A DNA stretch of 64,000 nt from Dehalococcoidia bacterium (GTDB lineage: Bacteria; Chloroflexota; Dehalococcoidia; Lucifugimonadales; UBA3495): NCBI GenBank assembly GCA_034423195.1, contig DAOUIZ010000023.1, positions 92,028 through 156,027 of the forward strand. Direction: 5' to 3'. Shown here one piece after another: positions 1-64,000 of this stretch (its first letter is position 1; the number at the start of each line of letters is the position of its first letter). The position numbers and the translations under genes are program-made. A model generated the notes under the pieces. That model saw nothing but the letters and a program-made list of their open reading frames with translations, was not told the DNA's origin and ran no database searches.

Positions 1-119
1 ATGGGAAAGGTCTACTTCGCCAGCGGATCCGTCGCCGTAAAGAATCCAAATACGGTAGTTCTCCCGGGGCTCGACGGCAGTTGGACGGTTCATTTGTTCC
101 TTCCTCACGGGTTGAGCAA

Positions 120-497
120 TCATTGCACCAGAGCTTCCGCAGTGTTTATGTAGTCCCTGGTGGCGTGGATGAGGGTGGGTACTTCCTCGGAGCCGCAGCG
201 GTCGTTGTAGAAGCATTGACCGTGGAGGCGGTAGATGGACTGGTAGTAGTGGGGTTTCATACTCCGTACTGCGTGGTCCCGGCGGGCGAGGGCGTCCAAC
301 TCGTCGGAGGTGCGAGCGGTAGTACCGGGTTCGTCCCCGGTACGGGCCGTAACCAGAGCATCGGTGGCCCGCTTGGTGGCGCACCATGCCTTTTCGGCAG
401 CGTCGCGGATGTCGCCAGCTTCAAGCCGTTCGAGGGCGGAGAGTTGGAGCTGTCGGGCATCGGCGAAGATGTCTTGAATTTCCCGGGTTATGGTCAT
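120..497 (-). CDS. PaREP1-like / HEPN-superfamily small protein (125 aa)
   Basis: ORF 120..908(-) trimmed to the internal ATG at 497 (MTITREIQDIF...). The upstream codons are Pro/Ser/Thr low complexity and overlap asd. GAGG lies 6 nt upstream of this ATG. Motifs L-x-x-GD-x-x-x-A-x-EK-x-W and a late LH-x-x-x-FY are shared with the paralogue at 8699..9064. Family assigned from remembered PaREP1 pattern. Confidence 0.5.
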   Translation of the reverse strand: MTITREIQDIFADARQLQLSALERLEAGDIRDAAEKAWCATKRATDALVTARTGDEPGTTARTSDELDALARRDHAVRSMKPHYYQSIYRLHGQCFYNDRCGSEEVPTLIHATRDYINTAEALVQ

Positions 498-513
498 GGT
501 CTGCCTCGCTTGG

Positions 514-1566
514 CTAGCTGCTCGCGGCGCTCTTGGGGTGGAGGCGGTTGCGGGTGACGAGTTCTTCGGCGATCTGGATGGAGTTGAGGGCAGCGCCCTT
601 GCGGAGGTTGTCGGAGACGATCCAGAGGACGAGGCCGTTGGGGTTGGAAGCGTCGCGGCGGATGCGTCCGACGAAGACGTCGTCCTTTCCGGCGGCATCG
701 GCGGGCATGGGGTAGACGCCGTTGGAGGGATCGTCAAGGACGGTGACGCCTGGCATTCCTGACAGGGCTTCGCGGGCTTCTCCCGGGGAGACGGGACGCT
801 CGAACTCGAGGTGGACGGCGGCGCTGTGGGAAACGTAGACCGGGACACGGACGCAGGTGGCGGAGATGGCGATGTCCGGCGCGTGGAGGATTTTCCGGCT
901 CTCGTCAATCATCTTCTGCTCCTCGCGGGTGTAGCCACTGTCAAGGAAGCTGTCGATGTGGGGGAAGACGTTGAAGCCGATGCGCTGAGGCAGGGAATCG
1001 GGCTGGACTTCCCTGCCGTCCATGAGGGAACGGGTCTGGCCGGTCAATTCGTCCATGGCCGCTCCGCCTGCGCCGGAGACGGACTGGTAGGTGTCGGCGA
1101 CGATGCGGGTGATGGGGCTGAGCTGGCGCAGGGGGTGGGCGACCATGACGAGGGGCGTGGTGGAGCAGTTGGGGATGGAGATTATCCCCTGGTGCCATTC
1201 CACGTCGGCGCCGTTGACCTCGGGGACGACGAGGGGAACGGTGGGCTCCATGCGGAAGGCGGAGCCGTCGTCGATGACCACGGCTCCGGCTTCCACCGCG
1301 GCGGGGGCGAACTGGCGGGAGACGGTGGCGCTGACGGAGATGAAGGCGATGTCGACATCCTTGAAGGAAGCCTCGGTGGTCTCCTGGACGGTGTGGTCCC
1401 TGCCGTTGACGGTGATGGTCTTTCCGGCGGAGCGGCTGGAGGCGAGGAGCTTGAAGTTGTGGGGGTCCGGGCAGCGTTCTTCCATGATGCGGAAGAACTC
1501 GGTGCCGACGGCTCCGGTGGCGCCGACTACGGCGATGGTGAGGTCGTTGAGGGTTGGGGTGGACAC
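514..1566 (-). CDS. asd: aspartate-semialdehyde dehydrogenase
   Basis: 350 aa. N-terminal Rossmann loop VVGATGAVG and active-site region IPNCSTTP. Full-length Asd-like sequence, adjacent to dapB. Confidence 0.93.
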   Translation of the reverse strand: MSTPTLNDLTIAVVGATGAVGTEFFRIMEERCPDPHNFKLLASSRSAGKTITVNGRDHTVQETTEASFKDVDIAFISVSATVSRQFAPAAVEAGAVVIDDGSAFRMEPTVPLVVPEVNGADVEWHQGIISIPNCSTTPLVMVAHPLRQLSPITRIVADTYQSVSGAGGAAMDELTGQTRSLMDGREVQPDSLPQRIGFNVFPHIDSFLDSGYTREEQKMIDESRKILHAPDIAISATCVRVPVYVSHSAAVHLEFERPVSPGEAREALSGMPGVTVLDDPSNGVYPMPADAAGKDDVFVGRIRRDASNPNGLVLWIVSDNLRKGAALNSIQIAEELVTRNRLHPKSAASS

Positions 1567-1636
1567 GGTGGTTACTCCGAATTGGGGTTACGTTGGGGGA
1601 CTCGTCCCCCAAACCCCCTGATTCAAAATTAATACG

Positions 1637-2425
1637 CTATAGGCCGAGGATGTTTTCCAGGCCGACTACGAGGCCGGGGTTCTGGTTGGCGTGGCGGATG
1701 CAGCGGATGACGCCGGGCATGTAGCAGTCGCGGCCGAGGGTGTCGTGGCGCAGGGTGACGGTCTGTCCGGCGGCGCCGAAGACGACCTCGTGGTGGGCGC
1801 TGCGGCCGGGCATCCGCACGCTGTGGATGGTAACGCCGTTGAGCTCGCCGCCCCGGGTGCCGGGGTGGTTTTCCTTCTCGGTGACGTTGCGGTCGAACTG
1901 TTTTTCCTGTCCAAGACTCTGGGCGAGGGCCATGGCGAAGCCGGAGGGGGCGTCGATCTTGGCCTCGTGGTGGGACTCGACGATGTCGACGTAGTCGAAG
2001 TAGGGAGCGGCCTGCTCGACGAGCTTCTTGAGGACGACGGCTCCGAGGGCGAAGTTGGGGGCGACGACGATTCCGATGCCCTTGTCGTTGGCGAGGGAGT
2101 CGAGGTGCTCCAGGTTTTCTCCGGTGAGGCCGCTGGCGCCGAGGACCAAGTTGGCGGAGAAGTTGGCGGCAACGTCCACAGCCTCCATGCAGGCGGCGGC
2201 GTTGGTGAAGTCGACCACCACGCCGGGGTTGGTGTCGGAGAGGAGCCGGCCGAGGTCGGTGGACAGGGGCACGGAGCCGCCTCCGGCAAGCTGGAGTGAG
2301 CCGCCCCGGTCCTGGCGGCAGGTCCCGCCAACGAGTTCAAGGTCGGCCTCGCGTCCGATGGCGTTGACAGTCTCGGCGCCCATCTTGCCGGTGGCGCCGT
2401 GGACTACGACTTTTATGGAGGGCAT
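1637..2425 (-). CDS. dapB: 4-hydroxy-tetrahydrodipicolinate reductase
   Basis: 262 aa. VVHGATGKMG nucleotide loop and ESHHEAKIDAPSG catalytic motif typical of DapB. Confidence 0.93.
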   Translation of the reverse strand: MPSIKVVVHGATGKMGAETVNAIGREADLELVGGTCRQDRGGSLQLAGGGSVPLSTDLGRLLSDTNPGVVVDFTNAAACMEAVDVAANFSANLVLGASGLTGENLEHLDSLANDKGIGIVVAPNFALGAVVLKKLVEQAAPYFDYVDIVESHHEAKIDAPSGFAMALAQSLGQEKQFDRNVTEKENHPGTRGGELNGVTIHSVRMPGRSAHHEVVFGAAGQTVTLRHDTLGRDCYMPGVIRCIRHANQNPGLVVGLENILGL

Positions 2426-2640
2426 GACATCCTCCTGTTTCCCCTCCGGGGCCTGTCGCCGTGGAGTCCCTGCTGGCTCCCCGGGGCCGCCCGGGGCGGA
2501 CAGTTCGAGGGGATTAGGGTGGGATTGATATTATCACGGGGGCGTGTCAGTGGAGAAGGCGGCGGGCCGGCCCAGTTGGAAGACCGCAGCGCAAAGGAGA
2601 CGACAGGGCTGAGAGTTGGCATCACACTGCATAAGCTATA

Positions 2641-2669
2641 TTGACACAAATCGTATCAATCTTTATAAT
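2641..2669 (+). promoter_or_regulatory. consensus sigma70-type promoter upstream of nirK
   Basis: TTGACA (2641..2646), a 17-nt spacer, then TATAAT (2664..2669). Both hexamers are perfect consensus and sit 50 nt upstream of the nirK ATG, in an otherwise GC-rich intergenic region. Confidence 0.6.
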
Positions 2670-2719
2670 GCTTTGCCCAACATACCGGGACTCACCCGGG
2701 GTTGGCGAAGGAGGGTGTT

Positions 2720-3895
2720 ATGTTGAGTCCAAGAAGATTCCCAGCGGGGAGGCGGCTGATTCTTGCCCTCTTGCCGCTGCTCCTTGCCGCTGCGATGGCA
2801 GGGGCCTGCACCAACGGGGACCAGGAGCAGCAGACCGGTGCCGGAGTGGGAGCCGCCTACTGGGCCGGCCCGACGGTCTGGGAGCCGGAGGATGTTGCGA
2901 GCCTGGAGCGGGTTACCCAGGAGCTGGTGGCTCCGCCGGGCCTGCCCCAACACGAGCAGGCAGCGACCAGCGGGCCAAAGGTAGTGCAGGTGCGGATGGA
3001 GGTAGAGGAAAGAGAGGTGGAAATAGCTCCAGGGGTGTTTGTCTGGGCGTTTACGTTCAACGGATCGGTCCCGGGCCCAATAATAGTGGCGCATGAGGGC
3101 GATTACATCGAACTGACGCTGGTGAACCCGGTCGGGAACCAACTGCTGCACAATATAGACTTCCACGCATCCATTGGCGCGCTGGGCGGCGGCGAGTTGA
3201 CCAACGTGGGACCGGGGCAGGAGGTGGTGCTGCGGTTCAGGGCGGTCAAGCCCGGGGTGTTCGTCTACCACTGCGCTCCCGGGGGAACGATGGTCCCCTG
3301 GCACGTCACTCATGGGATGAACGGCGCGATCATGGTGCTGCCCAGAGACGGCCTGAAGGATCCGGCGGGGAATGCCCTGCGTTATGACAGGGCGTATTAC
3401 ATCGGAGAGCAGGACTTCTACGTTCCGCGGGACGAAGAAGGCAAGTTCAAGCGTTATGACAACGCCGGGGCATCGTTTGGGGATGATCTGGGAGCGATGG
3501 CAACCCTGACTCCCACCCACATTGTGTTCAACGGAGAAACGGGGGCGCTGCAGGGCGAAGGGGCGCTGACGGCCAACGTGGGGGAGAAGGTGCTGATCGT
3601 GCACGCCCAGGCGAACCGGCAGTCCTATCCTCACCTGATTGGCGGGCACGGGGACTACGTTTGGGAACGCGGGGGCTTCAACAATCCGCCGGCCCTGGAC
3701 CTGGAGACCTGGGTGATAGCCGCGGGTTCGGCCGGGGCATCGGTCCATGACCTGCAACAGCCTGGGACGTATGTCTACCTGTCCCACAACCTGATCGAGG
3801 CTTTCGTGTACGATGCGAAGGCGATTCTACAGGTGGAGGGGGAGTGGAACAATGACCTGATGGAACAACTGGAGCCACCGGCTCCGATCCAGTAA
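2720..3895 (+). CDS. nirK: copper-containing nitrite reductase, predicted lipoprotein
   Basis: HNIDFH and [20 protein letters not shown] copper-ligand motifs. N-terminal signal peptide with lipobox-like AMAGAC. Start set at ATG 2720, 7 nt after AAGGAGGG; the listed ORF begins at a TTG at 2702. Confidence 0.9.
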
Positions 3896-3943
3896 TTCAT
3901 CGGGAGGGAGGCTCCGGGTTTCCCCCGGCGGCGGTCCAAAACG

Positions 3944-3976
3944 AGAGGCAGGGTCGAAAACCCTGCCTCTGTTGTT
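3944..3976. terminator. bidirectional intrinsic terminator between convergent nirK and pnp
   Basis: Perfect 10-bp stem AGAGGCAGGG / CCCTGCCTCT with 7-nt loop TCGAAAA, followed by GTTGTT. An A-rich run on the other side could serve the opposite strand. Confidence 0.6.
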
Positions 3977-4004
3977 CGCTTCCGGTTGTCCGTTTACGCG
4001 GAGG

Positions 4005-6464
4005 TTAGCGGTCGGTGCGGGGGCGTCCGGTGCTGGAGTTGTTGCCGAGGAAGCGGCGCTCCTGGTAGCCGCCGCCCTGACGCGGGCTGCCGGTTCCCTG
4101 GCGGGGGCCACCGCCCTGGCGATTGCCGCCGCCGCCCTGGCGCGGGCCACCCTGGCCACCACCCTGGCGTGGACCGCCCGGTCCGCCGCGACGGTCGCCA
4201 CCGGGCCGGTTGCCGAATCCACCACCGCCGCCGCGATTGCCGAATCCGCCGCCGCCCTGGCGGGGACCGCCGCCACCCTGGCGCTGACCTGCGGGTCCAC
4301 CGCGACGGTCACCGCCGCGGTCGCCGAATCCCTGGCGCGGGGCCGGGGGCCGGGGAGTGGGGGGCTGTCCCCCATCGTCGTCGCCGAAGAGGGCGCGGCG
4401 GGAGAGGTTGAGGCGGCCGAGGTTGTCGATTTCCTGGATCATGACGGTGATTTCCTGGCCGATGTCGATGTCCTGCTCGACGTCGCCCATTTCCTCGCTG
4501 CGGAGGAGGCCGTCCTTGCCGGGGATCAACTCGACGAAGGCGCCGAAGTTGGTGAGGCGGCTGACCTTGCCGGTGAGTATGTCTCCGACGACGAGCTCAC
4601 GGGTGAGCATTTCGATGCGGTTGCGGGCCATGTCGATCATGGCCTGATCGGTCTGCCCGATGGTGACGCCGCCTTCATCGCCGACGTCAATGGAGCAGCC
4701 GGTCTCCTCGATGATGCCGCGGATGACGCGGCCGCCTGGGCCGATGACTGCGCCGATCTTCTCGACGGGGATCTGGATACGAATCATCTTGGGGGCGTAG
4801 GGACTCATGTGGTCGCGGGGCTGGGAGAGGGCCTCGTTCATCTTGTCGAGGATGAAGAGGCGTCCCTGGCGGGCCTGCTCGAGAGCCTCGCTGAGAACGG
4901 CCTCGGAGAGTCCCTTAATCTTGCAGTCCATCTGGAGGGCGTTGACGCCCTGGGCGGTGCCGGCGACCTTGAAGTCCATGTCGCCGAGGAAGTCCTCAAT
5001 TCCCTGGATGTCGCTGAGGACGGCGTAGGCCCCGTCGGGGTCGGTGATCAGTCCCATGGCGATGCCGGCTACGGGAGCGGAGATGGGCACTCCGGCGTCC
5101 ATGAGGGCGAGGGTGCTGCCGCAGACGCTGCCCATGGAGGTGCTGCCGTTAGAGCTGAGGACCTCGGAGACGACGCGGATGGCGTAGGGGAAGTCGGCCT
5201 CGGAGGGAAGGACGGATACCAGAGCGCGCTCGGCCAGGGCGCCGTGTCCGATTTCCCGCCGGCCGGGGGAGCCGACGCGGCGGGCTTCTCCGACGGAATA
5301 GGGGGGGAAGTTGTAGTGGTGCATGTAACGCTTGGTGCCGTCGGGGCCGACGGTGTCCAGGGTCTGCTTCATGGTGAGGGAGGCCAGGGTAGCAATGGAG
5401 AGAACCTGGGTCTGGCCACGGGTGAAGAGGCCGGAGCCGTGGGTGCGGGGAAGCACTCCGGCTTCGCTGGTGATGGGGCGGATCTCGTCCAGGCCGCGCC
5501 CGTCGGGGCGGATGTTCTGGTCAAGGATGCGGCGGCGGACCTCGGACTTGACCACGGAATTGAAGGCTCCGCCCACGTCGGAAGCGGAGTAATCCTCGGC
5601 GAGCTCCTCGGCGATGGCGGACTCGAGGTTGTCGAGGGCCTCCACGCGCTCGGCCTTCATGGCGTTCTGCTCAAGGACGGCGGTGAGACGGCCGTTGAGG
5701 CTCTGGTGGATGCGCTCTTCCAGCTGCTTCTCCCCGGTGAGATCGACGTTGACCTCGAGCTTGGGGTTGCCGGCGCGGCTAACCAGGTCTTCAATCATGT
5801 CGATGGCGACCTGGTTGGTCTCGTGGGCGCGGCGGATGCCCTCGACGATAACTTCTTCGGAGACCTCGTCGGAGCCGGACTCGACCATGATGATAGCGTC
5901 GCGGCTGCTGCTGACGACCAGGCTGAGCTGGCTCTCGTGGATCTCGTCGTAGGTGGGGTGGATGATGTACTCGTTGTCGCTGGCGCGCCAGGCGATCCGG
6001 CAGGCGCCGATGGGACCGTCGAAGGGAATCTTGGAGATGGACAGCGCCGCGGAGGCGGCGTTCATGGCGAGGACTTCGGGGGGATTGACGGGGTCAGCGG
6101 AGAGGACGGTGAGGATGACCTGGATTTCGTTGTGGATGCCCTTGGGGAAGAGGGGACGGATGGAGCGGTCGGTGAGGCGGGCGGAAATGATGGCTTCAGT
6201 TCCGGGCCGTCCCTCCCTTCGGAAGAAGCTGCCGGGGATCTTGCCGGCGGAGTAGAGGCGCTCCTCGTATTCGACGGTGAGGGGGAGGAAGTCGATGTCG
6301 GCGCGGGGCCGGTCGGACATGACAGCGGTGGCGAGAATGACGGTGTCGCCGTAACGAAGGGTGATGGACCCGTGGGCCTGGAAGGCGAGTTGTCCGGTTT
6401 CCATGGACAAGCTTTCATGGCCCAGCACACGTTCGACAACGGTAGGGATGGTCATAGTAGACAT
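4005..6464 (-). CDS. pnp: polyribonucleotide nucleotidyltransferase (PNPase) with Arg/Gly-rich C-terminal extension
   Basis: 819 aa. Two RNase PH-like cores, a KH region (IGAVIGPGGRVIRGI) and an S1 region (GDILTGKVSRLTNFGAFVEL). Located downstream of rpsO as in most bacteria. Confidence 0.95.
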   Translation of the reverse strand: MSTMTIPTVVERVLGHESLSMETGQLAFQAHGSITLRYGDTVILATAVMSDRPRADIDFLPLTVEYEERLYSAGKIPGSFFRREGRPGTEAIISARLTDRSIRPLFPKGIHNEIQVILTVLSADPVNPPEVLAMNAASAALSISKIPFDGPIGACRIAWRASDNEYIIHPTYDEIHESQLSLVVSSSRDAIIMVESGSDEVSEEVIVEGIRRAHETNQVAIDMIEDLVSRAGNPKLEVNVDLTGEKQLEERIHQSLNGRLTAVLEQNAMKAERVEALDNLESAIAEELAEDYSASDVGGAFNSVVKSEVRRRILDQNIRPDGRGLDEIRPITSEAGVLPRTHGSGLFTRGQTQVLSIATLASLTMKQTLDTVGPDGTKRYMHHYNFPPYSVGEARRVGSPGRREIGHGALAERALVSVLPSEADFPYAIRVVSEVLSSNGSTSMGSVCGSTLALMDAGVPISAPVAGIAMGLITDPDGAYAVLSDIQGIEDFLGDMDFKVAGTAQGVNALQMDCKIKGLSEAVLSEALEQARQGRLFILDKMNEALSQPRDHMSPYAPKMIRIQIPVEKIGAVIGPGGRVIRGIIEETGCSIDVGDEGGVTIGQTDQAMIDMARNRIEMLTRELVVGDILTGKVSRLTNFGAFVELIPGKDGLLRSEEMGDVEQDIDIGQEITVMIQEIDNLGRLNLSRRALFGDDDGGQPPTPRPPAPRQGFGDRGGDRRGGPAGQRQGGGGPRQGGGGFGNRGGGGGFGNRPGGDRRGGPGGPRQGGGQGGPRQGGGGNRQGGGPRQGTGSPRQGGGYQERRFLGNNSSTGRPRTDR

Positions 6465-6580
6465 AATGAAGGTTTCAGACCTCGCTTTTATTTAAAGGGG
6501 GAACGGCCAAACCAGCCAAGGCTAGACGCAGCGACCAATGCCCGGGGAGGGCACATTCAGGGGGAACAAGGTGTACGGGG

Positions 6581-6847
6581 TTACCGGCGGAGACCCAAGC
6601 GGCTGATGAGGGTCTGGTAGCGGTTGACGTCCTCCCGGCTGAGGTAGTTGAGGAGGCGGCGGCGCTTGGAGACCAGCCCCACCAGCCCATGACGGGAGTG
6701 GACATCCTTCTTGTGGGTGCGGAGGTGGTCGGTAACCTGCCTGATCCTCTCGGTGAGGACAGCTACCTGGACTTCGGTGGAGCCGGTGTCGTTTTCGTGG
6801 ATCTTGTACTCTTCGGTGAGGCGCTGCTTGGTGTCCTGGTCTAGCAT
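6581..6847 (-). CDS. rpsO: 30S ribosomal protein S15
   Basis: 88 aa with full-length S15 pattern ([15 protein letters not shown]...[14 protein letters not shown]...RRRLLNYL). Confidence 0.95.
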
Positions 6848-7080
6848 CAGTTAAGTGTAACCTTTTATCTTTCCCTTTACGTATTCCGGGACAGGATAGC
6901 ACAACCGGGATATTGGGCGCAACGCCACCTGCCCTGGTTGTTCGGAAATTACGGAAAGGCGATACACTGCGAGCGAGATATGGAGCGCAAGAAGAATTCA
7001 TTGCCATCATTGCGGCAATAGCGTGACTTGTTACGGGCACGAGGAACACAGCAGGGGCCTGCCTGTGGCATATCTACCTG

Positions 7081-7106
7081 TGATATAATTGATAAATAGT
7101 ATCATC
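7081..7106 (+). promoter_or_regulatory. extended -10 element and Fur-box-like AT-rich operator upstream of the rubrerythrin-VIT1 gene
   Basis: TGATATAAT (TGn + TATAAT) at 7081..7089 lies inside tgatataattgataaatagtatcatc, which is built of GATAAT-like hexamers with TGATA...TATCA symmetry. It is the only AT-rich patch in this intergenic region. Confidence 0.4.
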
Positions 7107-7182
7107 GGAAAAGGGGCGGCACCGAGGCCACCCGTTGCCGCCAAGGCGGGCGGATGAGTCTCCGCCAGGAAGGATTGGGGCC

Positions 7183-8481
7183 GTGACAACGGAAGCAGGG
7201 GAGTTGAGCCGCACGGACAGGAACCTGTGGAGCGCGATCGCCGCCGAGGCGGTTGCCCACCTGAAATACAACGCATACGCCCACAAGGCCCTGGAGGAGG
7301 GCTACCCGGAGGTGGCGCAGGTGTTCCAGGAGGTGGCGGGAGCGGAGAACGTTCACGGCATGAATCACCTGAGGGTGGCCGGGCATATATCGGCCACGGC
7401 GGAGAACCTGCGGGAGGTGGTCACCGGGGAGGTCAAGGAGTTCGCCACGGTCTATCCCAGGATGATACGGGAGGCGCTCGGTGAGGGCCGGGAAGACGCG
7501 GCCGACTCCTTCGCGCTGGCGTTGGAGCGGGAACGGCACCACCAGATGGTGTTTTCCGAGGCGCTGGGGCGGCTGGAGGAGAAGCAGTCCCGGGTGGCTC
7601 GAGATGCGGAGAACCAGCTATCGTTGGGCGACGGGACGGTGGGTGAACAAGATGGAAATGCCTCTGGTACATCAGCGGGGCGAGTTGGAGAGGCGCCAAC
7701 AGTGTCACCGCTGACCACGCCGCTGCCGGCGGGGTATGACGGGGAGGATATGGACCTGCAAACCTACGTAGACGCGACGCAGGAGGTGGACCGGGAGCGG
7801 TTCCGGGTGGCGAACCTGGGCCGTCTGCGGGAGGTGGTGTTCGGAGCGCAGGACGGCATCCTGAGCACGGTGGCGCTGGTGACGTCGGTGGCGGTGGCGG
7901 TGGGGAGCACGTCAACCGTCCTAGTGGCGGGGCTGGCGGCAGCGCTGGCCGGGATGGTGTCGATGGCGACCGGGGCGTACCTGGGGTCGCGGGCGGAACA
8001 GGACGTACAGCGGGCGGAGATCGAGCGGGAGGCCAAGGAACTGGAGGAGAATCCGGCGGAGGAGTATGCCGAGCTGATGGTGATTTTCCAGAGGGAGGGC
8101 AAGTCGTTCGAAGAAGCGCGCCAACTGGCGGACCAGATCTCGGAGGATAAGGACCTCTGGCTGAGCACGATGGTGGAGAAGGAATTGGGTTTCAGCCCGG
8201 AAGGCATCTCGAGTCCCCTCAAGGACGCGCTGGTGATGGGGGCGGCGTTCATCATCGCCGCGGCCATACCCATCGTGCCGTACATGGTGTGGAGCGGCGG
8301 GGTAGCGATCGCCGTTTCGATTACGGCAGGGCTGGCGGCCCTGTTTGCGCTGGGAATGGGCAAGGGGCGGATCGTGCGCCGGTCGCCGCTGAAGCAGGGG
8401 CTGGAGATCCTGGGAATCGGGGTGGCATCGGCGGGGGTCGGGTTCCTGCTGGGAGAGGGGATACCGCGGCTGATCGGGTAG
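7183..8481 (+). CDS. rubrerythrin/ferritin-like domain fused to VIT1/CCC1 transporter (MbfA-like iron exporter)
   Basis: N-terminal E-x-x-H pairs (AEAVAHLKY, AENVHGMNH) and C-terminal VIT1 signature VVFGAQDGILSTVALV plus TM helices. Start is uncertain: GTG 7183 after CAGGAAGG is preferred, and the listed ORF starts at 7135. Confidence 0.8.
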   Translation: MTTEAGELSRTDRNLWSAIAAEAVAHLKYNAYAHKALEEGYPEVAQVFQEVAGAENVHGMNHLRVAGHISATAENLREVVTGEVKEFATVYPRMIREALGEGREDAADSFALALERERHHQMVFSEALGRLEEKQSRVARDAENQLSLGDGTVGEQDGNASGTSAGRVGEAPTVSPLTTPLPAGYDGEDMDLQTYVDATQEVDRERFRVANLGRLREVVFGAQDGILSTVALVTSVAVAVGSTSTVLVAGLAAALAGMVSMATGAYLGSRAEQDVQRAEIEREAKELEENPAEEYAELMVIFQREGKSFEEARQLADQISEDKDLWLSTMVEKELGFSPEGISSPLKDALVMGAAFIIAAAIPIVPYMVWSGGVAIAVSITAGLAALFALGMGKGRIVRRSPLKQGLEILGIGVASAGVGFLLGEGIPRLIG

Positions 8482-8698
8482 AGGGTAATCCAGGCCCATC
8501 GCCTCCGGCACGGCCGGCCGAGTCAGGACGGCATCGCTGATAGACAGGGCACGTTGGGAGGGTGAATCCCACAAACCCCCTGAGGAAGGGGTTGTGGATT
8601 TAGGCAGGCGGCTCGGGTGCCGGACGAGGACAATTGCGCCGGTTGACACGAAGGGGATGGGATATAATACTGCGCGTCGCGAAACCCGGGGGTAGAGC

Positions 8699-9064
8699 AT
8701 GACAACTGGCGTCACCGACCATATTGAATTGGCAAGACAGTTCCTGCAGCGAAGCAAGGAATACCTCAACGACGGCGACCCGCATCAAGCGTCCGAGAAG
8801 GGTTGGGGTGCCGCCGCGCACATCGCCAAAGCCGCTGCCGCCGCAAACGGTTGGGCGTATGAGCATCACGACCAATTCGATATGGTCATCCAGAACGCCC
8901 GCCACAGGTTTCGCCAACCGAGCCTGCGGCAGTACGGGCATTCCGCTCTTGTCCTGCATCGTAACTACTATTTGCACCCGTCCCTGCTGAACTCCGAGGC
9001 CATACAGGAAGATATCGAAGACGTAGAGACGCTGCTGAACGTCCTGGAACCGTTCCTCACATAG
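8699..9064 (+). CDS. PaREP1-like / HEPN-superfamily small protein (121 aa)
   Basis: Carries L-x-DGD-x-x-QASEKGWGAA and LHRNYY motifs. It is a paralogue of the 120..497 gene and is followed by a strong hairpin. Confidence 0.5.
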   Translation: MTTGVTDHIELARQFLQRSKEYLNDGDPHQASEKGWGAAAHIAKAAAAANGWAYEHHDQFDMVIQNARHRFRQPSLRQYGHSALVLHRNYYLHPSLLNSEAIQEDIEDVETLLNVLEPFLT

Positions 9065-9078
9065 ACGCCCGTTATTCC

Positions 9079-9126
9079 AAACCAACAGCACCCAGGGGAA
9101 CCATTCTCTCTGGGTGCTGTTGGTTT
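9079..9126. terminator. bidirectional intrinsic terminator hairpin
   Basis: A 16-17 bp perfect stem AAACCAACAGCACCCAG / CTGGGTGCTGTTGGTTT with a 14-nt loop, then ATTC. It sits between two convergent genes, the PaREP1-like gene and the permease. Confidence 0.6.
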
Positions 9127-9185
9127 ATTCGGGAAGAAAAACGAACGCAGGCCGACTGGGTTAACCGGGTTTGCGAGCAATTTTC

Positions 9186-10616
9186 CTAGGGGGTCAGGGG
9201 GTGGCCGATGAAGGCCCAGTAGGGGAGGACGAGGAGGAAGAGGACGGCAATGGCGACGACGGTCATGACGATGCCGAAGCGCATGATCTCGGGGTTGCCG
9301 ATGTTGGCGCGGGTGTAAACGAACACGGCCGAGGTCCCGCCGGCCCCGTAGTAGACCACCGAGTCTCCGACGACGACCGCTGCCAACCCGCATACCAGGG
9401 GGTCCAGTCCCAGGGACTCGCCGGTGGCCACCGCGACGGGGATGACCAGGGCCAGGTAGCCGGCGATGTTGGGAACCAGCATCCGAACGACGGCGAAACA
9501 AACGCAGAGGGTCAGGAGCATGAGCGGAGGGCTGGTGAGGATGGGGGAGACGCTTTCGACGAGGGCGGCGGAGAACCAGGCTGCGCCTCCGGTGGTCACG
9601 AAGGCGTTGGCCAGGCACAGGGATGTGGCGATGACGAAGAAGTTGGTCCACCCCACGTTCTGCTCGAACTCGCGCCAGCTGAGGATGCCTACCCGGGGGA
9701 GCAGGATGACGGTGAGGGCGATCAGGGCCGGTACGGCGGGATGGAGTCCGTGGGCGAAGTCGGTGAACCAGAGGAGGGCGGTGACCAGCACGATGACGCC
9801 GGCACGGAACTCGACCGGGCTGACGGGGCCGGTGGAGAGCTGGGCGGCGCCTCCGGTGTCCAGCCGGAAACCGGAGCGGTAGAAAACATAAAGGACGATG
9901 CCTCCGACGATGAGGTTGGCGTAGAAGGGGACGCTCATGAGGATGAACCACTGGGTCCAGGAGAAGTCTCCCAGCAAGCCGGAAGCGACGACCGGCGTGA
10001 TGCCTCCGGCGAGCAGGGCGGTGGAGCCGAGGCGGTTGAGGCTGCCCATGGCCAGCATGATGGCCTTGTGGTAGCGGTGTTCCTGGGGAATGTTCCAGTG
10101 GGACAGCACGCGCTCATAGACATGGACCATGATGGCCCCGCGGGTGCTGGCGGAGGGCAGGGCGAAGGTTAGCAGGGCGAAGGAAAGGAGCATCTGGACG
10201 TACAGGAGGCGGGGGCTTCCGGCAGCGCCCCGGATGAGAAAGGTCGCCATTCTCTCGGCCAGTCCTGAGGACTGGACGGCGAGTCCCAGGGTGAGAATTC
10301 CCACGAGGAAGTAGGCAACCGGATGGGAGAAGCCATAGAGAGCCTCCCCCAGTCCTCCAACGGCGCCAACGAGGACGAGAAGAATGACGCCCATGATTCC
10401 CGCGACGGGAACGGGGATGGCTTCGGTGGCCCAGAGAAGGACGGCGAAGACCATGACAGCCAGGGCGCGCTGTCCCTGAACGGTCAGTCCCTCGGGGGTG
10501 GGGATGAGAAGGATGACGGCGAACGCGGCGACGGCGACGGCGATTTTGCCCGCCGCAAGTGGGTTGGCGATGAGCCGCTGGAGGGTAGAAGTGTCGGAAG
10601 CGGTTTCGGTGGTCAT
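9186..10616 (-). CDS. DASS/SLC13-type (ArsB/NhaD superfamily) anion permease
   Basis: 476 aa polytopic membrane protein with AVMVFAVLLWATEAIPVPVAGIMG-type motifs. Start trimmed to ATG 10616 (MTTETASD...) because the longer ORF overlaps argF and is not membrane-like. Confidence 0.7.
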   Translation of the reverse strand: MTTETASDTSTLQRLIANPLAAGKIAVAVAAFAVILLIPTPEGLTVQGQRALAVMVFAVLLWATEAIPVPVAGIMGVILLVLVGAVGGLGEALYGFSHPVAYFLVGILTLGLAVQSSGLAERMATFLIRGAAGSPRLLYVQMLLSFALLTFALPSASTRGAIMVHVYERVLSHWNIPQEHRYHKAIMLAMGSLNRLGSTALLAGGITPVVASGLLGDFSWTQWFILMSVPFYANLIVGGIVLYVFYRSGFRLDTGGAAQLSTGPVSPVEFRAGVIVLVTALLWFTDFAHGLHPAVPALIALTVILLPRVGILSWREFEQNVGWTNFFVIATSLCLANAFVTTGGAAWFSAALVESVSPILTSPPLMLLTLCVCFAVVRMLVPNIAGYLALVIPVAVATGESLGLDPLVCGLAAVVVGDSVVYYGAGGTSAVFVYTRANIGNPEIMRFGIVMTVVAIAVLFLLVLPYWAFIGHPLTP

Positions 10617-10860
10617 GTCGGCGTAGTGCGACGGGTCGATAGAAATGGGCAGGGAGGTCTCCCCTTTCCATTTGGGTACGTTGACCAGCTTGGATACGTT
10701 GACCCGCGAGGGATGGGGGATTATAGCACGATGCAGCGGAGGTGGAGGCGGGTGCGATTGAAGGGAGCCGGGGCAGGCCGGGCGGGAAAAGGGCCGCCGG
10801 GTCTCCTTGAATTGGGCCGGAGTTTTCATATATGATTCATCCCTTGGAGGCCTGCCCCTG

Positions 10861-11787
10861 ATGACCGCAATCAGCGCCAAAAGAGACGTTCTTTCCGTCA
10901 GTGACCTGACTCCCGCCGAGATGCGGGGAGTGGTGGAGCGGGCGGTGGTGATGAAGCACGAGGCGGCGGGACAACCGCTGCGGGGGATGAGGTTCGCGCT
11001 GCTGTTCGAGAAGCCGTCGCTGCGGACCAAGGTGAGCTTCCAGATCGGCATCGAGGAACTGGGCGGGTATTCGACCTACATGGGTCCTGACGAGGTGGGG
11101 CTGGGGACGCGGGAGCCGGTTTCGGATGTGGCGCGAGTCCTTTCCGGGTACGTGGACGGCATCATAGCCCGGGTGTTTTCCCATGAGGCATTGAAGGAAC
11201 TGGGCGAGTATGCCAGCGTTCCGGTGATAAACGCCCTGTCGGACTGGGAGCATCCCTGCCAGACTATGGCGGACCTGCTGACGATCCGGGAACGGTTCGG
11301 CCCTCTGTCAGGCCAGAAGCTGGCGTTCATCGGGGATGGGAACAACGTCGCGCGGAGCCTGTGCCTGGGGCTGCCGCCGCTGGGGGTGAGCTTCGCGATT
11401 GCTTCTCCCAGTGGGTACGAGCTGGACGGGGAAACGGTAAACGCCGCCCGCGCGTCGGCCGCGAACGGGGCGGACGTGGCGATGGTTACCGCTCCGGCGG
11501 AAGCGGTACGGAACGCCGACGTGGTGTACACCGACGTATGGACCAGCATGGGGGACGAAGCGGAGGCAAAGGCACGGCAGGCGGCCTTCCAGGGATACAC
11601 GGTGGATGAGGCGCTGCTGTCCAAGGCCAAGGCCGACGCGGTGTTCATGCACGATATGCCGGCCCACTACGGCGAAGAGGTGGCGGAGGGGATGCTGGAG
11701 CATCCGCAATCCCTGGCATACCGGCAGGCCCACAACCGGCTCCACGCGCAGAAGGCACTGCTGGAGTTCATTTTCGGGAACGGGTAG
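10861..11787 (+). CDS. argF: ornithine carbamoyltransferase
   Basis: SLRTKVSF carbamoyl-phosphate motif plus HPCQ and DVWTSMG motifs. Start set at ATG 10861 (MTAISAKRD...). Confidence 0.92.
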   Translation: MTAISAKRDVLSVSDLTPAEMRGVVERAVVMKHEAAGQPLRGMRFALLFEKPSLRTKVSFQIGIEELGGYSTYMGPDEVGLGTREPVSDVARVLSGYVDGIIARVFSHEALKELGEYASVPVINALSDWEHPCQTMADLLTIRERFGPLSGQKLAFIGDGNNVARSLCLGLPPLGVSFAIASPSGYELDGETVNAARASAANGADVAMVTAPAEAVRNADVVYTDVWTSMGDEAEAKARQAAFQGYTVDEALLSKAKADAVFMHDMPAHYGEEVAEGMLEHPQSLAYRQAHNRLHAQKALLEFIFGNG

Positions 11788-11913
11788 CGGCGGCCTTGGG
11801 CCTATTTTAAGGGGAGCCCCATACATCCGCCGGGGTTGGCGGGAAGCAGTCACGGGGGGTCTGGATTCCCGCCTGCGCGGGAATGACGGGAAGGGAATTT
11901 CGGGAAGGCGGTT

Positions 11914-13359
11914 TTGATTATGATACAGCAGAGTCCTGCAACGCCTTCCGAAGGCATCAACGCGGAAGGCATTTACGCAAACGCGGCAGAGGGCAACAGC
12001 ACCCGCGATCTTCCCATGGTGGCGATTGTGGGGCGGCCCAACGTGGGGAAGTCGTCGCTGTTCAACCGCATCCTGCACCGGCGGCACGCGATTGTTTCCG
12101 ACGTGGCCGGGACGACGCGGGACCGGCTCATCTCCGAGGTGACCTGGGACGGGGTCAGCTTCATCCTGGTGGACACCGGAGGGCTGGAGTCGGACCCGGA
12201 AGGGCATATCCGGGAGATGGTGCAGGAGCAGGCGGACATGGCCATGTCCAGCGCCGAGGTAATCCTGTTCCTGACCGACGCGGTGGAGGGACTGACCCCG
12301 CCGGACCAGGTGATCGCGGAAAGGCTGAGGCGGTCGACGAAGCCGGTGATCCTGGTGGTGAACAAGGTGGACAACGACCGCCGGGAGCTGGGGGCCGCCG
12401 AATTCTACGGGCTGGGAATGGCGGACACCCATTTCACCAGCGCGTACCACAATCACGGCATCTACGACCTGATGGACAAGGTGCTGCTGCGGCTGCCCGC
12501 GCCGAACCTTCCTCCGCCATCGCCGGACGGGGAGGAGGAGGCTCCGCCGGAAGCGCCGGCGAAGCTGAAGCTGTCCATCGTGGGGCGCACCAACGTGGGC
12601 AAGTCGATGCTGGTGAACACCCTGCTGGGCGACGACCGTTCCATTGTTAGCCCGGTGGCCGGGACTACCCGGGACGCGCTGGACACGGACTTTTCCTACC
12701 GGGGGCAGGAAATGACGGCCATCGACACGGCGGGCATCCGGCGGCCGGGGCGGGTGGAACGGGGCATCGAGAAGTACAGCGTACTGCGGGCGGTGAACGC
12801 GGTGGAACGCAGCGACATCACCCTCCTGGTGACGGACGCGACGGAGCTGGCCACGGCCCAGGACGCCCATATAGGGGGGCTGGCGTGGGACATGTGCCGG
12901 GGGCTAATCATAGTGGTGAACAAGTGGGACCTGATCCCGGAGACCGACCGCTACGCCAAGCGGCGGGCGGTGGCGCGGGTGCAGGACACCTTCCACTTCA
13001 TGCCCTACGTTCCAATCGCCTTCATATCGGCGCTGCACGGCCAGGGGATTGACGGTTTGATGCGGACGGCGCTGGACCTGTGGCAGGAACGGCTGCGGTG
13101 GGCCCCGACCCGAGAACTGCAGTACCTCCTGGCGGAGGCGCTGGTGGACCACAATCCTCCCAGCGTCAAGCGCCACCGGAGCCAACGGCTGCGGATAACC
13201 CGGCTGCGGCAGGTTGCGTGCAATCCGCCGACGTTCGTCTTCACGGTGAATGATCCGAAGCTGGTGCATTTTTCGTACAAGCGTTACCTGGAAAACAGGA
13301 TCAGGGATACTTTCGATTTCAGCCACACCCACCTGAGGTTGCTGTTCCGACCGGGATGA
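11914..13359 (+). CDS. der: ribosome-associated GTPase Der/EngA
   Basis: Two tandem G domains (GRPNVGKSS and GRTNVGKSM) and a KH-like C-terminus. Start is uncertain among 11914, 11920 and ATG 12016 (MVAIVGRPNVGKS). Confidence 0.9.
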   Translation: MIMIQQSPATPSEGINAEGIYANAAEGNSTRDLPMVAIVGRPNVGKSSLFNRILHRRHAIVSDVAGTTRDRLISEVTWDGVSFILVDTGGLESDPEGHIREMVQEQADMAMSSAEVILFLTDAVEGLTPPDQVIAERLRRSTKPVILVVNKVDNDRRELGAAEFYGLGMADTHFTSAYHNHGIYDLMDKVLLRLPAPNLPPPSPDGEEEAPPEAPAKLKLSIVGRTNVGKSMLVNTLLGDDRSIVSPVAGTTRDALDTDFSYRGQEMTAIDTAGIRRPGRVERGIEKYSVLRAVNAVERSDITLLVTDATELATAQDAHIGGLAWDMCRGLIIVVNKWDLIPETDRYAKRRAVARVQDTFHFMPYVPIAFISALHGQGIDGLMRTALDLWQERLRWAPTRELQYLLAEALVDHNPPSVKRHRSQRLRITRLRQVACNPPTFVFTVNDPKLVHFSYKRYLENRIRDTFDFSHTHLRLLFRPG

Positions 13360-14075
13360 AGGGACCAATGAACCCGCTGGTGTTCTGCCTGACGGTATTG
13401 CCGCTGCTAATCGCAGGGTCGGCGGCGGTTTACTGGGGCTTGGGAGACGCTCCGGCGGGCTACCGCTACGCGGCCGTCCTGACGCTGGCTTATCTGATTG
13501 GCTCGCTCCCGTGGGGATACCTGCTGCTGAACTGGACCCGTGGGGAGGATGTCCGGGACTACGGCAGCGGGCGCACGGGAATGACCAACGTGCTGCGGAC
13601 GGGCGGCGGGAAGATGGCGGCGGTGGTGCTGCTCCTGGACCTGGGCAAGGGGGTGGCGGTGGTGCTGCTGGCCCGGGCGGTGCTGTCCGACACGCTGGGC
13701 GAGGTTGGAGCCGGTCTGCTGGCCCTGGCTGGGCACAACTGGCCGGTGTTCCTGGGGTTCCGGGGAGGGCGGGGCGTGGCGGTGGGCCTGGGCGGACTAT
13801 CCATCATGGCGCCGTTCGCCGCAGTGATGGGGACGATAGTCTTCCTGCCAGTGGCGCTGCTGAGCCGCTACCTTTCCCTGGGGTCGATTACCGGAGTGGT
13901 CATTGCGATCTGCTCGTTGCTGGGGCTTTCCCTGGTGGGAATCTACCCGTTCACCTACACCTGGTACGGTCTGATTGGCGGGGCCGTGATTATCTGGCAG
14001 CACCGGGACAACATCCAGCGGCTGATCCAGGGGACCGAGCGCCGGCTGGGCGCACCGGCGACGAGGGTCAACTAG
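13356..14075 (+). CDS. plsY: glycerol-3-phosphate acyltransferase PlsY
   Basis: GSGRTGMTNV and GHNWPVFLGFRGGRGVA motifs. Has a 4-nt ATGA overlap with the der stop codon. Confidence 0.92.
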   Translation: MKGPMNPLVFCLTVLPLLIAGSAAVYWGLGDAPAGYRYAAVLTLAYLIGSLPWGYLLLNWTRGEDVRDYGSGRTGMTNVLRTGGGKMAAVVLLLDLGKGVAVVLLARAVLSDTLGEVGAGLLALAGHNWPVFLGFRGGRGVAVGLGGLSIMAPFAAVMGTIVFLPVALLSRYLSLGSITGVVIAICSLLGLSLVGIYPFTYTWYGLIGGAVIIWQHRDNIQRLIQGTERRLGAPATRVN

Positions 14076-14164
14076 ACGTTGGCACGCCGTCGATTCGGAA
14101 ACTCCCCCGGGGAGAAGGCACGTCCGCGTCTTCGGGCAAGCCACGGCAGCCTGCGGGGGATCCG

Positions 14165-15169
14165 GTGAAGGACGAGGTCGCCATCGTCGGGTCGACGACC
14201 TTCGGCACCACGCTGGGAATAGTCCTGGCGCGGGCCGGGCATCCGGCGACCATCATCACCCGCACCCGGAAAGAAGCAGAGGAACTGAACCGGCGCCGCT
14301 CCCACAAGCGGTTCCTGCCGGACATACCGTTTCCCGACGGCCTCACGGTTTCCGCCGATGCGAAGGCGGCCATCGCTCCGGCCGGGCTGGTGATCATCGC
14401 AGTGCCGTCGGACAGGATGCGGGAAAACCTGCGGGCCATCAAGGGCTGTGTCGCTCCGAACATGGCATTGCTCTGCGTGGCCAAGGGACTGGAGACTCCC
14501 GGGAGCCGGCGGATGAGCGAGGTCATGGGAGAGGAGCTGGCTCCCGAGGTACACCACCGGATCTGCGTCCTGTCGGGGCCTAACCTGGCGAAGGAAATTG
14601 TCCAGGGAATGGCGGCCTCCACGGTGATTGCGGGGAGGGACCCGGAAACGCTGGCCGAAGTGCAGGAAATGATGATGTCCGACAGCTTCCGGGTCTACAC
14701 CAGCGACGACCTGGTGGGAGTGGAACTGGGGGGAGCGCTGAAGAACATCATCGCGCTGGGGGCGGGTTTCGCCGACGGACTGGGGCTGGGGGACAACGCC
14801 AAGGCGTCGCTAATCACGCGGGGGCTGGCAGAGATATTGAGGCTGGCGGTGGCAGCGGGGGCGCAGCCGCTGACGCTGGCGGGGCTGGCCGGCCTGGGGG
14901 ATGTGATAGCCACCTGCTCCAGCCGGTTGAGCCGGAACCGGTACGTGGGAGAGGAACTGGCGCGGGGCAAGACGTGGCCGGAGATCCGGGCGTCGATGGA
15001 CAACGTGGCGGAGGGGGTCAACACGACGATTGCCGCTCTTTCACTGGCGCGCAAGCTGAACGTGGAGATGCCCATCGCGGAGGTCACCCACCGGGTGCTG
15101 TTCGAGGACCTGCCGCCCCGGGAGGCCATTACGCGGCTGATGAGCCGTCCGCCAAGGCCGGAGTGGTGA
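14165..15169 (+). CDS. gpsA: NAD(P)H-dependent glycerol-3-phosphate dehydrogenase
   Basis: VAIVGSTTFGTTLG Rossmann loop and GALKNIIALGAG motif. Start trimmed to GTG 14165, downstream of the plsY stop; the longer listed ORF overlaps plsY out of frame. Confidence 0.88.
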   Translation: MKDEVAIVGSTTFGTTLGIVLARAGHPATIITRTRKEAEELNRRRSHKRFLPDIPFPDGLTVSADAKAAIAPAGLVIIAVPSDRMRENLRAIKGCVAPNMALLCVAKGLETPGSRRMSEVMGEELAPEVHHRICVLSGPNLAKEIVQGMAASTVIAGRDPETLAEVQEMMMSDSFRVYTSDDLVGVELGGALKNIIALGAGFADGLGLGDNAKASLITRGLAEILRLAVAAGAQPLTLAGLAGLGDVIATCSSRLSRNRYVGEELARGKTWPEIRASMDNVAEGVNTTIAALSLARKLNVEMPIAEVTHRVLFEDLPPREAITRLMSRPPRPEW

Positions 15170-15174
15170 CAAGC

Positions 15175-15582
15175 CTAGCGAAGGCAGCCTTCTTCCAACC
15201 CTTCAACAGCTTCGAGGAGCCAGCGGGCCAGGACCAGCCGGTGGCAGGGCTCGCCGCACGGCTCGAAGCAGAGCAGGGTGAAGTCTCCCAACCCAGGTAT
15301 TGATTCCAGCCAGGCTCGAAGCTGGGCAGGGGCGGGATCGTTCGTTCCGGCGACGATGCCATAGCTGCTGGCGTAGCGAAGCTCCAGCCCGGCGCGGTAT
15401 TCCCGGCTGAACTGGTCGAAGGTCAAGGAGCCCTTCCGGTAGGCGTCCAGGTGATGCCGTTCTGGGTAGAGGAAGGGGAGAGTCTCCCACTGGACGCGGC
15501 GTCCGCGGGGGTGCTGGCGGGACACGCGGTAGGGCTGGCCGGTCCAGTGGTCCGGGGCGTAGAAGCTGGCGGTGTGGAGCAT
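15175..15582 (-). CDS. DUF488 family protein
   Basis: 135 aa with the LLCFE-x-x-x-x-x-CHR signature that I associate with DUF488. Confidence 0.6.
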   Translation of the reverse strand: MLHTASFYAPDHWTGQPYRVSRQHPRGRRVQWETLPFLYPERHHLDAYRKGSLTFDQFSREYRAGLELRYASSYGIVAGTNDPAPAQLRAWLESIPGLGDFTLLCFEPCGEPCHRLVLARWLLEAVEGLEEGCLR

Positions 15583-15635
15583 GGGGGTGGTGGTTGCCAG
15601 TTCTATTATCGTCGCCTTCCGAACTCAACACCGGA

Positions 15636-16535
15636 CTAGCGGACTTCGCGGGGGAGGGTGAAGGAGACGTCCTCGTCGGCGGTGGAGACGTGGGTGACAT
15701 TGTCGGGCCGGAGGGATTCGATGACGCTGTCGACCAGGACTTCCGGGGTGGATGCGCCGGAGGTTATTCCGACTTTGGCTACGCCTTCCAGCCAGGCGGG
15801 GTCGATTTCGCCGGGGCTGTTGACGAGGTAGGCGGGAACGCCCTGGGCCTCGGCGACCTCGCGGAGGCGGTTGCAGTTGGAGCTGTTGTCGGCGCCGATG
15901 ACCAGGACCAGGTCGACCATTGCGGCGATGCGGGTGACGGCGACCTGGCGGTTGGTGGTGGCGTAGCAGATGTCGTTGCGGACGGTGGCGCCGGGGAAGC
16001 GTTCGGTGATGGCGCCGATGACGCCCTGGGTGTCTCCGACGGAGAGGGTGGTCTGGGTGAGGACGGCGACGTCAGCGCCGTCGGCAAAGCCGGGAATCTC
16101 GCTGCCGGCGGCATCATCAATGAGGGTCATGGGGACCTGTCCCATGGTGCCCCGCACTTCCTGGTGTCCCGAGTGTCCCACGAGGAGCACCTGCTTGCCC
16201 TCGCGGTGGTACTTCTTGGCCTCGTTGTGGACCCGGGTCACGAGGGGGCAGACGGCATCGATGACCCGCAGTCCGCGCTGTTCGGCCTTCTCGAAGTCCT
16301 CGGGGGGCGAGCCGTGGGCGGAGAAGACTACCAGGGATCCTGGGGGGACTTCCTCGACTTCCTCGACGGTAACAGCGCCCTTGCTTTCCAACTCGGCGAC
16401 GACGTAAGGGTTGTGGACAATCTGGTGCTTGACGTAGACCGGGGGGCCGAATTTCTGGAGGCAAAGCTCGACGACGTCGATGGCGCGGACTACTCCGGCG
16501 CAAAATCCGCGAGGGGAGCTGAGGACTACTTCCAC
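15636..16535 (-). CDS. ispH: 4-hydroxy-3-methylbut-2-enyl diphosphate reductase
   Basis: 299 aa. SPRGFCAGV first-Cys motif and full-length LytB/IspH pattern. Confidence 0.93.
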   Translation of the reverse strand: MEVVLSSPRGFCAGVVRAIDVVELCLQKFGPPVYVKHQIVHNPYVVAELESKGAVTVEEVEEVPPGSLVVFSAHGSPPEDFEKAEQRGLRVIDAVCPLVTRVHNEAKKYHREGKQVLLVGHSGHQEVRGTMGQVPMTLIDDAAGSEIPGFADGADVAVLTQTTLSVGDTQGVIGAITERFPGATVRNDICYATTNRQVAVTRIAAMVDLVLVIGADNSSNCNRLREVAEAQGVPAYLVNSPGEIDPAWLEGVAKVGITSGASTPEVLVDSVIESLRPDNVTHVSTADEDVSFTLPREVR

Positions 16536-16594
16536 GGGAGCACCTCCTGGGCCGCTCTGAAAAGGCTGTTGCGTAACAGGCGGCTGGTCATGGT

Positions 16595-16870
16595 TTAGGC
16601 TTCACCGGCGACCGGTTTGGATTTACCGTACTTCGCGAGAATGGCATCCACGAAGGGCTTAAGCACCACCTCGGCACCGTTGATCATTATGCCGACGACT
16701 TCGTTGTCGTTTTCGGACTTATAGAAGACAGTGATGCCTTGTGCGATTTCTTGCCCTTCGATGACCGGGGCGCCCGTCTTGATGAAAATAGTGCCGGCAG
16801 CTGGTGCATAGGACACAATGGGAGCAGGCAAAGCTTCCCAATTAGGCTGGGTCTTGGCTAACTCTGCCAT
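16595..16870 (-). CDS. DUF2283-like small protein (putative antitoxin)
   Basis: 91 aa and beta-rich (TIFIKTG...ITVFYKSENDNEVVGIMI). Overlaps the upstream DUF4258-like gene by 13 nt. Confidence 0.45.
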   Translation of the reverse strand: MAELAKTQPNWEALPAPIVSYAPAAGTIFIKTGAPVIEGQEIAQGITVFYKSENDNEVVGIMINGAEVVLKPFVDAILAKYGKSKPVAGEA

Positions 16871-17199
16871 GGCCTTCCTCCGTATTTCTGTTGGAGTCTC
16901 CGGTCCACGTAAGCGGTCAGCAACTCCCGAAAACCGTCTTCACGCTCCACAAACACAACCCTGATCCATTGTTGGCATTGTTCCACTCGCCCAGCAAGCA
17001 ACTTAAACGTCACCCCGTCAAGGGCAACCTCATCCCATTCATCATACGGGTCGTTGACAACTCGCATAATCCATTCCGGGCGCAGATCGGAATGCCTGGT
17101 CGGGACTTCCTCGCCGTGACGGGATACCTTAGGCAGGTTGTCGTATTCCCACCGGAGACGCCGGTCATCATTCGCTCCGCTTCCGCCGGCCGACACCAA
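16858..17199 (-). CDS. DUF4258-like small protein (putative toxin)
   Basis: 113 aa. The size, its position upstream of a DUF2283-like partner and the overlap fit the DUF4258/DUF2283 pairing. Motif-level support is weak. Confidence 0.4.
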   Translation of the reverse strand: MVSAGGSGANDDRRLRWEYDNLPKVSRHGEEVPTRHSDLRPEWIMRVVNDPYDEWDEVALDGVTFKLLAGRVEQCQQWIRVVFVEREDGFRELLTAYVDRRLQQKYGGRPWQS

Positions 17200-17212
17200 C
17201 TAGAAACTAACC

Positions 17213-18391
17213 TTAGGCCGTGTCCTTGATCAGGTCGAGGTACTTGTAGCCGGAGCCGGTGTTGAGCAGGACGATGGTTTCGTCGGGCTGGAGGAAGCCC
17301 TGTTCCAAGAGGCGCTTCAGGCCGACGAGGGTGGCGGCGCCTTCGGGGCAGGCAATGATGCCCTCGGTGGCGGCCAGCTCGTACATGGCGTCCACCATTT
17401 CCTCGTCCTCGACGGCCAGGGCGGTGCCCCCGGTATCGCGGATGGCCTGGAGGATGAGGTAGTCGGCGAAAGGACCGGGAACGCGAAGTCCGTCGGCGAT
17501 GGTGGCGGCGTTGGGCCAGGGTTCGGCGGTGTCCTTGCCTTCGTTGAAGGCCTTGACGATGGGCTGGCAGCCGGAGGCCTGGACGGCGATGAACTTGGGC
17601 GGCTTGCCCTCGATCCAGCCAAGCTCTAGCAATTCCTGGAATCCCTTGTACATACCGATGATGCCGGTGCCGCCGCCGGTGGGGTAGACGATGGCGTCGG
17701 GCATTTTCCAGCCCAGCTGCATGGCAATCTCAAGGCCCATGGTCTTCTTGCCCTCGGCGCGGTAGGGCTCCTTGAGGGTGGAGAGGTCGAAGAGGTCCTG
17801 CTCCTCGGCCACGGCCACGGCGATGCGGCCGGCGTCGCTGATGAGGCCGTCCACCAGGTTGAGCTCGGAGCCGGACATGACCGACTCCTTCTTGTTGGCG
17901 GAGGGGGCGTCCTGGGGCATGAAGACCTTGACGGGAAGGTTGGCCCGCGCTCCGTAGGCGGCAGCGGCCCCGGCGGCGTTGCCCGCTGACGGCATGGTGA
18001 ATCCGGTGACGCCCAGTTCGTAGGCCTTGGAGACGGCGGCGGAGATGCCCCGGGCCTTGAAGGTGCCGGTGGGGTTGAGGCCTTCCTCCTTGACGTAGAG
18101 GTGTCGGAGGCCAAGGTTGGCGGCCAGCTGGCGGGTTTCGAGGAGGGGGGTCCCGCCTTCGCCGAGGGTGAGGATGCTGGACTCGTCTCCGACGGGCATC
18201 AGCTCGGTGAAACGCCACATGGAGGATACGCGGTCCTGCCATGCGCTCCGGTCGACTTCGCGGCGCATCCGGTCGAGGTCGTAGCGGGCGAAGAGGACCT
18301 TGTTGCAGCACTCGCTGGTCTTGCTCAGGCGGTCGTGGGGATAGGTCTGGCCGCACTGGGTACATTCAAGACGGTCGATGTAAGAAAACAT
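17213..18391 (-). CDS. thrC: threonine synthase
   Basis: 392 aa. N-terminal Cys-rich segment (CTQCG...CC), PLP-lysine motif TGTFKARG, and the SAGNAAGAAAAY and GGGTGIIG loops. Confidence 0.9.
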   Translation of the reverse strand: MFSYIDRLECTQCGQTYPHDRLSKTSECCNKVLFARYDLDRMRREVDRSAWQDRVSSMWRFTELMPVGDESSILTLGEGGTPLLETRQLAANLGLRHLYVKEEGLNPTGTFKARGISAAVSKAYELGVTGFTMPSAGNAAGAAAAYGARANLPVKVFMPQDAPSANKKESVMSGSELNLVDGLISDAGRIAVAVAEEQDLFDLSTLKEPYRAEGKKTMGLEIAMQLGWKMPDAIVYPTGGGTGIIGMYKGFQELLELGWIEGKPPKFIAVQASGCQPIVKAFNEGKDTAEPWPNAATIADGLRVPGPFADYLILQAIRDTGGTALAVEDEEMVDAMYELAATEGIIACPEGAATLVGLKRLLEQGFLQPDETIVLLNTGSGYKYLDLIKDTA

Positions 18392-18611
18392 GGGGCCTTC
18401 CGTGAAGCAGGTTAGGGTCGGGCTGATGAAATTGCCCGTCTATGATACCGCAAATCAGGGTGATTAGGGCCGGATGGATACAGTCCGGGCAGGCTGACGT
18501 TAGAAGGGGATTCCAGCGGCAGCGGACTACTCAAGCAAAGTTTTCCGGCTGGGGTTCGGCCATTTGGTATCATGGGGCGGCATTTTGAGTCAGAGGGACA
18601 GGGGAGGGCAG

Positions 18612-18980
18612 ATGGCGAGCGCCAAGATCGAACCCGGGCTGAAGGGAGAGCGGAAGACCCTGGTCTGCGAGCACAACGTGGCCGGGCACGTGGACAAGTT
18701 CAGCACTCCGTCAATGATCAGCCTGATGGAGCGGGCGGCGATTGTCGCGGTGGAAGACTGCCTGGAGGAGGGGGAGACCTCGGTGGGGTTCGAGGTCAAC
18801 GTCCGGCACGTTGCTCCGGCGGATATCGGGGACACCATTACGGCCCACGCGGAGCTGACGGAGATAGACCGGAACAGGTTGACGTTCACGGTGACGGCGG
18901 TGCGGGGGGACGAGACGGTCATCGGCAGCGGAACGCACCGGCGGGCGATTATCAGGCGGCCGGGCCAGGCAGCCGGTTGA
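18612..18980 (+). CDS. hotdog-fold thioesterase (FlK-like)
   Basis: 122 aa. Pattern FSTPSMISLMERAA...VGFEVNVRHVAP...LTFTV is typical of small thioesterase-superfamily proteins. Start at ATG 18612 after GGGGAGGG. Confidence 0.65.
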   Translation: MASAKIEPGLKGERKTLVCEHNVAGHVDKFSTPSMISLMERAAIVAVEDCLEEGETSVGFEVNVRHVAPADIGDTITAHAELTEIDRNRLTFTVTAVRGDETVIGSGTHRRAIIRRPGQAAG

Positions 18981-19024
18981 CCAGCCACGCCCCCCGCTTC
19001 CGGCCGTCCGCGCTGAGCCGGAAA

Positions 19025-20764
19025 TCAGGGGTTCCCGTCGACCTGGACGGTAACTATATCCACGCCGTGGAACTTCTGGTGACGCACGGCTGAAGCGCGG
19101 TGGCGCAACAGCCGGAGGGAGAGGTCGTCGACCGTCGGCAGGGCGGCTTCGTCGGTCAGGAAGGCCAACTGGTCCTCGATGTTTTCCCCGCGCGCCGTGG
19201 CGACGAACTCCAGTTCCGCCCTGGTGGGCTGCAGCCGGGCGGCTATGACCAACCGCGCCCTGCCCAGGTCCCGGGCATCATCCTCGTTCAGCAGCAGCGT
19301 GGCGAGGGTCTCTTCCCCGGCTGAGCGCAGACGCGACGTGGAAGCTTCATTCCACGACAGCCGGGATGCGAGTCCGGCGAGAAATTCATCAACCTCCGGC
19401 AGGGAAGCCATGTCCAGCGCAACTTCCAGGCGGGCGCGGCGCGTACTGAAGGCTTCGAACAGGAGGGTCAGCCCAATGGCGACAACGGCTCCGATGGTGA
19501 CGCCGCTGCCGAGGAGCGCCCCCAGGTCGTTTCCAAAGAGGTCGGCGGTGAGGGGGTGGCCGTGGAGGCCCAGGCCCAGGGCGCTGGCCAGGGCGACAAT
19601 CACTATCCGCCGGAGGTCGAGACCCTCCCGCATGATCGTCTGAAGACCGTTGACGAAGAGGACGCCCATGGCCAGGACCAGGTAGGCGCCCATCACCGGT
19701 CCGGGAATCGCCAGCAGGAGGGCGGTGAACTTGGAGAAGAAGGCCAGCGTTATGATGACGGCCGCCACGCCGACACCGACCCGGCGGGCAGCGACTCCGG
19801 TGAGATTGACCAGGGAAACACTGAGGGACGAAATCACCACCGTGGGCAAGGTGACGGTCAGGGCGGCAAGCAGCATTCCGATGCCGTTGACGCTGACCAT
19901 GCCCTGGACCTGTCGGAAGTCTATGGCCCTCGGCCTGCGCCGGGACCCCTGCTGAATTGCCACTCCATCGCTGATTGTCTTGAGGCTGAGCACCAGGGTT
20001 AGAATCGCAAAGGAGGGCAGCAGCGCCCAGAACTCCCTGCCCGGCGTGAGGTCGATGCTCAGGTCCGGCACGGCGGGAATGCCAAACCACCTGGCGACGA
20101 GAATCTGGTCCCCGTTGAGCAGACCGAACGGGGCGGCGGCGGCGCATCCGGCCAGGATGCTAACGAAGGGCGCGACCAGGCTCCAGCGTCCGCCGGCGCG
20201 CAGCATCATGATGACAGAAACCACCAGCGTCACCCCGCCGATGACCGGGCCGGCGGCGGCCGGGGCGGCGGCGGGAAGATCCCGCACGGTGTCGAAGGCA
20301 ATGGGCAGAACGCTCACGGCGATCAGCATCGTCACCGTGCCGGAGACGGTCGGCGTGATGATCCGCCGGAGGGTGGGCAGCCACCAGGCGAGGGCCACCT
20401 GAATGACACTGCAAACCACCAGCAGGCTGGCGAAGGTTGCCGGACCGGCCGCGGAGATTGCCGCCACCATGATGGCGATGAACATCGACCCGGGCCAGGA
20501 GAGGGCGATGTGGCCCGCTCCGAACCGCCCCAGTTGGGCCGACTGGGCCGCGGTGATTATCCCGGTGATGAGCATACCGGCGAAGACGCCCCACGCCACG
20601 AAAGTATCGTCCAGCCCCGAGGAGCGAATCGCGACGGCGACGTACAGCACGGTGGGGGCGACTATGAGCAGCGCGCCCTGAAATCCTACGACGAGAGCTA
20701 CCGAGGGAGGACAGGCCTCCTCGGGCTCAAAACGAATGGGCTGTTCCGAGTTGCCAGCAGACAA
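19025..20764 (-). CDS. NCS2 (xanthine/uracil permease) family transporter with extra C-terminal cytoplasmic domain
   Basis: 579 aa, polytopic. NCS2-like signature SLVNLTGVAARRVG. About 145 soluble C-terminal residues are not part of the canonical permease. Confidence 0.6.
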   Translation of the reverse strand: MSAGNSEQPIRFEPEEACPPSVALVVGFQGALLIVAPTVLYVAVAIRSSGLDDTFVAWGVFAGMLITGIITAAQSAQLGRFGAGHIALSWPGSMFIAIMVAAISAAGPATFASLLVVCSVIQVALAWWLPTLRRIITPTVSGTVTMLIAVSVLPIAFDTVRDLPAAAPAAAGPVIGGVTLVVSVIMMLRAGGRWSLVAPFVSILAGCAAAAPFGLLNGDQILVARWFGIPAVPDLSIDLTPGREFWALLPSFAILTLVLSLKTISDGVAIQQGSRRRPRAIDFRQVQGMVSVNGIGMLLAALTVTLPTVVISSLSVSLVNLTGVAARRVGVGVAAVIITLAFFSKFTALLLAIPGPVMGAYLVLAMGVLFVNGLQTIMREGLDLRRIVIVALASALGLGLHGHPLTADLFGNDLGALLGSGVTIGAVVAIGLTLLFEAFSTRRARLEVALDMASLPEVDEFLAGLASRLSWNEASTSRLRSAGEETLATLLLNEDDARDLGRARLVIAARLQPTRAELEFVATARGENIEDQLAFLTDEAALPTVDDLSLRLLRHRASAVRHQKFHGVDIVTVQVDGNP

Positions 20765-21230
20765 TAGCCAACCTTTATTCCAGGTTGCCCAGCAAAGAGG
20801 GCTTCCAGGAAAGCCCGCCGGGGCAGGCCGATAATTTATGCCCGCTATACTATAACGGCAAACCCGGGAAGGCTGACAGGAAGGGTTGCGTCGTTGGTGG
20901 TGCAGCTCAAGGCCAACGGGGGTGAGATTCCCGTTTTGCGACTCCGCCGCTGCCGCAAGGCAATTCGTCTCAGCGCCAGCGGTTGCCGCGCAGGGTTCGT
21001 GGCGGAATGACGGGAGAGTGTAATTGACGACATCCCCCGGGCAGACTGCTGTTAGTCTCCAGAGCGGAGTTGAGGCGTTTAGGGGTTAATGGGCTTAGCC
21101 GCGGGATGAGGTGGTGGAGGTGAGGGGAATACAACCACCAGACATACAAACATAAAAGACGTCCTACCGAGAACCTCTCTACAAGTTATCCCACATTTTG
21201 TACCACATTAATCAATCACAGGAACTGTAG

Positions 21231-22193
21231 TTAAATGCGGCTGCTCCGAGGCCTCCGGGGCGTTGCCGCAGAATACCCAACCGCATCGGACCAACTCCGC
21301 AAGGGAAAACTGGGATCACCTTCTTGCCCCGGCAACCATCCGTGTTCGACTGTCCGAGGGTCGAAGTAGTTGCGTCTAATCACCCATCCATCGAGGTAGG
21401 TCTGCAGCACGTCATGTCTCTTAGTCCGGTTGAATCTGCGCGCTGTCTGTTCCAAGGATTTTACGAAGTTCTCCTCTGCCTCTTCTGCCTCGCTCTTCTC
21501 GTCCTCGGGGTGTAGCCTTGGCAGGGGACTGGCCAGGGCGGCCCTCCTAAGTTCCTTCCTGAATCCCTCCAGCACCAACCAGTCCGGAACAGACCGCCGC
21601 TTCCACCGACGGTTAGGCCTGACGTACTGGTACGTCAGACGGCGACATCCCCGGATTGCAGAGACTCTGCCCTTCTTGACGGCATCTCGGGCACTGCTCT
21701 CGAGGTCTCCACGACCCACACAGGATCCGAGGACGTGGCCAGTCTTTTCATCCTTGACCACCCACCAAGTGCGGCCCCGTTCAAGGATGACTATATAAAC
21801 CCTCCAATCCGTCCCCTGGCCTAATTTCCCTTGTGTCGCCGACACCGCCGCTCGCGTGTAGTCATGTATCCACGACCGGACCGTCTGGGGAGTCATGGGT
21901 ATACCGGACATTAGCGACACGAAATCCGCCGTCCGCTTGAAAGACCATCCTTCGTAAAAGACTCCCAACGCACGGGCAATCATTTGTGGCGGAAAGGAAC
22001 GGCCGCTTGCTCGACCGGCGCGATGCTTCCTCCCACAACCCCGGCAGAGGAGGCGCTGGACTCCGCGGTCACGCCCGCACCGGACGACGTGACCCGAGCC
22101 ACAACTAGGGCAGGATGTTTTCGGCAGCACTTCACCTCTTTCAGGTGGGTCGATCCAGTGTGCCGGGATACCCGGCCCAACTCCAAGAATCAC
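21231..22193 (-). CDS. Zn-ribbon + HTH transposase-like protein (IS1/IS6/IS1595-like, catalytic triad not confirmed)
   Basis: Has CPSCGSGHVVRCG...CRGCGRKH zinc ribbon and an HTH-like segment (WSFKRTADFVSLMSGIPMTPQTVRSW). Also has W-x-V...G-x-x-WWVVKDEKTGHVLG and N-F-V-K-S-L-E segments resembling DDE transposase blocks. No terminal inverted repeats were seen. Confidence 0.4.
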   Translation of the reverse strand: MILGVGPGIPAHWIDPPERGEVLPKTSCPSCGSGHVVRCGRDRGVQRLLCRGCGRKHRAGRASGRSFPPQMIARALGVFYEGWSFKRTADFVSLMSGIPMTPQTVRSWIHDYTRAAVSATQGKLGQGTDWRVYIVILERGRTWWVVKDEKTGHVLGSCVGRGDLESSARDAVKKGRVSAIRGCRRLTYQYVRPNRRWKRRSVPDWLVLEGFRKELRRAALASPLPRLHPEDEKSEAEEAEENFVKSLEQTARRFNRTKRHDVLQTYLDGWVIRRNYFDPRTVEHGWLPGQEGDPSFPLRSWSDAVGYSAATPRRPRSSRI

Positions 22194-22448
22194 CGAAAAT
22201 ATAACCCGAAACTAGATGAATTGCAATTCCTGTTTGGACCCCTCAATGGGCCAGAAAAAGGTGGGTAGCGGGAGGCTTTCGGAAGACTTTCTTGCCATTT
22301 TGAGCACGAATTGGCCCGATTTTCATGCAAAACTCTGGCGCACTTTTTTCTCCCACACTGGACGTGTCGGGCCCCGGTGATGCCACGTTCCGTCTCCCCG
22401 GAAGCTCCGGGCCCGGACAAGACTAAACACCTTCGGAGGTGAATTGCT

Positions 22449-22661
22449 TTGAAGTACGACCGTTTGTTGCGGCTACCCGAAGTGATGCTCAGGGTCGGCC
22501 TTAGCAAAAGCACAATTTACTCGCTGATGGACCGAGGTGAGTTCCCAGCTCAAGTGCTTCTGGGGAGGAGAGCGGTTGGATGGTGGGAGAGCCAGATCGA
22601 AGAGTGGAAAGCTGCCCGTCCACTAGCGCGCCAATCTTCCCATAGGAAGGAACACCCGTAA
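22449..22661 (+). CDS. alpA: AlpA-family phage/island regulatory protein (excisionase-like HTH)
   Basis: 70 aa. LRLPEVMLRVGLSKSTIYSLMDRGEFP matches the AlpA/HTH_17 pattern. TTG start lies 7-9 nt after GGAGGTG. Confidence 0.8.
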   Translation: MKYDRLLRLPEVMLRVGLSKSTIYSLMDRGEFPAQVLLGRRAVGWWESQIEEWKAARPLARQSSHRKEHP

Positions 22662-22706
22662 TGGATCCCCTGAACGTGTTGCTAGAACTCGCGTGGAGCA
22701 GGAAAC

Positions 22707-25568
22707 ATGACGGGACCGACCTGTCTACGATGTCCCCTCTCTCGTCCCCGACGCAGGGAGCCGTTCCTGACGGCATTGGGAGCTGCTGTCAGAAGCCGCG
22801 GCCGCGGGGCGGGCAGGTTATCCCCGGAGCCTCTCGCGCCGAGATGTTCAGCAAGAACTATACGTGCATCCGACTGCCCGCGAGGGGAACTGGAACAGAG
22901 AAACAAGATCAATGTAGGGCGAATGAACTCGCCCAGCGGCTGGACCCCGCTGGACGAGAAGCCCCCGGGAGAGCGAGCACCCATGGGACACAGTGCAGAG
23001 TATAACAGCAAACAAAACACCGGCGATCAGACTGTAAACACGACGACCCAGGTGGAGAGTCAAGCCTCGGTTCAGGGTGAGCAAGCCCCGGAGGCCGAGG
23101 GTGACGAGATTCGGACGCAAGCCCCCGATTCGCCCGCCCACCCCTCCGACGACCCTGGCTGGGCCCCAAGGGTGACGCAAATGCCCTCGCGGGAAGACCT
23201 CGAGGGGCTCTACCGGACCGGCTGTCACTTCCTCCCCGTCTGGGGAAAGGACCAACCTGCTGCCTCCGGTTGGCAACGGTCCAGAGCAACTCCCGACGAA
23301 ATCCTGGCTCACCTCGCCCTAGGGCCTGATAGCCTGGGTCGCCACCCTCAGCTGGCGATGAAGCCCATGGGGTGCGAAATGGTCGTCGTGGACATCGACG
23401 CAAAGTCGGAATCCGAACTGGCCAGGCTGACCGCCGATACTGTCCGAGCGTGTGGCGACCTCGTCCTCGTCCTACCGAGCCGGAAGCCTTGGGGGAGGCA
23501 CCTCTACTACTACGCGGTCCCCGAGGAATGCCGATACTCGGAGCATGACGGTGGAGGCTATCCTAACGGCAAGCTTTTTGCGCACAAAGAGGGCGACGTC
23601 CGCGGCACCAGCGGCTACATCATCCTCTGGAACCCAGCGGACGGCGTCCCGAAGCTGAGGGAGGCCGTCCTAGCCCGGAGTCCGGAATCCCCGGTTCTCA
23701 CGCCGGCTACGCTGGATACGCTCCGGAACAGAAATCTCGGGGAGGCCTCCGGGCCTTCCAGTACCGGGGACAAAGGTCGGCGGGACGCCACCACCTACCG
23801 GGGCGGTCGCGGTCATAACGCCCGCGTCAAAACCGTGCGCGACGCCGTGGAGGGGTCCCGAAACGACACGCTTTACCAGATGCTTATCCGCGCCCATGCA
23901 GCTGGCGAGTCGGACATGACCGACTACGCTGAGGCCGCCCGGAGCACCGGGCTGGGCGAGGACGAGATCCGGACCACGCTGGACAGTGCCGCAAAGAGCC
24001 GCGCCGCGGCAGGGGCCACCGCAGCCGGCGATCCCGGGGGCGGGGAAGGGGCGGTCACGCTGGAATCGCTGACTCGTGCCTCTCGAGAAAACTCCACGGA
24101 AGCGGCAAGCGCCTTCCGGTTCTTGGTGGACCATTCCCACAGACTGGTGGTCGCATACGATCCTGATGACCGGGACCCCGCCGAGGTCTACGCCTACACC
24201 ACCCAGGGCACCCTTAGCGTTGGCCCCCTGGAGGGGATGCTGCTGGAGACCAGCCGCAATCACATGGCCCAGGTCAAGGCGCTACCGAAGAACGAGCCAG
24301 GGAGGCAGGAAATCGTCCGACATGCCCAGAAGAGCGATGATGCCCGCCGCTTGTCGGCGGTGATAACCAACATCCGCGGGGCCATAGACCTGCTCCGGAA
24401 GCTAGACCTGCTCCCCGAAAACCTGGTCATCAAGAGGCGCCGCGACATCAACTCGCACCTGCGGTACATGGGAGCCCCCAACGGTGTAATAGACCTGCAC
24501 GCCGGGAAGTTGTTGCCCGCGGACGAGGCCCGGGCGACGTTCACGGCGGCGCAGATCCCCGATGATTATGACCCGCAAGCCACCCATCCCGACGTGGATG
24601 TGATCATGCCGGAGGACCCTACGTCCCCTGAAATGGCGTGGTGGTACAAGGCCCGCGGGCGTATGTTTATCTGCCCGCCCACCAAGCAGTTCGTCGTCAT
24701 GCTCACACCTCCCCACTCTGGCAAGACCGTCTGGTCCAACTGCGACCAGGACGCTTTCGGCCCGTCCTACGTTAACATCATTCGGCCCCAGACCCTCCAG
24801 CGGAGCGATTTTTCCGGGCCGACCAGCTACAACGACGGGTTGGCGAAATTCGGGGGTGGGATGCGAGTCCTCTATCAACCGGAATGCAAGGGCGACCAGG
24901 ATCTCGGGCTGATCAACCTGGTAACCGGTGGTGACCGGGGTTTCCCGGTCCGCCGGATCAAGCAGGCAGAGGAGATGATGCTGTCGACTGCCCATCTGGT
25001 TCAACAGTCCAATCTACCGCGGGAAGGGGCTCCTGACCTTCGGTTTGGAATCACCAGCACCAGCGACGACGACGAGGTCCAGGCCTTCAAGGAGCGGATG
25101 CACCTGCTGCCGATGCCCGTCATCCCTGAGGACCAGCGCAATCCGGCCTACCTGGAGATTTCCGCCACCAACACGCCCGGGAGCAAGGCCTTCCGGCAGG
25201 CCTGGGTGGCCCGGACGGTCCGCCAGTGTGTAGCCATGGCCGACCTCCCCTGGCCGGAGCGGCTGGAGTCCCAGTCCCAGGCCATGGACGAACTGCGGCG
25301 CAGGGAGTCGGACCCCTGGGTGACCGAGTGGCTGGAAAACCTCCTCGTGAAAGACTCCGGAGCAGAGGTCAACTCCAGGGAGATCTACGAGTCCTATGAG
25401 CAGTGGCACGAGGATAACGGGGGTCAAAAGCAGACCAAGCGCACCGTCACCGCCGCGGTAACCAAACGATACGGACCGAGCCACGAATCCAAGAAGGTGC
25501 CTTCGTCAGGGGGGCGGCGCACTAACGCCGTGGTGTGGCACGGACTTCGGTTCCGGGGCGAGGACTGA
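22707..25568 (+). CDS. bifunctional primase-polymerase (PrimPol) / PriCT / D5-P4-type SF3 helicase replication protein
   Basis: Three regions support the call: a PrimPol-like N-domain (GCHFLPVWGK...MVVVDIDAK), a PriCT-like segment (SRNDTLYQMLIRAHAAG...IRTTLDSAAKS), and a P4/D5-type NTPase region with P-loop PPHSGKTV. The start is uncertain; the first ~150 aa are low complexity. Confidence 0.75.
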   Translation: MTGPTCLRCPLSRPRRREPFLTALGAAVRSRGRGAGRLSPEPLAPRCSARTIRASDCPRGELEQRNKINVGRMNSPSGWTPLDEKPPGERAPMGHSAEYNSKQNTGDQTVNTTTQVESQASVQGEQAPEAEGDEIRTQAPDSPAHPSDDPGWAPRVTQMPSREDLEGLYRTGCHFLPVWGKDQPAASGWQRSRATPDEILAHLALGPDSLGRHPQLAMKPMGCEMVVVDIDAKSESELARLTADTVRACGDLVLVLPSRKPWGRHLYYYAVPEECRYSEHDGGGYPNGKLFAHKEGDVRGTSGYIILWNPADGVPKLREAVLARSPESPVLTPATLDTLRNRNLGEASGPSSTGDKGRRDATTYRGGRGHNARVKTVRDAVEGSRNDTLYQMLIRAHAAGESDMTDYAEAARSTGLGEDEIRTTLDSAAKSRAAAGATAAGDPGGGEGAVTLESLTRASRENSTEAASAFRFLVDHSHRLVVAYDPDDRDPAEVYAYTTQGTLSVGPLEGMLLETSRNHMAQVKALPKNEPGRQEIVRHAQKSDDARRLSAVITNIRGAIDLLRKLDLLPENLVIKRRRDINSHLRYMGAPNGVIDLHAGKLLPADEARATFTAAQIPDDYDPQATHPDVDVIMPEDPTSPEMAWWYKARGRMFICPPTKQFVVMLTPPHSGKTVWSNCDQDAFGPSYVNIIRPQTLQRSDFSGPTSYNDGLAKFGGGMRVLYQPECKGDQDLGLINLVTGGDRGFPVRRIKQAEEMMLSTAHLVQQSNLPREGAPDLRFGITSTSDDDEVQAFKERMHLLPMPVIPEDQRNPAYLEISATNTPGSKAFRQAWVARTVRQCVAMADLPWPERLESQSQAMDELRRRESDPWVTEWLENLLVKDSGAEVNSREIYESYEQWHEDNGGQKQTKRTVTAAVTKRYGPSHESKKVPSSGGRRTNAVVWHGLRFRGED

Positions 25569-25590
25569 GGTGGCCGGTGGCAGGGAGGTC

Positions 25591-25794
25591 GTGTCCCTTT
25601 TGTCCCCTATGTCCTCTATTTGGCCCATGGTTTCGCTCGGCATGGGGGGCAGCCAGAGACGGGCGCCCCCCAGATGAGGCAGGTTGCCTCGTTCTCGCCG
25701 CGCGCAGGCGCGCGGGTAAAACTGTCGAAGATGCTCCCTACCCTTGGGCCGAAACGGTGCCGGATGAAGGGGACAAAGGGGACAAAAGGGACAC
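25591..25794. repeat. two inverted clusters of ~9-nt GGGGACAAA iteron-like repeats
   Basis: 25769..25794 ggggacaaaggggacaaaagggacac is the reverse complement of 25591..25616 gtgtcccttttgtcccctatgtcctc, with 2 mismatches in 26. Each arm is about 3 tandem copies. The arms are ~150 bp apart, just after the primase-helicase stop codon. Confidence 0.8.
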
Positions 25795-25897
25795 CCCGAC
25801 GAAAGAAACCAACCCCGGTACACCTTCCTGGGCACAGCAACGACCACGGGGTGTTACTGGGCAAGTTCAGTCAAGTTCAGTAAGGAGGAGGAAGACC

Positions 25898-27088
25898 ATG
25901 ACAGAAAACCGCCCCATGCAGATCGAGGGAATTGAGATCACGAACTACCGGCAGTTCCGGCACGTGGAGTTCACCAACCTGCCGCCGATGACGGTGCTAG
26001 TCGGGGCCAACGGCGCTGGAAAGTCCACCCTGCTTGATGTCTTCGCATTCTTGAAGGACGCGTTGTCCGAGAACGTGGCAGCGGCGGTGGCGAGGCGCGG
26101 CGGGTTCAGCGAGCTGGTCAGCCGGGACCAGCACGGGCCCATTCAGATCACCATCAAGTTTCGGAGGAGCGAGGGACGGGTTGTCACCTACCTCCTCCGG
26201 GTTGGACTGGAGAAGGGCAGGGCCGCAGTTCTCCGCGAGGTGTTGACCTACAGCCTCGGGCAGACCGCCCCGCCCTGGAGGATTGTGGACTTCACCAAGG
26301 GCGAGGGCCACGCCATCACCAACGAATCGGCCTACGGGCAACAAGGCGCGGTCGAGGAACGCCGGGACTATGCACTGGAAGACTCCAGCATCCTGGCCAT
26401 CAAGGGCTTGGGCCAGTTCCACGAGTTCCGCCTAGCCTCCGAGCTTCGCAGCCTCATCGAGCGGTGGCATATATCGAATCTCCAGGTACCTGACGTCCGG
26501 GGGAGCATCGACGACGGGTACGACGAGCACCTGTCGCCCCGGGGTGAAAACGCCGCCCTCGTGGCCCAGTACCTCCACCAGAGCTATCCGGATATCTTCG
26601 ACCAGGTGCTGAGGGCTATGAACAGCTTTGTCCCCGGCATAAGCGCCGTGGAGCCCACCCCCACCGGAGACGGCCGGCTGGCCTTGCGCTTCCGAGACCA
26701 GGCCTTCGAACGGCCCTTCGTGGGGCGGCACGTCTCCGATGGGACCGTCAGGATGTTCGCCTACCTGCTGCTGCTCCAAGACCCGAAGCCCCACCCACTG
26801 CTGGCGGTGCAAGAGCCCGAGAACCAGCTCTATCCACAGATACTATGGAACCTGGCCAAGGAGTTGCGGACCTACGCCAAGCGGGGCGGGCAGGTCTTCG
26901 TGACCACCCATTCGCCCGAGTTCCTAGACAACGTTGACGAGGACGAAGTCTTCTACATCGTGAAGGAGAACGGTTTCAGCACGTTCGTGCGGCCCAACGA
27001 CAGCGAACACCCCACGGAACTGGATAACGGGGGCGAGGCACCAGAAAGCTCTTGGCGTCAGGGAAGGTTCGACGAGATACTAAAATAG
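25898..27088 (+). CDS. ABC-type (AAA_15/AAA_21-like) ATPase, defence-island type, no partner gene present
   Basis: 396 aa. Walker A GANGAGKST, then LLAVQEPENQLYP (signature/Walker B region) and VTTHSPEF H-loop. ATG 25898 follows TAAGGAGGAGG; the upstream part of the listed ORF is noncoding repeat DNA. Confidence 0.8.
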   Translation: MTENRPMQIEGIEITNYRQFRHVEFTNLPPMTVLVGANGAGKSTLLDVFAFLKDALSENVAAAVARRGGFSELVSRDQHGPIQITIKFRRSEGRVVTYLLRVGLEKGRAAVLREVLTYSLGQTAPPWRIVDFTKGEGHAITNESAYGQQGAVEERRDYALEDSSILAIKGLGQFHEFRLASELRSLIERWHISNLQVPDVRGSIDDGYDEHLSPRGENAALVAQYLHQSYPDIFDQVLRAMNSFVPGISAVEPTPTGDGRLALRFRDQAFERPFVGRHVSDGTVRMFAYLLLLQDPKPHPLLAVQEPENQLYPQILWNLAKELRTYAKRGGQVFVTTHSPEFLDNVDEDEVFYIVKENGFSTFVRPNDSEHPTELDNGGEAPESSWRQGRFDEILK

Positions 27089-27149
27089 CGGCCCGAGTAA
27101 TTCTGCTCCAGCCTGAGGGCTGGAAGGCGGCACGGGTCGTAGCCCCGCC

Positions 27150-27900
27150 GATACGGTCATCTGCGGGTTTTTGAACCCCACCTGGCAGACCCACATCCAG
27201 GCCATCCTCACGGCCTGGGGCGAACGGGCAAAGATCTGTTCGTTCAATGCCCAGTTCTCCAATGGCCCGGGTGAACTGGGTGGGACCCACGGGCTGGGTG
27301 ATGTGCCGGTGCTTGCCGTTGAACTTGAACACGCCGTGGCGATCGCCGTAGATGTCGAGGGGGATGCCATAGCTGCGAATGACACCCTCCATCAGCAGGA
27401 AGTAGCCCCGGGTGTCCCCCTCGGGCCGGCCGAGAGCATTGACCACCGTGCCGGTGGCGTCGTCCACCGCCAGCCACAGGACAAACCGTGGCCCTCTGTC
27501 CTAGAGCCAGGGTGATGGCTGCCGTCAATCTGCGGGAGCATTCCCTCCTGGGGCATAAATTCCCCTCGCACCGTGTGCTTGCGGGGCCGATGGGCGCTGG
27601 CGCTGGTCAGTTCATGGTAGTTGAGTAGACGGGTTACCGTCTGGAGGCCCAGTTGAATTCCTTCCCGCTCTGCCAGGACCTCGGTCAGGTGGCTGTGGTT
27701 GAAGCCGGCGTGTTTCTCGCTGGCCGGGATGACCGCCGCGGCAGCGATCTCTTTGGGAACGGCGTTCCATGGCTTGCGGCCCCGGTTACCGTGGACCGGT
27801 GGGGGCGCTCCTTCCCTCCGGTAGGCCGCCAGAACTCGCCGGACCTGGTGTTCACCGACCCCAGAATCGCCGCGGCCTGAGCTCTGGGCGGTTGGCATCC
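27150..27900 (-). pseudogene. ISNCY-type DDE transposase remnant (frameshifted, both ends truncated)
   Basis: Homologous blocks are spread over three frames: VRRVLAAYRREGAPPPVHGNRGRKPWNAVP...AGFNHSHLTEVLAEREGI...MPQEGMLPQIDGSHH, then DDATGTVV...YGIPLDIYGDRHGVF, then IFARSPQA. Confidence 0.7.
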
Positions 27901-28371
27901 CTACGCGCTGTTGAGTATCTGGAGTCCGGCTCGCTCTGGTTGGTTCTATATCACGCCCTTCATATGCGGACATTTCCTCTGAGCAATTTTCTGCCGACAA
28001 AATCCCAGAGCATTGAGAAGCCGACAGATCGAATTTTGCGCGGATCCACGCTCGTGGGCAGAACGCCATGCCATTCCCTTACTGATGACGCAAATCTAAT
28101 CCGTCATCAACATGGTGAGACCCTCTTCGGACCCAGGCGTTGACGGCCCACGGGTTTCCCTCGGGGCTGGATTGCCTTGTTTGCCCTTCTAGCCGGTAGT
28201 ACACTCATCCTGCTACAGACACCCCGTTACCCTCAACCCGGACCCCGTGAACCGGACCCATTCGGTACCAAGGAAGGGGCACCTCGCGTGCCCCCTTGCG
28301 GGTTCTTTCACGGGGATGAGCGGTGTCTGTAGCAAGGTTGCCACCATCCTTCACCACAAGGGGGCTCCATC

Positions 28372-29637
28372 TTGCTGGCAAAATTTACCAACACCCGGCT
28401 CAGTGCATCCCCGGTTTGCGTCGTTGCCCTGATCCTTCTCGTCCTGACCCTGGCCTGCGGTACCAGCGAAGCTCCCGAAGAACCCGGTTCCTCTCTGGAC
28501 GACCCCGCCACCCCCGTTGGGAGATTCCCAAACGAAGACACATCCGCCGGTCCGACACCGGGAGTGGTCTCCTCGAGGGTGGATGCCACCACCAGTTCAG
28601 AGTCTCGGGCTGGCGAGAGCCCAACCGGCACCCCCCCGGGCTCATCATCAGCCACATCACCGACGCCGGGGCCCGGAGCCGCCGAACAGGCCGCGCCGGA
28701 TAGTCGAAATCCAGCTATGGCAATGCCCTCGGCCGTCCCCGTGCCGACCAGGACCATCCCGGTGGAAGAGGTCACCTGGAGCATCCAGGGGGTTTTTCCC
28801 CTGCACCAGGCAGCATTCGACGGCACCCTGGCCGCGGTGGAAGCGCTCCTCGCCCAGGGAGAGCCCGTGGGCGCCAGGACCCAGTTCGTCTCTTCCGCCG
28901 GCGAGACCAGGGAGGTGACCCCCACCGAGTTGGCCGTGTGGAACAACACCCGGGAGGTGGTGGAGCTTCTGATCCAGAATGGCGGAGGCCACAGCTGGCT
29001 GGCCCTGACCGCCGTCCAGCACAACCCGGACCCGGAGGTGATGGACGTGCTGCTGAAGGCGTTCGAGGACCAATTTCAGACGGCGCTGGATGGGGCAACA
29101 GTCCAGCGGGGCGACTTCACCAGGGCGGCGCGGAACTGGGTATTGCCCTGCGGGGTGGCCGCCACGGCGCGATACCCGGGGCCGGTGGACCGGTTCCTCG
29201 CTTTCGGCTGGAATGAATACCTATCCGACTTCCAGCGGATTGCCTACGCTGGCGGGGGGATTAACGGGCAATTCTGCGAAACCAGCCCCGGATCGCGCAG
29301 CAGCCGGGCCCAATACGCCGGGTTCTTCAGCGAGGCTGTGGCGAAGAATCCCCATCCGGAGGTCCTGCAGGTTTTCCTGGACCATGGGGCCGACATCGAC
29401 AACGAATGGGAGGGGATTCCCTACCTGCACCGCGCTGCCCAGCACAATCCCGAGCCGGCCGTGGCCGCGTTCCTGATCGACCGGGGGCTGGATGTGAACC
29501 AGCCCACCGACCGGGGTGAAACACCCCTGCACCTGGCTCTGGGGAATGACGAGCCGTCGGTGGCCGCAGCGCTGATCGCGCGGGGCGCCGATGTCAACGG
29601 GGGCGCGGGCCCCCTCACCCTCTCTGGCTCGCTTTGA
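28372..29637 (+). CDS. ankyrin-repeat lipoprotein
   Basis: 421 aa. Signal peptide with lipobox LTLACG, then a Pro/Ser/Thr linker, then ANK-like repeats (PLHQAAFDGTLAAVEALLAQGEPV; GETPLHLALGNDEPSVAAALIARGADVN). Confidence 0.75.
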   Translation: MLAKFTNTRLSASPVCVVALILLVLTLACGTSEAPEEPGSSLDDPATPVGRFPNEDTSAGPTPGVVSSRVDATTSSESRAGESPTGTPPGSSSATSPTPGPGAAEQAAPDSRNPAMAMPSAVPVPTRTIPVEEVTWSIQGVFPLHQAAFDGTLAAVEALLAQGEPVGARTQFVSSAGETREVTPTELAVWNNTREVVELLIQNGGGHSWLALTAVQHNPDPEVMDVLLKAFEDQFQTALDGATVQRGDFTRAARNWVLPCGVAATARYPGPVDRFLAFGWNEYLSDFQRIAYAGGGINGQFCETSPGSRSSRAQYAGFFSEAVAKNPHPEVLQVFLDHGADIDNEWEGIPYLHRAAQHNPEPAVAAFLIDRGLDVNQPTDRGETPLHLALGNDEPSVAAALIARGADVNGGAGPLTLSGSL

Positions 29638-30437
29638 TGAGAAACCCGGTCAACGTCGGCCTGATCAGGCTGCTGTTGGAGGCGGGAGCGGACGCCAACG
29701 TGGCAACACGTGATGCCACCCCTCTGCTCCATGTCATGCGGTGGGATGAGCCGGCCCGGTCGGAAGTGGTGGGCCTGCTCCTGGAGAGGGGTGCCAAGGT
29801 CAATGCCCGGGACTCCGTTCGATTCACCCCCCTGCACCATGCTATGAACCCGGGGGTCCAGGCGGGAGAGAACTCCAAGGTGGTGAAGCTGCTCCTGGAC
29901 GCGGGCGCTGACGTGAACGCGCAGAACCACCGGGGGGAGACTCCCCTGCATCTGGCATTGCAGCGCGCCGGGGTTGAGGTGGTGCAGCTGATGCTGGAAG
30001 CGGGCCCGGACGTCAACCTGCAACAACCGGACGGTAGGAGCCTGCTGCACCTCACGGGCAGAAACAATGCTGAGGAGACGGAGATCCTGGTGGAGATGCT
30101 GCTGGACGCCGGAGCGGACCCCGACGTCAGGGACCCGGGAGGCAATACCCTGCTGCATTTATCTGTTCACAACCCCCGGGTGGTGGAGTTGCTGCTGGAT
30201 GGCGGGGCGGATGCCGATGCCAGGGACTCCAACGGCCTCACCGCTCTGTACCTGGCAGTCGGAAGGGGCGGCGGCGGCCGTGATCCCGGCAACCCTGAAA
30301 CGGTGGAGCTGCTGCTGGAGGCGGGAGCGGACCCTCATGCCGACCACGGCGGCCGGACCCCGTGCCAAAGGGCCCAACAACATCAACCCCCCTCGCTGGG
30401 GGGCCAGAGACTCCTGGACCTCGCATGTTCCCCGTAG
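29634..30437 (+). CDS. ankyrin-repeat protein
   Basis: 267 aa with about 6 consecutive ANK repeats (TPLHHA...VVKLLLDAGADVNAQNHRGETPLHLALQ...). Has a 4-nt ATGA overlap with the upstream ANK gene. Confidence 0.85.
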   Translation: MMRNPVNVGLIRLLLEAGADANVATRDATPLLHVMRWDEPARSEVVGLLLERGAKVNARDSVRFTPLHHAMNPGVQAGENSKVVKLLLDAGADVNAQNHRGETPLHLALQRAGVEVVQLMLEAGPDVNLQQPDGRSLLHLTGRNNAEETEILVEMLLDAGADPDVRDPGGNTLLHLSVHNPRVVELLLDGGADADARDSNGLTALYLAVGRGGGGRDPGNPETVELLLEAGADPHADHGGRTPCQRAQQHQPPSLGGQRLLDLACSP

Positions 30438-30957
30438 CTGTTGCCTCCGAAAACGATATCAACCGCCGCCGTTGACAGCTCCGGTCCAATCAGGCGGTTG
30501 AGGGGATCATGGACCAGAAGAGCTGCCTTGGCTTCGACAGTGGTGCGGGCAAGGAGGCCGGAGCGGGGCCCTACCGCGGGACCAGAGTCCCGGTTTGGGC
30601 CCTCCATGGGTGCTTCCGCAAAAGAGCGGGCACCAGCCGGTTCGCCCAGTGGGCCCGCGGGCCGAACGGGAGCATGCTGGGCAGGTACTCGGGGAAGAGA
30701 TTCGGACGTCGCTGAGTGTCAACGGGGCCTGGCCTACTGGAGGCGCCGTAGGCCGTAGTCCGGTTTGGAGATAACGGAAACCCCCGTTCCCTATCCTCTT
30801 GGCCCACCCGATCCCGGGGGCAGGACTTCAGGCACCGGTTGGTAGGACACTGTGAAGGTTTTTGTCCAGTTCGCTTGGGCTGATTCATCACTCTCGCCAG
30901 GCATCATGTTCCCGAGGCCGCAGGCCACTCCATGAGTTAACTTCAGGAGGTGCACCC

Positions 30958-31134
30958 ATGAAGGGAAGGGATGACAGGAACAATCATTCCAACCAGATGA
31001 ATCCCAACAATGATGCGTACTGGCAGTCCCGGGGCTACAATGAGCGCCCCGACGACTGGGAGGACCAGGTGGACACGGAGGAACAGCAGCAGGTCCGCGA
31101 ACGCCGTCACGAAGCTCCGAAGGCCGGGAGGTAA
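30958..31134 (+). CDS. small hydrophilic protein with NQMNPNNDAYWQSRG motif (58 aa)
   Basis: ATG 30958 follows AGGAGGTG. The charged, low-hydrophobicity sequence contains the N-x-x-NQ-x-NPNN-x-AYW-x-SRG motif, which I recall from small conserved hypothetical proteins. Confidence 0.5.
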   Translation: MKGRDDRNNHSNQMNPNNDAYWQSRGYNERPDDWEDQVDTEEQQQVRERRHEAPKAGR

Positions 31135-31197
31135 CCAAGCTGGCAGGGAGTCCAGAGCGGGCGGCTTCATCCGGGCACCCTCTTCGGTGAAATCACT

Positions 31198-32924
31198 ATG
31201 AACGAAAAGAGTTTCTCGGACACGGCTCCCCTGGGCGGCCTCTACAGCGGCCGTATCCTCCGCGCTGTCGTCCAGTCCCTCGGCGTCCAGGACGAGGTGC
31301 TTGGCGACCGAACGGCCCGTAGGTTCTTCTCCGGCCAGCACGTGGACGAACACAACCGCAACCAGATATTCGACGCCCTGGGGCAGGCTCTGATCACCCG
31401 GGGTCTGGCACCGGAGACGCTGGAAGACCTGCCCGAAACGCTCCCCATGGCGTCTGTGGTGGGAATGACGTTGATGGGGGCCTGCGGGGAATGGGACCGG
31501 CTGATGGCCCACCTCCAAGCCCGTTCCGGGCGGGCCGCCGACGTGGGAGAGGCCGTGTCTCAGCTGCTGCGGCTGGTCGTGGTGGACGCTGCCCTGCGTC
31601 TGTTTGCCATGGTCTACCTGGACCTGGAGGCCCTGCCAGGGTCCGAGCCCCCGGCATGGGCGTTGGAGAACGGCACCGGCAACATCCTCCGGCAGCACCT
31701 GCGGGAAGCGGGGCTGACCAGGGACCAACTGGCCGCCCGGTTGGAAGTGTGGCCCACATCCGTGGATAACTGGCTGGACGGAAGGAACCGGCCCAGTCCT
31801 GAAAACGTCGCCGCCCTGGCCCGGGAGCTGGCCTCAATGGGACTCGGAGGCGATGCCCCGGCCCTGGAGCGGTCTCTGAACCGTCAGATCTCCCTGGCCA
31901 CCATGGCGGACCAGATGGCTGCCGGTATTGGCCGGGACAAGCTCATCGAGCTGACCACCAAGCTGGTCCACTTCGCAAGGGCGCTGTCACAGTCGCCGGA
32001 GCTTCCCCGAATCCTGGGGGACAAGCCCCGGGGGGTCCTGCAAAACCTGATCATGCTGGGTTCCGCGGGGGGGGGTCGGCAGCAGCCCTGCTTTCGTGGC
32101 TGGCGGACCGGGAGCCGGATCCCGATTGGCGCTGGAACCTGCTCGCGGCCTTCAGGTTCTGGGATCCCGCCTTCGAGGCGGTGTCCGTCATGCAGGCCGG
32201 CGAGCGGTCGGCCGCCGGACTGGCCCAGGACATCTCAGACGTGACGGGAGTCGTCACGGAAGAGGACCGGCACATCAACGAAGTCCTGAAGCGTGAAGCC
32301 TCCTGGCATGCCGACTTGGCCATAGCGCCCCCGGTTGATGATGATGATTTCAGGATCTACCTGGCCAAGCTGCAGGGCTGCATCGATCTGCGGCGGCGCC
32401 TAGTGAGGCGCTTCCCCCAGAACCCGCTGGCGCACACCCATCTGGGATCCTTCCTGGGGATGGTGGGGAAGAATGTCGGGAGAAGAAGTCTCATAGACGA
32501 AGGGGTCCTTGAGTGCAAGATCGCGGCTGGCCTCCAGCCCGATTGGGACAACCCGGCAGTGGAAGTGGGGATCATCCTGGTGAACATCGGCGCGGGCACG
32601 GCCGCGCTGCGGGAACTGGAACAGGTGGAGCGCACCCTTCCCGAACCGACTCCCCACCTGAGGTTCGTCAAGGGGTACGTCCTCAAGACGCAGGAACGTC
32701 TTAACGAAGCGCTGGAGTGCCTGGAGGCGGTCATCGACGCGCGGCCGGACTTCGCGCCGGCGTACGACCATGCCGCGCACTGCGCTTTCAAGTCGGGAGA
32801 TAGGATCAAGGGGCTGAGGTATGCGAAGGAAGCCCGGATGCGGGGCATGTACGCCGAGCACCGGGCTTGGGGAATCGGGATGTATTCGTCCCGGTCCAAA
32901 CGGCCCGGCCGCCATTCGAGATGA
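31198..32924 (+). pseudogene. HTH (XRE-like) + TPR-like protein, reading frame broken at a G9 homopolymer
   Basis: ORF 31198..32244 reads sensibly up to ...NLIMLGSAGG. After the G-run 32067..32075, sensible protein continues in the other frame (SAAALLSWLADREPDPDWRWNLLAAFRFWDP...) into ORF 32181..32924. One extra G, or two fewer, gives a single ~575-aa protein. Confidence 0.7.
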
Positions 32925-33166
32925 GGGGATGCCCTAGCACGGTCTCCCATCCCAGGAGGCTGTCTGGTCTTACGCCGGGAATATGAGCACCTGGATCGTG
33001 GCCGGTGGCGCGTCGACCGGACCGTCCCTGTCTGTGTAGACGCTCTGGAAGGCGCTGCCTCCTCGGTGCCGCACACCACCTTGCTCGTCGTGTTCTAGGT
33101 CTTGTGCGGCGTCAGGGTCAACTTTTCCATCTCATGTTCTCCGAGTGTCGCGAGAATATTGTCGGT

Positions 33167-34702
33167 CTAGCCCACCCGCCCAACACGGTCGAAGGGAGCG
33201 TGGGCTAGAGGCCGGTAGACATCGATGACTTCATCACCTAGTTCGAACCGTCGGGTAAGGGCATCGATCGCCACCTGGGCTATCAGGGCGGCACATGCCA
33301 TCACCGAAGCGGGCGGAGCGTTGTTGACCGGAGCCGAGCACCCCAGATCGGGGGTTGCGAACTCGCCGTCTCCATCCCCCGCGGGAATTACCGGGTATCG
33401 CTGCCCGTCCTCCCTGAGGTTGATGGGAGTATCCCCGTCCAGGACCTGGCACTGAACCCGCGCCACGCTGCCCCCGCGGTAGAGGGCGCCGGACACCAAT
33501 GGTTTCCCCATCTCCCCGGCCACCATGGCCAGGGCAGGCACGAAGGCATCGTTGCCCGTGGCGTCGACGACGATATCCGAGTCCGAGATGAGCTCCCGTA
33601 TCCTGGCCGGCGCCACCGGAGCTTCCGGGACCTCGACAACCTCGGTCCAGGGAGCATGCTTTTCGATGACGCGGTGCACCGCCTGCACCTTGGGATGGCC
33701 CACCTGGTCATGTCCCGCGACGTGCCTGACCACGTTCTCGGGCAGGAGCATCTGGCCGTCCACGACGTCCAGGCGGCCGAGACCGCTCTCCGAGAGGATG
33801 GTTCCGACGTAACCGCCCAGGGCGCCCGCTCCGAAGAGAGTGGCCCTGCTGGCCCGCAACGCCGGAGCATCAGGGCCGGCGCGCAAAATAAGGGTTCCTT
33901 CATCGGTTGGTCCTGGCTGCAATGCTATCGCCTCCACCTCGTTGTTCATGCCTCCGCACGCCATCACCAGCAGATCCATCGTCCCGTTCCGGTCCCAGCA
34001 GAACAGGATGATGTCCACCCCGCCGCTGGGCGCGAACGGTCTGGAATCCCTGCGCCGTTCCAGCTCCCGCCTCAGCCCCTTGGCCTGGGCCCTGGACAGA
34101 GACCGGAACACCTCAGAAAGCTGGCGGGGCGGCGTGGAGGACAACCGGCCGGCGTGGAACCAGAGGCCCCGCAGTTGATCCGGCGAACTGGCCCTCCCCG
34201 GTCCCAGATCGATCCGCGGAGCACCCCGGTTCACGGCGCCGCGCAGCTCCCCCCAACCGCCCCGGTGAATGGGAAGCTGGGAGCTGTCGAAGGTTGCAAC
34301 GTTGGGGAGTTTCTTCCGGAAGTTCAGGAAGGCGTCGTGCCCGAGATCATCGCCTTCCCAGCCCCGCTCCGCGTTGGCGCACCATTCCTCGATGCGCGCG
34401 AAGAATCCCTCGCCGGTCTCCCACTGGCGGCTGGGGTCTCCGTCCTGCCACAAGCACACAAACCCTTCAAGGGTGGAGTGGTTCGTGTCGAGGCCTTCGA
34501 CGAGCAGGACCGGCGGCTGGAATGGCCATCCCGCCCGGATCACGAGGTCCATGGTCGCCGCCGAGGTCAGGTTGGCGAACGCCTGGTGGATCGGGCCCCG
34601 CCAGCGGGATTGACCGGCAGCGTCCACCGGCCTGAAGCCGGCGTCCTCCAGATAGCGCTCGAAAGCCTCCAGAGACTCCAGGTCGAAGTGGTCGTCCGTC
34701 AT
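33167..34702 (-). CDS. cap2: CBASS Cap2-like E2/E1 fusion (ubiquitin-transferase-like)
   Basis: 511 aa. N-terminal E2/UBC-like region (GWPFQPPVLLV...GFVCLWQ) and C-terminal ThiF/MoeB E1 Rossmann (TLFGAGALGGYVGTILSESGLGRLDVVD). Starts 5 nt downstream of the CD-NTase gene. Confidence 0.85.
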   Translation of the reverse strand: MTDDHFDLESLEAFERYLEDAGFRPVDAAGQSRWRGPIHQAFANLTSAATMDLVIRAGWPFQPPVLLVEGLDTNHSTLEGFVCLWQDGDPSRQWETGEGFFARIEEWCANAERGWEGDDLGHDAFLNFRKKLPNVATFDSSQLPIHRGGWGELRGAVNRGAPRIDLGPGRASSPDQLRGLWFHAGRLSSTPPRQLSEVFRSLSRAQAKGLRRELERRRDSRPFAPSGGVDIILFCWDRNGTMDLLVMACGGMNNEVEAIALQPGPTDEGTLILRAGPDAPALRASRATLFGAGALGGYVGTILSESGLGRLDVVDGQMLLPENVVRHVAGHDQVGHPKVQAVHRVIEKHAPWTEVVEVPEAPVAPARIRELISDSDIVVDATGNDAFVPALAMVAGEMGKPLVSGALYRGGSVARVQCQVLDGDTPINLREDGQRYPVIPAGDGDGEFATPDLGCSAPVNNAPPASVMACAALIAQVAIDALTRRFELGDEVIDVYRPLAHAPFDRVGRVG

Positions 34703-34707
34703 CGGGC

Positions 34708-35736
34708 CTATCCGAACCTGCGGGCTTCATTCGGACGCGGAGCTGCCGGTATGGAAGCGGTGGCCGCGGCGGCGGGACGACCGACACGGCTGGAGCCCTG
34801 ACCAGGGCGGGCACTGCTCCCGCTGGTTCCCCCGCTTCCGGAACCACCGCCCTTGCCGAAGCTGTCGCCGAACAGCTCCTGCCAGATCCTGATGGCCTTC
34901 TCGGCCGAGGGCTCGTCTTTCGCCCGCTTCGCCGTTGCGGCGTAGGACTGGACCCGGTTCCTGAAATTGGCGTACCGCCGCTGGTCCCAGTGCCGGTTGA
35001 AGTTCTCCGTGGGAAGCACCGGGTTCCTGATCTCTGGCATATTTGGATGCTGCTGCAGGTAGTTGTTCATCCGGGAGAGGACGGTCTCCAGCGTGTCGGC
35101 GACCGTGCTCACCGCCGCGGTACCCTCGTCCCCCGGCCTGATGGTGTTGCCGGCCAGGGTGGTCAGCAGGATCGACTTGGCGGAGAAGCTGTTCTTGTGA
35201 TCCCTGAGATGCTTGAGCAGCCTCACCACCCGCTTCAGGTTCCTGCCGGTGATGCGGTTCTTCTCGTTGAACCAGTCCCGGTATCCGTTACCGTCCGTCT
35301 CCTCGAACTTGTTGTCGGTGCGGTTGCAGACGTGGTGCTTGCCGTTGATGGTCACCCGGGGGACGACGTCCAGGTGGAAGTCGCCGGCGTAGTCCACGGT
35401 CACGCACCTGGTCTTGAGCCTGAGCTTGTCGGCATAGGTCTTGTTGCCGGCCAGGGTCCGGTTGATAGCGAGGACGTAGTCCTTGGGTCCCCACCGGGAG
35501 TTGGGGTTCATCACGATCTGGATGTCGGCGTCGTACTCGTCGTTGTCGTCCACCGGCTTGATCAGCGTGCCCAGGGCATATGAGCCCTGCCGCTCCATCT
35601 TCTGATATCCGGTGAGGTTGTTCTTCAGGTAGTCGTTCACCGCCCCCACGGCGGTCTCCAGCCGGTCCAGCCGGCCCGGGTTGAGATTCACCTCATCCTT
35701 GAGGAAGTCGGAAAATTCCTGGTTGTTCTTGGCCAA
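34708..35736 (-). CDS. CD-NTase (SMODS-type cGAS/DncV-like nucleotidyltransferase) with Gly/Ser-rich tail ending in Gly
   Basis: 342 aa. QGSYALGT...EYDADIQIV...GDFHLDVVP matches the GS / DxD / D pol-beta nucleotidyltransferase motifs. Lies between patatin and Cap2 genes. Confidence 0.85.
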   Translation of the reverse strand: MAKNNQEFSDFLKDEVNLNPGRLDRLETAVGAVNDYLKNNLTGYQKMERQGSYALGTLIKPVDDNDEYDADIQIVMNPNSRWGPKDYVLAINRTLAGNKTYADKLRLKTRCVTVDYAGDFHLDVVPRVTINGKHHVCNRTDNKFEETDGNGYRDWFNEKNRITGRNLKRVVRLLKHLRDHKNSFSAKSILLTTLAGNTIRPGDEGTAAVSTVADTLETVLSRMNNYLQQHPNMPEIRNPVLPTENFNRHWDQRRYANFRNRVQSYAATAKRAKDEPSAEKAIRIWQELFGDSFGKGGGSGSGGTSGSSARPGQGSSRVGRPAAAATASIPAAPRPNEARRFG

Positions 35737-35756
35737 AGTCCATACTCCTTTTGCTT

Positions 35757-36788
35757 TTATGCCAGCGCCTTGAATGGTGTCGAGGTGCGGGTGAAAAACG
35801 TCTCCGATATCCGGCCGGCATGCCGCTCCGCGACGGCACGCGCCTCCCCCGGCAGCAGCAGCCTGGCCTTCTCCCAGTCGTCCAGGTCGATGCGCTCAGC
35901 CCCTTCCGGCCGGTCCAGCCGGGTGACCCTGTCGCGTCCGATCAGGAGCCCAGCCTGGTTGACCGCCGTGAGGGACTGGTAGTGCATCGCCACGTAGATG
36001 ATCTCCCGCCACTGGAGCTCCCCGGCCCCGGATGCCTGCCTGCTCGTGATCCGGAAGCCGTCCTGCCCGCACCCCAAGCTCAGGATCGCAATCTGCTCCC
36101 GCCGCACTGCGAAACAGGTGAGGGCTTCCACCAGGGCCATCATCGTGGGGTTGTTGGCCCAGAGGCCCCCGTCCAGCAGGGTGTACCCGTCCTGGACCAC
36201 CGGTTCCAGGTAGGTGGGAGCCGCCGATGTCGCGGCGGCCACCTCGGCCATGGGCTTGTCGCCGTCCAGAAAATACCCGGGATGGTGGGGCGTCTTGTAC
36301 ACCGCGGGATCGCCGTGCTCGGCCTCGGTCGCCGGTATCAGCAGCCGGTACCTGGATTCCCGCAGGGTCATGTCCCCCAGGGTCCGCCGCAGCAGCTCAT
36401 CCAGGGGAGCCCGGTCGTACCGGTTCCGGAACAGCCGTCGAAACCACCGGCGGGCCTTCTGCCGTTTCTCCGGGGGAAAGACGCGGTTCCCCTCGTTGAC
36501 GTACAGGTCCAGCAGGGAGCGTGCTGACAGCCCCGCCCCCAACCCGAGGGCTATGATCCCACCGGTGGAGGTGCCGGCAATCAGGTCGAAGTAGTCCCCG
36601 ATGGGCCGGCCATTCAGACAGTTCTCCTCGAGGTGGGTCAGAACAGCCGCTGGGAAGATGCCCTTGATGCCGCCGCCATCGATGGACAGGATCCTGAACT
36701 TGGCGTCATCAGGCCAGGGCAGGGGCTCCCGGCGGGTCTGCAGGATCGTGTCCGACCTGCGGGTTGGTTTCCCGTCTATCACTCTCAC
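35757..36788 (-). CDS. capV: patatin-like phospholipase effector (CapV-like)
   Basis: 343 aa. SIDGGGIKG oxyanion motif, GTSTGG nucleophile elbow and LLDGGLWANNP catalytic Asp region. Confidence 0.88.
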   Translation of the reverse strand: MRVIDGKPTRRSDTILQTRREPLPWPDDAKFRILSIDGGGIKGIFPAAVLTHLEENCLNGRPIGDYFDLIAGTSTGGIIALGLGAGLSARSLLDLYVNEGNRVFPPEKRQKARRWFRRLFRNRYDRAPLDELLRRTLGDMTLRESRYRLLIPATEAEHGDPAVYKTPHHPGYFLDGDKPMAEVAAATSAAPTYLEPVVQDGYTLLDGGLWANNPTMMALVEALTCFAVRREQIAILSLGCGQDGFRITSRQASGAGELQWREIIYVAMHYQSLTAVNQAGLLIGRDRVTRLDRPEGAERIDLDDWEKARLLLPGEARAVAERHAGRISETFFTRTSTPFKALA

Positions 36789-36856
36789 CTAACAACTGCC
36801 TGCAATAATGAAATCCGCTGATTAGCGTAGTTCATGCCCGAAAAAAAAGCAAGTGC

Positions 36857-37579
36857 CTATTTCAGTTCCAACGCCGACTCCTCGGCCCCGTCAGTTAGGT
36901 ACTTCAGCTGGGCCAGCCTCACCCTCGCAGCATCCTTTGACACTCCGAATTCTCCCGACACTCTGACGATGAGGTCGTCTCCTTTCACAGAGGCGTGCGG
37001 GACCGCGCCAAAGGTCCCCCATTCAAAGAAGGTTTTCCGGACCAGTTGCTTGAGCCGTGTGATCGGCATCAGGATGGCCCCGGAAACGTAACCGGCCTGC
37101 CACTCCATCCAGTCGGTTCCCGGTATCCGGATGTCCGCCGGCCTCTTGCACCTGGGCCCGGGGGACTCCTCCACATCGGGGATGAGCCTGGGCTGGTTGA
37201 AGGGCCACAGCGTGGCGTGCAGCTTCACATGGGCAAACTCGTGGGTGAGGGTGGTCCGCAACCGGTTTTCCCCGTGGCCGGAGCCAGACAGTTCCCGGGC
37301 GATCTTCACCACCGGTTTCCGGTCCGGGAAGAAGAGGGTCAGTCCCTGCACCTCTTCTCCGTCGTCGCCCTCCTTGCTGAGGTCGGCGTAGTGGTCCAGG
37401 TCGGAGGTATCTCCCTCGATCATCACGGTCAGGTCCTCGGTGGACACTGGAAACTCGACCTTGCCGCACCTCTCAAACAGAAAACTGACGATCCACCCTT
37501 CGCTCAGTCTGTCCAGGTCTTCCTGGGGATAGAAGGGCCGCTCCGGAAAGCGACCCGTGGGGTCCTTGATCCACATCAT
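36857..37579 (-). CDS. capP: ImmA/IrrE-family zinc metallopeptidase (CapP-like)
   Basis: 240 aa with a HEFAH zincin motif. Its start overlaps the stop of the upstream XRE gene (ATGA). Confidence 0.75.
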   Translation of the reverse strand: MMWIKDPTGRFPERPFYPQEDLDRLSEGWIVSFLFERCGKVEFPVSTEDLTVMIEGDTSDLDHYADLSKEGDDGEEVQGLTLFFPDRKPVVKIARELSGSGHGENRLRTTLTHEFAHVKLHATLWPFNQPRLIPDVEESPGPRCKRPADIRIPGTDWMEWQAGYVSGAILMPITRLKQLVRKTFFEWGTFGAVPHASVKGDDLIVRVSGEFGVSKDAARVRLAQLKYLTDGAEESALELK

Positions 37580-37893
37580 CGGCTCTGTTCCCTCAGGCTG
37601 CGCCGGAACGCCCTCATGGCCGTGGCGATGTCCTCCTGGTCCCGGGACGTATCCCGCAAGTCCGAGGCGAACCTGCCCGCCAGAAAGAGCAGATAGTCAA
37701 AGTCCAGATCCAGCATCTCTGCCAACTGGCGGACGATGGGCTCACCGGGAGGGTTGCGCCGGTCATGCTCTATGTCGTTCAGGTATTGAGGGGAGATGGA
37801 CTTGCCGTCCTCCTTCAGGATTCCGGCCGCGACCTGCTTCTGGCTCAACTTTTGGTCCTTGCGGGCTTGGGTGATCGCTTCTCCGAATGTCAT
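37576..37893 (-). CDS. capH: XRE-family HTH regulator (CapH-like)
   Basis: 105 aa. ARKDQKLSQKQVAAGI...SPQYLNDIEHDRRNP is a classic XRE HTH. It is the first gene of the CBASS operon, with GAGGAA upstream. Confidence 0.75.
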   Translation of the reverse strand: MTFGEAITQARKDQKLSQKQVAAGILKEDGKSISPQYLNDIEHDRRNPPGEPIVRQLAEMLDLDFDYLLFLAGRFASDLRDTSRDQEDIATAMRAFRRSLREQSR

Positions 37894-38040
37894 ATCGCCC
37901 GTTCCTCAAGGATAGTCTCTCTGCACCACGTCTTCCAGGAATGCGCCGGCAACCGTGGTGTGCCTAAGCATATCACCAACCCGGAGGGTAGGGTACAACG
38001 GCAGGGTAACCGTCTTCCAGAACCTCCGGTCGGGGTGAGT

Positions 38041-38625
38041 TCACTCTTGGGAGAGGGCCTTCTTCGCCGTGGCCGGCGAGCACTGCATCACCCGGGCGAT
38101 GTGCCGGAGCCCAGCTCCCTCCTGGGACATGCGTCGGCACTGCTCCACCTGCTCCGGCGTCAACGCGGGAGGCCGGCCGATGCGGCGGCCCTCCCCGCGG
38201 GCCCGGGCTTGGCCGTCCCGGATCCGCTCGCTGGTGGCGTCCACCTGGTATGCCCCCAGGGCCAGCATGGCTCGCCGGAAGTAACGGCCGGCGGCGGTGG
38301 AATCCCTGGTGTCGATGTTCTCCCGTATGGCCACGATGCTGACGCCCATGTTGATCAGCTCGGCCTGGATGCGGACCCCCTCTTCGAAGTTGCGGCTGAA
38401 CCGGTCGAGGAAGGCGACCACGATGGTGTCCCCGGGCCGGACCACCTCCATCAGGTCCTGCCAGCCGGAGCGGGCCAGGGAGCGGCCGCTGGCGGCGTCC
38501 TGGTAGACCAGGTTGGGACGTACGCCGTGGTTGTCCAGGAGCCGGAGCTGGGTCTCCAGGTTCTTCGCCTCATCGTCGGCCTTGCTGACCCGGGCGTAGC
38601 CGTAGGTTAGGGAGGGGGTGACCAT
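38041..38625 (-). CDS. serine recombinase (resolvase/invertase family)
   Basis: 194 aa. YGYARVSK catalytic Ser region, DRFSRN motif and C-terminal HTH (GRPPALTPEQVEQCRRMSQEGAGLRHIARVMQCSPATAKKAL). Confidence 0.9.
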   Translation of the reverse strand: MVTPSLTYGYARVSKADDEAKNLETQLRLLDNHGVRPNLVYQDAASGRSLARSGWQDLMEVVRPGDTIVVAFLDRFSRNFEEGVRIQAELINMGVSIVAIRENIDTRDSTAAGRYFRRAMLALGAYQVDATSERIRDGQARARGEGRRIGRPPALTPEQVEQCRRMSQEGAGLRHIARVMQCSPATAKKALSQE

Positions 38626-38653
38626 GGCGGGCTCCAGCGGCAGTAATTGAGAC

Positions 38654-38755
38654 GTTCAGAAAACGGGCGTTTTTGAACACCTTCCCAAGGCCAACTGTTC
38701 CAAGCACGGGCCGGTGTTCAAGAACTATGTTCGAGAATAGGTGTTGTTCAACAAA
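38654..38755. promoter_or_regulatory. hix/res-like recombination site region upstream of the serine recombinase
   Basis: 38654..38678 GTTCAGAAAACG-GG-CGTTTTTGAAC is an imperfect 12-2-11 palindrome with A-tract half-sites. Further GTTCAAGAAC (38716..38725), GTTCGAGAA (38729..38737) and GTTCAACAAA (38746..38755) motifs follow. Confidence 0.5.
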
Positions 38756-38904
38756 GGTGTCAAGGAATTGATGGACAGCCTTGGTCACACCTGGGAAGGA
38801 AGGGTCCCTGACATCTGGAAACATTCCCAACTCGGGGAGCGGCGAGTGCTTCCTTGCCTCCCCCTCCCGTGGTGCGGATAATCCCTCCAGAGGAGAAGCA
38901 CGAC

Positions 38905-39807
38905 ATGTTCCAACGCATCGACCCGGGCAAGCTCAACGGCAGGCAGAAGGAGATCTACAACTTCCAGAAGTCGGCGGCGCTGCTGGCCGACTACGGCTTC
39001 AACTGCATGAGGCTCACCGACGACTGGCATGGCGCGGACTTCCTCGCGCACCACTTCGATGGGAAGACCACCCTGAAGGTCCAGCTGAAGGCCCGCTTGA
39101 CGATTGACCGGAAATACTCCGGTCAGGAGATCTGGATGAACTTCCCCTCGGGCGGGACCTGGTACTTAGTCCCCCACGATGACCTGGTTGACCTGGTCGG
39201 CCAAGCCACCAACTGGTTGAACACGGCATCCTGGCGCGAACGCGGACAATACTCCAGCGCCAACCCGTCGCCGGCCCTGCTCGACAAGCTGCAGCCCTTT
39301 GCGCTGGAACCTGTTCAGGAAACGCCCGCTACGGCCGCACCGGAGCCTGACGGGGCAACCTCCCATCCCAGGAAGAACGGAGATGCCCAACCCGATGTAC
39401 GTCCCTTCCGTGGCGCGAATTCCCGACGCTGGCGGCACCCTAACCTGAGCGACGCGGCTGAAGCCTTGGAAAAGGCGGGATACGCATGCACTCCACCGCC
39501 GGGAGGACTGATGGAAACGGACATCATGGCCCGCCGGCAGGATGACGACAACGCGATCCGCGTCAGGTGCCCGGGCCGCCTCCACATCAGCAAACGACGG
39601 ATCGGGCAGGACATTCACATGGTTTTCCCAGACCAGGACGGGGTATGGTACCTGGCGCCCCACGACGAGCTGGTGACCATCGTCGGGCGCACCACGCCAT
39701 GGTTGGAGTCGCCTTCCTGGCGGGTGAAGGGTGCTTACAGTTCGGCCGCTCCGTCCCACCGGCTGCGCGACGCGATCCGGCATTTCGCCCTGAACATCAC
39801 CGGATGA
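38905..39807 (+). CDS. internally duplicated PD-(D/E)xK-like (DUF4365-like) protein of unknown function
   Basis: 300 aa. The two halves align (G-F/Y-x-C ... GQ-E/D-I-x-M-x-FP ... G-x-WYL-x-PHD-x-LV-x-x-VG ... WL ... SW ... G-x-YSSA-x-PS ... FAL). Half 1 keeps GADFLAHH...LKVQLKARL, and half 2 has lost these residues. ATG 38905 follows AGAGGAG. Confidence 0.6.
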   Translation: MFQRIDPGKLNGRQKEIYNFQKSAALLADYGFNCMRLTDDWHGADFLAHHFDGKTTLKVQLKARLTIDRKYSGQEIWMNFPSGGTWYLVPHDDLVDLVGQATNWLNTASWRERGQYSSANPSPALLDKLQPFALEPVQETPATAAPEPDGATSHPRKNGDAQPDVRPFRGANSRRWRHPNLSDAAEALEKAGYACTPPPGGLMETDIMARRQDDDNAIRVRCPGRLHISKRRIGQDIHMVFPDQDGVWYLAPHDELVTIVGRTTPWLESPSWRVKGAYSSAAPSHRLRDAIRHFALNITG

Positions 39808-40738
39808 GGCGGGAAGATCTCTGCCGCGGCGGCCAGCAGGGACCGTTCCCGTTTTTCTGTCCACATTTCTTATGCTCCGCCTTCCTCCTCCGCGAGCAGC
39901 CTATTCAGCAGGACGCGTGCTTTGAGCCGCAGGGATGACCTGGACAACCGCGCCAACCAGATGAACGCCCATTAAAGATTCTCCTGAGCCTCTGGGAAGA
40001 GCAGAGCGAGGAGGCCTTCAGGGAGGGGGGCACGGCGGCTCCATGCCGCCTCTGCGGAAGCTCCAGAAGGTCCTGGGATATTCGTCGGCCTTAGGGCGGC
40101 CCTCCTCTCTGGAAAGGTGGTATTCAGGCCCAAGGATCAGCAGGCTCCGACCTCCGGGTGAAGCACCCACCTTGAAACTGGAGGCCATCAACGGTGCCGG
40201 AGTCGCCCTATCGCAGGAAGGACCCCTTGTCCAGTCCTTTTCCGCCAGACAGAGCGGCACCGCCTACTTCCACTTCGAGTACGACCATCCCCAGTTCCAG
40301 GAGGACCGTCGCACGGCGGACCTTACCCTGGTGGAGGGCTACGAGGATGGGTTCGCCTACGCCACCCAGGCCTATGAACTGGAAGTGCAGGGGATTCATG
40401 TGGGGGGAACTGGAGATTGCCCATCGGCCCCGGGGACGGCTCGGTGTGTATAGCAGGGGGCCACTGGGCCGTCCTTCTTGATGGGGGAGGAAACAGGGTG
40501 GCGGAGGCCCAGTGGGTGGTGACCCCGTAGAAACGCAAGTGCAACGACCAGAGATGAACCTCCCTCTTGGGCCGGCTGGCGGCACTCGGGTTTCTCAGGT
40601 GCCTTCCGACGAGAAGGAGCTTGGGCCGCCGGCAGCAATGCATTTCCAGAGAAGTTGCTTTTCGGGTGCGGTTGCTCTCGGGTTGGTATAGGATGGTTTG
40701 GCCGCGGGTCTGCGGAGGATGGTCGGCCCTAGAGGTTC

Positions 40739-42013
40739 ATGTTCAACCGAAAATCACCCATGTCCCTGCTTTGGGCCGCAGTCGGATTGTTCCTGTTGTC
40801 AGCAGCATGTGGCCCCTCGGATGCGGAGCTGAACCGGATGATTGAGGAACGGGCGCGTGCCATTGTGGCCAGTGCTCCGACCGTTACCCCGCAGGCCTTC
40901 CCGAGCCCGTTGCCGACCATCACCCCTCAGACTTTTCCGACGCCGCTTCCTACCTCGACTCCGCAGCTCTTTCCCACGCCGGCACCGACCTCCACCCCCG
41001 TTCCCACCGCGACTCCCCAGCCTACGGTCACGCCAGTGCCGACTCGAAGGCCGACTCCCCGACCTACGCCCCTGCCGACTCCCACACCGACCATCGCGGA
41101 CTGGAGCGAGCGCCTGGAGTCCCACGTTGTCTTGATCAATGCGTCCAACCGCTCCGGCACCGGGTTCTTCATTCAGGACCCCGAAAGCCCCTCGGATTGG
41201 TACGTGGTCACCAACGCCCACGTCGTGGGCAGACAGGAGTTCGTCGAGGTGGGCTGGTTCTCTGATATCCCGATCAAGAGAGCGAGGGTTCTTGGCATTG
41301 ATGAGTACGCCGACGTCGCTCTTCTGGACGTGGGGCCGGATGATTTTGATTGGGTTGGTACGGGGTGGGATGGGGGCCTTCAGTATATCCGGACCCATGG
41401 CAACGGGATTGGTTTATCCACCAGCTTCCACCGTGGCACTGAGGTGATGGCCGTAGGTTATCCCGATGGCGGCGGCGGTTTGACTCTGACCTCCGGGGTC
41501 GTGTCTGCTGAAAGGGTGCTGCACCAGGCGTGCAGTGAGGGTATCCATTTCATCAAGACGGACGCCTCGATAAATCCTGGAAATAGCGGCGGACCGCTGG
41601 TCGCTACGGATGGCGGCATCATAGGGATGAACACTTGCGGGAATTTCAGCTTGGAGAACGTTGGTTACGCGCTAGCCATGGAGGAGATCCTAACTAGGTT
41701 GGAAGCTCTGAAGATGGGGCTAAACCGGTTGGCGCCCACTCCTACCCCCAAGTTTCCCGAAGCTCACTACAACGATGGGTCCTTCCTGGCCTTCTTGACC
41801 TGGAACCAAAGCGGGGATTGGTTCTATCGATCTCGGAACGACAATCCCTGCGTAACCAGGGTTCAAGAGGAAGATAGTGGTTATTCGTGGTGGGATTCTC
41901 CTAGCGATGGGATCTGCCACCATGAGGGTATGTTCAGGGGCGCCGAAGTCCTGGTCGTGGTAAGGGGCAAGACCTACATCGCAGTTGAGGTTATGCTTGC
42001 GGGTCCTCCCTGA
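40739..42013 (+). CDS. trypsin-like (S1/HtrA-type) serine protease lipoprotein without PDZ domain
   Basis: Signal peptide with lipobox LSAACG and a Pro/Thr-rich repeat linker (TPQAFPSPLPT, TPQTFPTPLPT, TPQLFPTPAPT). Catalytic blocks are VVTNAHVV, DVALLDV and NPGNSGGPLV. A ~100-aa C-terminal domain is unknown. Confidence 0.8.
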   Translation: MFNRKSPMSLLWAAVGLFLLSAACGPSDAELNRMIEERARAIVASAPTVTPQAFPSPLPTITPQTFPTPLPTSTPQLFPTPAPTSTPVPTATPQPTVTPVPTRRPTPRPTPLPTPTPTIADWSERLESHVVLINASNRSGTGFFIQDPESPSDWYVVTNAHVVGRQEFVEVGWFSDIPIKRARVLGIDEYADVALLDVGPDDFDWVGTGWDGGLQYIRTHGNGIGLSTSFHRGTEVMAVGYPDGGGGLTLTSGVVSAERVLHQACSEGIHFIKTDASINPGNSGGPLVATDGGIIGMNTCGNFSLENVGYALAMEEILTRLEALKMGLNRLAPTPTPKFPEAHYNDGSFLAFLTWNQSGDWFYRSRNDNPCVTRVQEEDSGYSWWDSPSDGICHHEGMFRGAEVLVVVRGKTYIAVEVMLAGPP

Positions 42014-42451
42014 TGCCTTGCCCCGTATACGCGACCCCGGGGACTGCATTCAGGACGCCGAGCGCCTGCGGATGAGCCAATCTAGTCGAGATGCTCTGGT
42101 TTTGTCGAAGCAGGTGATCCCGGTGCGGGACACGGCTCCTCGCGCTGGAGCCTGCGGGAAACGGTCCAATTCCCAACAATGGAACTTCCCTTGTGAGGTC
42201 ATCGAAGGAGCTCCGCCGGTGGGGACAGGAGCGGTTCGGCAGGTATGCGGGTTACGCCAAGGCGGCCCTGTTCTTCGACGACTTTGACCGTGACAGGTGA
42301 GCGATCCCGCTGGTCCGATGCCCTCATAGCGGCAACCTGATTGGCCTTGACCTGCCCGAGGGTTAAACTCAGGTGGGGAACCCTTGGGAACGAGTGCGGC
42401 CCCACAACCCGAAGACGTGCCATTCGATGATGCGAGCTACGGAGGTCAAGG

Positions 42452-44839
42452 TTGGGCGCCAGGATTACCCGGGAAGGATCCGAGAACATCTACGCGGCGG
42501 CCCAGGGATGGGTTGACGCCGCCCTCCGCAGCGACTCCTCACTGTTCACACCTGGGCAGGCCATCTGGTCGGCCGGTTGGCTCAGGGAACTCCGAGAGCG
42601 GTTTCTGGACCGGCCGGACACATCGAAGAGGAGGTTCCTGGAGAAGCTGCGGGAGCAGCTGAATGGCAGCCCTCCCGAGATCCACCAGCTCATGGCGGAA
42701 GCCCTCTACTTCCACCGGCTCATCGTGACCACCAGGGACGGGACCGCCAAGCGGCGAGACGTCGAAACGGTGCTGGGTTGGTCTCCATCCCCGGTACCGG
42801 TCCCCGAGCACCTGGTGCGGGCCCTGACCCCCGGTATCGCCAACACCGGGCAGTATTTCCACGTGAAGCGGCCCAACCAGGTCGGGTTCCTGCTGGAGTT
42901 CGTGGAGCAGTGGAAGGAACTGGAAGCCGGTGAGCAGGACGGCCTGCTCGACGACCCCTGGGCGTTCAAGAACTTCATGCTGGCGCGGGAGTTCCGCTGC
43001 AGGACGCTGGTGGACGAACCCAACAGCTACCGGGCCCAGAGGGAAGCCCTGCTCCACCTGGTCTTCCCCGACGTCTTCGAGGGCATCGTTTCCACCAACC
43101 ACAAGCAATGGATCGCCGGGGCCTTCGCCAAGTTCATTGAAGAGCCGGCAGAGGATGTGGACCGGCTGCTGGCCCAGATCCGGCCGGAGATCGAGGCCCG
43201 GTACGGCGACATGGACTATGTGCATTACCTTCCCCAGGTGAGAAGCCTGTGGGACGCCAGATACTCGGCGGACCTCTGGAACGGGTTCATCCAGCGGGCC
43301 CAGGAGTACTGCGCCTCCGGCCGGCTGGACGAGGAGGAGATTGGTTACAAGCTGGAGATAGGCAGCAAGCTGGCGGAGGCCCGACGGGCGGTGATGGCAG
43401 AAGCCGAGGGTTGGGCTGACCTCGTGAAGAGGGGCATCGGCGGGAACCTGGTCCATCGCGTCGAGCAGGCGAAGTTTCGGGGCTGGCTTGACGAGTCCCC
43501 GGGCGAGTCCCTGTTCGCCCTGCAGATGCTTTGGGAAGGAGAGGAGGACAACCCGGGCGAGCGCATCGACGCCTTCGGCGAACTGCTTCCGTCTCAAGCC
43601 AGCAGCGGCCCCGGGACCAGGACAACCCTATCATCCGTCCTGCTGATGGGACTGGGCGTGGAGCAGTATCCCCCCTTCCGGGTGAACGTGTTCAACTCGG
43701 GGTACCGGCAGACTGGGTACGGCGAGCCGGGGGCCGGAGCCGGCGAAGCGGAGCTGTACGAGTGGTCGCTGGACTTCCTGGACCGGTTCATCGAGGAGGC
43801 CTCCAACCGGGGCCTGGAGCTGCGCCACCGGCTCGATGCCCAGTCGGTGCTGTGGGCCCTGGCCGCCGAAGGAGAAGAGCCCGGCAAGAGAAGTCCAGCC
43901 GGCGGTCAAGAGGAGGAACCCGAACCTCCGGCTGCGCCCGACCTGGACGCCCTGGCAGTGGAGACCCACCTTCCGGTGGAGTTCCTGGAGAATATCCGGC
44001 GGTTATTGGAGGACAAGAAGCAGGTCATCTTCCAGGGCCCGCCCGGCACGGGCAAAACGTTCGTCGCCCAGGCCCTGGCTGAGACCTTGGCCGGGTCGAA
44101 GGACCGGGTCACGCTGATCCAGTTCCACCCCGACTACGCCTACGAGCAGTTCATCCAGGGCTACCGTCCCCGGACGACCGACTCGGGCCAGATCACCTGG
44201 CAGGTCCAGAACGGCACCCTGCTGGATGTCGCGGAGCAGGCAGCGCAGGACCCTGGACGACACCCCCATTTCCTGGTGATCGACGAGATAAACCGGGGCA
44301 ACCTGGCCAAGGTGTTCGGGGAGCTGTACTTCCTCCTCGAGTACCGGCAGCGGACGATGCGACTGCACTATTCGAAGGAGCCCTTCTCCCTGCCCGGCAA
44401 CCTCTTCATCATCGGGACCATGAACACGGCCGACCGCTCCATCGCACTGGTGGATCTCGCCCTCCGCCGCCGCTTCCACTTCGTGGAGTTCCACCCGGAC
44501 GACCTTCCCGTCAAGGAAGTGCTGCGGAGTTATCTCACGGACAAGGCTCCGGGCATGGAGTGGGTGGCTGGTGTGGTTGACCGGGCCAACGAGTTGCTGC
44601 TGGAGGACCGGCACGCCGCCATCGGTCCCAGCTACTTCATGAAAGCGGACCTGGACGAGGAAGCCGTCCAGCGCATCTGGGACCACAACGTGCGGCCCTA
44701 TATCCAGGAGCTGCTCTTCGGCTACGGCGGCAGCCGGCTGGAGGAGTTCACCCTGGAGAACCTCCGGCGGGGGAGGACTGCCGGCGGTGCTGGGGATGAC
44801 GGTGAAGTAGTCCCTGAAAGCGGCCCACGTGAGGAGTAA
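42452..44839 (+). CDS. mcrB: McrB-like AAA+ GTPase with ~500-aa uncharacterised N-terminal region
   Basis: GPPGTGKTF Walker A, FLVIDEINRGN Walker B, IIGTMNTADRS and LRRRFHFVEF are McrB/AAA_5 hallmarks. TTG 42452 lies 6 nt after GGAGG. Confidence 0.85.
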   Translation: MGARITREGSENIYAAAQGWVDAALRSDSSLFTPGQAIWSAGWLRELRERFLDRPDTSKRRFLEKLREQLNGSPPEIHQLMAEALYFHRLIVTTRDGTAKRRDVETVLGWSPSPVPVPEHLVRALTPGIANTGQYFHVKRPNQVGFLLEFVEQWKELEAGEQDGLLDDPWAFKNFMLAREFRCRTLVDEPNSYRAQREALLHLVFPDVFEGIVSTNHKQWIAGAFAKFIEEPAEDVDRLLAQIRPEIEARYGDMDYVHYLPQVRSLWDARYSADLWNGFIQRAQEYCASGRLDEEEIGYKLEIGSKLAEARRAVMAEAEGWADLVKRGIGGNLVHRVEQAKFRGWLDESPGESLFALQMLWEGEEDNPGERIDAFGELLPSQASSGPGTRTTLSSVLLMGLGVEQYPPFRVNVFNSGYRQTGYGEPGAGAGEAELYEWSLDFLDRFIEEASNRGLELRHRLDAQSVLWALAAEGEEPGKRSPAGGQEEEPEPPAAPDLDALAVETHLPVEFLENIRRLLEDKKQVIFQGPPGTGKTFVAQALAETLAGSKDRVTLIQFHPDYAYEQFIQGYRPRTTDSGQITWQVQNGTLLDVAEQAAQDPGRHPHFLVIDEINRGNLAKVFGELYFLLEYRQRTMRLHYSKEPFSLPGNLFIIGTMNTADRSIALVDLALRRRFHFVEFHPDDLPVKEVLRSYLTDKAPGMEWVAGVVDRANELLLEDRHAAIGPSYFMKADLDEEAVQRIWDHNVRPYIQELLFGYGGSRLEEFTLENLRRGRTAGGAGDDGEVVPESGPREE

Positions 44840-44855
44840 CAAGGCCAGCCCGCCG

Positions 44856-46073
44856 ATGCGGGAGATCAACCTCAAGGAGTACAGACCCAGCGCCCCCCTG
44901 CCTCTCTCGGCGGTGGATCGGGATGCGCTACAGGCGGCGCTACCTTCGGTGACCGTCGAGCCCGTCCCGGGAACCGAGGGGACCTACCGACTGACTCCGG
45001 GCTCTTGGGTAGGAGCAGCGGAAATCGGTGGGTTGTCCGTGGTCATCGAGCCGAAGATCGGCATCGGGAACCTGCTGTCCCTGGCCTGCTACGCCGTCAG
45101 CAGGATCAGGTTCGACCAGAGGGACTTTGGCTTTCCCGAGGAGTACGCCCTGCCGGACGTCCTGGCACTGTCGCTGACCGCCCAGGCCCGCTGGGCCTTC
45201 GCCCACGGACTGCTCCATGGCTACCGGGTCGAGGAGCGGGCATTGCTCACCGTGCGGGGACGAGTCCGTCTGGAAGAGCAGATACGCCGCCGGTTCGACT
45301 TCCCCATGCCGCTGGAGATGCGGTACGACGAGTTCACCGGCGACATCCTGCCCAACCAGCTGGTCAAGGCGGCAGCCCACCGGCTGGCCCGCACCCGCCT
45401 GCGGTCCCGGGGAGCACGACGCGATCTGGGCTGGGTTGCCGGAACGCTTGCGGATGTTTCCCTCCGGGAGTTTCCCCCATCCAGGGTGCCGGAGGTGGCC
45501 TTCGACCGGCTGAACGACCACTACAGGGGAGTGGTGGCGCTGTCTAGGCTCATCCTCAGGCACGGGGCCTTCGAGGCAGGACGGGGAGCGGTCCGGGCCA
45601 GCGGCTTCCTGATGGACATGAACGCCGTCTTCCAGGAGTTCCTGACCCAGGCTCTCCGCGAGGAATTTGACGCCTCCCCGCGGACGCTGCAGTCCGACCG
45701 GGAGCTCAACAGGCTGACTCTGGACCGGGGACGCAGGGTGAGGCTGGAGCCCGACCTGACCTGGTGGGATGGCTCCACCTGTACCTTTGTGGGAGACGCC
45801 AAGTACAAGAACCTGACCGGCCGTCGCGTGCCCAACAGCGACCTCTACCAGATGCTCTCCTACGCCACCGCCCTGGACCTGCCCGGGGGCCTCCTGGTCT
45901 ATGCCCAGGGCGAGGTGGACGATGAGTCCTACGAAGTCCGCCACAGCGGCAAACGGCTGGCGGTGGCCTCCCTGGACCTTTCCGGAACCCTCGACCAGAT
46001 CCTGAAAAGGGTCCGGAGGATTGCAGGTCAGGTGGTCCTGCTTCGCGACGCAGCCCGTCGTGCTGGAACCTGA
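44856..46073 (+). CDS. mcrC: McrC-like PD-(D/E)xK endonuclease subunit
   Basis: 405 aa, immediately after mcrB. C-terminal LEPDLTWW...FVGDAKYK nuclease motif. Start set at ATG 44856 (MREINLKEY). Confidence 0.85.
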   Translation: MREINLKEYRPSAPLPLSAVDRDALQAALPSVTVEPVPGTEGTYRLTPGSWVGAAEIGGLSVVIEPKIGIGNLLSLACYAVSRIRFDQRDFGFPEEYALPDVLALSLTAQARWAFAHGLLHGYRVEERALLTVRGRVRLEEQIRRRFDFPMPLEMRYDEFTGDILPNQLVKAAAHRLARTRLRSRGARRDLGWVAGTLADVSLREFPPSRVPEVAFDRLNDHYRGVVALSRLILRHGAFEAGRGAVRASGFLMDMNAVFQEFLTQALREEFDASPRTLQSDRELNRLTLDRGRRVRLEPDLTWWDGSTCTFVGDAKYKNLTGRRVPNSDLYQMLSYATALDLPGGLLVYAQGEVDDESYEVRHSGKRLAVASLDLSGTLDQILKRVRRIAGQVVLLRDAARRAGT

Positions 46074-46288
46074 GGGAAGCTCGGGATTGAACTGCCCAGG
46101 CGTTCCGCAAACGGGGAGTATGGAACATCCCTACTTGCGGAACACTTTCCCGTTCCACAACGCGTTCCCTAACCGTGTTCTCCGGACAGCCGCGGTACTG
46201 ACGAGGTGATCCTGGGGACATCCTGGGCAGACCTATAGCCCCCGGAAAATACACATATCACCGGGAGGCTTTGGCACACGGCTCCTGA

Positions 46289-49200
46289 CTACAGCTCTGC
46301 CCGAGCCTCCCATTCATCATCGTGGTCCCGTGCGGATTTAACGCTCGATTCTATCCCTCGCAACATGCGCTTGGCCCAAGTCCGGGCAGTTCTCTTGGGA
46401 TGATCCTGCAACACGGTAAAGGGCCCCCTGAACATCTCGAAGTATGCTGTTGCACTGCCTGACCACCCGAAAGTGTTAAGGTTTGTCCCAATGGCGCGCC
46501 ACACGTCGTCTCGGTCCCCGAATTCATCAATCAGCCTCGACATCACTGGATGCAAAGTGCGTTCCGGCTGGCCGGGCACATAGCTGTCCAGGATGGGCAC
46601 AACTTCGGCTGCAAACGCTGGGGCACCGTCTGGATGAGTATGACACCAAGCAAAAAGAACGTCCTCAGGTAGGCTGAGTATCGGAGAGCTAGCCTTGCGG
46701 TCCGAAAAAGCGTCGCCCCGTAGAACGGTCCGAAACACCCACTTCTTCAGCGGCTCCGACAAAGCAGCTCGACCCCAGAGTGGCCACACGATTTCAGGAA
46801 AACCCGAAAGCAGTGCGGGCACCAGTGGAGCCAAGAGTTGCCCCTCTTCATACTCGGTTGCATTAACCAACAGATTCGCAAGCTTTAAGGCGACCGTCCT
46901 AGCATCCCCGTCATCTCTCCCTTTGGCCAGAACCCAGCCCAGTATTTCTGAAAAGTCGTGAGAAGCATCAGTCCTTCCACTATCCAACTCCCAGTCGGCC
47001 GCCTTCTCCACCGCTAGAAGAATCTGGGGCCTGAGACCTTCCAGCAATTTCCGATCTCTGAAGGTGTACATCTGCATTAGGTCCAAGGCCACTCGATACG
47101 CTTCAGCGCTATGCGAGAACATCGCATCGAAGAGCGGCGCGACAGTCACTGCCGGAAGCTTTGCGAGTTCTCCCCCCAGAGCCCAGCATTGAAGATGCCC
47201 GGCCGATAACCGCCCTTCCTCAAGGGCCTCTACAGCGACAGAGATGTCAGATCCCCTTATTCCCATGCGAAGGCATAAAAACGGAAATGCAGGAGTAAAC
47301 TCCGGACTCCCCGCAATCAGCTGCTTTAACTGCACCTCATGCTGAGGGTGGTCCGCAGCAAGGCGAGAAACAAGCCCTGAAAGAAGCCCCAAATCGCGGT
47401 ACTGCTCCGGAACATCCAGTGCCGCTCTAATTATGGGCTTCAACCAATCCAGAGGAGACTGTGAGAACTCCGCGATGGCCGATCCAAAATCGAAAGTCCG
47501 GCGTTGCGGGCTCCTGCCGTAATGACTCCGTGGTGGCACACGGCTGAGCAGATCAAGATGACTTTCCAGTTCTTCTGAATCTTGCACAAGATCCCTGGCC
47601 AATTCCCTGATTGCATCGCTCTGCATCTCCTGGCGGGCCTCGTAGTCCAAATTCTCGTCGTCCGGATAGTCCCACGACATCTCCGTCACCACGAGGCGGA
47701 TGCGAGACTCAACATCTTTGGGTTGCAGGCCCATGATAAGTTCCCTGATGCGGTTCACTTCCCCGGAATCAATCCGCCCTGCGTCGTATCGCAGCACATC
47801 TCCCAAACCTTCCAAGGCCTCTGGCCAATGCAGCATCGCGGAGCCCACGTCCTTTACCGCCGTCTCAACCGTGTCGATGAATCCGTCCCGTACCAGGGAG
47901 CGTAGCTGGCGCCCCAAGTTGCTGCGCGCCTTGTTTCCCAACTCATCCTCCCTCTTAGCAAAATCCGACAGCCGGGATGCACATCCCTCGATGTAGTTCT
48001 TCGCATCTAGGCCACTGGAAGGACGCCAGGATTCTAGATTGGGCCTAGAACCATGGGCCCCTGCACTGCCCAGCCGGAAATAATGATTTGTCAGGCATCC
48101 TCTGGACAGCGCTTCCGCGACTAGGTCCAACTGCTTGGGATCGTCAGTCGCAGAAACATCGTCCAAAAATCTCAACCTCAACTCAGCGCCAGCTGCAGTT
48201 CCGGCCAGAAAAAGAGGGAAGAGTCCTTTGAACTGTTCGGTAGCGTTGTTCCCCCATCTCTCGTTCTCCGCTATGGCGAGTCGAAGCAGAAGCCCAGCCC
48301 CTTCCTCAAAAGTGTCTTCCCTGAAGGCGATCTTCTCCAACGAAACGACCAGATTCCGGCGCAAACCGCCCCCAACTTTTTCGAGATGTCCTGCCTCATC
48401 AAAGAATCTCTCAATCACCCGGTAAACAACCACCGGGTCTACTTCAGCCAAGGATGAAATAACACGGGAGTTCCCTGACTCGAGAACCCCTTTCAAACCC
48501 CAGAATGGACCACCCTCCCGGCAAACATGCTCCACCACCCGTACAGCATGTTCCGTGGTATTAAGCAATGCCAACTGCCGCGAGGCCAGGTCTTTGAGTG
48601 TAGGACTGGCACCTCCTCCCAGTACCTGGTCCCATTTGTCAGGTGACCAATGGCGCCACTGCCTCCCTGCAAGATTCAACGAGATCGGCCGTGGTTGCAT
48701 GACAGCGAACCCCCCGCGTCGTTGAAGTGCTCCCCTCTCCAGCAGTTCTTGGACATCTGAATACAGTTCATCGAGAGAGACTCGGCCATCGATTTCCGCC
48801 AACTCTCCGAGTTGAACCGCTTGCCCATATTCATCTCCGATGATCTGGAGTGGACTGGGTTCGACCTGAACCAACCCGTTGCTCGCCACCAAGGCGGCGG
48901 TCCTGAGTAAACCGGCGGCATTTCGCGGGTTTCTGCCTAGGACAAAGGCGTTGACGAGATCGTCATCACTGGCTTGCGCCACCGGAAGCCGGTTTCGCCA
49001 GGCTATGGAAATTCGGAGGGCCATTCCCGGGAAGCCCTTGGAAAAGCGTTCCAGCCGACTCCGATCCTCCGGACCGAGACTCAATTGCTGTTCGATGATC
49101 CCTTGGGTTACATCTTGGGGGGCCTCCACTACCAGATAGGTGTCGTCGTCGAGCTGACCCTGAGGAATCTCATAGTCGATGGTCAAGAGCGAAGAACGAC

Positions 49201-50356
49201 TGCCGGCTCGGGCGACTATACCAGCGAGTTTCCTATGCGTATCAGGAGGACAGTCATCCACCACAACCACCACTCCCGCCCCCATATCGGCAAACCGCTG
49301 AGTAGCTTCAATGATTCTCTCCGCTGGTGTCTCCGACTCGGCGGCGTAGAGAACAATCTCGCGCATACTGGACTCATCCAATGCACTGTCTTCATTCGAT
49401 CCCAGCGCCTCAAGGGCAAGTCGAGTCTTGCCAACTCCCGACAGTCCCACGACTCTGGAAGCTGTACGCGGCGAGCTCAGTCTGTCCCGCAGCCAACTGC
49501 GTAAACCGGCAAGTCTCTCGTCGTCGACCCATCCGTGGAGATCGTGTTCGGAGCGTCCCGACCAGTGGTCCCAAGAACGAAACGGTTCAGCTCCTGCAGA
49601 CTGGGTCCTTTCCCTAACCCACGCAACCACAGACGGATGGAGGTTCGTCCAAGAGGCAACTTGATCCGCATCCCAGAAACTGACCCGTTCATCTTCGACG
49701 GCAAGTTCTGCCTTCCCGAGCGAGGCCAGAATTGCCTCCTTCCTTCGTTGGATTGCCTTCTGGGTGAATGAGGCAGTACAAATCAGAATGTAATGACCTC
49801 CTGCCGCTAGTGCTCCATGCACCATCTCCTTGACCCCGCCGTCGGTTGTGATAACGTCCTGCGCTGCACCGGAGGGAGATACGGGGCCGCTCTTTAACTG
49901 GAATTGGCAAAAGCGCGACGGGAGCATTGGAGTGCGCTCCGGCCCACCGGCCCACCGAATGCGTCCGTCCTCGCCTCCGTCGGGTGTATGGATGTTCCCT
50001 GCCACCTGAATGCCATCGACGGGCAAGCCATGAGTCCGCGCCTCGGCCAGCAATAGCCTTCGCAGCAGATTCGCCAGTTGGTGTGCATCCAGCACTGAGA
50101 TCTGTTGTCCGCTCACCTCCAAGGGGCCTGCACCGGGTGCTCTGGAGGGTTTATTCCTTGGATCGCCTCCCAAGACCGATATCATGCTGGGATCGGCCTC
50201 CAACAGCCGCAGGAGGCGAACAGTAGATGCGGATGGTTTCACCGTCCCCGCCTCATACTTGGTGAAAGCCCTGGGTCCTCCACCAAGAAGTTCGCCTGCC
50301 TCCACTTGGGTAAGTCCTAAAGAAACTCGAACATCCTTGATCTCTTCCGGCGTCAT
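46289..50356 (-). CDS. HTH (MqsA/XRE-like) + Mrr-cat-like nuclease + STAND P-loop NTPase + ~900-aa helical-repeat protein (Avs-like)
   Basis: aa 1-62: LGLTQVEAGELLGGGPRAFTKYEAG...LLRLLEADP. aa ~120-205: DGGEDGRI...CQFQLK...YILICTASFT. aa 303-311: GLSGVGKT. aa 361-368: VVVVVDDC. The remainder is alpha-helical repeat-like. Visibly lower GC than its neighbours. Confidence 0.75.
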   Translation of the reverse strand: MTPEEIKDVRVSLGLTQVEAGELLGGGPRAFTKYEAGTVKPSASTVRLLRLLEADPSMISVLGGDPRNKPSRAPGAGPLEVSGQQISVLDAHQLANLLRRLLLAEARTHGLPVDGIQVAGNIHTPDGGEDGRIRWAGGPERTPMLPSRFCQFQLKSGPVSPSGAAQDVITTDGGVKEMVHGALAAGGHYILICTASFTQKAIQRRKEAILASLGKAELAVEDERVSFWDADQVASWTNLHPSVVAWVRERTQSAGAEPFRSWDHWSGRSEHDLHGWVDDERLAGLRSWLRDRLSSPRTASRVVGLSGVGKTRLALEALGSNEDSALDESSMREIVLYAAESETPAERIIEATQRFADMGAGVVVVVDDCPPDTHRKLAGIVARAGSRSSLLTIDYEIPQGQLDDDTYLVVEAPQDVTQGIIEQQLSLGPEDRSRLERFSKGFPGMALRISIAWRNRLPVAQASDDDLVNAFVLGRNPRNAAGLLRTAALVASNGLVQVEPSPLQIIGDEYGQAVQLGELAEIDGRVSLDELYSDVQELLERGALQRRGGFAVMQPRPISLNLAGRQWRHWSPDKWDQVLGGGASPTLKDLASRQLALLNTTEHAVRVVEHVCREGGPFWGLKGVLESGNSRVISSLAEVDPVVVYRVIERFFDEAGHLEKVGGGLRRNLVVSLEKIAFREDTFEEGAGLLLRLAIAENERWGNNATEQFKGLFPLFLAGTAAGAELRLRFLDDVSATDDPKQLDLVAEALSRGCLTNHYFRLGSAGAHGSRPNLESWRPSSGLDAKNYIEGCASRLSDFAKREDELGNKARSNLGRQLRSLVRDGFIDTVETAVKDVGSAMLHWPEALEGLGDVLRYDAGRIDSGEVNRIRELIMGLQPKDVESRIRLVVTEMSWDYPDDENLDYEARQEMQSDAIRELARDLVQDSEELESHLDLLSRVPPRSHYGRSPQRRTFDFGSAIAEFSQSPLDWLKPIIRAALDVPEQYRDLGLLSGLVSRLAADHPQHEVQLKQLIAGSPEFTPAFPFLCLRMGIRGSDISVAVEALEEGRLSAGHLQCWALGGELAKLPAVTVAPLFDAMFSHSAEAYRVALDLMQMYTFRDRKLLEGLRPQILLAVEKAADWELDSGRTDASHDFSEILGWVLAKGRDDGDARTVALKLANLLVNATEYEEGQLLAPLVPALLSGFPEIVWPLWGRAALSEPLKKWVFRTVLRGDAFSDRKASSPILSLPEDVLFAWCHTHPDGAPAFAAEVVPILDSYVPGQPERTLHPVMSRLIDEFGDRDDVWRAIGTNLNTFGWSGSATAYFEMFRGPFTVLQDHPKRTARTWAKRMLRGIESSVKSARDHDDEWEARAEL

Positions 50357-50382
50357 CTAAACTCAACCTCGATGATAATAGT

Positions 50383-50434
50383 GACCAAAATGGTTTATAA
50401 CTACATTATAGACCATAATGGTCATCATTATCAA
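50383..50434 (-). promoter_or_regulatory. consensus-like promoter with two GACCA-N3-TGGTC operators upstream of the STAND gene
   Basis: On the minus strand: TTGATA (50429..50434), an 18-nt spacer, then TATAAT (50405..50410). Palindrome GACCATAATGGTC (50411..50423) fills the spacer. The related GACCAAAATGGTT (50383..50395) lies just downstream of the -10 element. Confidence 0.6.
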
Positions 50435-50484
50435 GACCTATTCGGGTCGATTCCGGTAGAGGGTAGAATCGTACGCTAGGGCCG

Positions 50485-50940
50485 TCATCGGCGTTTTGGC
50501 CACCGGTATTCGCCGGTGAGCAGGATGTGGGTCCACCCAAGGGGTGAGATGTTGGCCAGGAGCTCGGGCTCAACGGTCAGGCCGGCGTGTTTCCGCTGTC
50601 CGACCGCTTCGCCGAGATGGGCGGTATTCCAATAAATGAACGATGACGGCGAGGAGGTTGAGCCCAGCCATGCGGTAGTGCTGGCCCTCGCTGGAGCGGT
50701 CGCGGATTTCGCCTTGGCGCCCGATCCGGAGCGCGTTCTTGAGCTCGTGATGAGCCTCGCCCTTGTTCATCCCGGCCGACGCGGCGCTGCCCGTAAGGGG
50801 ATCGTCCAGAGGACGGCGCAGCCCGTCGTCCCGAGCTCCGCGGGACCCGAGCCAGCAACGTCTTATATGAATGGTACGGAAACAATTGCCGATGCGGGAC
50901 CCTATTCGTACACTTCCCCCATGACCGCAACACCCATGAC
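50485..50940 (-). pseudogene. tnpA: Tn3-family transposase C-terminal fragment (frameshifted)
   Basis: MNKGEAHHELKNALRIGRQGEIRDRSSEGQHYRMAGLNLLAVIV, then after a frameshift IYWNTAHLGEAV...ISPLGWTHILLTGEYRWPKRR and a stop. These are the conserved C-terminal blocks of Tn3 TnpA. Confidence 0.75.
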
Positions 50941-50944
50941 GGCA

Positions 50945-51302
50945 ATCCTCATCGGATGCCCGCGCCATCGCCGACCTGCTTCGGGAACGCGGCGTGAAAC
51001 TGGTCCTCGGACGGGCCCTCTACGACCCGGACGATCCCATGGGAAAGATGCTCTTCAATATCCTCGCCACCTTCGCCGAGTTCGAGGCTGATCTCATCCG
51101 CATGCGCACCCGCGAGGGCATGGCCACCGCCCGCGATAAGGGGAAATTGCGCGGCAAGCAGCCCAAACTGTCCGACCGACAGCAGCGGGAACTCCGCCGT
51201 ATGCACGCCACCGGCGAGTATTCCATCAGTGATCTCGCCGAACTCTTCTCCGTCTCAAGACCAACCGTCTATCGCACACTCAACCGGTGTCTTTCCCCTT
51301 AG
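50945..51302 (+). pseudogene. tnpR: resolvase (serine recombinase) fragment lacking the catalytic N-terminus
   Basis: ...IADLLRERGVKLVLGRALYDPDDPMGKMLFNILATFAEFEADLIRMRTREGMATARDKGKLRGKQPKLSDRQQRELRRMHATGEYSISDLAELFSVSRPTVYRTL. The catalytic Ser region is absent. The stop codon lies inside the right IR. Confidence 0.75.
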
Positions 51303-51335
51303 CGTACGATTCTGCCACTTACCGGAATCGCCCCG

Positions 51336-51905
51336 AGGTAGAGGACCACGCCCTCCCCCTCCTGGTCCCCCTTGGACTCCGGGATCCGGATGCGGCCGCT
51401 GCCGTCCCCCCAGCGCAGGGCGACGTCCACCAAGCCACAGCGGCGGGCGTGCTCCGCCGTCTCGGTGTGACCGCTCCTGGTCCGGCGGTGGGTGAAAGCG
51501 GTGGCGCGGATGGCCGCCAGGGCCTCGGCGTGGAGGGGAGCCGCCTACCTCTGGGGTCCCCGGAGGAGCCGGCCCAGCCCCCGCACCGTCTCCGCGACGT
51601 CGGAGCTATCGGGACGGGGCCAACCCGTCAGCTCCGCCCCCCTGACGATGGCCACCGTCCGGCAGGGCCTCTTCCAGGTCCTCGGGGAGGCTGAGCTCCT
51701 GCTCCTGGGCCCAGGCCTGGAACCGGTTCCAGTGGCTGCGGCAGGCCATGTTGGTGGCGTCAGGCCGGGCCAGTTGGCGGACTGCGGTCGGTAATCCGGG
51801 GTGAGAGGTATGACGTGGCCGAAGGTGGCCTGCGAGAGCAAGGGGATACCTCCACAACCGCCTGATAACGGTAATTGTCAGACGTTTGAGCTGGGCCCGC
51901 AACCG
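51336..51905 (-). pseudogene. decayed tyrosine recombinase, paralogue of the gene at 63475..64000, truncated by the Tn3 remnant
   Basis: Shares a perfect 40-bp block (51371..51410 = 63841..63880) and flanking ~80 percent similar DNA with the intact gene. It encodes ...WGDGSGRIRIPESKGDQEGEGVVLY up to the Tn3 IR. An N-terminal-like CRSHWNRFQAWAQEQELSLPE segment lies in another frame. Confidence 0.65.
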
Positions 51906-51910
51906 GCAAC

Positions 51911-54900
51911 TTATCCAGGTTCAGCGGCCATCTCCACCAGCCTCGCCACGGCGTTGGCGAGACGCATCTGGCGGGGAGTGCGGCAGCGCACCCTCAGCAC
52001 CCCGGGGCTGGCCACCACCACCGCCAGGCAGCGGGCCCGGCTGGTGGCGACGTTCAGCCGGTTCAGGCTGTAGAGGAACTCCATCCCGTGGGGAGCCTCC
52101 TCCGAGGAACTAGTCGCCATCGAGTAGATGGAGATGGGGGCCTCCTGCCCCTGGAACTTGTCCACGGTCCCTATTCGGAACCCGGGGAGCGCTTCCGTGA
52201 TTGCCCGCACCTGGGCGTTGTAGGGGGTTATGACCAGGACGTCGGATTCGGTGATCTCATGGACAGCGCCGTCGGCGTCGGTGTAGGTCGGGGCTGAACC
52301 GAGGAGACCCTGGACGATCCGGGCCACCCGGTCGGCTTCCTCAACAGACTCGCTGGACTGCCCGGTGTGGGCCACGGGAAGGAACCTGATCCCGGTCCCC
52401 GATAGCGGGGACACGCCGGCGAGGTCGATCAGTTCCCTTCCCTCATGGGAATGGAGCCTGCCCTCGTAGAAGACCTCGGACGTGTAGGCGGTGATCTCCG
52501 GGTGCAGTCTCCAGCTCCCATCGAGGAAGAGGCCCAACCCGCCGGGCATCACCCGTTCGCCATCCAGGAGATGGGCCAGGACCGAGCGCTCCGCCCCCGG
52601 GGGATGGGTGCCCTGGAGCGGCTGGTCCAGCTGCTGGGGATCGCCCAGCAGGACCAGGCTGGCGGCGCAAGGCGAAGCCGCCACCGCGTCGGCGAGGGAC
52701 ATCTGGCCCGCCTCATCGATGAACAGGACATCTACGGTACCGGTCATCTCCTCCCGGGCCCAGAGCCAGGTGGTTCCGCCGACCACGTCGACCGTACCAC
52801 CTTCCAGAGCGCCCAGCGCGGCGGGGTTGTCCTTGAGGAGGATGGCATCCCCAAAGGTGGGCTCGCCGGTTGCCCGCTGGCCTATCCTAACCTGGATCCC
52901 ACGTTTCTCCGCCTCCTCGGCGGTCTTGGCCAGCATCTCCCCGATGACCTTGTGGCTGTTGGCCGTCACGCCGACCCTCTTACCCCCTTCCACCAGGTCA
53001 ACTATCATCTCGGCGCCCACGGTGCTCTTGCCCGAGCCCGGCGGCCCCTGGATGGCCAGGTAGCTCTCATCGAGGGACGAGGCAATCCGGCGTGCGGCGG
53101 CCTCCGTCGTCTCCCCCTGCGCCCGGAGGACCTGATCTTCAGAACCAGCGAACCTGGGCGCCCGCCGGGCAAGCAGGTCGCGGGCGGCGCGAAACTCGCC
53201 GTGGTCTTCCATGCCGTGGCCCAGCACCCACCGGGCCAGGCGCTGCAGGCTTTCCGGCTTGGGCCCAGGACCGAAGAAGTCGAACGGGATCAGGGATGTG
53301 GCGGTGGGATCGGGACGGCCGTTACCCAGCCTGATGTCGATGACACCCCGGTCGTCGTCCAGGAAGAAGATCGTCCCAACCGAACGCCGCGTGTCGGGAT
53401 CGTGGGGCTGGCTGTCGACCCTGATCGCGTGTTCCTGGGGCGGGAAACGGAACCGATGGATGGTAGAGCGGGCCCGGGGAGCCGGGTCGGGCCAGGACTC
53501 CTGGTAGGTCAGCATGGCCAGCGCGTCCGACTCCTCGAAGCGCTCCTCGTCGGTCAGTTCGTTGGCAAGGTAGAAGTAACGCCACCAGAAGGACTTCGCC
53601 TCCCGCCGGTGCCAGTTGAGCAGCTGCGCCAGCAGCCACTGACCCCGCTCGACGTCGTTCATCTCCTCGAGGGACTCGGGCAGAGGGAAGACCAGGGCGT
53701 CGGCTAGGGCGTTCACCGCCTGCTGGGCCTCCGAGTCCTCAGTCTCCTCGGGCTGGGGGACGGAGGGCCTGGGAAGCTCTGAGCCGAGGTCATCTTCCAG
53801 CATGTTCCGCTGCCCTTCCAGCCAGTCCCGCAGGCGCATGGTGGAAACGCAGTCGTCCCGGTTGTACTCCTCGATCTCCTCCAGCAGCTCCTCCCGACCC
53901 TCGTCCTGTCCCAGCTCCAGCCAGGTCTCGAACTCCACGATGCTGCTGCCGGCATCCCGCAGGTCCACCTCCCGGGCATAACCGTAGAGGGGCTCCAGCC
54001 GCTTGATGGAGTAGCTCTCCACCGACGCCCGCACCCCCTGGCGCACCGCCCGGTGCAGGTCCACGAAGACCCTTCCCCGCAGCAGGTGGTCAACCTCCTC
54101 CTCCCGGGTGCCGTGGCGTCCCGCCAGCCGCTTGACGGCGGTGGGCTCGTAGGGAGCGTAGTGGTAGATGTGGAGGTTGGGGTCGGCGGCGAGGCGTTCC
54201 ATGACCAGGTCGATGAACCCCTCGAAGGCCCTCCGCTCCCCGCCGGTGGTGACGGTCCCGCCGTCGATGGCCCAGAAGGGGTGGAAGGCGGGATCTCCCG
54301 GCTCATCGGAGCGCCCGGGCTCGATGACGCCGAACAGGTACTCGATCCCGTCCACCTCGTCGGAGCTGAAGAAAGGGTCTCCCTCGATGTCGAAGAACAG
54401 GTCGCCCTCCGAGGGTTCGGGCAGCATCAGCAGGCCGTGATTGGGGACCAGCTCTCCGTCCCGGCCCCGGGGAGGATCGAGGCGTTCCGAGATGACCTCG
54501 CCGACCCGCTCGCCCTCCACCTGGATCCGGGCTTGGGCATGAATCCTCTCCAGCGCCTCCCTCCGGATGCTATTGGGATGCTCCCCCAGGGTCTCGAGAG
54601 GTTCGGCCAGGGTCGACCTGGTGGTGACTCCGACGCCGTGAAGGGCGTACCGCTGCCGGGAGCTGAGGTTGGCGACCAGGGCCAGGTCATCCCTTGCCCG
54701 CCACCAGGCGCTGCATTCCCCGCTCCAGCGGCACACGGCGCAGTGCTCCACCGGTTCCGGTGCGGTGGTCACCGGATAATCCGGCGTCCCGTCCAGCGTG
54801 GCCTCGAACTCCCGGGCCACCAGCCGGTGGTAGGCGGCGTAGTCGGCGAAGCGGAAGGAGACCGTCTCCCTCTGGACTCCCCCCAGGGCGAGGTGCATCT

Positions 54901-55411
54901 CGTCGGGCGGCCGGCCCTGGGCTTCGCCCAGCAGCTCCGAGTACATGCAGAGCTGGAGGACGGCCGAGGCCTTGGCATGGCGGGCCAGCTTGGTGTCCCA
55001 GACCTCGTAGCTCCAGTCTCCGAGGCCGCTGGGCTGGGGAACCCGCCGGAGGAAATCGGCGAATCCCAGCCGCCGCCCATCGAAGAGCACCGCCTGGTAG
55101 ATGACATTGACCCCGCTGCGCATCGCCTGGAGGGTGAGGTCCCTCCCCTCGACTAGGCGCTGGACAAAGGGCAACCCGGTAGCTGGTTCGAGGCGGACCA
55201 CCTCGACCCCGTCGGCCTCCAGGGACTCCAGGAAGCGCTCCTCGTGGAGCTGGCCGCGCTGGGTGATCCGGTCCAGCACCGGGTCTTCGCGCACCGGCCT
55301 CTCCAGGTGTCCCGAGACCGCGGCCCGCTCCAGGCTGGTCAGGTGACCGCATTCCAGGAATCCCACCAGGTCCGTTGCCGAGTAGACCAGGTTCCCACCG
55401 ATAAGTTGCAT
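51911..55411 (-). CDS. Cas4/Dna2-like Fe-S PD-(D/E)xK nuclease + DnaQ/RNase H-like exonuclease + SF1 (Upf1/Dna2-type) helicase fusion
   Basis: 1166 aa. Cys21 plus C224-x2-C-x5-C233; GFADFL...YEVWDTK nuclease motifs; FFDIEGDPF and HIYHYAPYE exonuclease-like blocks. From aa ~786: GPPGSGKST, LFIDEAGQ, LLGDPQQL, VDKFQGQE and LNVATSRAR helicase motifs. Confidence 0.8.
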   Translation of the reverse strand: MQLIGGNLVYSATDLVGFLECGHLTSLERAAVSGHLERPVREDPVLDRITQRGQLHEERFLESLEADGVEVVRLEPATGLPFVQRLVEGRDLTLQAMRSGVNVIYQAVLFDGRRLGFADFLRRVPQPSGLGDWSYEVWDTKLARHAKASAVLQLCMYSELLGEAQGRPPDEMHLALGGVQRETVSFRFADYAAYHRLVAREFEATLDGTPDYPVTTAPEPVEHCAVCRWSGECSAWWRARDDLALVANLSSRQRYALHGVGVTTRSTLAEPLETLGEHPNSIRREALERIHAQARIQVEGERVGEVISERLDPPRGRDGELVPNHGLLMLPEPSEGDLFFDIEGDPFFSSDEVDGIEYLFGVIEPGRSDEPGDPAFHPFWAIDGGTVTTGGERRAFEGFIDLVMERLAADPNLHIYHYAPYEPTAVKRLAGRHGTREEEVDHLLRGRVFVDLHRAVRQGVRASVESYSIKRLEPLYGYAREVDLRDAGSSIVEFETWLELGQDEGREELLEEIEEYNRDDCVSTMRLRDWLEGQRNMLEDDLGSELPRPSVPQPEETEDSEAQQAVNALADALVFPLPESLEEMNDVERGQWLLAQLLNWHRREAKSFWWRYFYLANELTDEERFEESDALAMLTYQESWPDPAPRARSTIHRFRFPPQEHAIRVDSQPHDPDTRRSVGTIFFLDDDRGVIDIRLGNGRPDPTATSLIPFDFFGPGPKPESLQRLARWVLGHGMEDHGEFRAARDLLARRAPRFAGSEDQVLRAQGETTEAAARRIASSLDESYLAIQGPPGSGKSTVGAEMIVDLVEGGKRVGVTANSHKVIGEMLAKTAEEAEKRGIQVRIGQRATGEPTFGDAILLKDNPAALGALEGGTVDVVGGTTWLWAREEMTGTVDVLFIDEAGQMSLADAVAASPCAASLVLLGDPQQLDQPLQGTHPPGAERSVLAHLLDGERVMPGGLGLFLDGSWRLHPEITAYTSEVFYEGRLHSHEGRELIDLAGVSPLSGTGIRFLPVAHTGQSSESVEEADRVARIVQGLLGSAPTYTDADGAVHEITESDVLVITPYNAQVRAITEALPGFRIGTVDKFQGQEAPISIYSMATSSSEEAPHGMEFLYSLNRLNVATSRARCLAVVVASPGVLRVRCRTPRQMRLANAVARLVEMAAEPG

Positions 55412-55607
55412 CTACCGTCCCTACCATGTTTCTTCGCTGCACTCCGAAGCCGAGTCCAGTTTACACGGCAGGGCCGGGATTGACCCTCCGCACTGTCTGG
55501 CTCCCGCTGGACGAGCTTCCCGGGAAGTTGGAGTACACTGGGCGCACCAGTCAACCAGCAGGGACCGGTCTCCCCATCACTCTGCAGAAACAAAAGGAAT
55601 CGCCGAT

Positions 55608-56624
55608 ATGATTGCCCAAGCCGTTGAGCAAATCAGAAACACCGTATCCCTGAGTGTCTTGGACGAATCCGCGACCAAGCAGGGAGTGGTGCTCCGGCTG
55701 CTCAGCCTTGCCGGATGGGACACTTTCGACATTTCCCAGGTCGTACCCGAATACACGGTTGGGAGCCGACGCGTCGACTACGCCCTCAGGCCAGGCACGC
55801 CCAACGCGGTGTTCATCGAGGTCAAGCGCCCCGGCGAAAATCTGGAAAGGCATCAACAGCAACTGCTGGAGTACTGCTTTCAGGAAGGGGTCAGGCTGGC
55901 GGTGTTGACCAACGGGCGGACCTGGTGGCTCTATCTGCCCCTGCAGGCGGGGAATTGGGAACAGAGACGGTTCCTGACCATTGACCTGGAGGTCCAGGAG
56001 CCCAGCGTCGTGGAACGCCGGTTCCTGGAGTACCTTTCTCCGGAAAGGGTGGGCAGCGGCCGGGCGGTTGGCGATGCCGAAGCCCTGGTGGAATCGCAGC
56101 AGAGGGCCGAGATCATCGACCGAACCATCGCCGCCGCCTGGACCCAGATCGTTGAAACTCCCGATGAACTCCTGGTTGAACTGATCTCGGAAACCACAGA
56201 GCGCATCTGCGGGTTCAAGCCGGAACCGGAGCTGGTGGAGGAATTTCTGTTACAACGGGTCCAGGCCCCAAACCACGGACTTGATGAGAGTCCTCCGCCG
56301 GCGCCATCTCGGGAAACTGACGTTCCTCCTGGGAGGCGAACCCGCAGGGGCAGGCCGGGCCCCACCCTTCCGATCACTCTGGTTCCGCAGAACTCCACAG
56401 ACTTCCTGGAGGCTCTCCTACGGACCAGGGAGGCGTGGATTGAAGTGTCGTACCGCGATGGCAGTAAAGAAGTTCGCCGCTGGGATGCTTCACTCATGAG
56501 TCCGTCATCGAATGTGATCGGCAACCTGAGAAGCAGGCCGGAATTTCGCTCCGGAATCTGGGAGGAAAACGGGATAGCCAGCCTGCGGGTAAGCATTGAA
56601 CGTCCGAGAAGAAAGGACGCATGA
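55608..56624 (+). CDS. HsdR_N-like PD-(D/E)xK nuclease-fold protein with unknown C-terminal domain
   Basis: 338 aa. VVLRLLSLAGWD...RRVDYAL...AVFIEVKRPG...LAVLTNGRTWWLY matches the type I restriction R-subunit N-terminal nuclease pattern. ATG follows AAAGGAA. Divergent from the helicase gene. Confidence 0.65.
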   Translation: MIAQAVEQIRNTVSLSVLDESATKQGVVLRLLSLAGWDTFDISQVVPEYTVGSRRVDYALRPGTPNAVFIEVKRPGENLERHQQQLLEYCFQEGVRLAVLTNGRTWWLYLPLQAGNWEQRRFLTIDLEVQEPSVVERRFLEYLSPERVGSGRAVGDAEALVESQQRAEIIDRTIAAAWTQIVETPDELLVELISETTERICGFKPEPELVEEFLLQRVQAPNHGLDESPPPAPSRETDVPPGRRTRRGRPGPTLPITLVPQNSTDFLEALLRTREAWIEVSYRDGSKEVRRWDASLMSPSSNVIGNLRSRPEFRSGIWEENGIASLRVSIERPRRKDA

Positions 56625-57114
56625 AATCACCATCCCGCGACTCCAACACGGCGAGAGCAGCCGGGCGGAGGGGCTGTTAGGAAGGCGGCGGAGATGCGAT
56701 GGTGCTTAGGTGCGATGGTGCAAAAGAGCATTGGAGTTGCGGACCCAGGCCGCGACCATGGTCATTCGGACAATGGGCTTGTGGTAGCTGGATTGAATGA
56801 TGTAGGTCTATTACGATCATACCCTGGGCGATGAGGCCGGTGCGGTGAGTAGACGGTAAGCCCCGGCGAAGGCCTTTTGTCCCGGCTCTAACTTGCCGGC
56901 GACGGCCAACGCTGGGGTGACTTATTCGCTCCATTTCACGGCAAGCGTAGATGCCTCCTCCGAAGGGATGGTCGGTCGACGTACAGCTTCACCGGAGGCA
57001 CCGTGTCTGGTCGATGACGCGTCAGCGGGACCCCATTCGTTCCAGACCCCGGTCTTGTCCGCGATCGCCTGAAGGCGGGGCTTGAACACTCGGCGAAACT
57101 TCTGCGGGGCAGAG

Positions 57115-57345
57115 ATGGAACAGGAAACCGGGCATCAACCGGCGGACAGGTCATGGCTGGCCCGGCATTGGGTCGCGGTGGGCGCCGGCATTTTGGCCAG
57201 CACCCTCACGGCGGGCACATTCGTCCTGATGGGAGCGGCTGCCCTCAGGGCCGGCACGACGGACGTCGGCATCGGGTACCTGGTGTTCGCGGCGGTGTCG
57301 CCTGTGGTTATCATGGCGGTGGCGCTGCGCTACTGGACGGACTGA
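57115..57345 (+). CDS. possible small two-TM membrane protein (76 aa)
   Basis: Two hydrophobic helices (WVAVGAGILASTLTAGTFVLMGAAAL; IGYLVFAAVSPVVIMAVAL). Only compositional support, in a degraded region. Confidence 0.25.
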   Translation: MEQETGHQPADRSWLARHWVAVGAGILASTLTAGTFVLMGAAALRAGTTDVGIGYLVFAAVSPVVIMAVALRYWTD

Positions 57346-57460
57346 GGAGGTCAGGACGGCGAAGACGCCGCTCAAGAAGAACGGGCGGGTCCGGGATGGG
57401 CTGGAATGGGCCCTGCCGGCCCTCCTCCTGACGACGGGCCCCGGCATCGCCCTGCTCCGT

Positions 57461-57596
57461 GTCAATAGCAACTTGACATTGACCACGTTGTAGCAAGTAG
57501 GAGTTGACCCACCCAGCGTGTTACCTGGGACCTTGGATTCAGGATTGAGCACCAACATTGTCATGATGCCGTTGTAGCAACTTGGAATTGACCCAC
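57461..57596. repeat. three imperfect 26-nt direct repeats (IS21-type multiple terminal repeats)
   Basis: gtcaatagcaacttgacattgaccac (57461..57486), gttgtagcaagtaggagttgacccac (57487..57512) and gttgtagcaacttggaattgacccac (57571..57596). They lie just beyond the 3-prime end of an IstB fragment. Confidence 0.6.
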
Positions 57597-57618
57597 CTCG
57601 TTCCGGTCAGCGATTCTG

Positions 57619-57927
<309 letters not shown>

Positions 57928-57954
57928 CTATTGGCGCCGCTATGGAGGGAAATT

Positions 57955-58410
57955 ATGGGTGATCGTACAGAGATGGATGCGCGTTGGATTTCGAAAGACG
58001 ACCCTCAGGCAGCCCCATTCGTCAAGGCCGAGGCTGCCCGAGTGCGTGATGGACAGGAGGGGGCGAGAGAACGTGGGCGCGAAGTGTTGACTCCGGCGGG
58101 GGCAAGAAGACTTTTCAATGTCACGCTCGGCGATGTTCGTATGGCGAGAGTGCGAAAGAATGTCAATGCTCCGCTTGTCTTGGACGTCACAGGCAAGCCT
58201 TTGCACTTCCTAGACCTTCTGGACGCCCTTGAGTACTGGTCGAATAGGAAACGCTCTGACTTCGATGCCATGCTCCAGTCTATGCGTGGGTCCGGGTTCC
58301 TTGTTGGGTTGGATGATGGGCGGATGTTCAGCGTTCTCCACGATAGGCCACTAGTTCGGATTGAGGACGCCGTGCCTGGGCAGTCTGAGCACCATAGGAA
58401 CATTGAGTGA
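57955..58410 (+). CDS. hypothetical protein (151 aa)
   Basis: ATG 57955 lies 5 nt after GGAGGG. The composition is coding-like and no family was recognised. Followed 15-45 nt later by the next gene. Confidence 0.5.
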   Translation: MGDRTEMDARWISKDDPQAAPFVKAEAARVRDGQEGARERGREVLTPAGARRLFNVTLGDVRMARVRKNVNAPLVLDVTGKPLHFLDLLDALEYWSNRKRSDFDAMLQSMRGSGFLVGLDDGRMFSVLHDRPLVRIEDAVPGQSEHHRNIE

Positions 58411-58425
58411 TTCGCTCGACAATCC

Positions 58426-59604
58426 TTGAAGAGATCGAAGCTAAGGATGGTAAGAATGTCCCAAGACAAGGTAATACTGGCTACTACCGAGGTCATCGAC
58501 GGAATCATGTTGCCCAGGGAAAGCCTAGTTCATGCGGCAGCGGCAATAAATGGGAAAAAGGCTCCTCGGAAAATCGTGGATCACGATCCATGCTCCATTC
58601 CCCTGGGCAAAGTTCGTGCGGCGGAGGTTGTAGACATCGGAAAAACCGCAGCCTTGTTTGGGATCCCCGACGAGACCCACAGGGTTGCCACATCAATACA
58701 TGAACCCAGTGGTATATCGATCGTCGAAATAACCTACCCGCACGATAATCGCCCCTTCGTATTACATCTAGCTGGGGAAACTGATGCCGGTATCGCCGTC
58801 GAAGTGGACCCCGCAAACTTTGATAGTTTCAAAGACATCAAAGCGTTCCAAGATCTGGCCAAGCAAAACGGTGCTAACGAGAAGACTTCCCTAATGGGTC
58901 GCCGGAGTTTGACCCCGGAACCGCTTATACAATTCCTCATATCAGATCCGGTGTTGGCTGGCGTCTTGTTTTGGGCTCTCTGGAGAGGGGAGAGGTTCCT
59001 CACGTACACCGTAGATGCGACGGCCCGTAAGGCTGGGGACGCCATATCAGATACGATCAGTGCAAGGTTGAGGTCCTGGTTGGAGAACTTCAACCGTCAT
59101 CGGTCGCAGGACGATCGAGCGGCCACCTCCGAGATCGTAGTCAATGTGGATCCGCAGATCATTCTGATCACCAAGGGCCAACACACAGAGCAGCAAACGG
59201 ATATCGGTATTCAGTCACTCGCCAAGCAATTGGAGTTATGGGAGCCCCTTCTGCACAAGGCGGACAGCATCACGTTCGTACGAGAGTCCAAAAATGAGGA
59301 GTGGATGTTCCTGCACATGACTACTTCCGATGGCAAGGTAATTGCTGATGAAGACTCTTACCTCAGGACCATAACGCGTCGGGAGGAAATTGCCCGTACC
59401 AAGCCCGTTTGTGTTTGTTTGAAGCACAAAGTCACGGGCGAGGAGCGCCACCACGAGACCACCGCCGTGTTTACCAAAGTGGACGAGGCAGGCAGGTTCG
59501 AAGTGAAGTTCAACTCGTTCCCACAGGACTTGGAACATTGGGAAATTACAGGTTATTCGCTTCTTTCTGATACGAAGACAACCCCCAACGAGCCCAACGC
59601 ATAG
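58426..59604 (+). CDS. hypothetical protein with one central TM-like helix
   Basis: Long ORF in a lower-GC segment. The probable start is ATG 58447 or 58456, after AAGGATGG. It has a hydrophobic stretch, LIQFLISDPVLAGVLFWALW. No family was recognised. Confidence 0.55.
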   Translation: MKRSKLRMVRMSQDKVILATTEVIDGIMLPRESLVHAAAAINGKKAPRKIVDHDPCSIPLGKVRAAEVVDIGKTAALFGIPDETHRVATSIHEPSGISIVEITYPHDNRPFVLHLAGETDAGIAVEVDPANFDSFKDIKAFQDLAKQNGANEKTSLMGRRSLTPEPLIQFLISDPVLAGVLFWALWRGERFLTYTVDATARKAGDAISDTISARLRSWLENFNRHRSQDDRAATSEIVVNVDPQIILITKGQHTEQQTDIGIQSLAKQLELWEPLLHKADSITFVRESKNEEWMFLHMTTSDGKVIADEDSYLRTITRREEIARTKPVCVCLKHKVTGEERHHETTAVFTKVDEAGRFEVKFNSFPQDLEHWEITGYSLLSDTKTTPNEPNA

Positions 59605-59781
59605 CCAGCGGACGTACTTTCCCTGAGGTGGACCCCGTTGTTCGGACAAAGTCGAGGCCGAATTAAGCGAGAGTGCCTCCGCACCTCCCGTGATGCTAGC
59701 GTACCGGAGGGGTGCCCGGGCCGATAGCGCCCCTGGTCAACCGGAAGGGCCCTTGCCATGCTTCCTTCCCCACCCCGGGAG

Positions 59782-59852
59782 CGTCATATAAACGCCCCTT
59801 CACGTGACTGTCACACAACTGTCATATCCCCGTTGCGGCGGCCTGTCACATA
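59782..59852. promoter_or_regulatory. res-like cluster of TGTCAYA resolvase half-site motifs
   Basis: CGTCATATA (59782..59790), GTGAC-T-GTCAC palindrome containing TGTCACACA (59809..59817), TGTCATATC (59820..59828) and TGTCACATA (59844..59852). These lie directly upstream of the resolvase remnant. The TGTCYNNTA half-site consensus is from memory of gamma-delta/Tn3 res. Confidence 0.45.
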
Positions 59853-59868
59853 AAGGTATAGTCCGGGA

Positions 59869-60437
59869 ATGACGACCTACGGCTACATCAGGACCAGCCG
59901 GCAGCGCATCCAAGGGAGCACCGGCAGCGACCCCGAGGCCCAGGCCCACCAGCTCCGCCAGGAGGGCGTCCCCGAGGCCACCATCTACTGCGGTGCAACG
60001 GCGGCTGCAGGAACAGGAAGCTGTGAATCTTGAGGATTCACGGGCTGCTTAGCCCCAATCCACCGAAGGAGGGCGTGTAGCGGGGCCCTGAAGAGACAAG
60101 AAAGAGCTCTTGTGCCTCTGGGATAATGGTTTTCGAGCCAGAAAACCGGTCCCAAAACAGGAGCACCCAATAGTAACCACCCCGACGGCATCCGTGTCTC
60201 TTCTGACGCCCACTGCCCAACGAGGCTCAGCGGCGGAAAACGTATATTGCTTTCGTGACCACCTACGGTACATCCGCACTAGCAGGGCATCCAGGTCGGC
60301 GTTCCCGGACGCTGAACGAGCGACAGACAGAGAAGGCGCGGCGGATGGTGGAGGTGAGTATGTCGCTGCGGTTCGTCGCCGGCGATCTGGAGTTCAGCCG
60401 GGACGCGCTCCGGAGGGCGCTGCGGGAGCCGTATTGA
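59869..60437 (+). pseudogene. decayed serine recombinase (N-terminal fragment, unrelated filler, then duplicated start fused to C-terminal HTH)
   Basis: 59869.. encodes MTTYGYIRTSRQRIQGSTGSDPEAQAHQLRQEGVPEATIY and then homology is lost. 60255..60437 encodes MTTYG-TSALAG..GRRSRTLNERQTEKARRMVEVSMSLRFVAGDLEFSRDALRRAL, which is only the HTH part. Confidence 0.6.
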
Positions 60438-60534
60438 TGGACAGTCTGATTTTAACCTCGGGCCGTCTTTTTGGTGCCCGGGTAGTCCAGGACCTGAAAC
60501 TGCAGACCGCTTCGGTCTGGCAGCCAGAGGGTCT

Positions 60535-60828
60535 GTGATCGCTGGCAGCAACGGGGATCCCCGGGAGAACTGGGCCCAGCTCGAGGCCCTCCACTTCTTC
60601 CTCCTGGAGCACAGCTCGTGGGAGACCGGCGTGGTCCAGGACTTTGCCAACCAAGATGAGATCGCGGACAACCTTGGCTGGCCGGTGCATCAGCTGCGAA
60701 AGAGCCTCGCGGTTCTCCGTGACCTCGGGGAAATTGAGGTCCAGCGTCGGACCCACAACAGGTACCGCCTTCGGCTCCCGTCACTAATCTTTGCCCCGGA
60801 ATACTTGAACGCCAAGAGGGCATCATGA
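60535..60828 (+). CDS. small winged-helix-like DNA-binding protein
   Basis: 97 aa. FANQDEIADNLGWPVHQLRKSLAVLRDLGEIEVQRR resembles a wHTH recognition helix plus wing. GTG start. Has a 4-nt ATGA overlap with the DUF2971 gene. Confidence 0.45.
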   Translation: MIAGSNGDPRENWAQLEALHFFLLEHSSWETGVVQDFANQDEIADNLGWPVHQLRKSLAVLRDLGEIEVQRRTHNRYRLRLPSLIFAPEYLNAKRAS

Positions 60829-61643
60829 GCAGATTAGCGAGCACCGGTGGCTTGGTGGAAGTCCTCTACAAATACGTTACTTCGGAACGGGTCCTGACCT
60901 GTCTTCCGGAAGTCGGAGACGGGACTCTCCGGGCTACCCAGCCCGCAGCCCTGAACGATCCTTTTGAATGCGAGGTGTCACCTGGCTTAGCTCGCGCGGA
61001 CCAACTGGCCGAGGATGTAGAGATAGCGGAGGTCCTTTCGAGTCTCAATGGTGCGACTCCGATCAGTGACGCCAAGGTGCGGGAGGCCCGGTCCAAGTAT
61101 GGGAGTCTGTTCTTGAGGGAACTGCTGGTCGGTCAGTTGTCCCAGCGTTATGGCATCGTTTCGTTTTCTTCGGATCCTCGCCATCTTCTGATGTGGGCTC
61201 ACTACACGAGGGATGGTTCGGGGTTTGTTATCGGCTATCAAGTAGATGCTCTAAGGTCACTTGGAAGGCATGAAGACAGTCTCAGAGAAGTCAGGTACGA
61301 GACTCAAACCCTCCCTATTGTCGTATATCCCGTGCTTTCTGAAGAAAATGCGAGCATCTTGCTCTCCTTCAAGAGCGACCATTGGAGTTACGAGTCGGAG
61401 TGGCGGCTTATCGTAGAGTTGAGCGACACCATCGGTACTGGGTCACGGGACTCCCGTGATCTGCCAATCAACTTGGTTCGGGTGCCGAATGAGGCTGTCG
61501 TGGATGTATTCCATGGAGCTGCAGCTCCGCCCGGCCGACGTCTCCCTAGCCAACATCCACCGCGACGTCGGCGTCTCCAATTACTCCTATCTCTTCGGCG
61601 CTTCTGCGGCATGGAGCGGGATCCACGAACTCAACATCGATAG
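60825..61643 (+). CDS. DUF2971 family protein
   Basis: LYKYVTSERVL...ALNDPFECE, MWAHYTRDGSGFVIGY and KSDHWSYESEWRLI blocks match my memory of DUF2971. The last ~45 aa are Arg/Pro-rich and may reflect a late frameshift. Confidence 0.65.
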   Translation: MSRLASTGGLVEVLYKYVTSERVLTCLPEVGDGTLRATQPAALNDPFECEVSPGLARADQLAEDVEIAEVLSSLNGATPISDAKVREARSKYGSLFLRELLVGQLSQRYGIVSFSSDPRHLLMWAHYTRDGSGFVIGYQVDALRSLGRHEDSLREVRYETQTLPIVVYPVLSEENASILLSFKSDHWSYESEWRLIVELSDTIGTGSRDSRDLPINLVRVPNEAVVDVFHGAAAPPGRRLPSQHPPRRRRLQLLLSLRRFCGMERDPRTQHR

Positions 61644-61653
61644 AGACTCTCCC

Positions 61654-63063
61654 CTACGTGTCCGGATCTTCAATGAACCTTTCAATTCGTTCAGGTCCAA
61701 CCAAGAGCATTGGCTGCCCGTTCAGCGACGTAACAGTGCCACTTATCAGGATCTTGTCGCCGAGATTGATCCCTTTGATCAGGTCACGCTCTTCATCGGT
61801 CACAAGGAAGCATTCGACCTGAGTGAAGAACGTTTCGTCCCACAGGGATAGGTCTACTTTTCCAGTTAGGCCGTATCTGGAATGGATGCTCCTTACGTCG
61901 TAGATCGATCCCTTTAGCGTACGCCGCTCAGAGGTATATCCGAGCCCTTGCTCGGGTTCGTCCAAGTGGCTTGGGTGAGTCAATAAGTGTGGCTGATCCT
62001 CTCTGACTTCTCCGACCAAACTGACCCGTTCCCCCTTAAGGCCGAAGTAATCCTTGACGTTTCGCTTGTAGAACTGGGCAATGACCTCGTGCTCATGCTG
62101 GTCGGAGTCGATAACGAGTTCGACAATGCTGTAGGGATCGAATCCGTCGGGTACGTTCAAAGCACGCACCCGACCCTCCACTAAGGTCGTTAGGAAACGA
62201 GGTGTCGGTCGGCCGTCGGCATTCTCATTGCTTGAGTATGTTGTCGTGGTGCTGCTAACTTTGATCGGCGAGTTCTCCCTGAGCACCCTGTGCGAGGCAG
62301 ACAACAGGAAGGCGGAAGCTCTCAACAGCATCGGTATATCTATTGATAGATCCGGCGATTTGAGATCGGTGATGTATCGCCACTTCATGTAAATTCTGTT
62401 GCTGTCTGAAAGGAATTCTCGAAAGCTACCCTTGACGTTGAAGTGGATACTATTGGCATCATGATGATTCCACCATTCTTCTAGCTGCCTTTTTTCATCG
62501 TCTGTAAGGAGCTTGAAGAGGTCGGTGAGCTCGTGCTTGTGCCATTCGCGGATGTCTCTTGGATCCGACGACGCCAACTTACCCAAGACTTCCAGGTATG
62601 CCTTGAGTGATAGCTCCAGCGTGAATGCGGCCTGCTGAGCGTAGGCCAACGCCTGGCCTTTGCCTGCGTTGGTGTCCCAGAAGTGGCGGTCAATGCCGTG
62701 GTGATCGAACATTTCCTTCAGGTTAATGCCCGAGACCGGTATCAACCTTGACGCTTCGTGGTACATTTCCGCGAGGTGGGAGAATGTTGTTATCCCGGGG
62801 ACTTCGGTAGCGACCGATCTAGGGTCCAGGTGCAGGTCAGCTGCCTTCTCCCTTTCCAGCTTTGAGAAATTCCTCTGGTTTCCCTTCCTATCAATGGCGG
62901 CTATCACGTGGACATACTTTTGAGAGATGGGATGTACTGGTACGTCACCACCATAACGTTGCGTCAGTTGGGCGAAACAGGCAGCTGCGTCATCTAAAGT
63001 GGAATGGGCCCCATGTATTTCAGAACACCGGTGGAATAGGCTGAATACTTCAAAATAGGGCAT
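61654..63063 (-). CDS. HEPN-like domain protein with C-terminal OB-fold-like repeats
   Basis: 469 aa. Central AAFTLELSLKAYLEVLGK...RDIREWHKHELTDLFKLL...RIYMKWRYI fits classical HEPN helices and the R-x4-6-H motif. The C-terminal beta-rich segments (ERVSLVGEVREDQPHLL; DKILISGTVTSLNGQPMLLVG) look OB-like. GAGGAA lies 9 nt before the ATG. Confidence 0.55.
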   Translation of the reverse strand: MPYFEVFSLFHRCSEIHGAHSTLDDAAACFAQLTQRYGGDVPVHPISQKYVHVIAAIDRKGNQRNFSKLEREKAADLHLDPRSVATEVPGITTFSHLAEMYHEASRLIPVSGINLKEMFDHHGIDRHFWDTNAGKGQALAYAQQAAFTLELSLKAYLEVLGKLASSDPRDIREWHKHELTDLFKLLTDDEKRQLEEWWNHHDANSIHFNVKGSFREFLSDSNRIYMKWRYITDLKSPDLSIDIPMLLRASAFLLSASHRVLRENSPIKVSSTTTTYSSNENADGRPTPRFLTTLVEGRVRALNVPDGFDPYSIVELVIDSDQHEHEVIAQFYKRNVKDYFGLKGERVSLVGEVREDQPHLLTHPSHLDEPEQGLGYTSERRTLKGSIYDVRSIHSRYGLTGKVDLSLWDETFFTQVECFLVTDEERDLIKGINLGDKILISGTVTSLNGQPMLLVGPERIERFIEDPDT

Positions 63064-63184
63064 ATTTAGCAGTTCCTCGCTGATGATCGGGGCCGCTAGG
63101 CAGATGGGATGTCCGCTGTTCTGGGAACGGGAGAGGGCAGGGCCAGTTATACGTCGTCCCCTTGTCCGGAGCCAGGGATGTGGC

Positions 63185-63286
63185 GTTTTTGCGGCTGTGT
63201 TTCAGTCGGTACCTTCCGTCGTTCATCTCCAGAATATGGGCGTAGTGGGTGAGGCAGTCCAACTGGGCTTCCGTGAGGCGCTCCAA
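63185..63286 (-). pseudogene. second IstB-like C-terminal fragment
   Basis: LTEAQLDCLTHYAHILEMNDGRYRLKHSRKN resembles the IstB tail (A.LDRL.HHAHI.EM.G.SYRLK). There is nothing else of the IS around it. Confidence 0.45.
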
Positions 63287-63474
63287 GCCGTGGAGGATAG
63301 AGACATGAACCCAGTTCGGCGGTGATGGGCAGGTTGACCAATTCTCTCATCCCTGCCTCCAGTAGTCCGCTTCACCCTTTCACCAGTGTGATGCCTCGCA
63401 CAGTTTCCCGACTGGGGAGGCTTTCCCGGACTTACTGCGCTGCCGTACGCTCTCCGGGTAGCCATGTCGGGCCC

Positions 63475-64000
63475 CTACCCCCTGCCGCCCTGGTAGTACT
63501 TGGCCACCGCTCCCCATCCGGCCGCTTGGCGCTCGGTGTACCGGGCGGGCATCCGTGGGCTCTTCCACCGTCCCGCCGTCATCAGCTCGGGGAGGGAGAA
63601 GCCGGCGGCGGCCAGGTCCTGGCTCATCCCGACGCGACCCGAGTGGCCGGTGATGTCCCTCCAGTCCGGGAGCCCCGCGGCCCGGGCGGCCTGCTGCAGG
63701 CGCCGACGGATAGTGTCGGGATGTAGGCCGAAGACCGGCGTGGCGGCGTCGGCCACCGCCTCCTCGGGGCGGATGGCCAGCAGGGCATCGACGGCGGCCG
63801 GCCCCAAGTACAAGAACGTGCCCTCAGCCTCCTGGTCCGTCTTGGACTCCGGGATCCGGATGCGGCCGCTGCCGTCCCCCGCCAACTCCACGTCCCCCCA
63901 GCGCAGGGCAGTGGCCTCGGAGACCCGCAGCAGCCCGTCCCTGAGGACAGCGGCCAGGGCAACATCCACTAGGCCCCGCCGGAGGGCGGACTCCTCCGTC
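63475..64000 (-). CDS. tyrosine recombinase/integrase (partial; 5-prime end beyond window)
   Basis: C-terminal catalytic domain: LRVSEATALRWGDV, GHSGRVGMSQDL (H-x-x-R) and GRWKSPRMPARYT (catalytic Tyr region). The ORF is open at the window end. Confidence 0.85.
   Translation of the reverse strand, partial: TEESALRRGLVDVALAAVLRDGLLRVSEATALRWGDVELAGDGSGRIRIPESKTDQEAEGTFLYLGPAAVDALLAIRPEEAVADAATPVFGLHPDTIRRRLQQAARAAGLPDWRDITGHSGRVGMSQDLAAAGFSLPELMTAGRWKSPRMPARYTERQAAGWGAVAKYYQGGRG

What the first reader, a model, noticed from the sequence alone, without database searches (positions are those of the whole stretch)
46289..50356. 1355-aa single-gene HTH + Mrr-like nuclease + STAND NTPase + giant helical-repeat sensor (Avs-like with a DNA-binding head)
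The domain order read from the sequence has four parts. First, an MqsA/XRE-type HTH (aa 1-62). Second, a Mrr-cat-type PD-(D/E)xK domain (DGGEDGRI, QFQLK, YILICTASFT; aa ~120-205). Third, a P-loop NTPase with GLSGVGKT and VVVVVDDC. Fourth, ~900 aa of repeat-like helices. Nuclease-STAND-repeat proteins are the architecture of antiviral Avs/AVAST sensors. An extra N-terminal HTH fused in the same polypeptide, together with matching operators in its own promoter, is not part of the described Avs types as far as I know. It suggests self-repression coupled to activation. The gene is visibly lower in GC than its surroundings, suggesting recent acquisition.
Basis: partly seen in the sequence, partly recalled or inferred. 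Interest (0 to 1): 0.7.

Follow-up and report, generated by a model that had tools for sequence, protein, structure and literature searches.

The report
Self-repressing Avs8 phage sensor with HTH head
This gene encodes a member of the known Avs8 (PD-lambda-4) family of anti-phage sensor nucleases that also carries a small DNA-binding head, and conserved binding sites in its own promoter suggest the head keeps the gene's expression in check.

Summary
The ORF at 46289-50356 (-), 1355 aa, is real. It matches the PADLOC PD-Lambda-4_A profile end to end (E 1.4e-78, aa 80-1354). PD-lambda-4 is now called Avs8, a STAND sensor with an Mrr-type nuclease that binds HK97-fold major capsid protein and then degrades DNA.

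The extra N-terminal 62 aa are homologous to the HTH domain of the antitoxin MqsA (PDB 3fmy, E 1e-10). They lie outside the Avs8 profile, and no paper I could read mentions them.

The fusion is not unique. Of 116 full-length 50%-identity representatives, 49 carry the head, and carriers span many phyla.

The window has an 11/12 sigma-70 promoter. A perfect palindrome ACCATTATGGT sits between -35 and -10, and a second copy lies 28 nt downstream. The same motif (up to 1 mismatch) occurs upstream of 51 of 71 HTH-bearing relatives, against 0.35% of control windows and 0 of 7 HTH-less relatives. Paired sites are usually 29 nt apart. This strongly suggests autorepression.

No partner gene is conserved. 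The gene has low GC, and a 92%-identical copy sits in a different defence island.

Verdict: a new variant of a known kind. The ligand, the nuclease activity and the repression are all inferred.

The parts
46289..50356 (-). Complete ORF of 1355 aa plus stop: an HTH-headed Avs8 (PD-lambda-4_A) family protein
   Evidence: PADLOC PDLC03991 E 1.4e-78, aa 80-1354 against profile positions 5-1283 of 1283; 808 homologues
50171..50356 (-). aa 1-62: MqsA-type (XRE-class) helix-turn-helix head
   Evidence: Pfam PF15731 E 8.6e-13; PDB MqsA 3fmy/3gn5 E 1e-10. GGGPRAFxKYE is almost invariant. R29 and K33 occupy the positions of MqsA N97 and R101.
50126..50170 (-). aa 63-77: flexible linker between head and nuclease
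   Evidence: AF2 pLDDT below 50 for residues 63-76; variable in the alignment
49571..50125 (-). aa 78-262: PD-(D/E)xK nuclease domain with Mrr-like motifs (E105; D126-GGED130-G; Q153-x-K155; ILICTASFT)
   Evidence: Invariant residues. AF2 pLDDT 85 with an alpha-beta-beta-beta-alpha-beta core. Best fold hit is EcoO109I, E 0.015. Motif blocks parallel E. coli Mrr GDGGIDG / VQAK / FITTSGFT.
48437..49519 (-). aa 280-640: STAND NTPase module. Walker A GLSGVGKT is aa 304-311 (nt 49424-49447). Walker B VVVVVDD is aa 362-368 (nt 49253-49273).
   Evidence: conservation; Foldseek hits to SAMD9, EcAvs4 8dgf, Apaf-1, CED-4 and NRC
46292..48436 (-). aa 641-1355: C-terminal sensor region, homologous to the Avs8 sensor
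   Evidence: Collinear with the PD-Lambda-4_A profile to position 1283 of 1283 and with HTH-less P0174 to its residue 1250. Not modelled here.
50405..50434 (-). Sigma-70-type promoter: -35 TTGATA (50434-50429), 18-nt spacer, -10 TATAAT (50410-50405)
   Evidence: 11 of 12 matches; the only such site in 46000-50700
50412..50422 (.). Operator O1, the perfect palindrome ACCATTATGGT, inside the promoter spacer
   Evidence: family-wide conservation
50384..50394 (.). Operator O2, ACCATTTTGGT, 28 nt downstream of O1 and just after the -10
   Evidence: paired sites 29 nt apart in 19 of 30 spacings
50362..50370 (-). Ribosome-binding-site-like GAGGTTGAG upstream of the ATG
   Evidence: read directly from the sequence

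Best explanation
This is a stand-alone, single-gene anti-phage system of the Avs8 (PD-lambda-4) family with a built-in transcriptional autorepressor.

**Body (aa 78-1355).** It should work like characterised Avs8A. The C-terminal helical sensor binds a newly made phage protein, which for E. coli Avs8A is the monomeric HK97-fold major capsid protein. The STAND NTPase then drives ATP-dependent oligomerisation. The N-terminal Mrr-like PD-(D/E)xK nuclease then degrades DNA and aborts the infection.

**Head (aa 1-62).** This MqsA-type HTH is tethered by a flexible linker. It most likely binds, as a dimer per site, the two palindromic operators ACCAT-N-ATGGT. One sits in the spacer of the gene's near-consensus sigma-70 promoter and the other just downstream of the -10. 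The level of this potentially toxic nuclease would therefore limit its own transcription. Promoter, operators, repressor, sensor and effector would travel as one portable cassette.

**What is shown.** Family membership, domain order, conserved catalytic and P-loop residues, the promoter, and the operator conservation and its link to HTH presence.

**What is inferred.** DNA binding by the head, repression, the ligand, nuclease activity and phage defence.
For: **Family**
- The PADLOC PD-Lambda-4_A match is full length. Its score of 263 bits falls within the range of HTH-less members, 217-397 bits.
- The protein aligns collinearly, at 31% identity, with HTH-less P0174 over aa 77-1350.
- Avs8 biology comes from 10.1101/2025.07.02.662641 and PMC13581612.

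**Fold and catalytic residues**
- STAND fold.
- Invariant E105, D126, D130, Q153, K155 and Walker A/B residues.

**Head**
- Homology to MqsA.
- MqsA represses its own operon through ACCT-N3-AGGT palindromes, two of them in E. coli (PMC5422877).

**Promoter and operators**
- Window promoter and sites.
- ACCATNATGGT with up to 1 mismatch lies within 130 nt upstream of 51 of 71 HTH-bearing loci. It occurs in 28 of 8048 control windows and in 0 of 7 HTH-less loci.
- Three further loci (L020, L029, L072) carry sites upstream of an inserted small gene; in L020 and L072 they form a pair 29 nt apart.
- Upstream DNA is conserved only at the two palindromes.
- A bona fide MqsR/MqsA-like pair in Azospirillum has the same operator pair.

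**Single gene and mobile**
- No neighbour is conserved across 80 loci.
- A 92%-identical cassette sits in another defence island.
- The window context is a defence island with McrBC and a helicase.
Against: **No experiment**
- Binding of the head to the palindromes is inferred only from co-occurrence and from the MqsA precedent.

**Operators not universal**
- About 15 of 71 HTH-bearing loci show no clear operator.

**Motif not specific**
- NtrC sites at glnA promoters match the same paired pattern.

**Distance from characterised Avs8A**
- The body is only about 30% identical to HTH-less members.
- It scores far from the E. coli-derived profile optimum, so the ligand may not be the major capsid protein.

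**Weak nuclease assignment**
- It is not significant at profile level.
- It is only marginal at fold level for the isolated domain.

**Sensor not examined**
- The sensor was not modelled and no complex prediction was possible.
Confidence: 0.72

Rival explanations
1. The HTH head is mainly a structural or tethering module rather than a repressor. It would dimerise, as the MqsA HTH domain does. That could hold resting protomers as inactive dimers parked on DNA, or deliver the nuclease to DNA once activated. Any effect on transcription would be incidental.
For: The head sits on a flexible linker next to the nuclease. Active Avs assemblies are tetramers, and two dimer-binding operators would hold four protomers (literature, plus inference). 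About 15 of 71 HTH-bearing loci lack a recognisable operator.
Against: The sites lie exactly in the promoter spacer and just after the -10, at a conserved distance from the start codon. This is classic repressor geometry. A generic tether would not need two sequence-specific sites in the gene's own promoter. Only one perfect site exists in the whole 64-kb window.
Confidence: 0.13
2. The protein is a fused toxin-antitoxin-like design. The MqsA-derived head would act as a cis-antitoxin that masks the nuclease until it is displaced or degraded during infection. The promoter palindromes would be a leftover of its TA ancestry.
For: The head is homologous to a type II antitoxin. An MqsRA-like operon carries the same operator pair. 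In three loci a PemK/MazF-like gene is inserted between the operators and the gene.
Against: In MqsA the toxin-binding part is the N-terminal zinc domain, which is absent here: only profile positions 65-123 of 127 match. HTH-less Avs8A proteins are already held inactive by the STAND module and are functional alone. The palindromes are under selection across phyla and are not decaying.
Confidence: 0.05
3. It is a STAND-class transcription regulator like MalT, AfsR or GutR. Its output would be gene regulation through the HTH, and the nuclease-like domain would be inactive.
For: HTH plus STAND is the architecture of known regulators (cited in PMC13581612). Pfam does not recognise a nuclease domain.
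Against: The full-length match is to an experimentally validated defence nuclease family. The PD-(D/E)xK residues are invariant. The context is a defence island. The only perfect operator in the 64-kb window lies in the gene's own promoter.
Confidence: 0.03

Closest known systems
Avs8 / PD-lambda-4 (E. coli ECOR07 Avs8A, WP_000963924.1; Vassallo 2022; bioRxiv 10.1101/2025.07.02.662641; Nature 2026 PMC13581612)
   Same: The window protein has the same Mrr-type nuclease, STAND NTPase and large helical sensor, and it matches the profile over its full length. Avs8A works alone in E. coli, and here too no partner gene is present.
   Different: The window protein has an extra 62-aa MqsA-type HTH plus a linker at the N-terminus, and cognate operators in its promoter. 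It has no Avs8B-like neighbour. It is only about 30% identical to HTH-less members. It is spread over many phyla, whereas one survey lists the PD-Lambda-4 system only in Proteobacteria.
MqsA antitoxin (E. coli YgiT; PDB 3fmy, 3gn5, 3o9x)
   Same: The HTH domains are homologous (E 1e-10). Both have a palindromic operator with ACC...GGT arms around a 3-nt centre, present as a pair in the gene's own promoter (compared).
   Different: The window protein has no zinc-ribbon toxin-binding domain and no MqsR partner. Its half-site is ACCA(T) rather than ACCT. Positions N97 and R101 of MqsA are R29 and K33 here. The head is fused to a 1290-aa immune sensor.
EcAvs4 (PDB 8dgf): Mrr-like nuclease, STAND, TPR portal sensor
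   Same: The domain logic is the same, and the structures match over 558 aligned columns (E 9e-6).
   Different: There is no detectable sequence similarity. No PADLOC Avs1-5 profile hits the window protein. The sensor family differs, and EcAvs4 has no HTH.
STAND transcription factors MalT, AfsR and GutR
   Same: Both combine a DNA-binding HTH with a STAND NTPase in one polypeptide.
   Different: In those proteins DNA binding is the output. Here a nuclease effector is present, and the HTH appears to serve only autoregulation.
Separately encoded or fused autorepressors of defence and counter-defence genes (CapW/BrxR, Aca proteins, AcrIIA1). These are recalled from my own knowledge; Aca2 appeared.
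   Same: The logic is the same: an HTH keeps a costly immunity or anti-immunity gene repressed from its own promoter.
   Different: Those are unrelated HTH families, usually separate genes, and are not fused to a STAND sensor.

Membership tests
Avs8 / PD-lambda-4_A | Full-length match to the family profile | tested here: met
   PADLOC PDLC03991, E 1.4e-78, 262.8 bits, aa 80-1354 against profile positions 5-1283 of 1283. The score lies within the range of HTH-less members, 217-397 bits.
Avs8 / PD-lambda-4_A | N-terminal Mrr-type PD-(D/E)xK nuclease with catalytic residues | tested here: inconclusive
   The motif blocks E105, DGGED130G, Q153-x-K155 and ILICTASFT are invariant and parallel E. coli Mrr. 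The secondary-structure core is as expected. Against this, there is no Pfam Mrr_cat hit, hhalign gives E 0.083, and the best fold hit is EcoO109I at E 0.015.
Avs8 / PD-lambda-4_A | Central STAND NTPase with Walker A and B | tested here: met
   GLSGVGKT and VVVVVDD are conserved. Foldseek hits SAMD9, EcAvs4, Apaf-1, CED-4 and NRC.
Avs8 / PD-lambda-4_A | C-terminal sensor homologous to the Avs8 sensor | tested here: met
   Profile coverage runs to position 1283. The BLASTP alignment with HTH-less P0174 is collinear to its residue 1250.
Avs8 / PD-lambda-4_A | Activation by HK97-fold major capsid protein, ATP-dependent DNase, phage defence | not testable with these tools
   This is known only for E. 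coli Avs8A.
PD-lambda-4 two-gene system (A plus B) | Adjacent Avs8B / PD-Lambda-4_B gene | tested here: not met
   No PADLOC B hit among the neighbours. No neighbour is conserved across 80 loci. Avs8B is dispensable in E. coli.
Avs1-Avs5 (AVAST types in PADLOC) | Match to any Avs1-5 profile | tested here: not met
   At E up to 1, only PD-Lambda-4_A and weak RmrA (HTH) hits are returned.
MqsA antitoxin family | C-terminal XRE-type HTH homologous to MqsA | tested here: met
   PF15731 E 8.6e-13; PDB 3fmy E 1e-10
MqsA antitoxin family | N-terminal CxxC zinc-ribbon toxin-binding domain and an adjacent MqsR toxin | tested here: not met
   Only TIGR03830 positions 65-123 of 127 match, and the score of 59.1 is below the cutoff of 61.8. 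No toxin neighbour is present.
MqsA-type autoregulation | Palindromic operators in the gene's own promoter | tested here: met
   Window sites. Family-wide enrichment of 51 of 71 loci against 0.35% of controls, with 29-nt pairing. Binding itself was not tested.

The most novel reading that the evidence does not exclude
The immune receptor is also its own transcription factor, and its activation state is wired to its promoter. When the sensor binds its phage ligand and the protein oligomerises, the HTH heads would be pulled off, or locked onto, the two operators. Infection would then directly switch synthesis of the receptor, giving feed-forward amplification or shut-off. The operator-bound resting dimers might also be the physiological inactive state. 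That would make it a bacterial NLR-like protein coupling pattern recognition to transcription within one polypeptide.
Probability: 0.2. Interest if true: 0.7.

Novelty: new variant of a known kind. Interest (0 to 1): 0.47.

Why it matters
**Regulation of Avs sensors.** Avs/STAND sensors are toxic nucleases, and how their expression is controlled is little studied. Here a large, cross-phylum branch of Avs8 carries its own repressor domain and a conserved operator pair. This gives a directly testable example of built-in dosage control in a bacterial NLR-like receptor.

**Portability.** The arrangement would also explain how a single gene can move between very different hosts and defence islands and still be tolerated.

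**Annotation.** Practically, the finding defines an unannotated subfamily. Records label these proteins 'hypothetical protein', and two-gene PD-lambda-4 rules would miss them.

**Evolution.** It also shows co-option of a toxin-antitoxin regulator module, the MqsA HTH together with its operators, by an immune sensor.

Tried and rejected
- **Pfam Mrr_cat.** I scanned the whole protein and 28 nuclease-domain sequences. None hit.
- **Profile-profile comparison with E. coli Mrr.** Only the DGGxDG block aligned, and not significantly.
- **Foldseek of the isolated nuclease domain.** Only a marginal restriction-enzyme hit came back; the rest was noise such as EF-Tu.
- **PDB sequence searches.** A single sequence and a profile found only the MqsA and HigA HTH domains, and no Avs structure.
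- **Partner genes.** I looked for an Avs8B-like or any conserved partner gene and found none.
- **Stand-alone HTH genes.** I looked for MqsA-like genes next to HTH-less relatives and found none.
- **E. coli Avs8A sequence.** I tried to obtain it for a direct comparison.
- **HTH in Avs8 papers.** I looked in the Avs8 papers and their held supplements and found nothing.
- **Genome-wide scan for the exact paired-operator pattern.** Of 26 loci, 6 were HTH-Avs8 and 1 was an MqsRA-like module. The rest were unrelated, including NtrC sites at glnA and SatD-like genes (by my own reading of the ORFs). The motif alone is therefore not diagnostic.
- **Covariation between recognition residues and operators.** This was only anecdotal. 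L061 and L062 have changed residues and changed palindromes, and L069 has a divergent HTH and no site.
- **A passenger of the neighbouring Tn3-type element.** I rejected this because the gene lies outside that element's terminal repeat.

Full report

Yes. The ORF listing gives one ORF, 46289..50356 on the minus strand. It starts at ATG and encodes 1355 aa. A stop codon sits immediately upstream of the ATG, and a GAGG lies 10 nt before it.

GC falls to 0.54-0.59 between about 46000 and 50500. The flanks are 0.64-0.70.

**2. What is the body?**

- PADLOC places aa 80-1354 on the PD-Lambda-4_A profile over positions 5-1283 of 1283 (E 1.4e-78, 263 bits). No Avs1-5 profile matches.
- PD-lambda-4 was found by Vassallo et al. 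2022 and has since been renamed Avs8 (bioRxiv 10.1101/2025.07.02.662641; Nature 2026, PMC13581612).
- Avs8A is a STAND NTPase with an Mrr-family nuclease. It binds monomeric HK97-fold major capsid proteins with nanomolar affinity and then degrades dsDNA in an ATP- and Mg-dependent way.
- Its operon partner Avs8B is dispensable.
- HTH-less family representatives score 217-397 bits on the same profile. The window protein is therefore as good a member as they are.
- It aligns collinearly with one of them, P0174, from aa 77 to 1350 at 31% identity.

An AlphaFold2 model of aa 1-640 (mean pLDDT 77) finds SAMD9, EcAvs4 (8dgf), Apaf-1, CED-4 and plant NRC proteins. This confirms a STAND fold.

The nuclease domain, modelled alone (pLDDT 85), has the alpha-beta-beta-beta-alpha-beta core expected of PD-(D/E)xK enzymes. 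E105 lies on the first helix, D126 and D130 lie before the second strand, and Q153-x-K155 lies on the third strand. All are invariant, including in HTH-less relatives. These blocks parallel E. coli Mrr (GDGGIDG, VQAK, FITTSGFT).

Statistical support for 'Mrr_cat' is weak:
- Pfam gives no hit in 28 members.
- hhalign against Mrr gives E 0.083 over 13 columns.
- The best fold hit is EcoO109I at E 0.015.

I therefore call the domain a PD-(D/E)xK nuclease with Mrr-like motifs. I could not model the sensor (aa 641-1355).

**3. What is the head?**

Residues 2-59 match Pfam MqsA_antitoxin (E 8.6e-13) and the solved C-terminal HTH domain of E. coli MqsA (E 1e-10). Only the HTH half of the MqsA family model is matched, positions 65-123 of 127. 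The zinc-ribbon toxin-binding domain is therefore absent.

Residues 63-76 have pLDDT below 50, so they form a flexible tether. The head lies outside the PADLOC profile. The main texts of both Avs8 papers contain no mention of an HTH. Supplements were searchable only for the bioRxiv version of the Nature paper, and they held nothing.

**4. Is the fusion unusual?**

It is not rare.
- Nearly all of the 120 best homologues are 1340-1360 aa long and carry PF15731.
- An exhaustive search with aa 78-700 found 2527 representatives at E up to 1e-3, and 732 at E up to 1e-30.
- Among the top 150, 116 are full length. Of these, 49 have the head (median 1347 aa) and 67 lack it (median 1262 aa).
- On a neighbour-joining tree of the bodies, only 4 changes of state are needed. 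Presence of the head is therefore lineage-coherent.
- Genomic relatives come from Chloroflexota, Alpha- and Gammaproteobacteria, Acidobacteriota, Gemmatimonadota, Bacteroidota and Nitrospinota. Cultured carriers include Legionella feeleii, Bradyrhizobium ivorense and Methylocystis.
- No neighbouring gene is conserved: at most 9 of 80 loci share any family. This is a single-gene system.

**5. The promoter and operators**

The only sigma-70-like site in 46000-50700 is -35 TTGATA (50434-50429), an 18-nt spacer and -10 TATAAT (50410-50405), with 11 of 12 matches. The perfect palindrome ACCATTATGGT (50412-50422) lies inside the spacer. ACCATTTTGGT (50384-50394) lies just after the -10.

I took the 130 nt upstream of 71 HTH-bearing loci and searched for ACCATNATGGT:

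| Mismatches allowed | HTH-bearing loci | Control windows | HTH-less loci |
|---|---|---|---|
| 0 | 27 of 71 | 2 of 8048 | 0 of 7 |
| up to 1 | 51 of 71 | 28 of 8048 | 0 of 7 |

Further points:
- With up to 2 mismatches allowed, 29 loci carry two sites. The spacing is 29 nt in 19 of 30 cases.
- Three apparent exceptions (L020, L029, L072) have perfect sites 240-470 nt upstream, and in L020 and L072 they form a pair 29 nt apart. In L020 and L072 a small PemK/MazF-like ORF is inserted between the sites and the gene.
- When the promoters are anchored on the first site, only the two palindromes are conserved. The rest of the upstream DNA is not. This argues for selection rather than shared descent.
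- The recognition region GGGPRAFxKYE is almost invariant.

MqsA itself represses its operon through ACCT-N3-AGGT palindromes, two of them in E. coli, using Asn97 and Arg101 (PMC5422877). By the alignment, these positions correspond to the invariant R29 and K33 here.

A genome-wide scan for the exact paired pattern found a bona fide MqsR/MqsA-like operon in Azospirillum with the same operator pair. The head and its operators were therefore probably co-opted together from such a module. The same scan also hit unrelated sites, for example upstream of glnA. These are probably NtrC sites. The motif alone is not diagnostic.

**6. Mechanism**

The best-supported reading has three steps.
- The head binds the two operators, as dimers, and represses the gene's own strong promoter. 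This holds the sensor-nuclease at a low, self-limiting level.
- On infection the sensor binds a conserved phage protein. By family precedent this is the HK97-fold capsid monomer.
- The STAND module then oligomerises with ATP, and the nuclease degrades DNA.

The anatomy, family membership and operator statistics are shown. Binding, repression, the ligand and the defence phenotype are inferred. Whether activation feeds back on transcription is open.

Rivals are a tethering or dimerisation role for the head, a cis-antitoxin role, and a pure transcription-factor role. Each is less consistent with the repressor-type placement of the sites, the missing toxin-binding domain, and the invariant nuclease residues.

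**7. Context and mobility**

- The gene lies between McrBC (42452-46073) and a Tn3-type remnant. A large SF1 helicase and an HSDR_N protein lie beyond. This is a defence island.
- The identical gene with the same McrC neighbour is on a Logan contig.
- A 92%-identical copy lies in a different island, with a resolvase, a type I R-M system and TA genes.
- DNA homology between the two is limited to window 50398..46102.
- Together with the GC drop, this supports horizontal movement of the gene with its regulatory region.

**8. Novelty and score**

The family and its mechanism are known. HTH domains have been listed generically among STAND and NACHT architectures.

What appears undescribed is the MqsA-HTH-headed Avs8 branch, its abundance, and its conserved promoter-embedded operator pair. 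I could not see the Nature paper's supplementary tables, so prior listing of the architecture cannot be excluded.

I rate this a new variant of a known kind, with moderate interest of 0.47.

Noticed in passing
window 50444-51336: This is a Tn3-family miniature remnant of about 893 bp. It has 38-bp terminal inverted repeats at 50444-50481 and 51297-51336 (32 of 38 identical, ending ...TCGTACGCTA(A/G)GG). Between them lie frameshifted C-terminal transposase fragments: 50570-50968 hits PF01526, and the stop is at 50485-50487. Its outer end lies about 10 bp from the -35 of the avs8 promoter.
   Followed up: partly
window 42452-46073 (+): A McrB-like AAA_5 GTPase (795-aa ORF) and McrC (PF10117, E 1e-49) converge on the 3' end of the avs8 gene. 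This is a type IV restriction system.
   Followed up: no
window 51911-55411 (-) and 55608-56624 (+): An 1166-aa protein combines an RNase_H_2-like domain with SF1 helicase domains (AAA_11/AAA_12) and hits PADLOC Mokosh MkoA/MkoC profiles in its C-terminal part. Next to it is a 338-aa protein with an HSDR_N domain. These are probably further defence genes.
   Followed up: no
window 40739-42013 (+): A 424-aa trypsin-like peptidase (PF13365) weakly resembles the protease part of PADLOC RT-Protease_XI.
   Followed up: no
L020 5144-5905, L072 5217-5917, L029 (Pseudomonadales MAGs): In L020 and L072 an AbrB/MazE-like ORF lies just upstream of the operator pair. A 111-113-aa PemK/MazF-like ORF lies between the operators and the HTH-Avs8 gene. 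The toxin-like gene and avs8 therefore appear to share the operator-controlled promoter. L029 has one perfect site 237 nt upstream; its ORFs were not inspected.
   Followed up: partly
L028 5980-6177 and 6217-10266 (Nitrospinaceae MAG): A stand-alone 65-aa diverged MqsA-like HTH ORF sits between the operator pair and an HTH-Avs8 gene that keeps its own fused head. The head is therefore duplicated.
   Followed up: partly
L043 about 5900-6010 (Latescibacterota MAG): This relative keeps the first residues of the head (TPDRIRAIREG) and then jumps straight to the linker. It looks like an internal deletion of the HTH, and no operator is found upstream.
   Followed up: no
L089 1165-1972 (Azospirillum rugosum): An MqsR-like toxin (101 aa) and a full MqsA-like antitoxin (148 aa) lie behind ACCATAATGGT and ACCATATTGGT, whose start positions are 30 nt apart. 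This is the same operator design as the Avs8 head and a likely evolutionary source of it.
   Followed up: partly
L084, L090, L091, L094, L103: The paired pattern also occurs upstream of glutamine synthetase genes, as GCACCATAATGGTGC. These are probably NtrC sites, which shows that the motif alone is not specific.
   Followed up: no
L061, L062 (Caldilineaceae) and L069 (Verrucomicrobiae): The recognition segment of the heads is altered in L061 (GGGPKAF) and L062 (GGGRDAF). L061 has different upstream palindromes (GCCATAATGAC, GTCATAGTGAC). In L069 the HTH is divergent and has no site. These are hints of co-variation.
   Followed up: no
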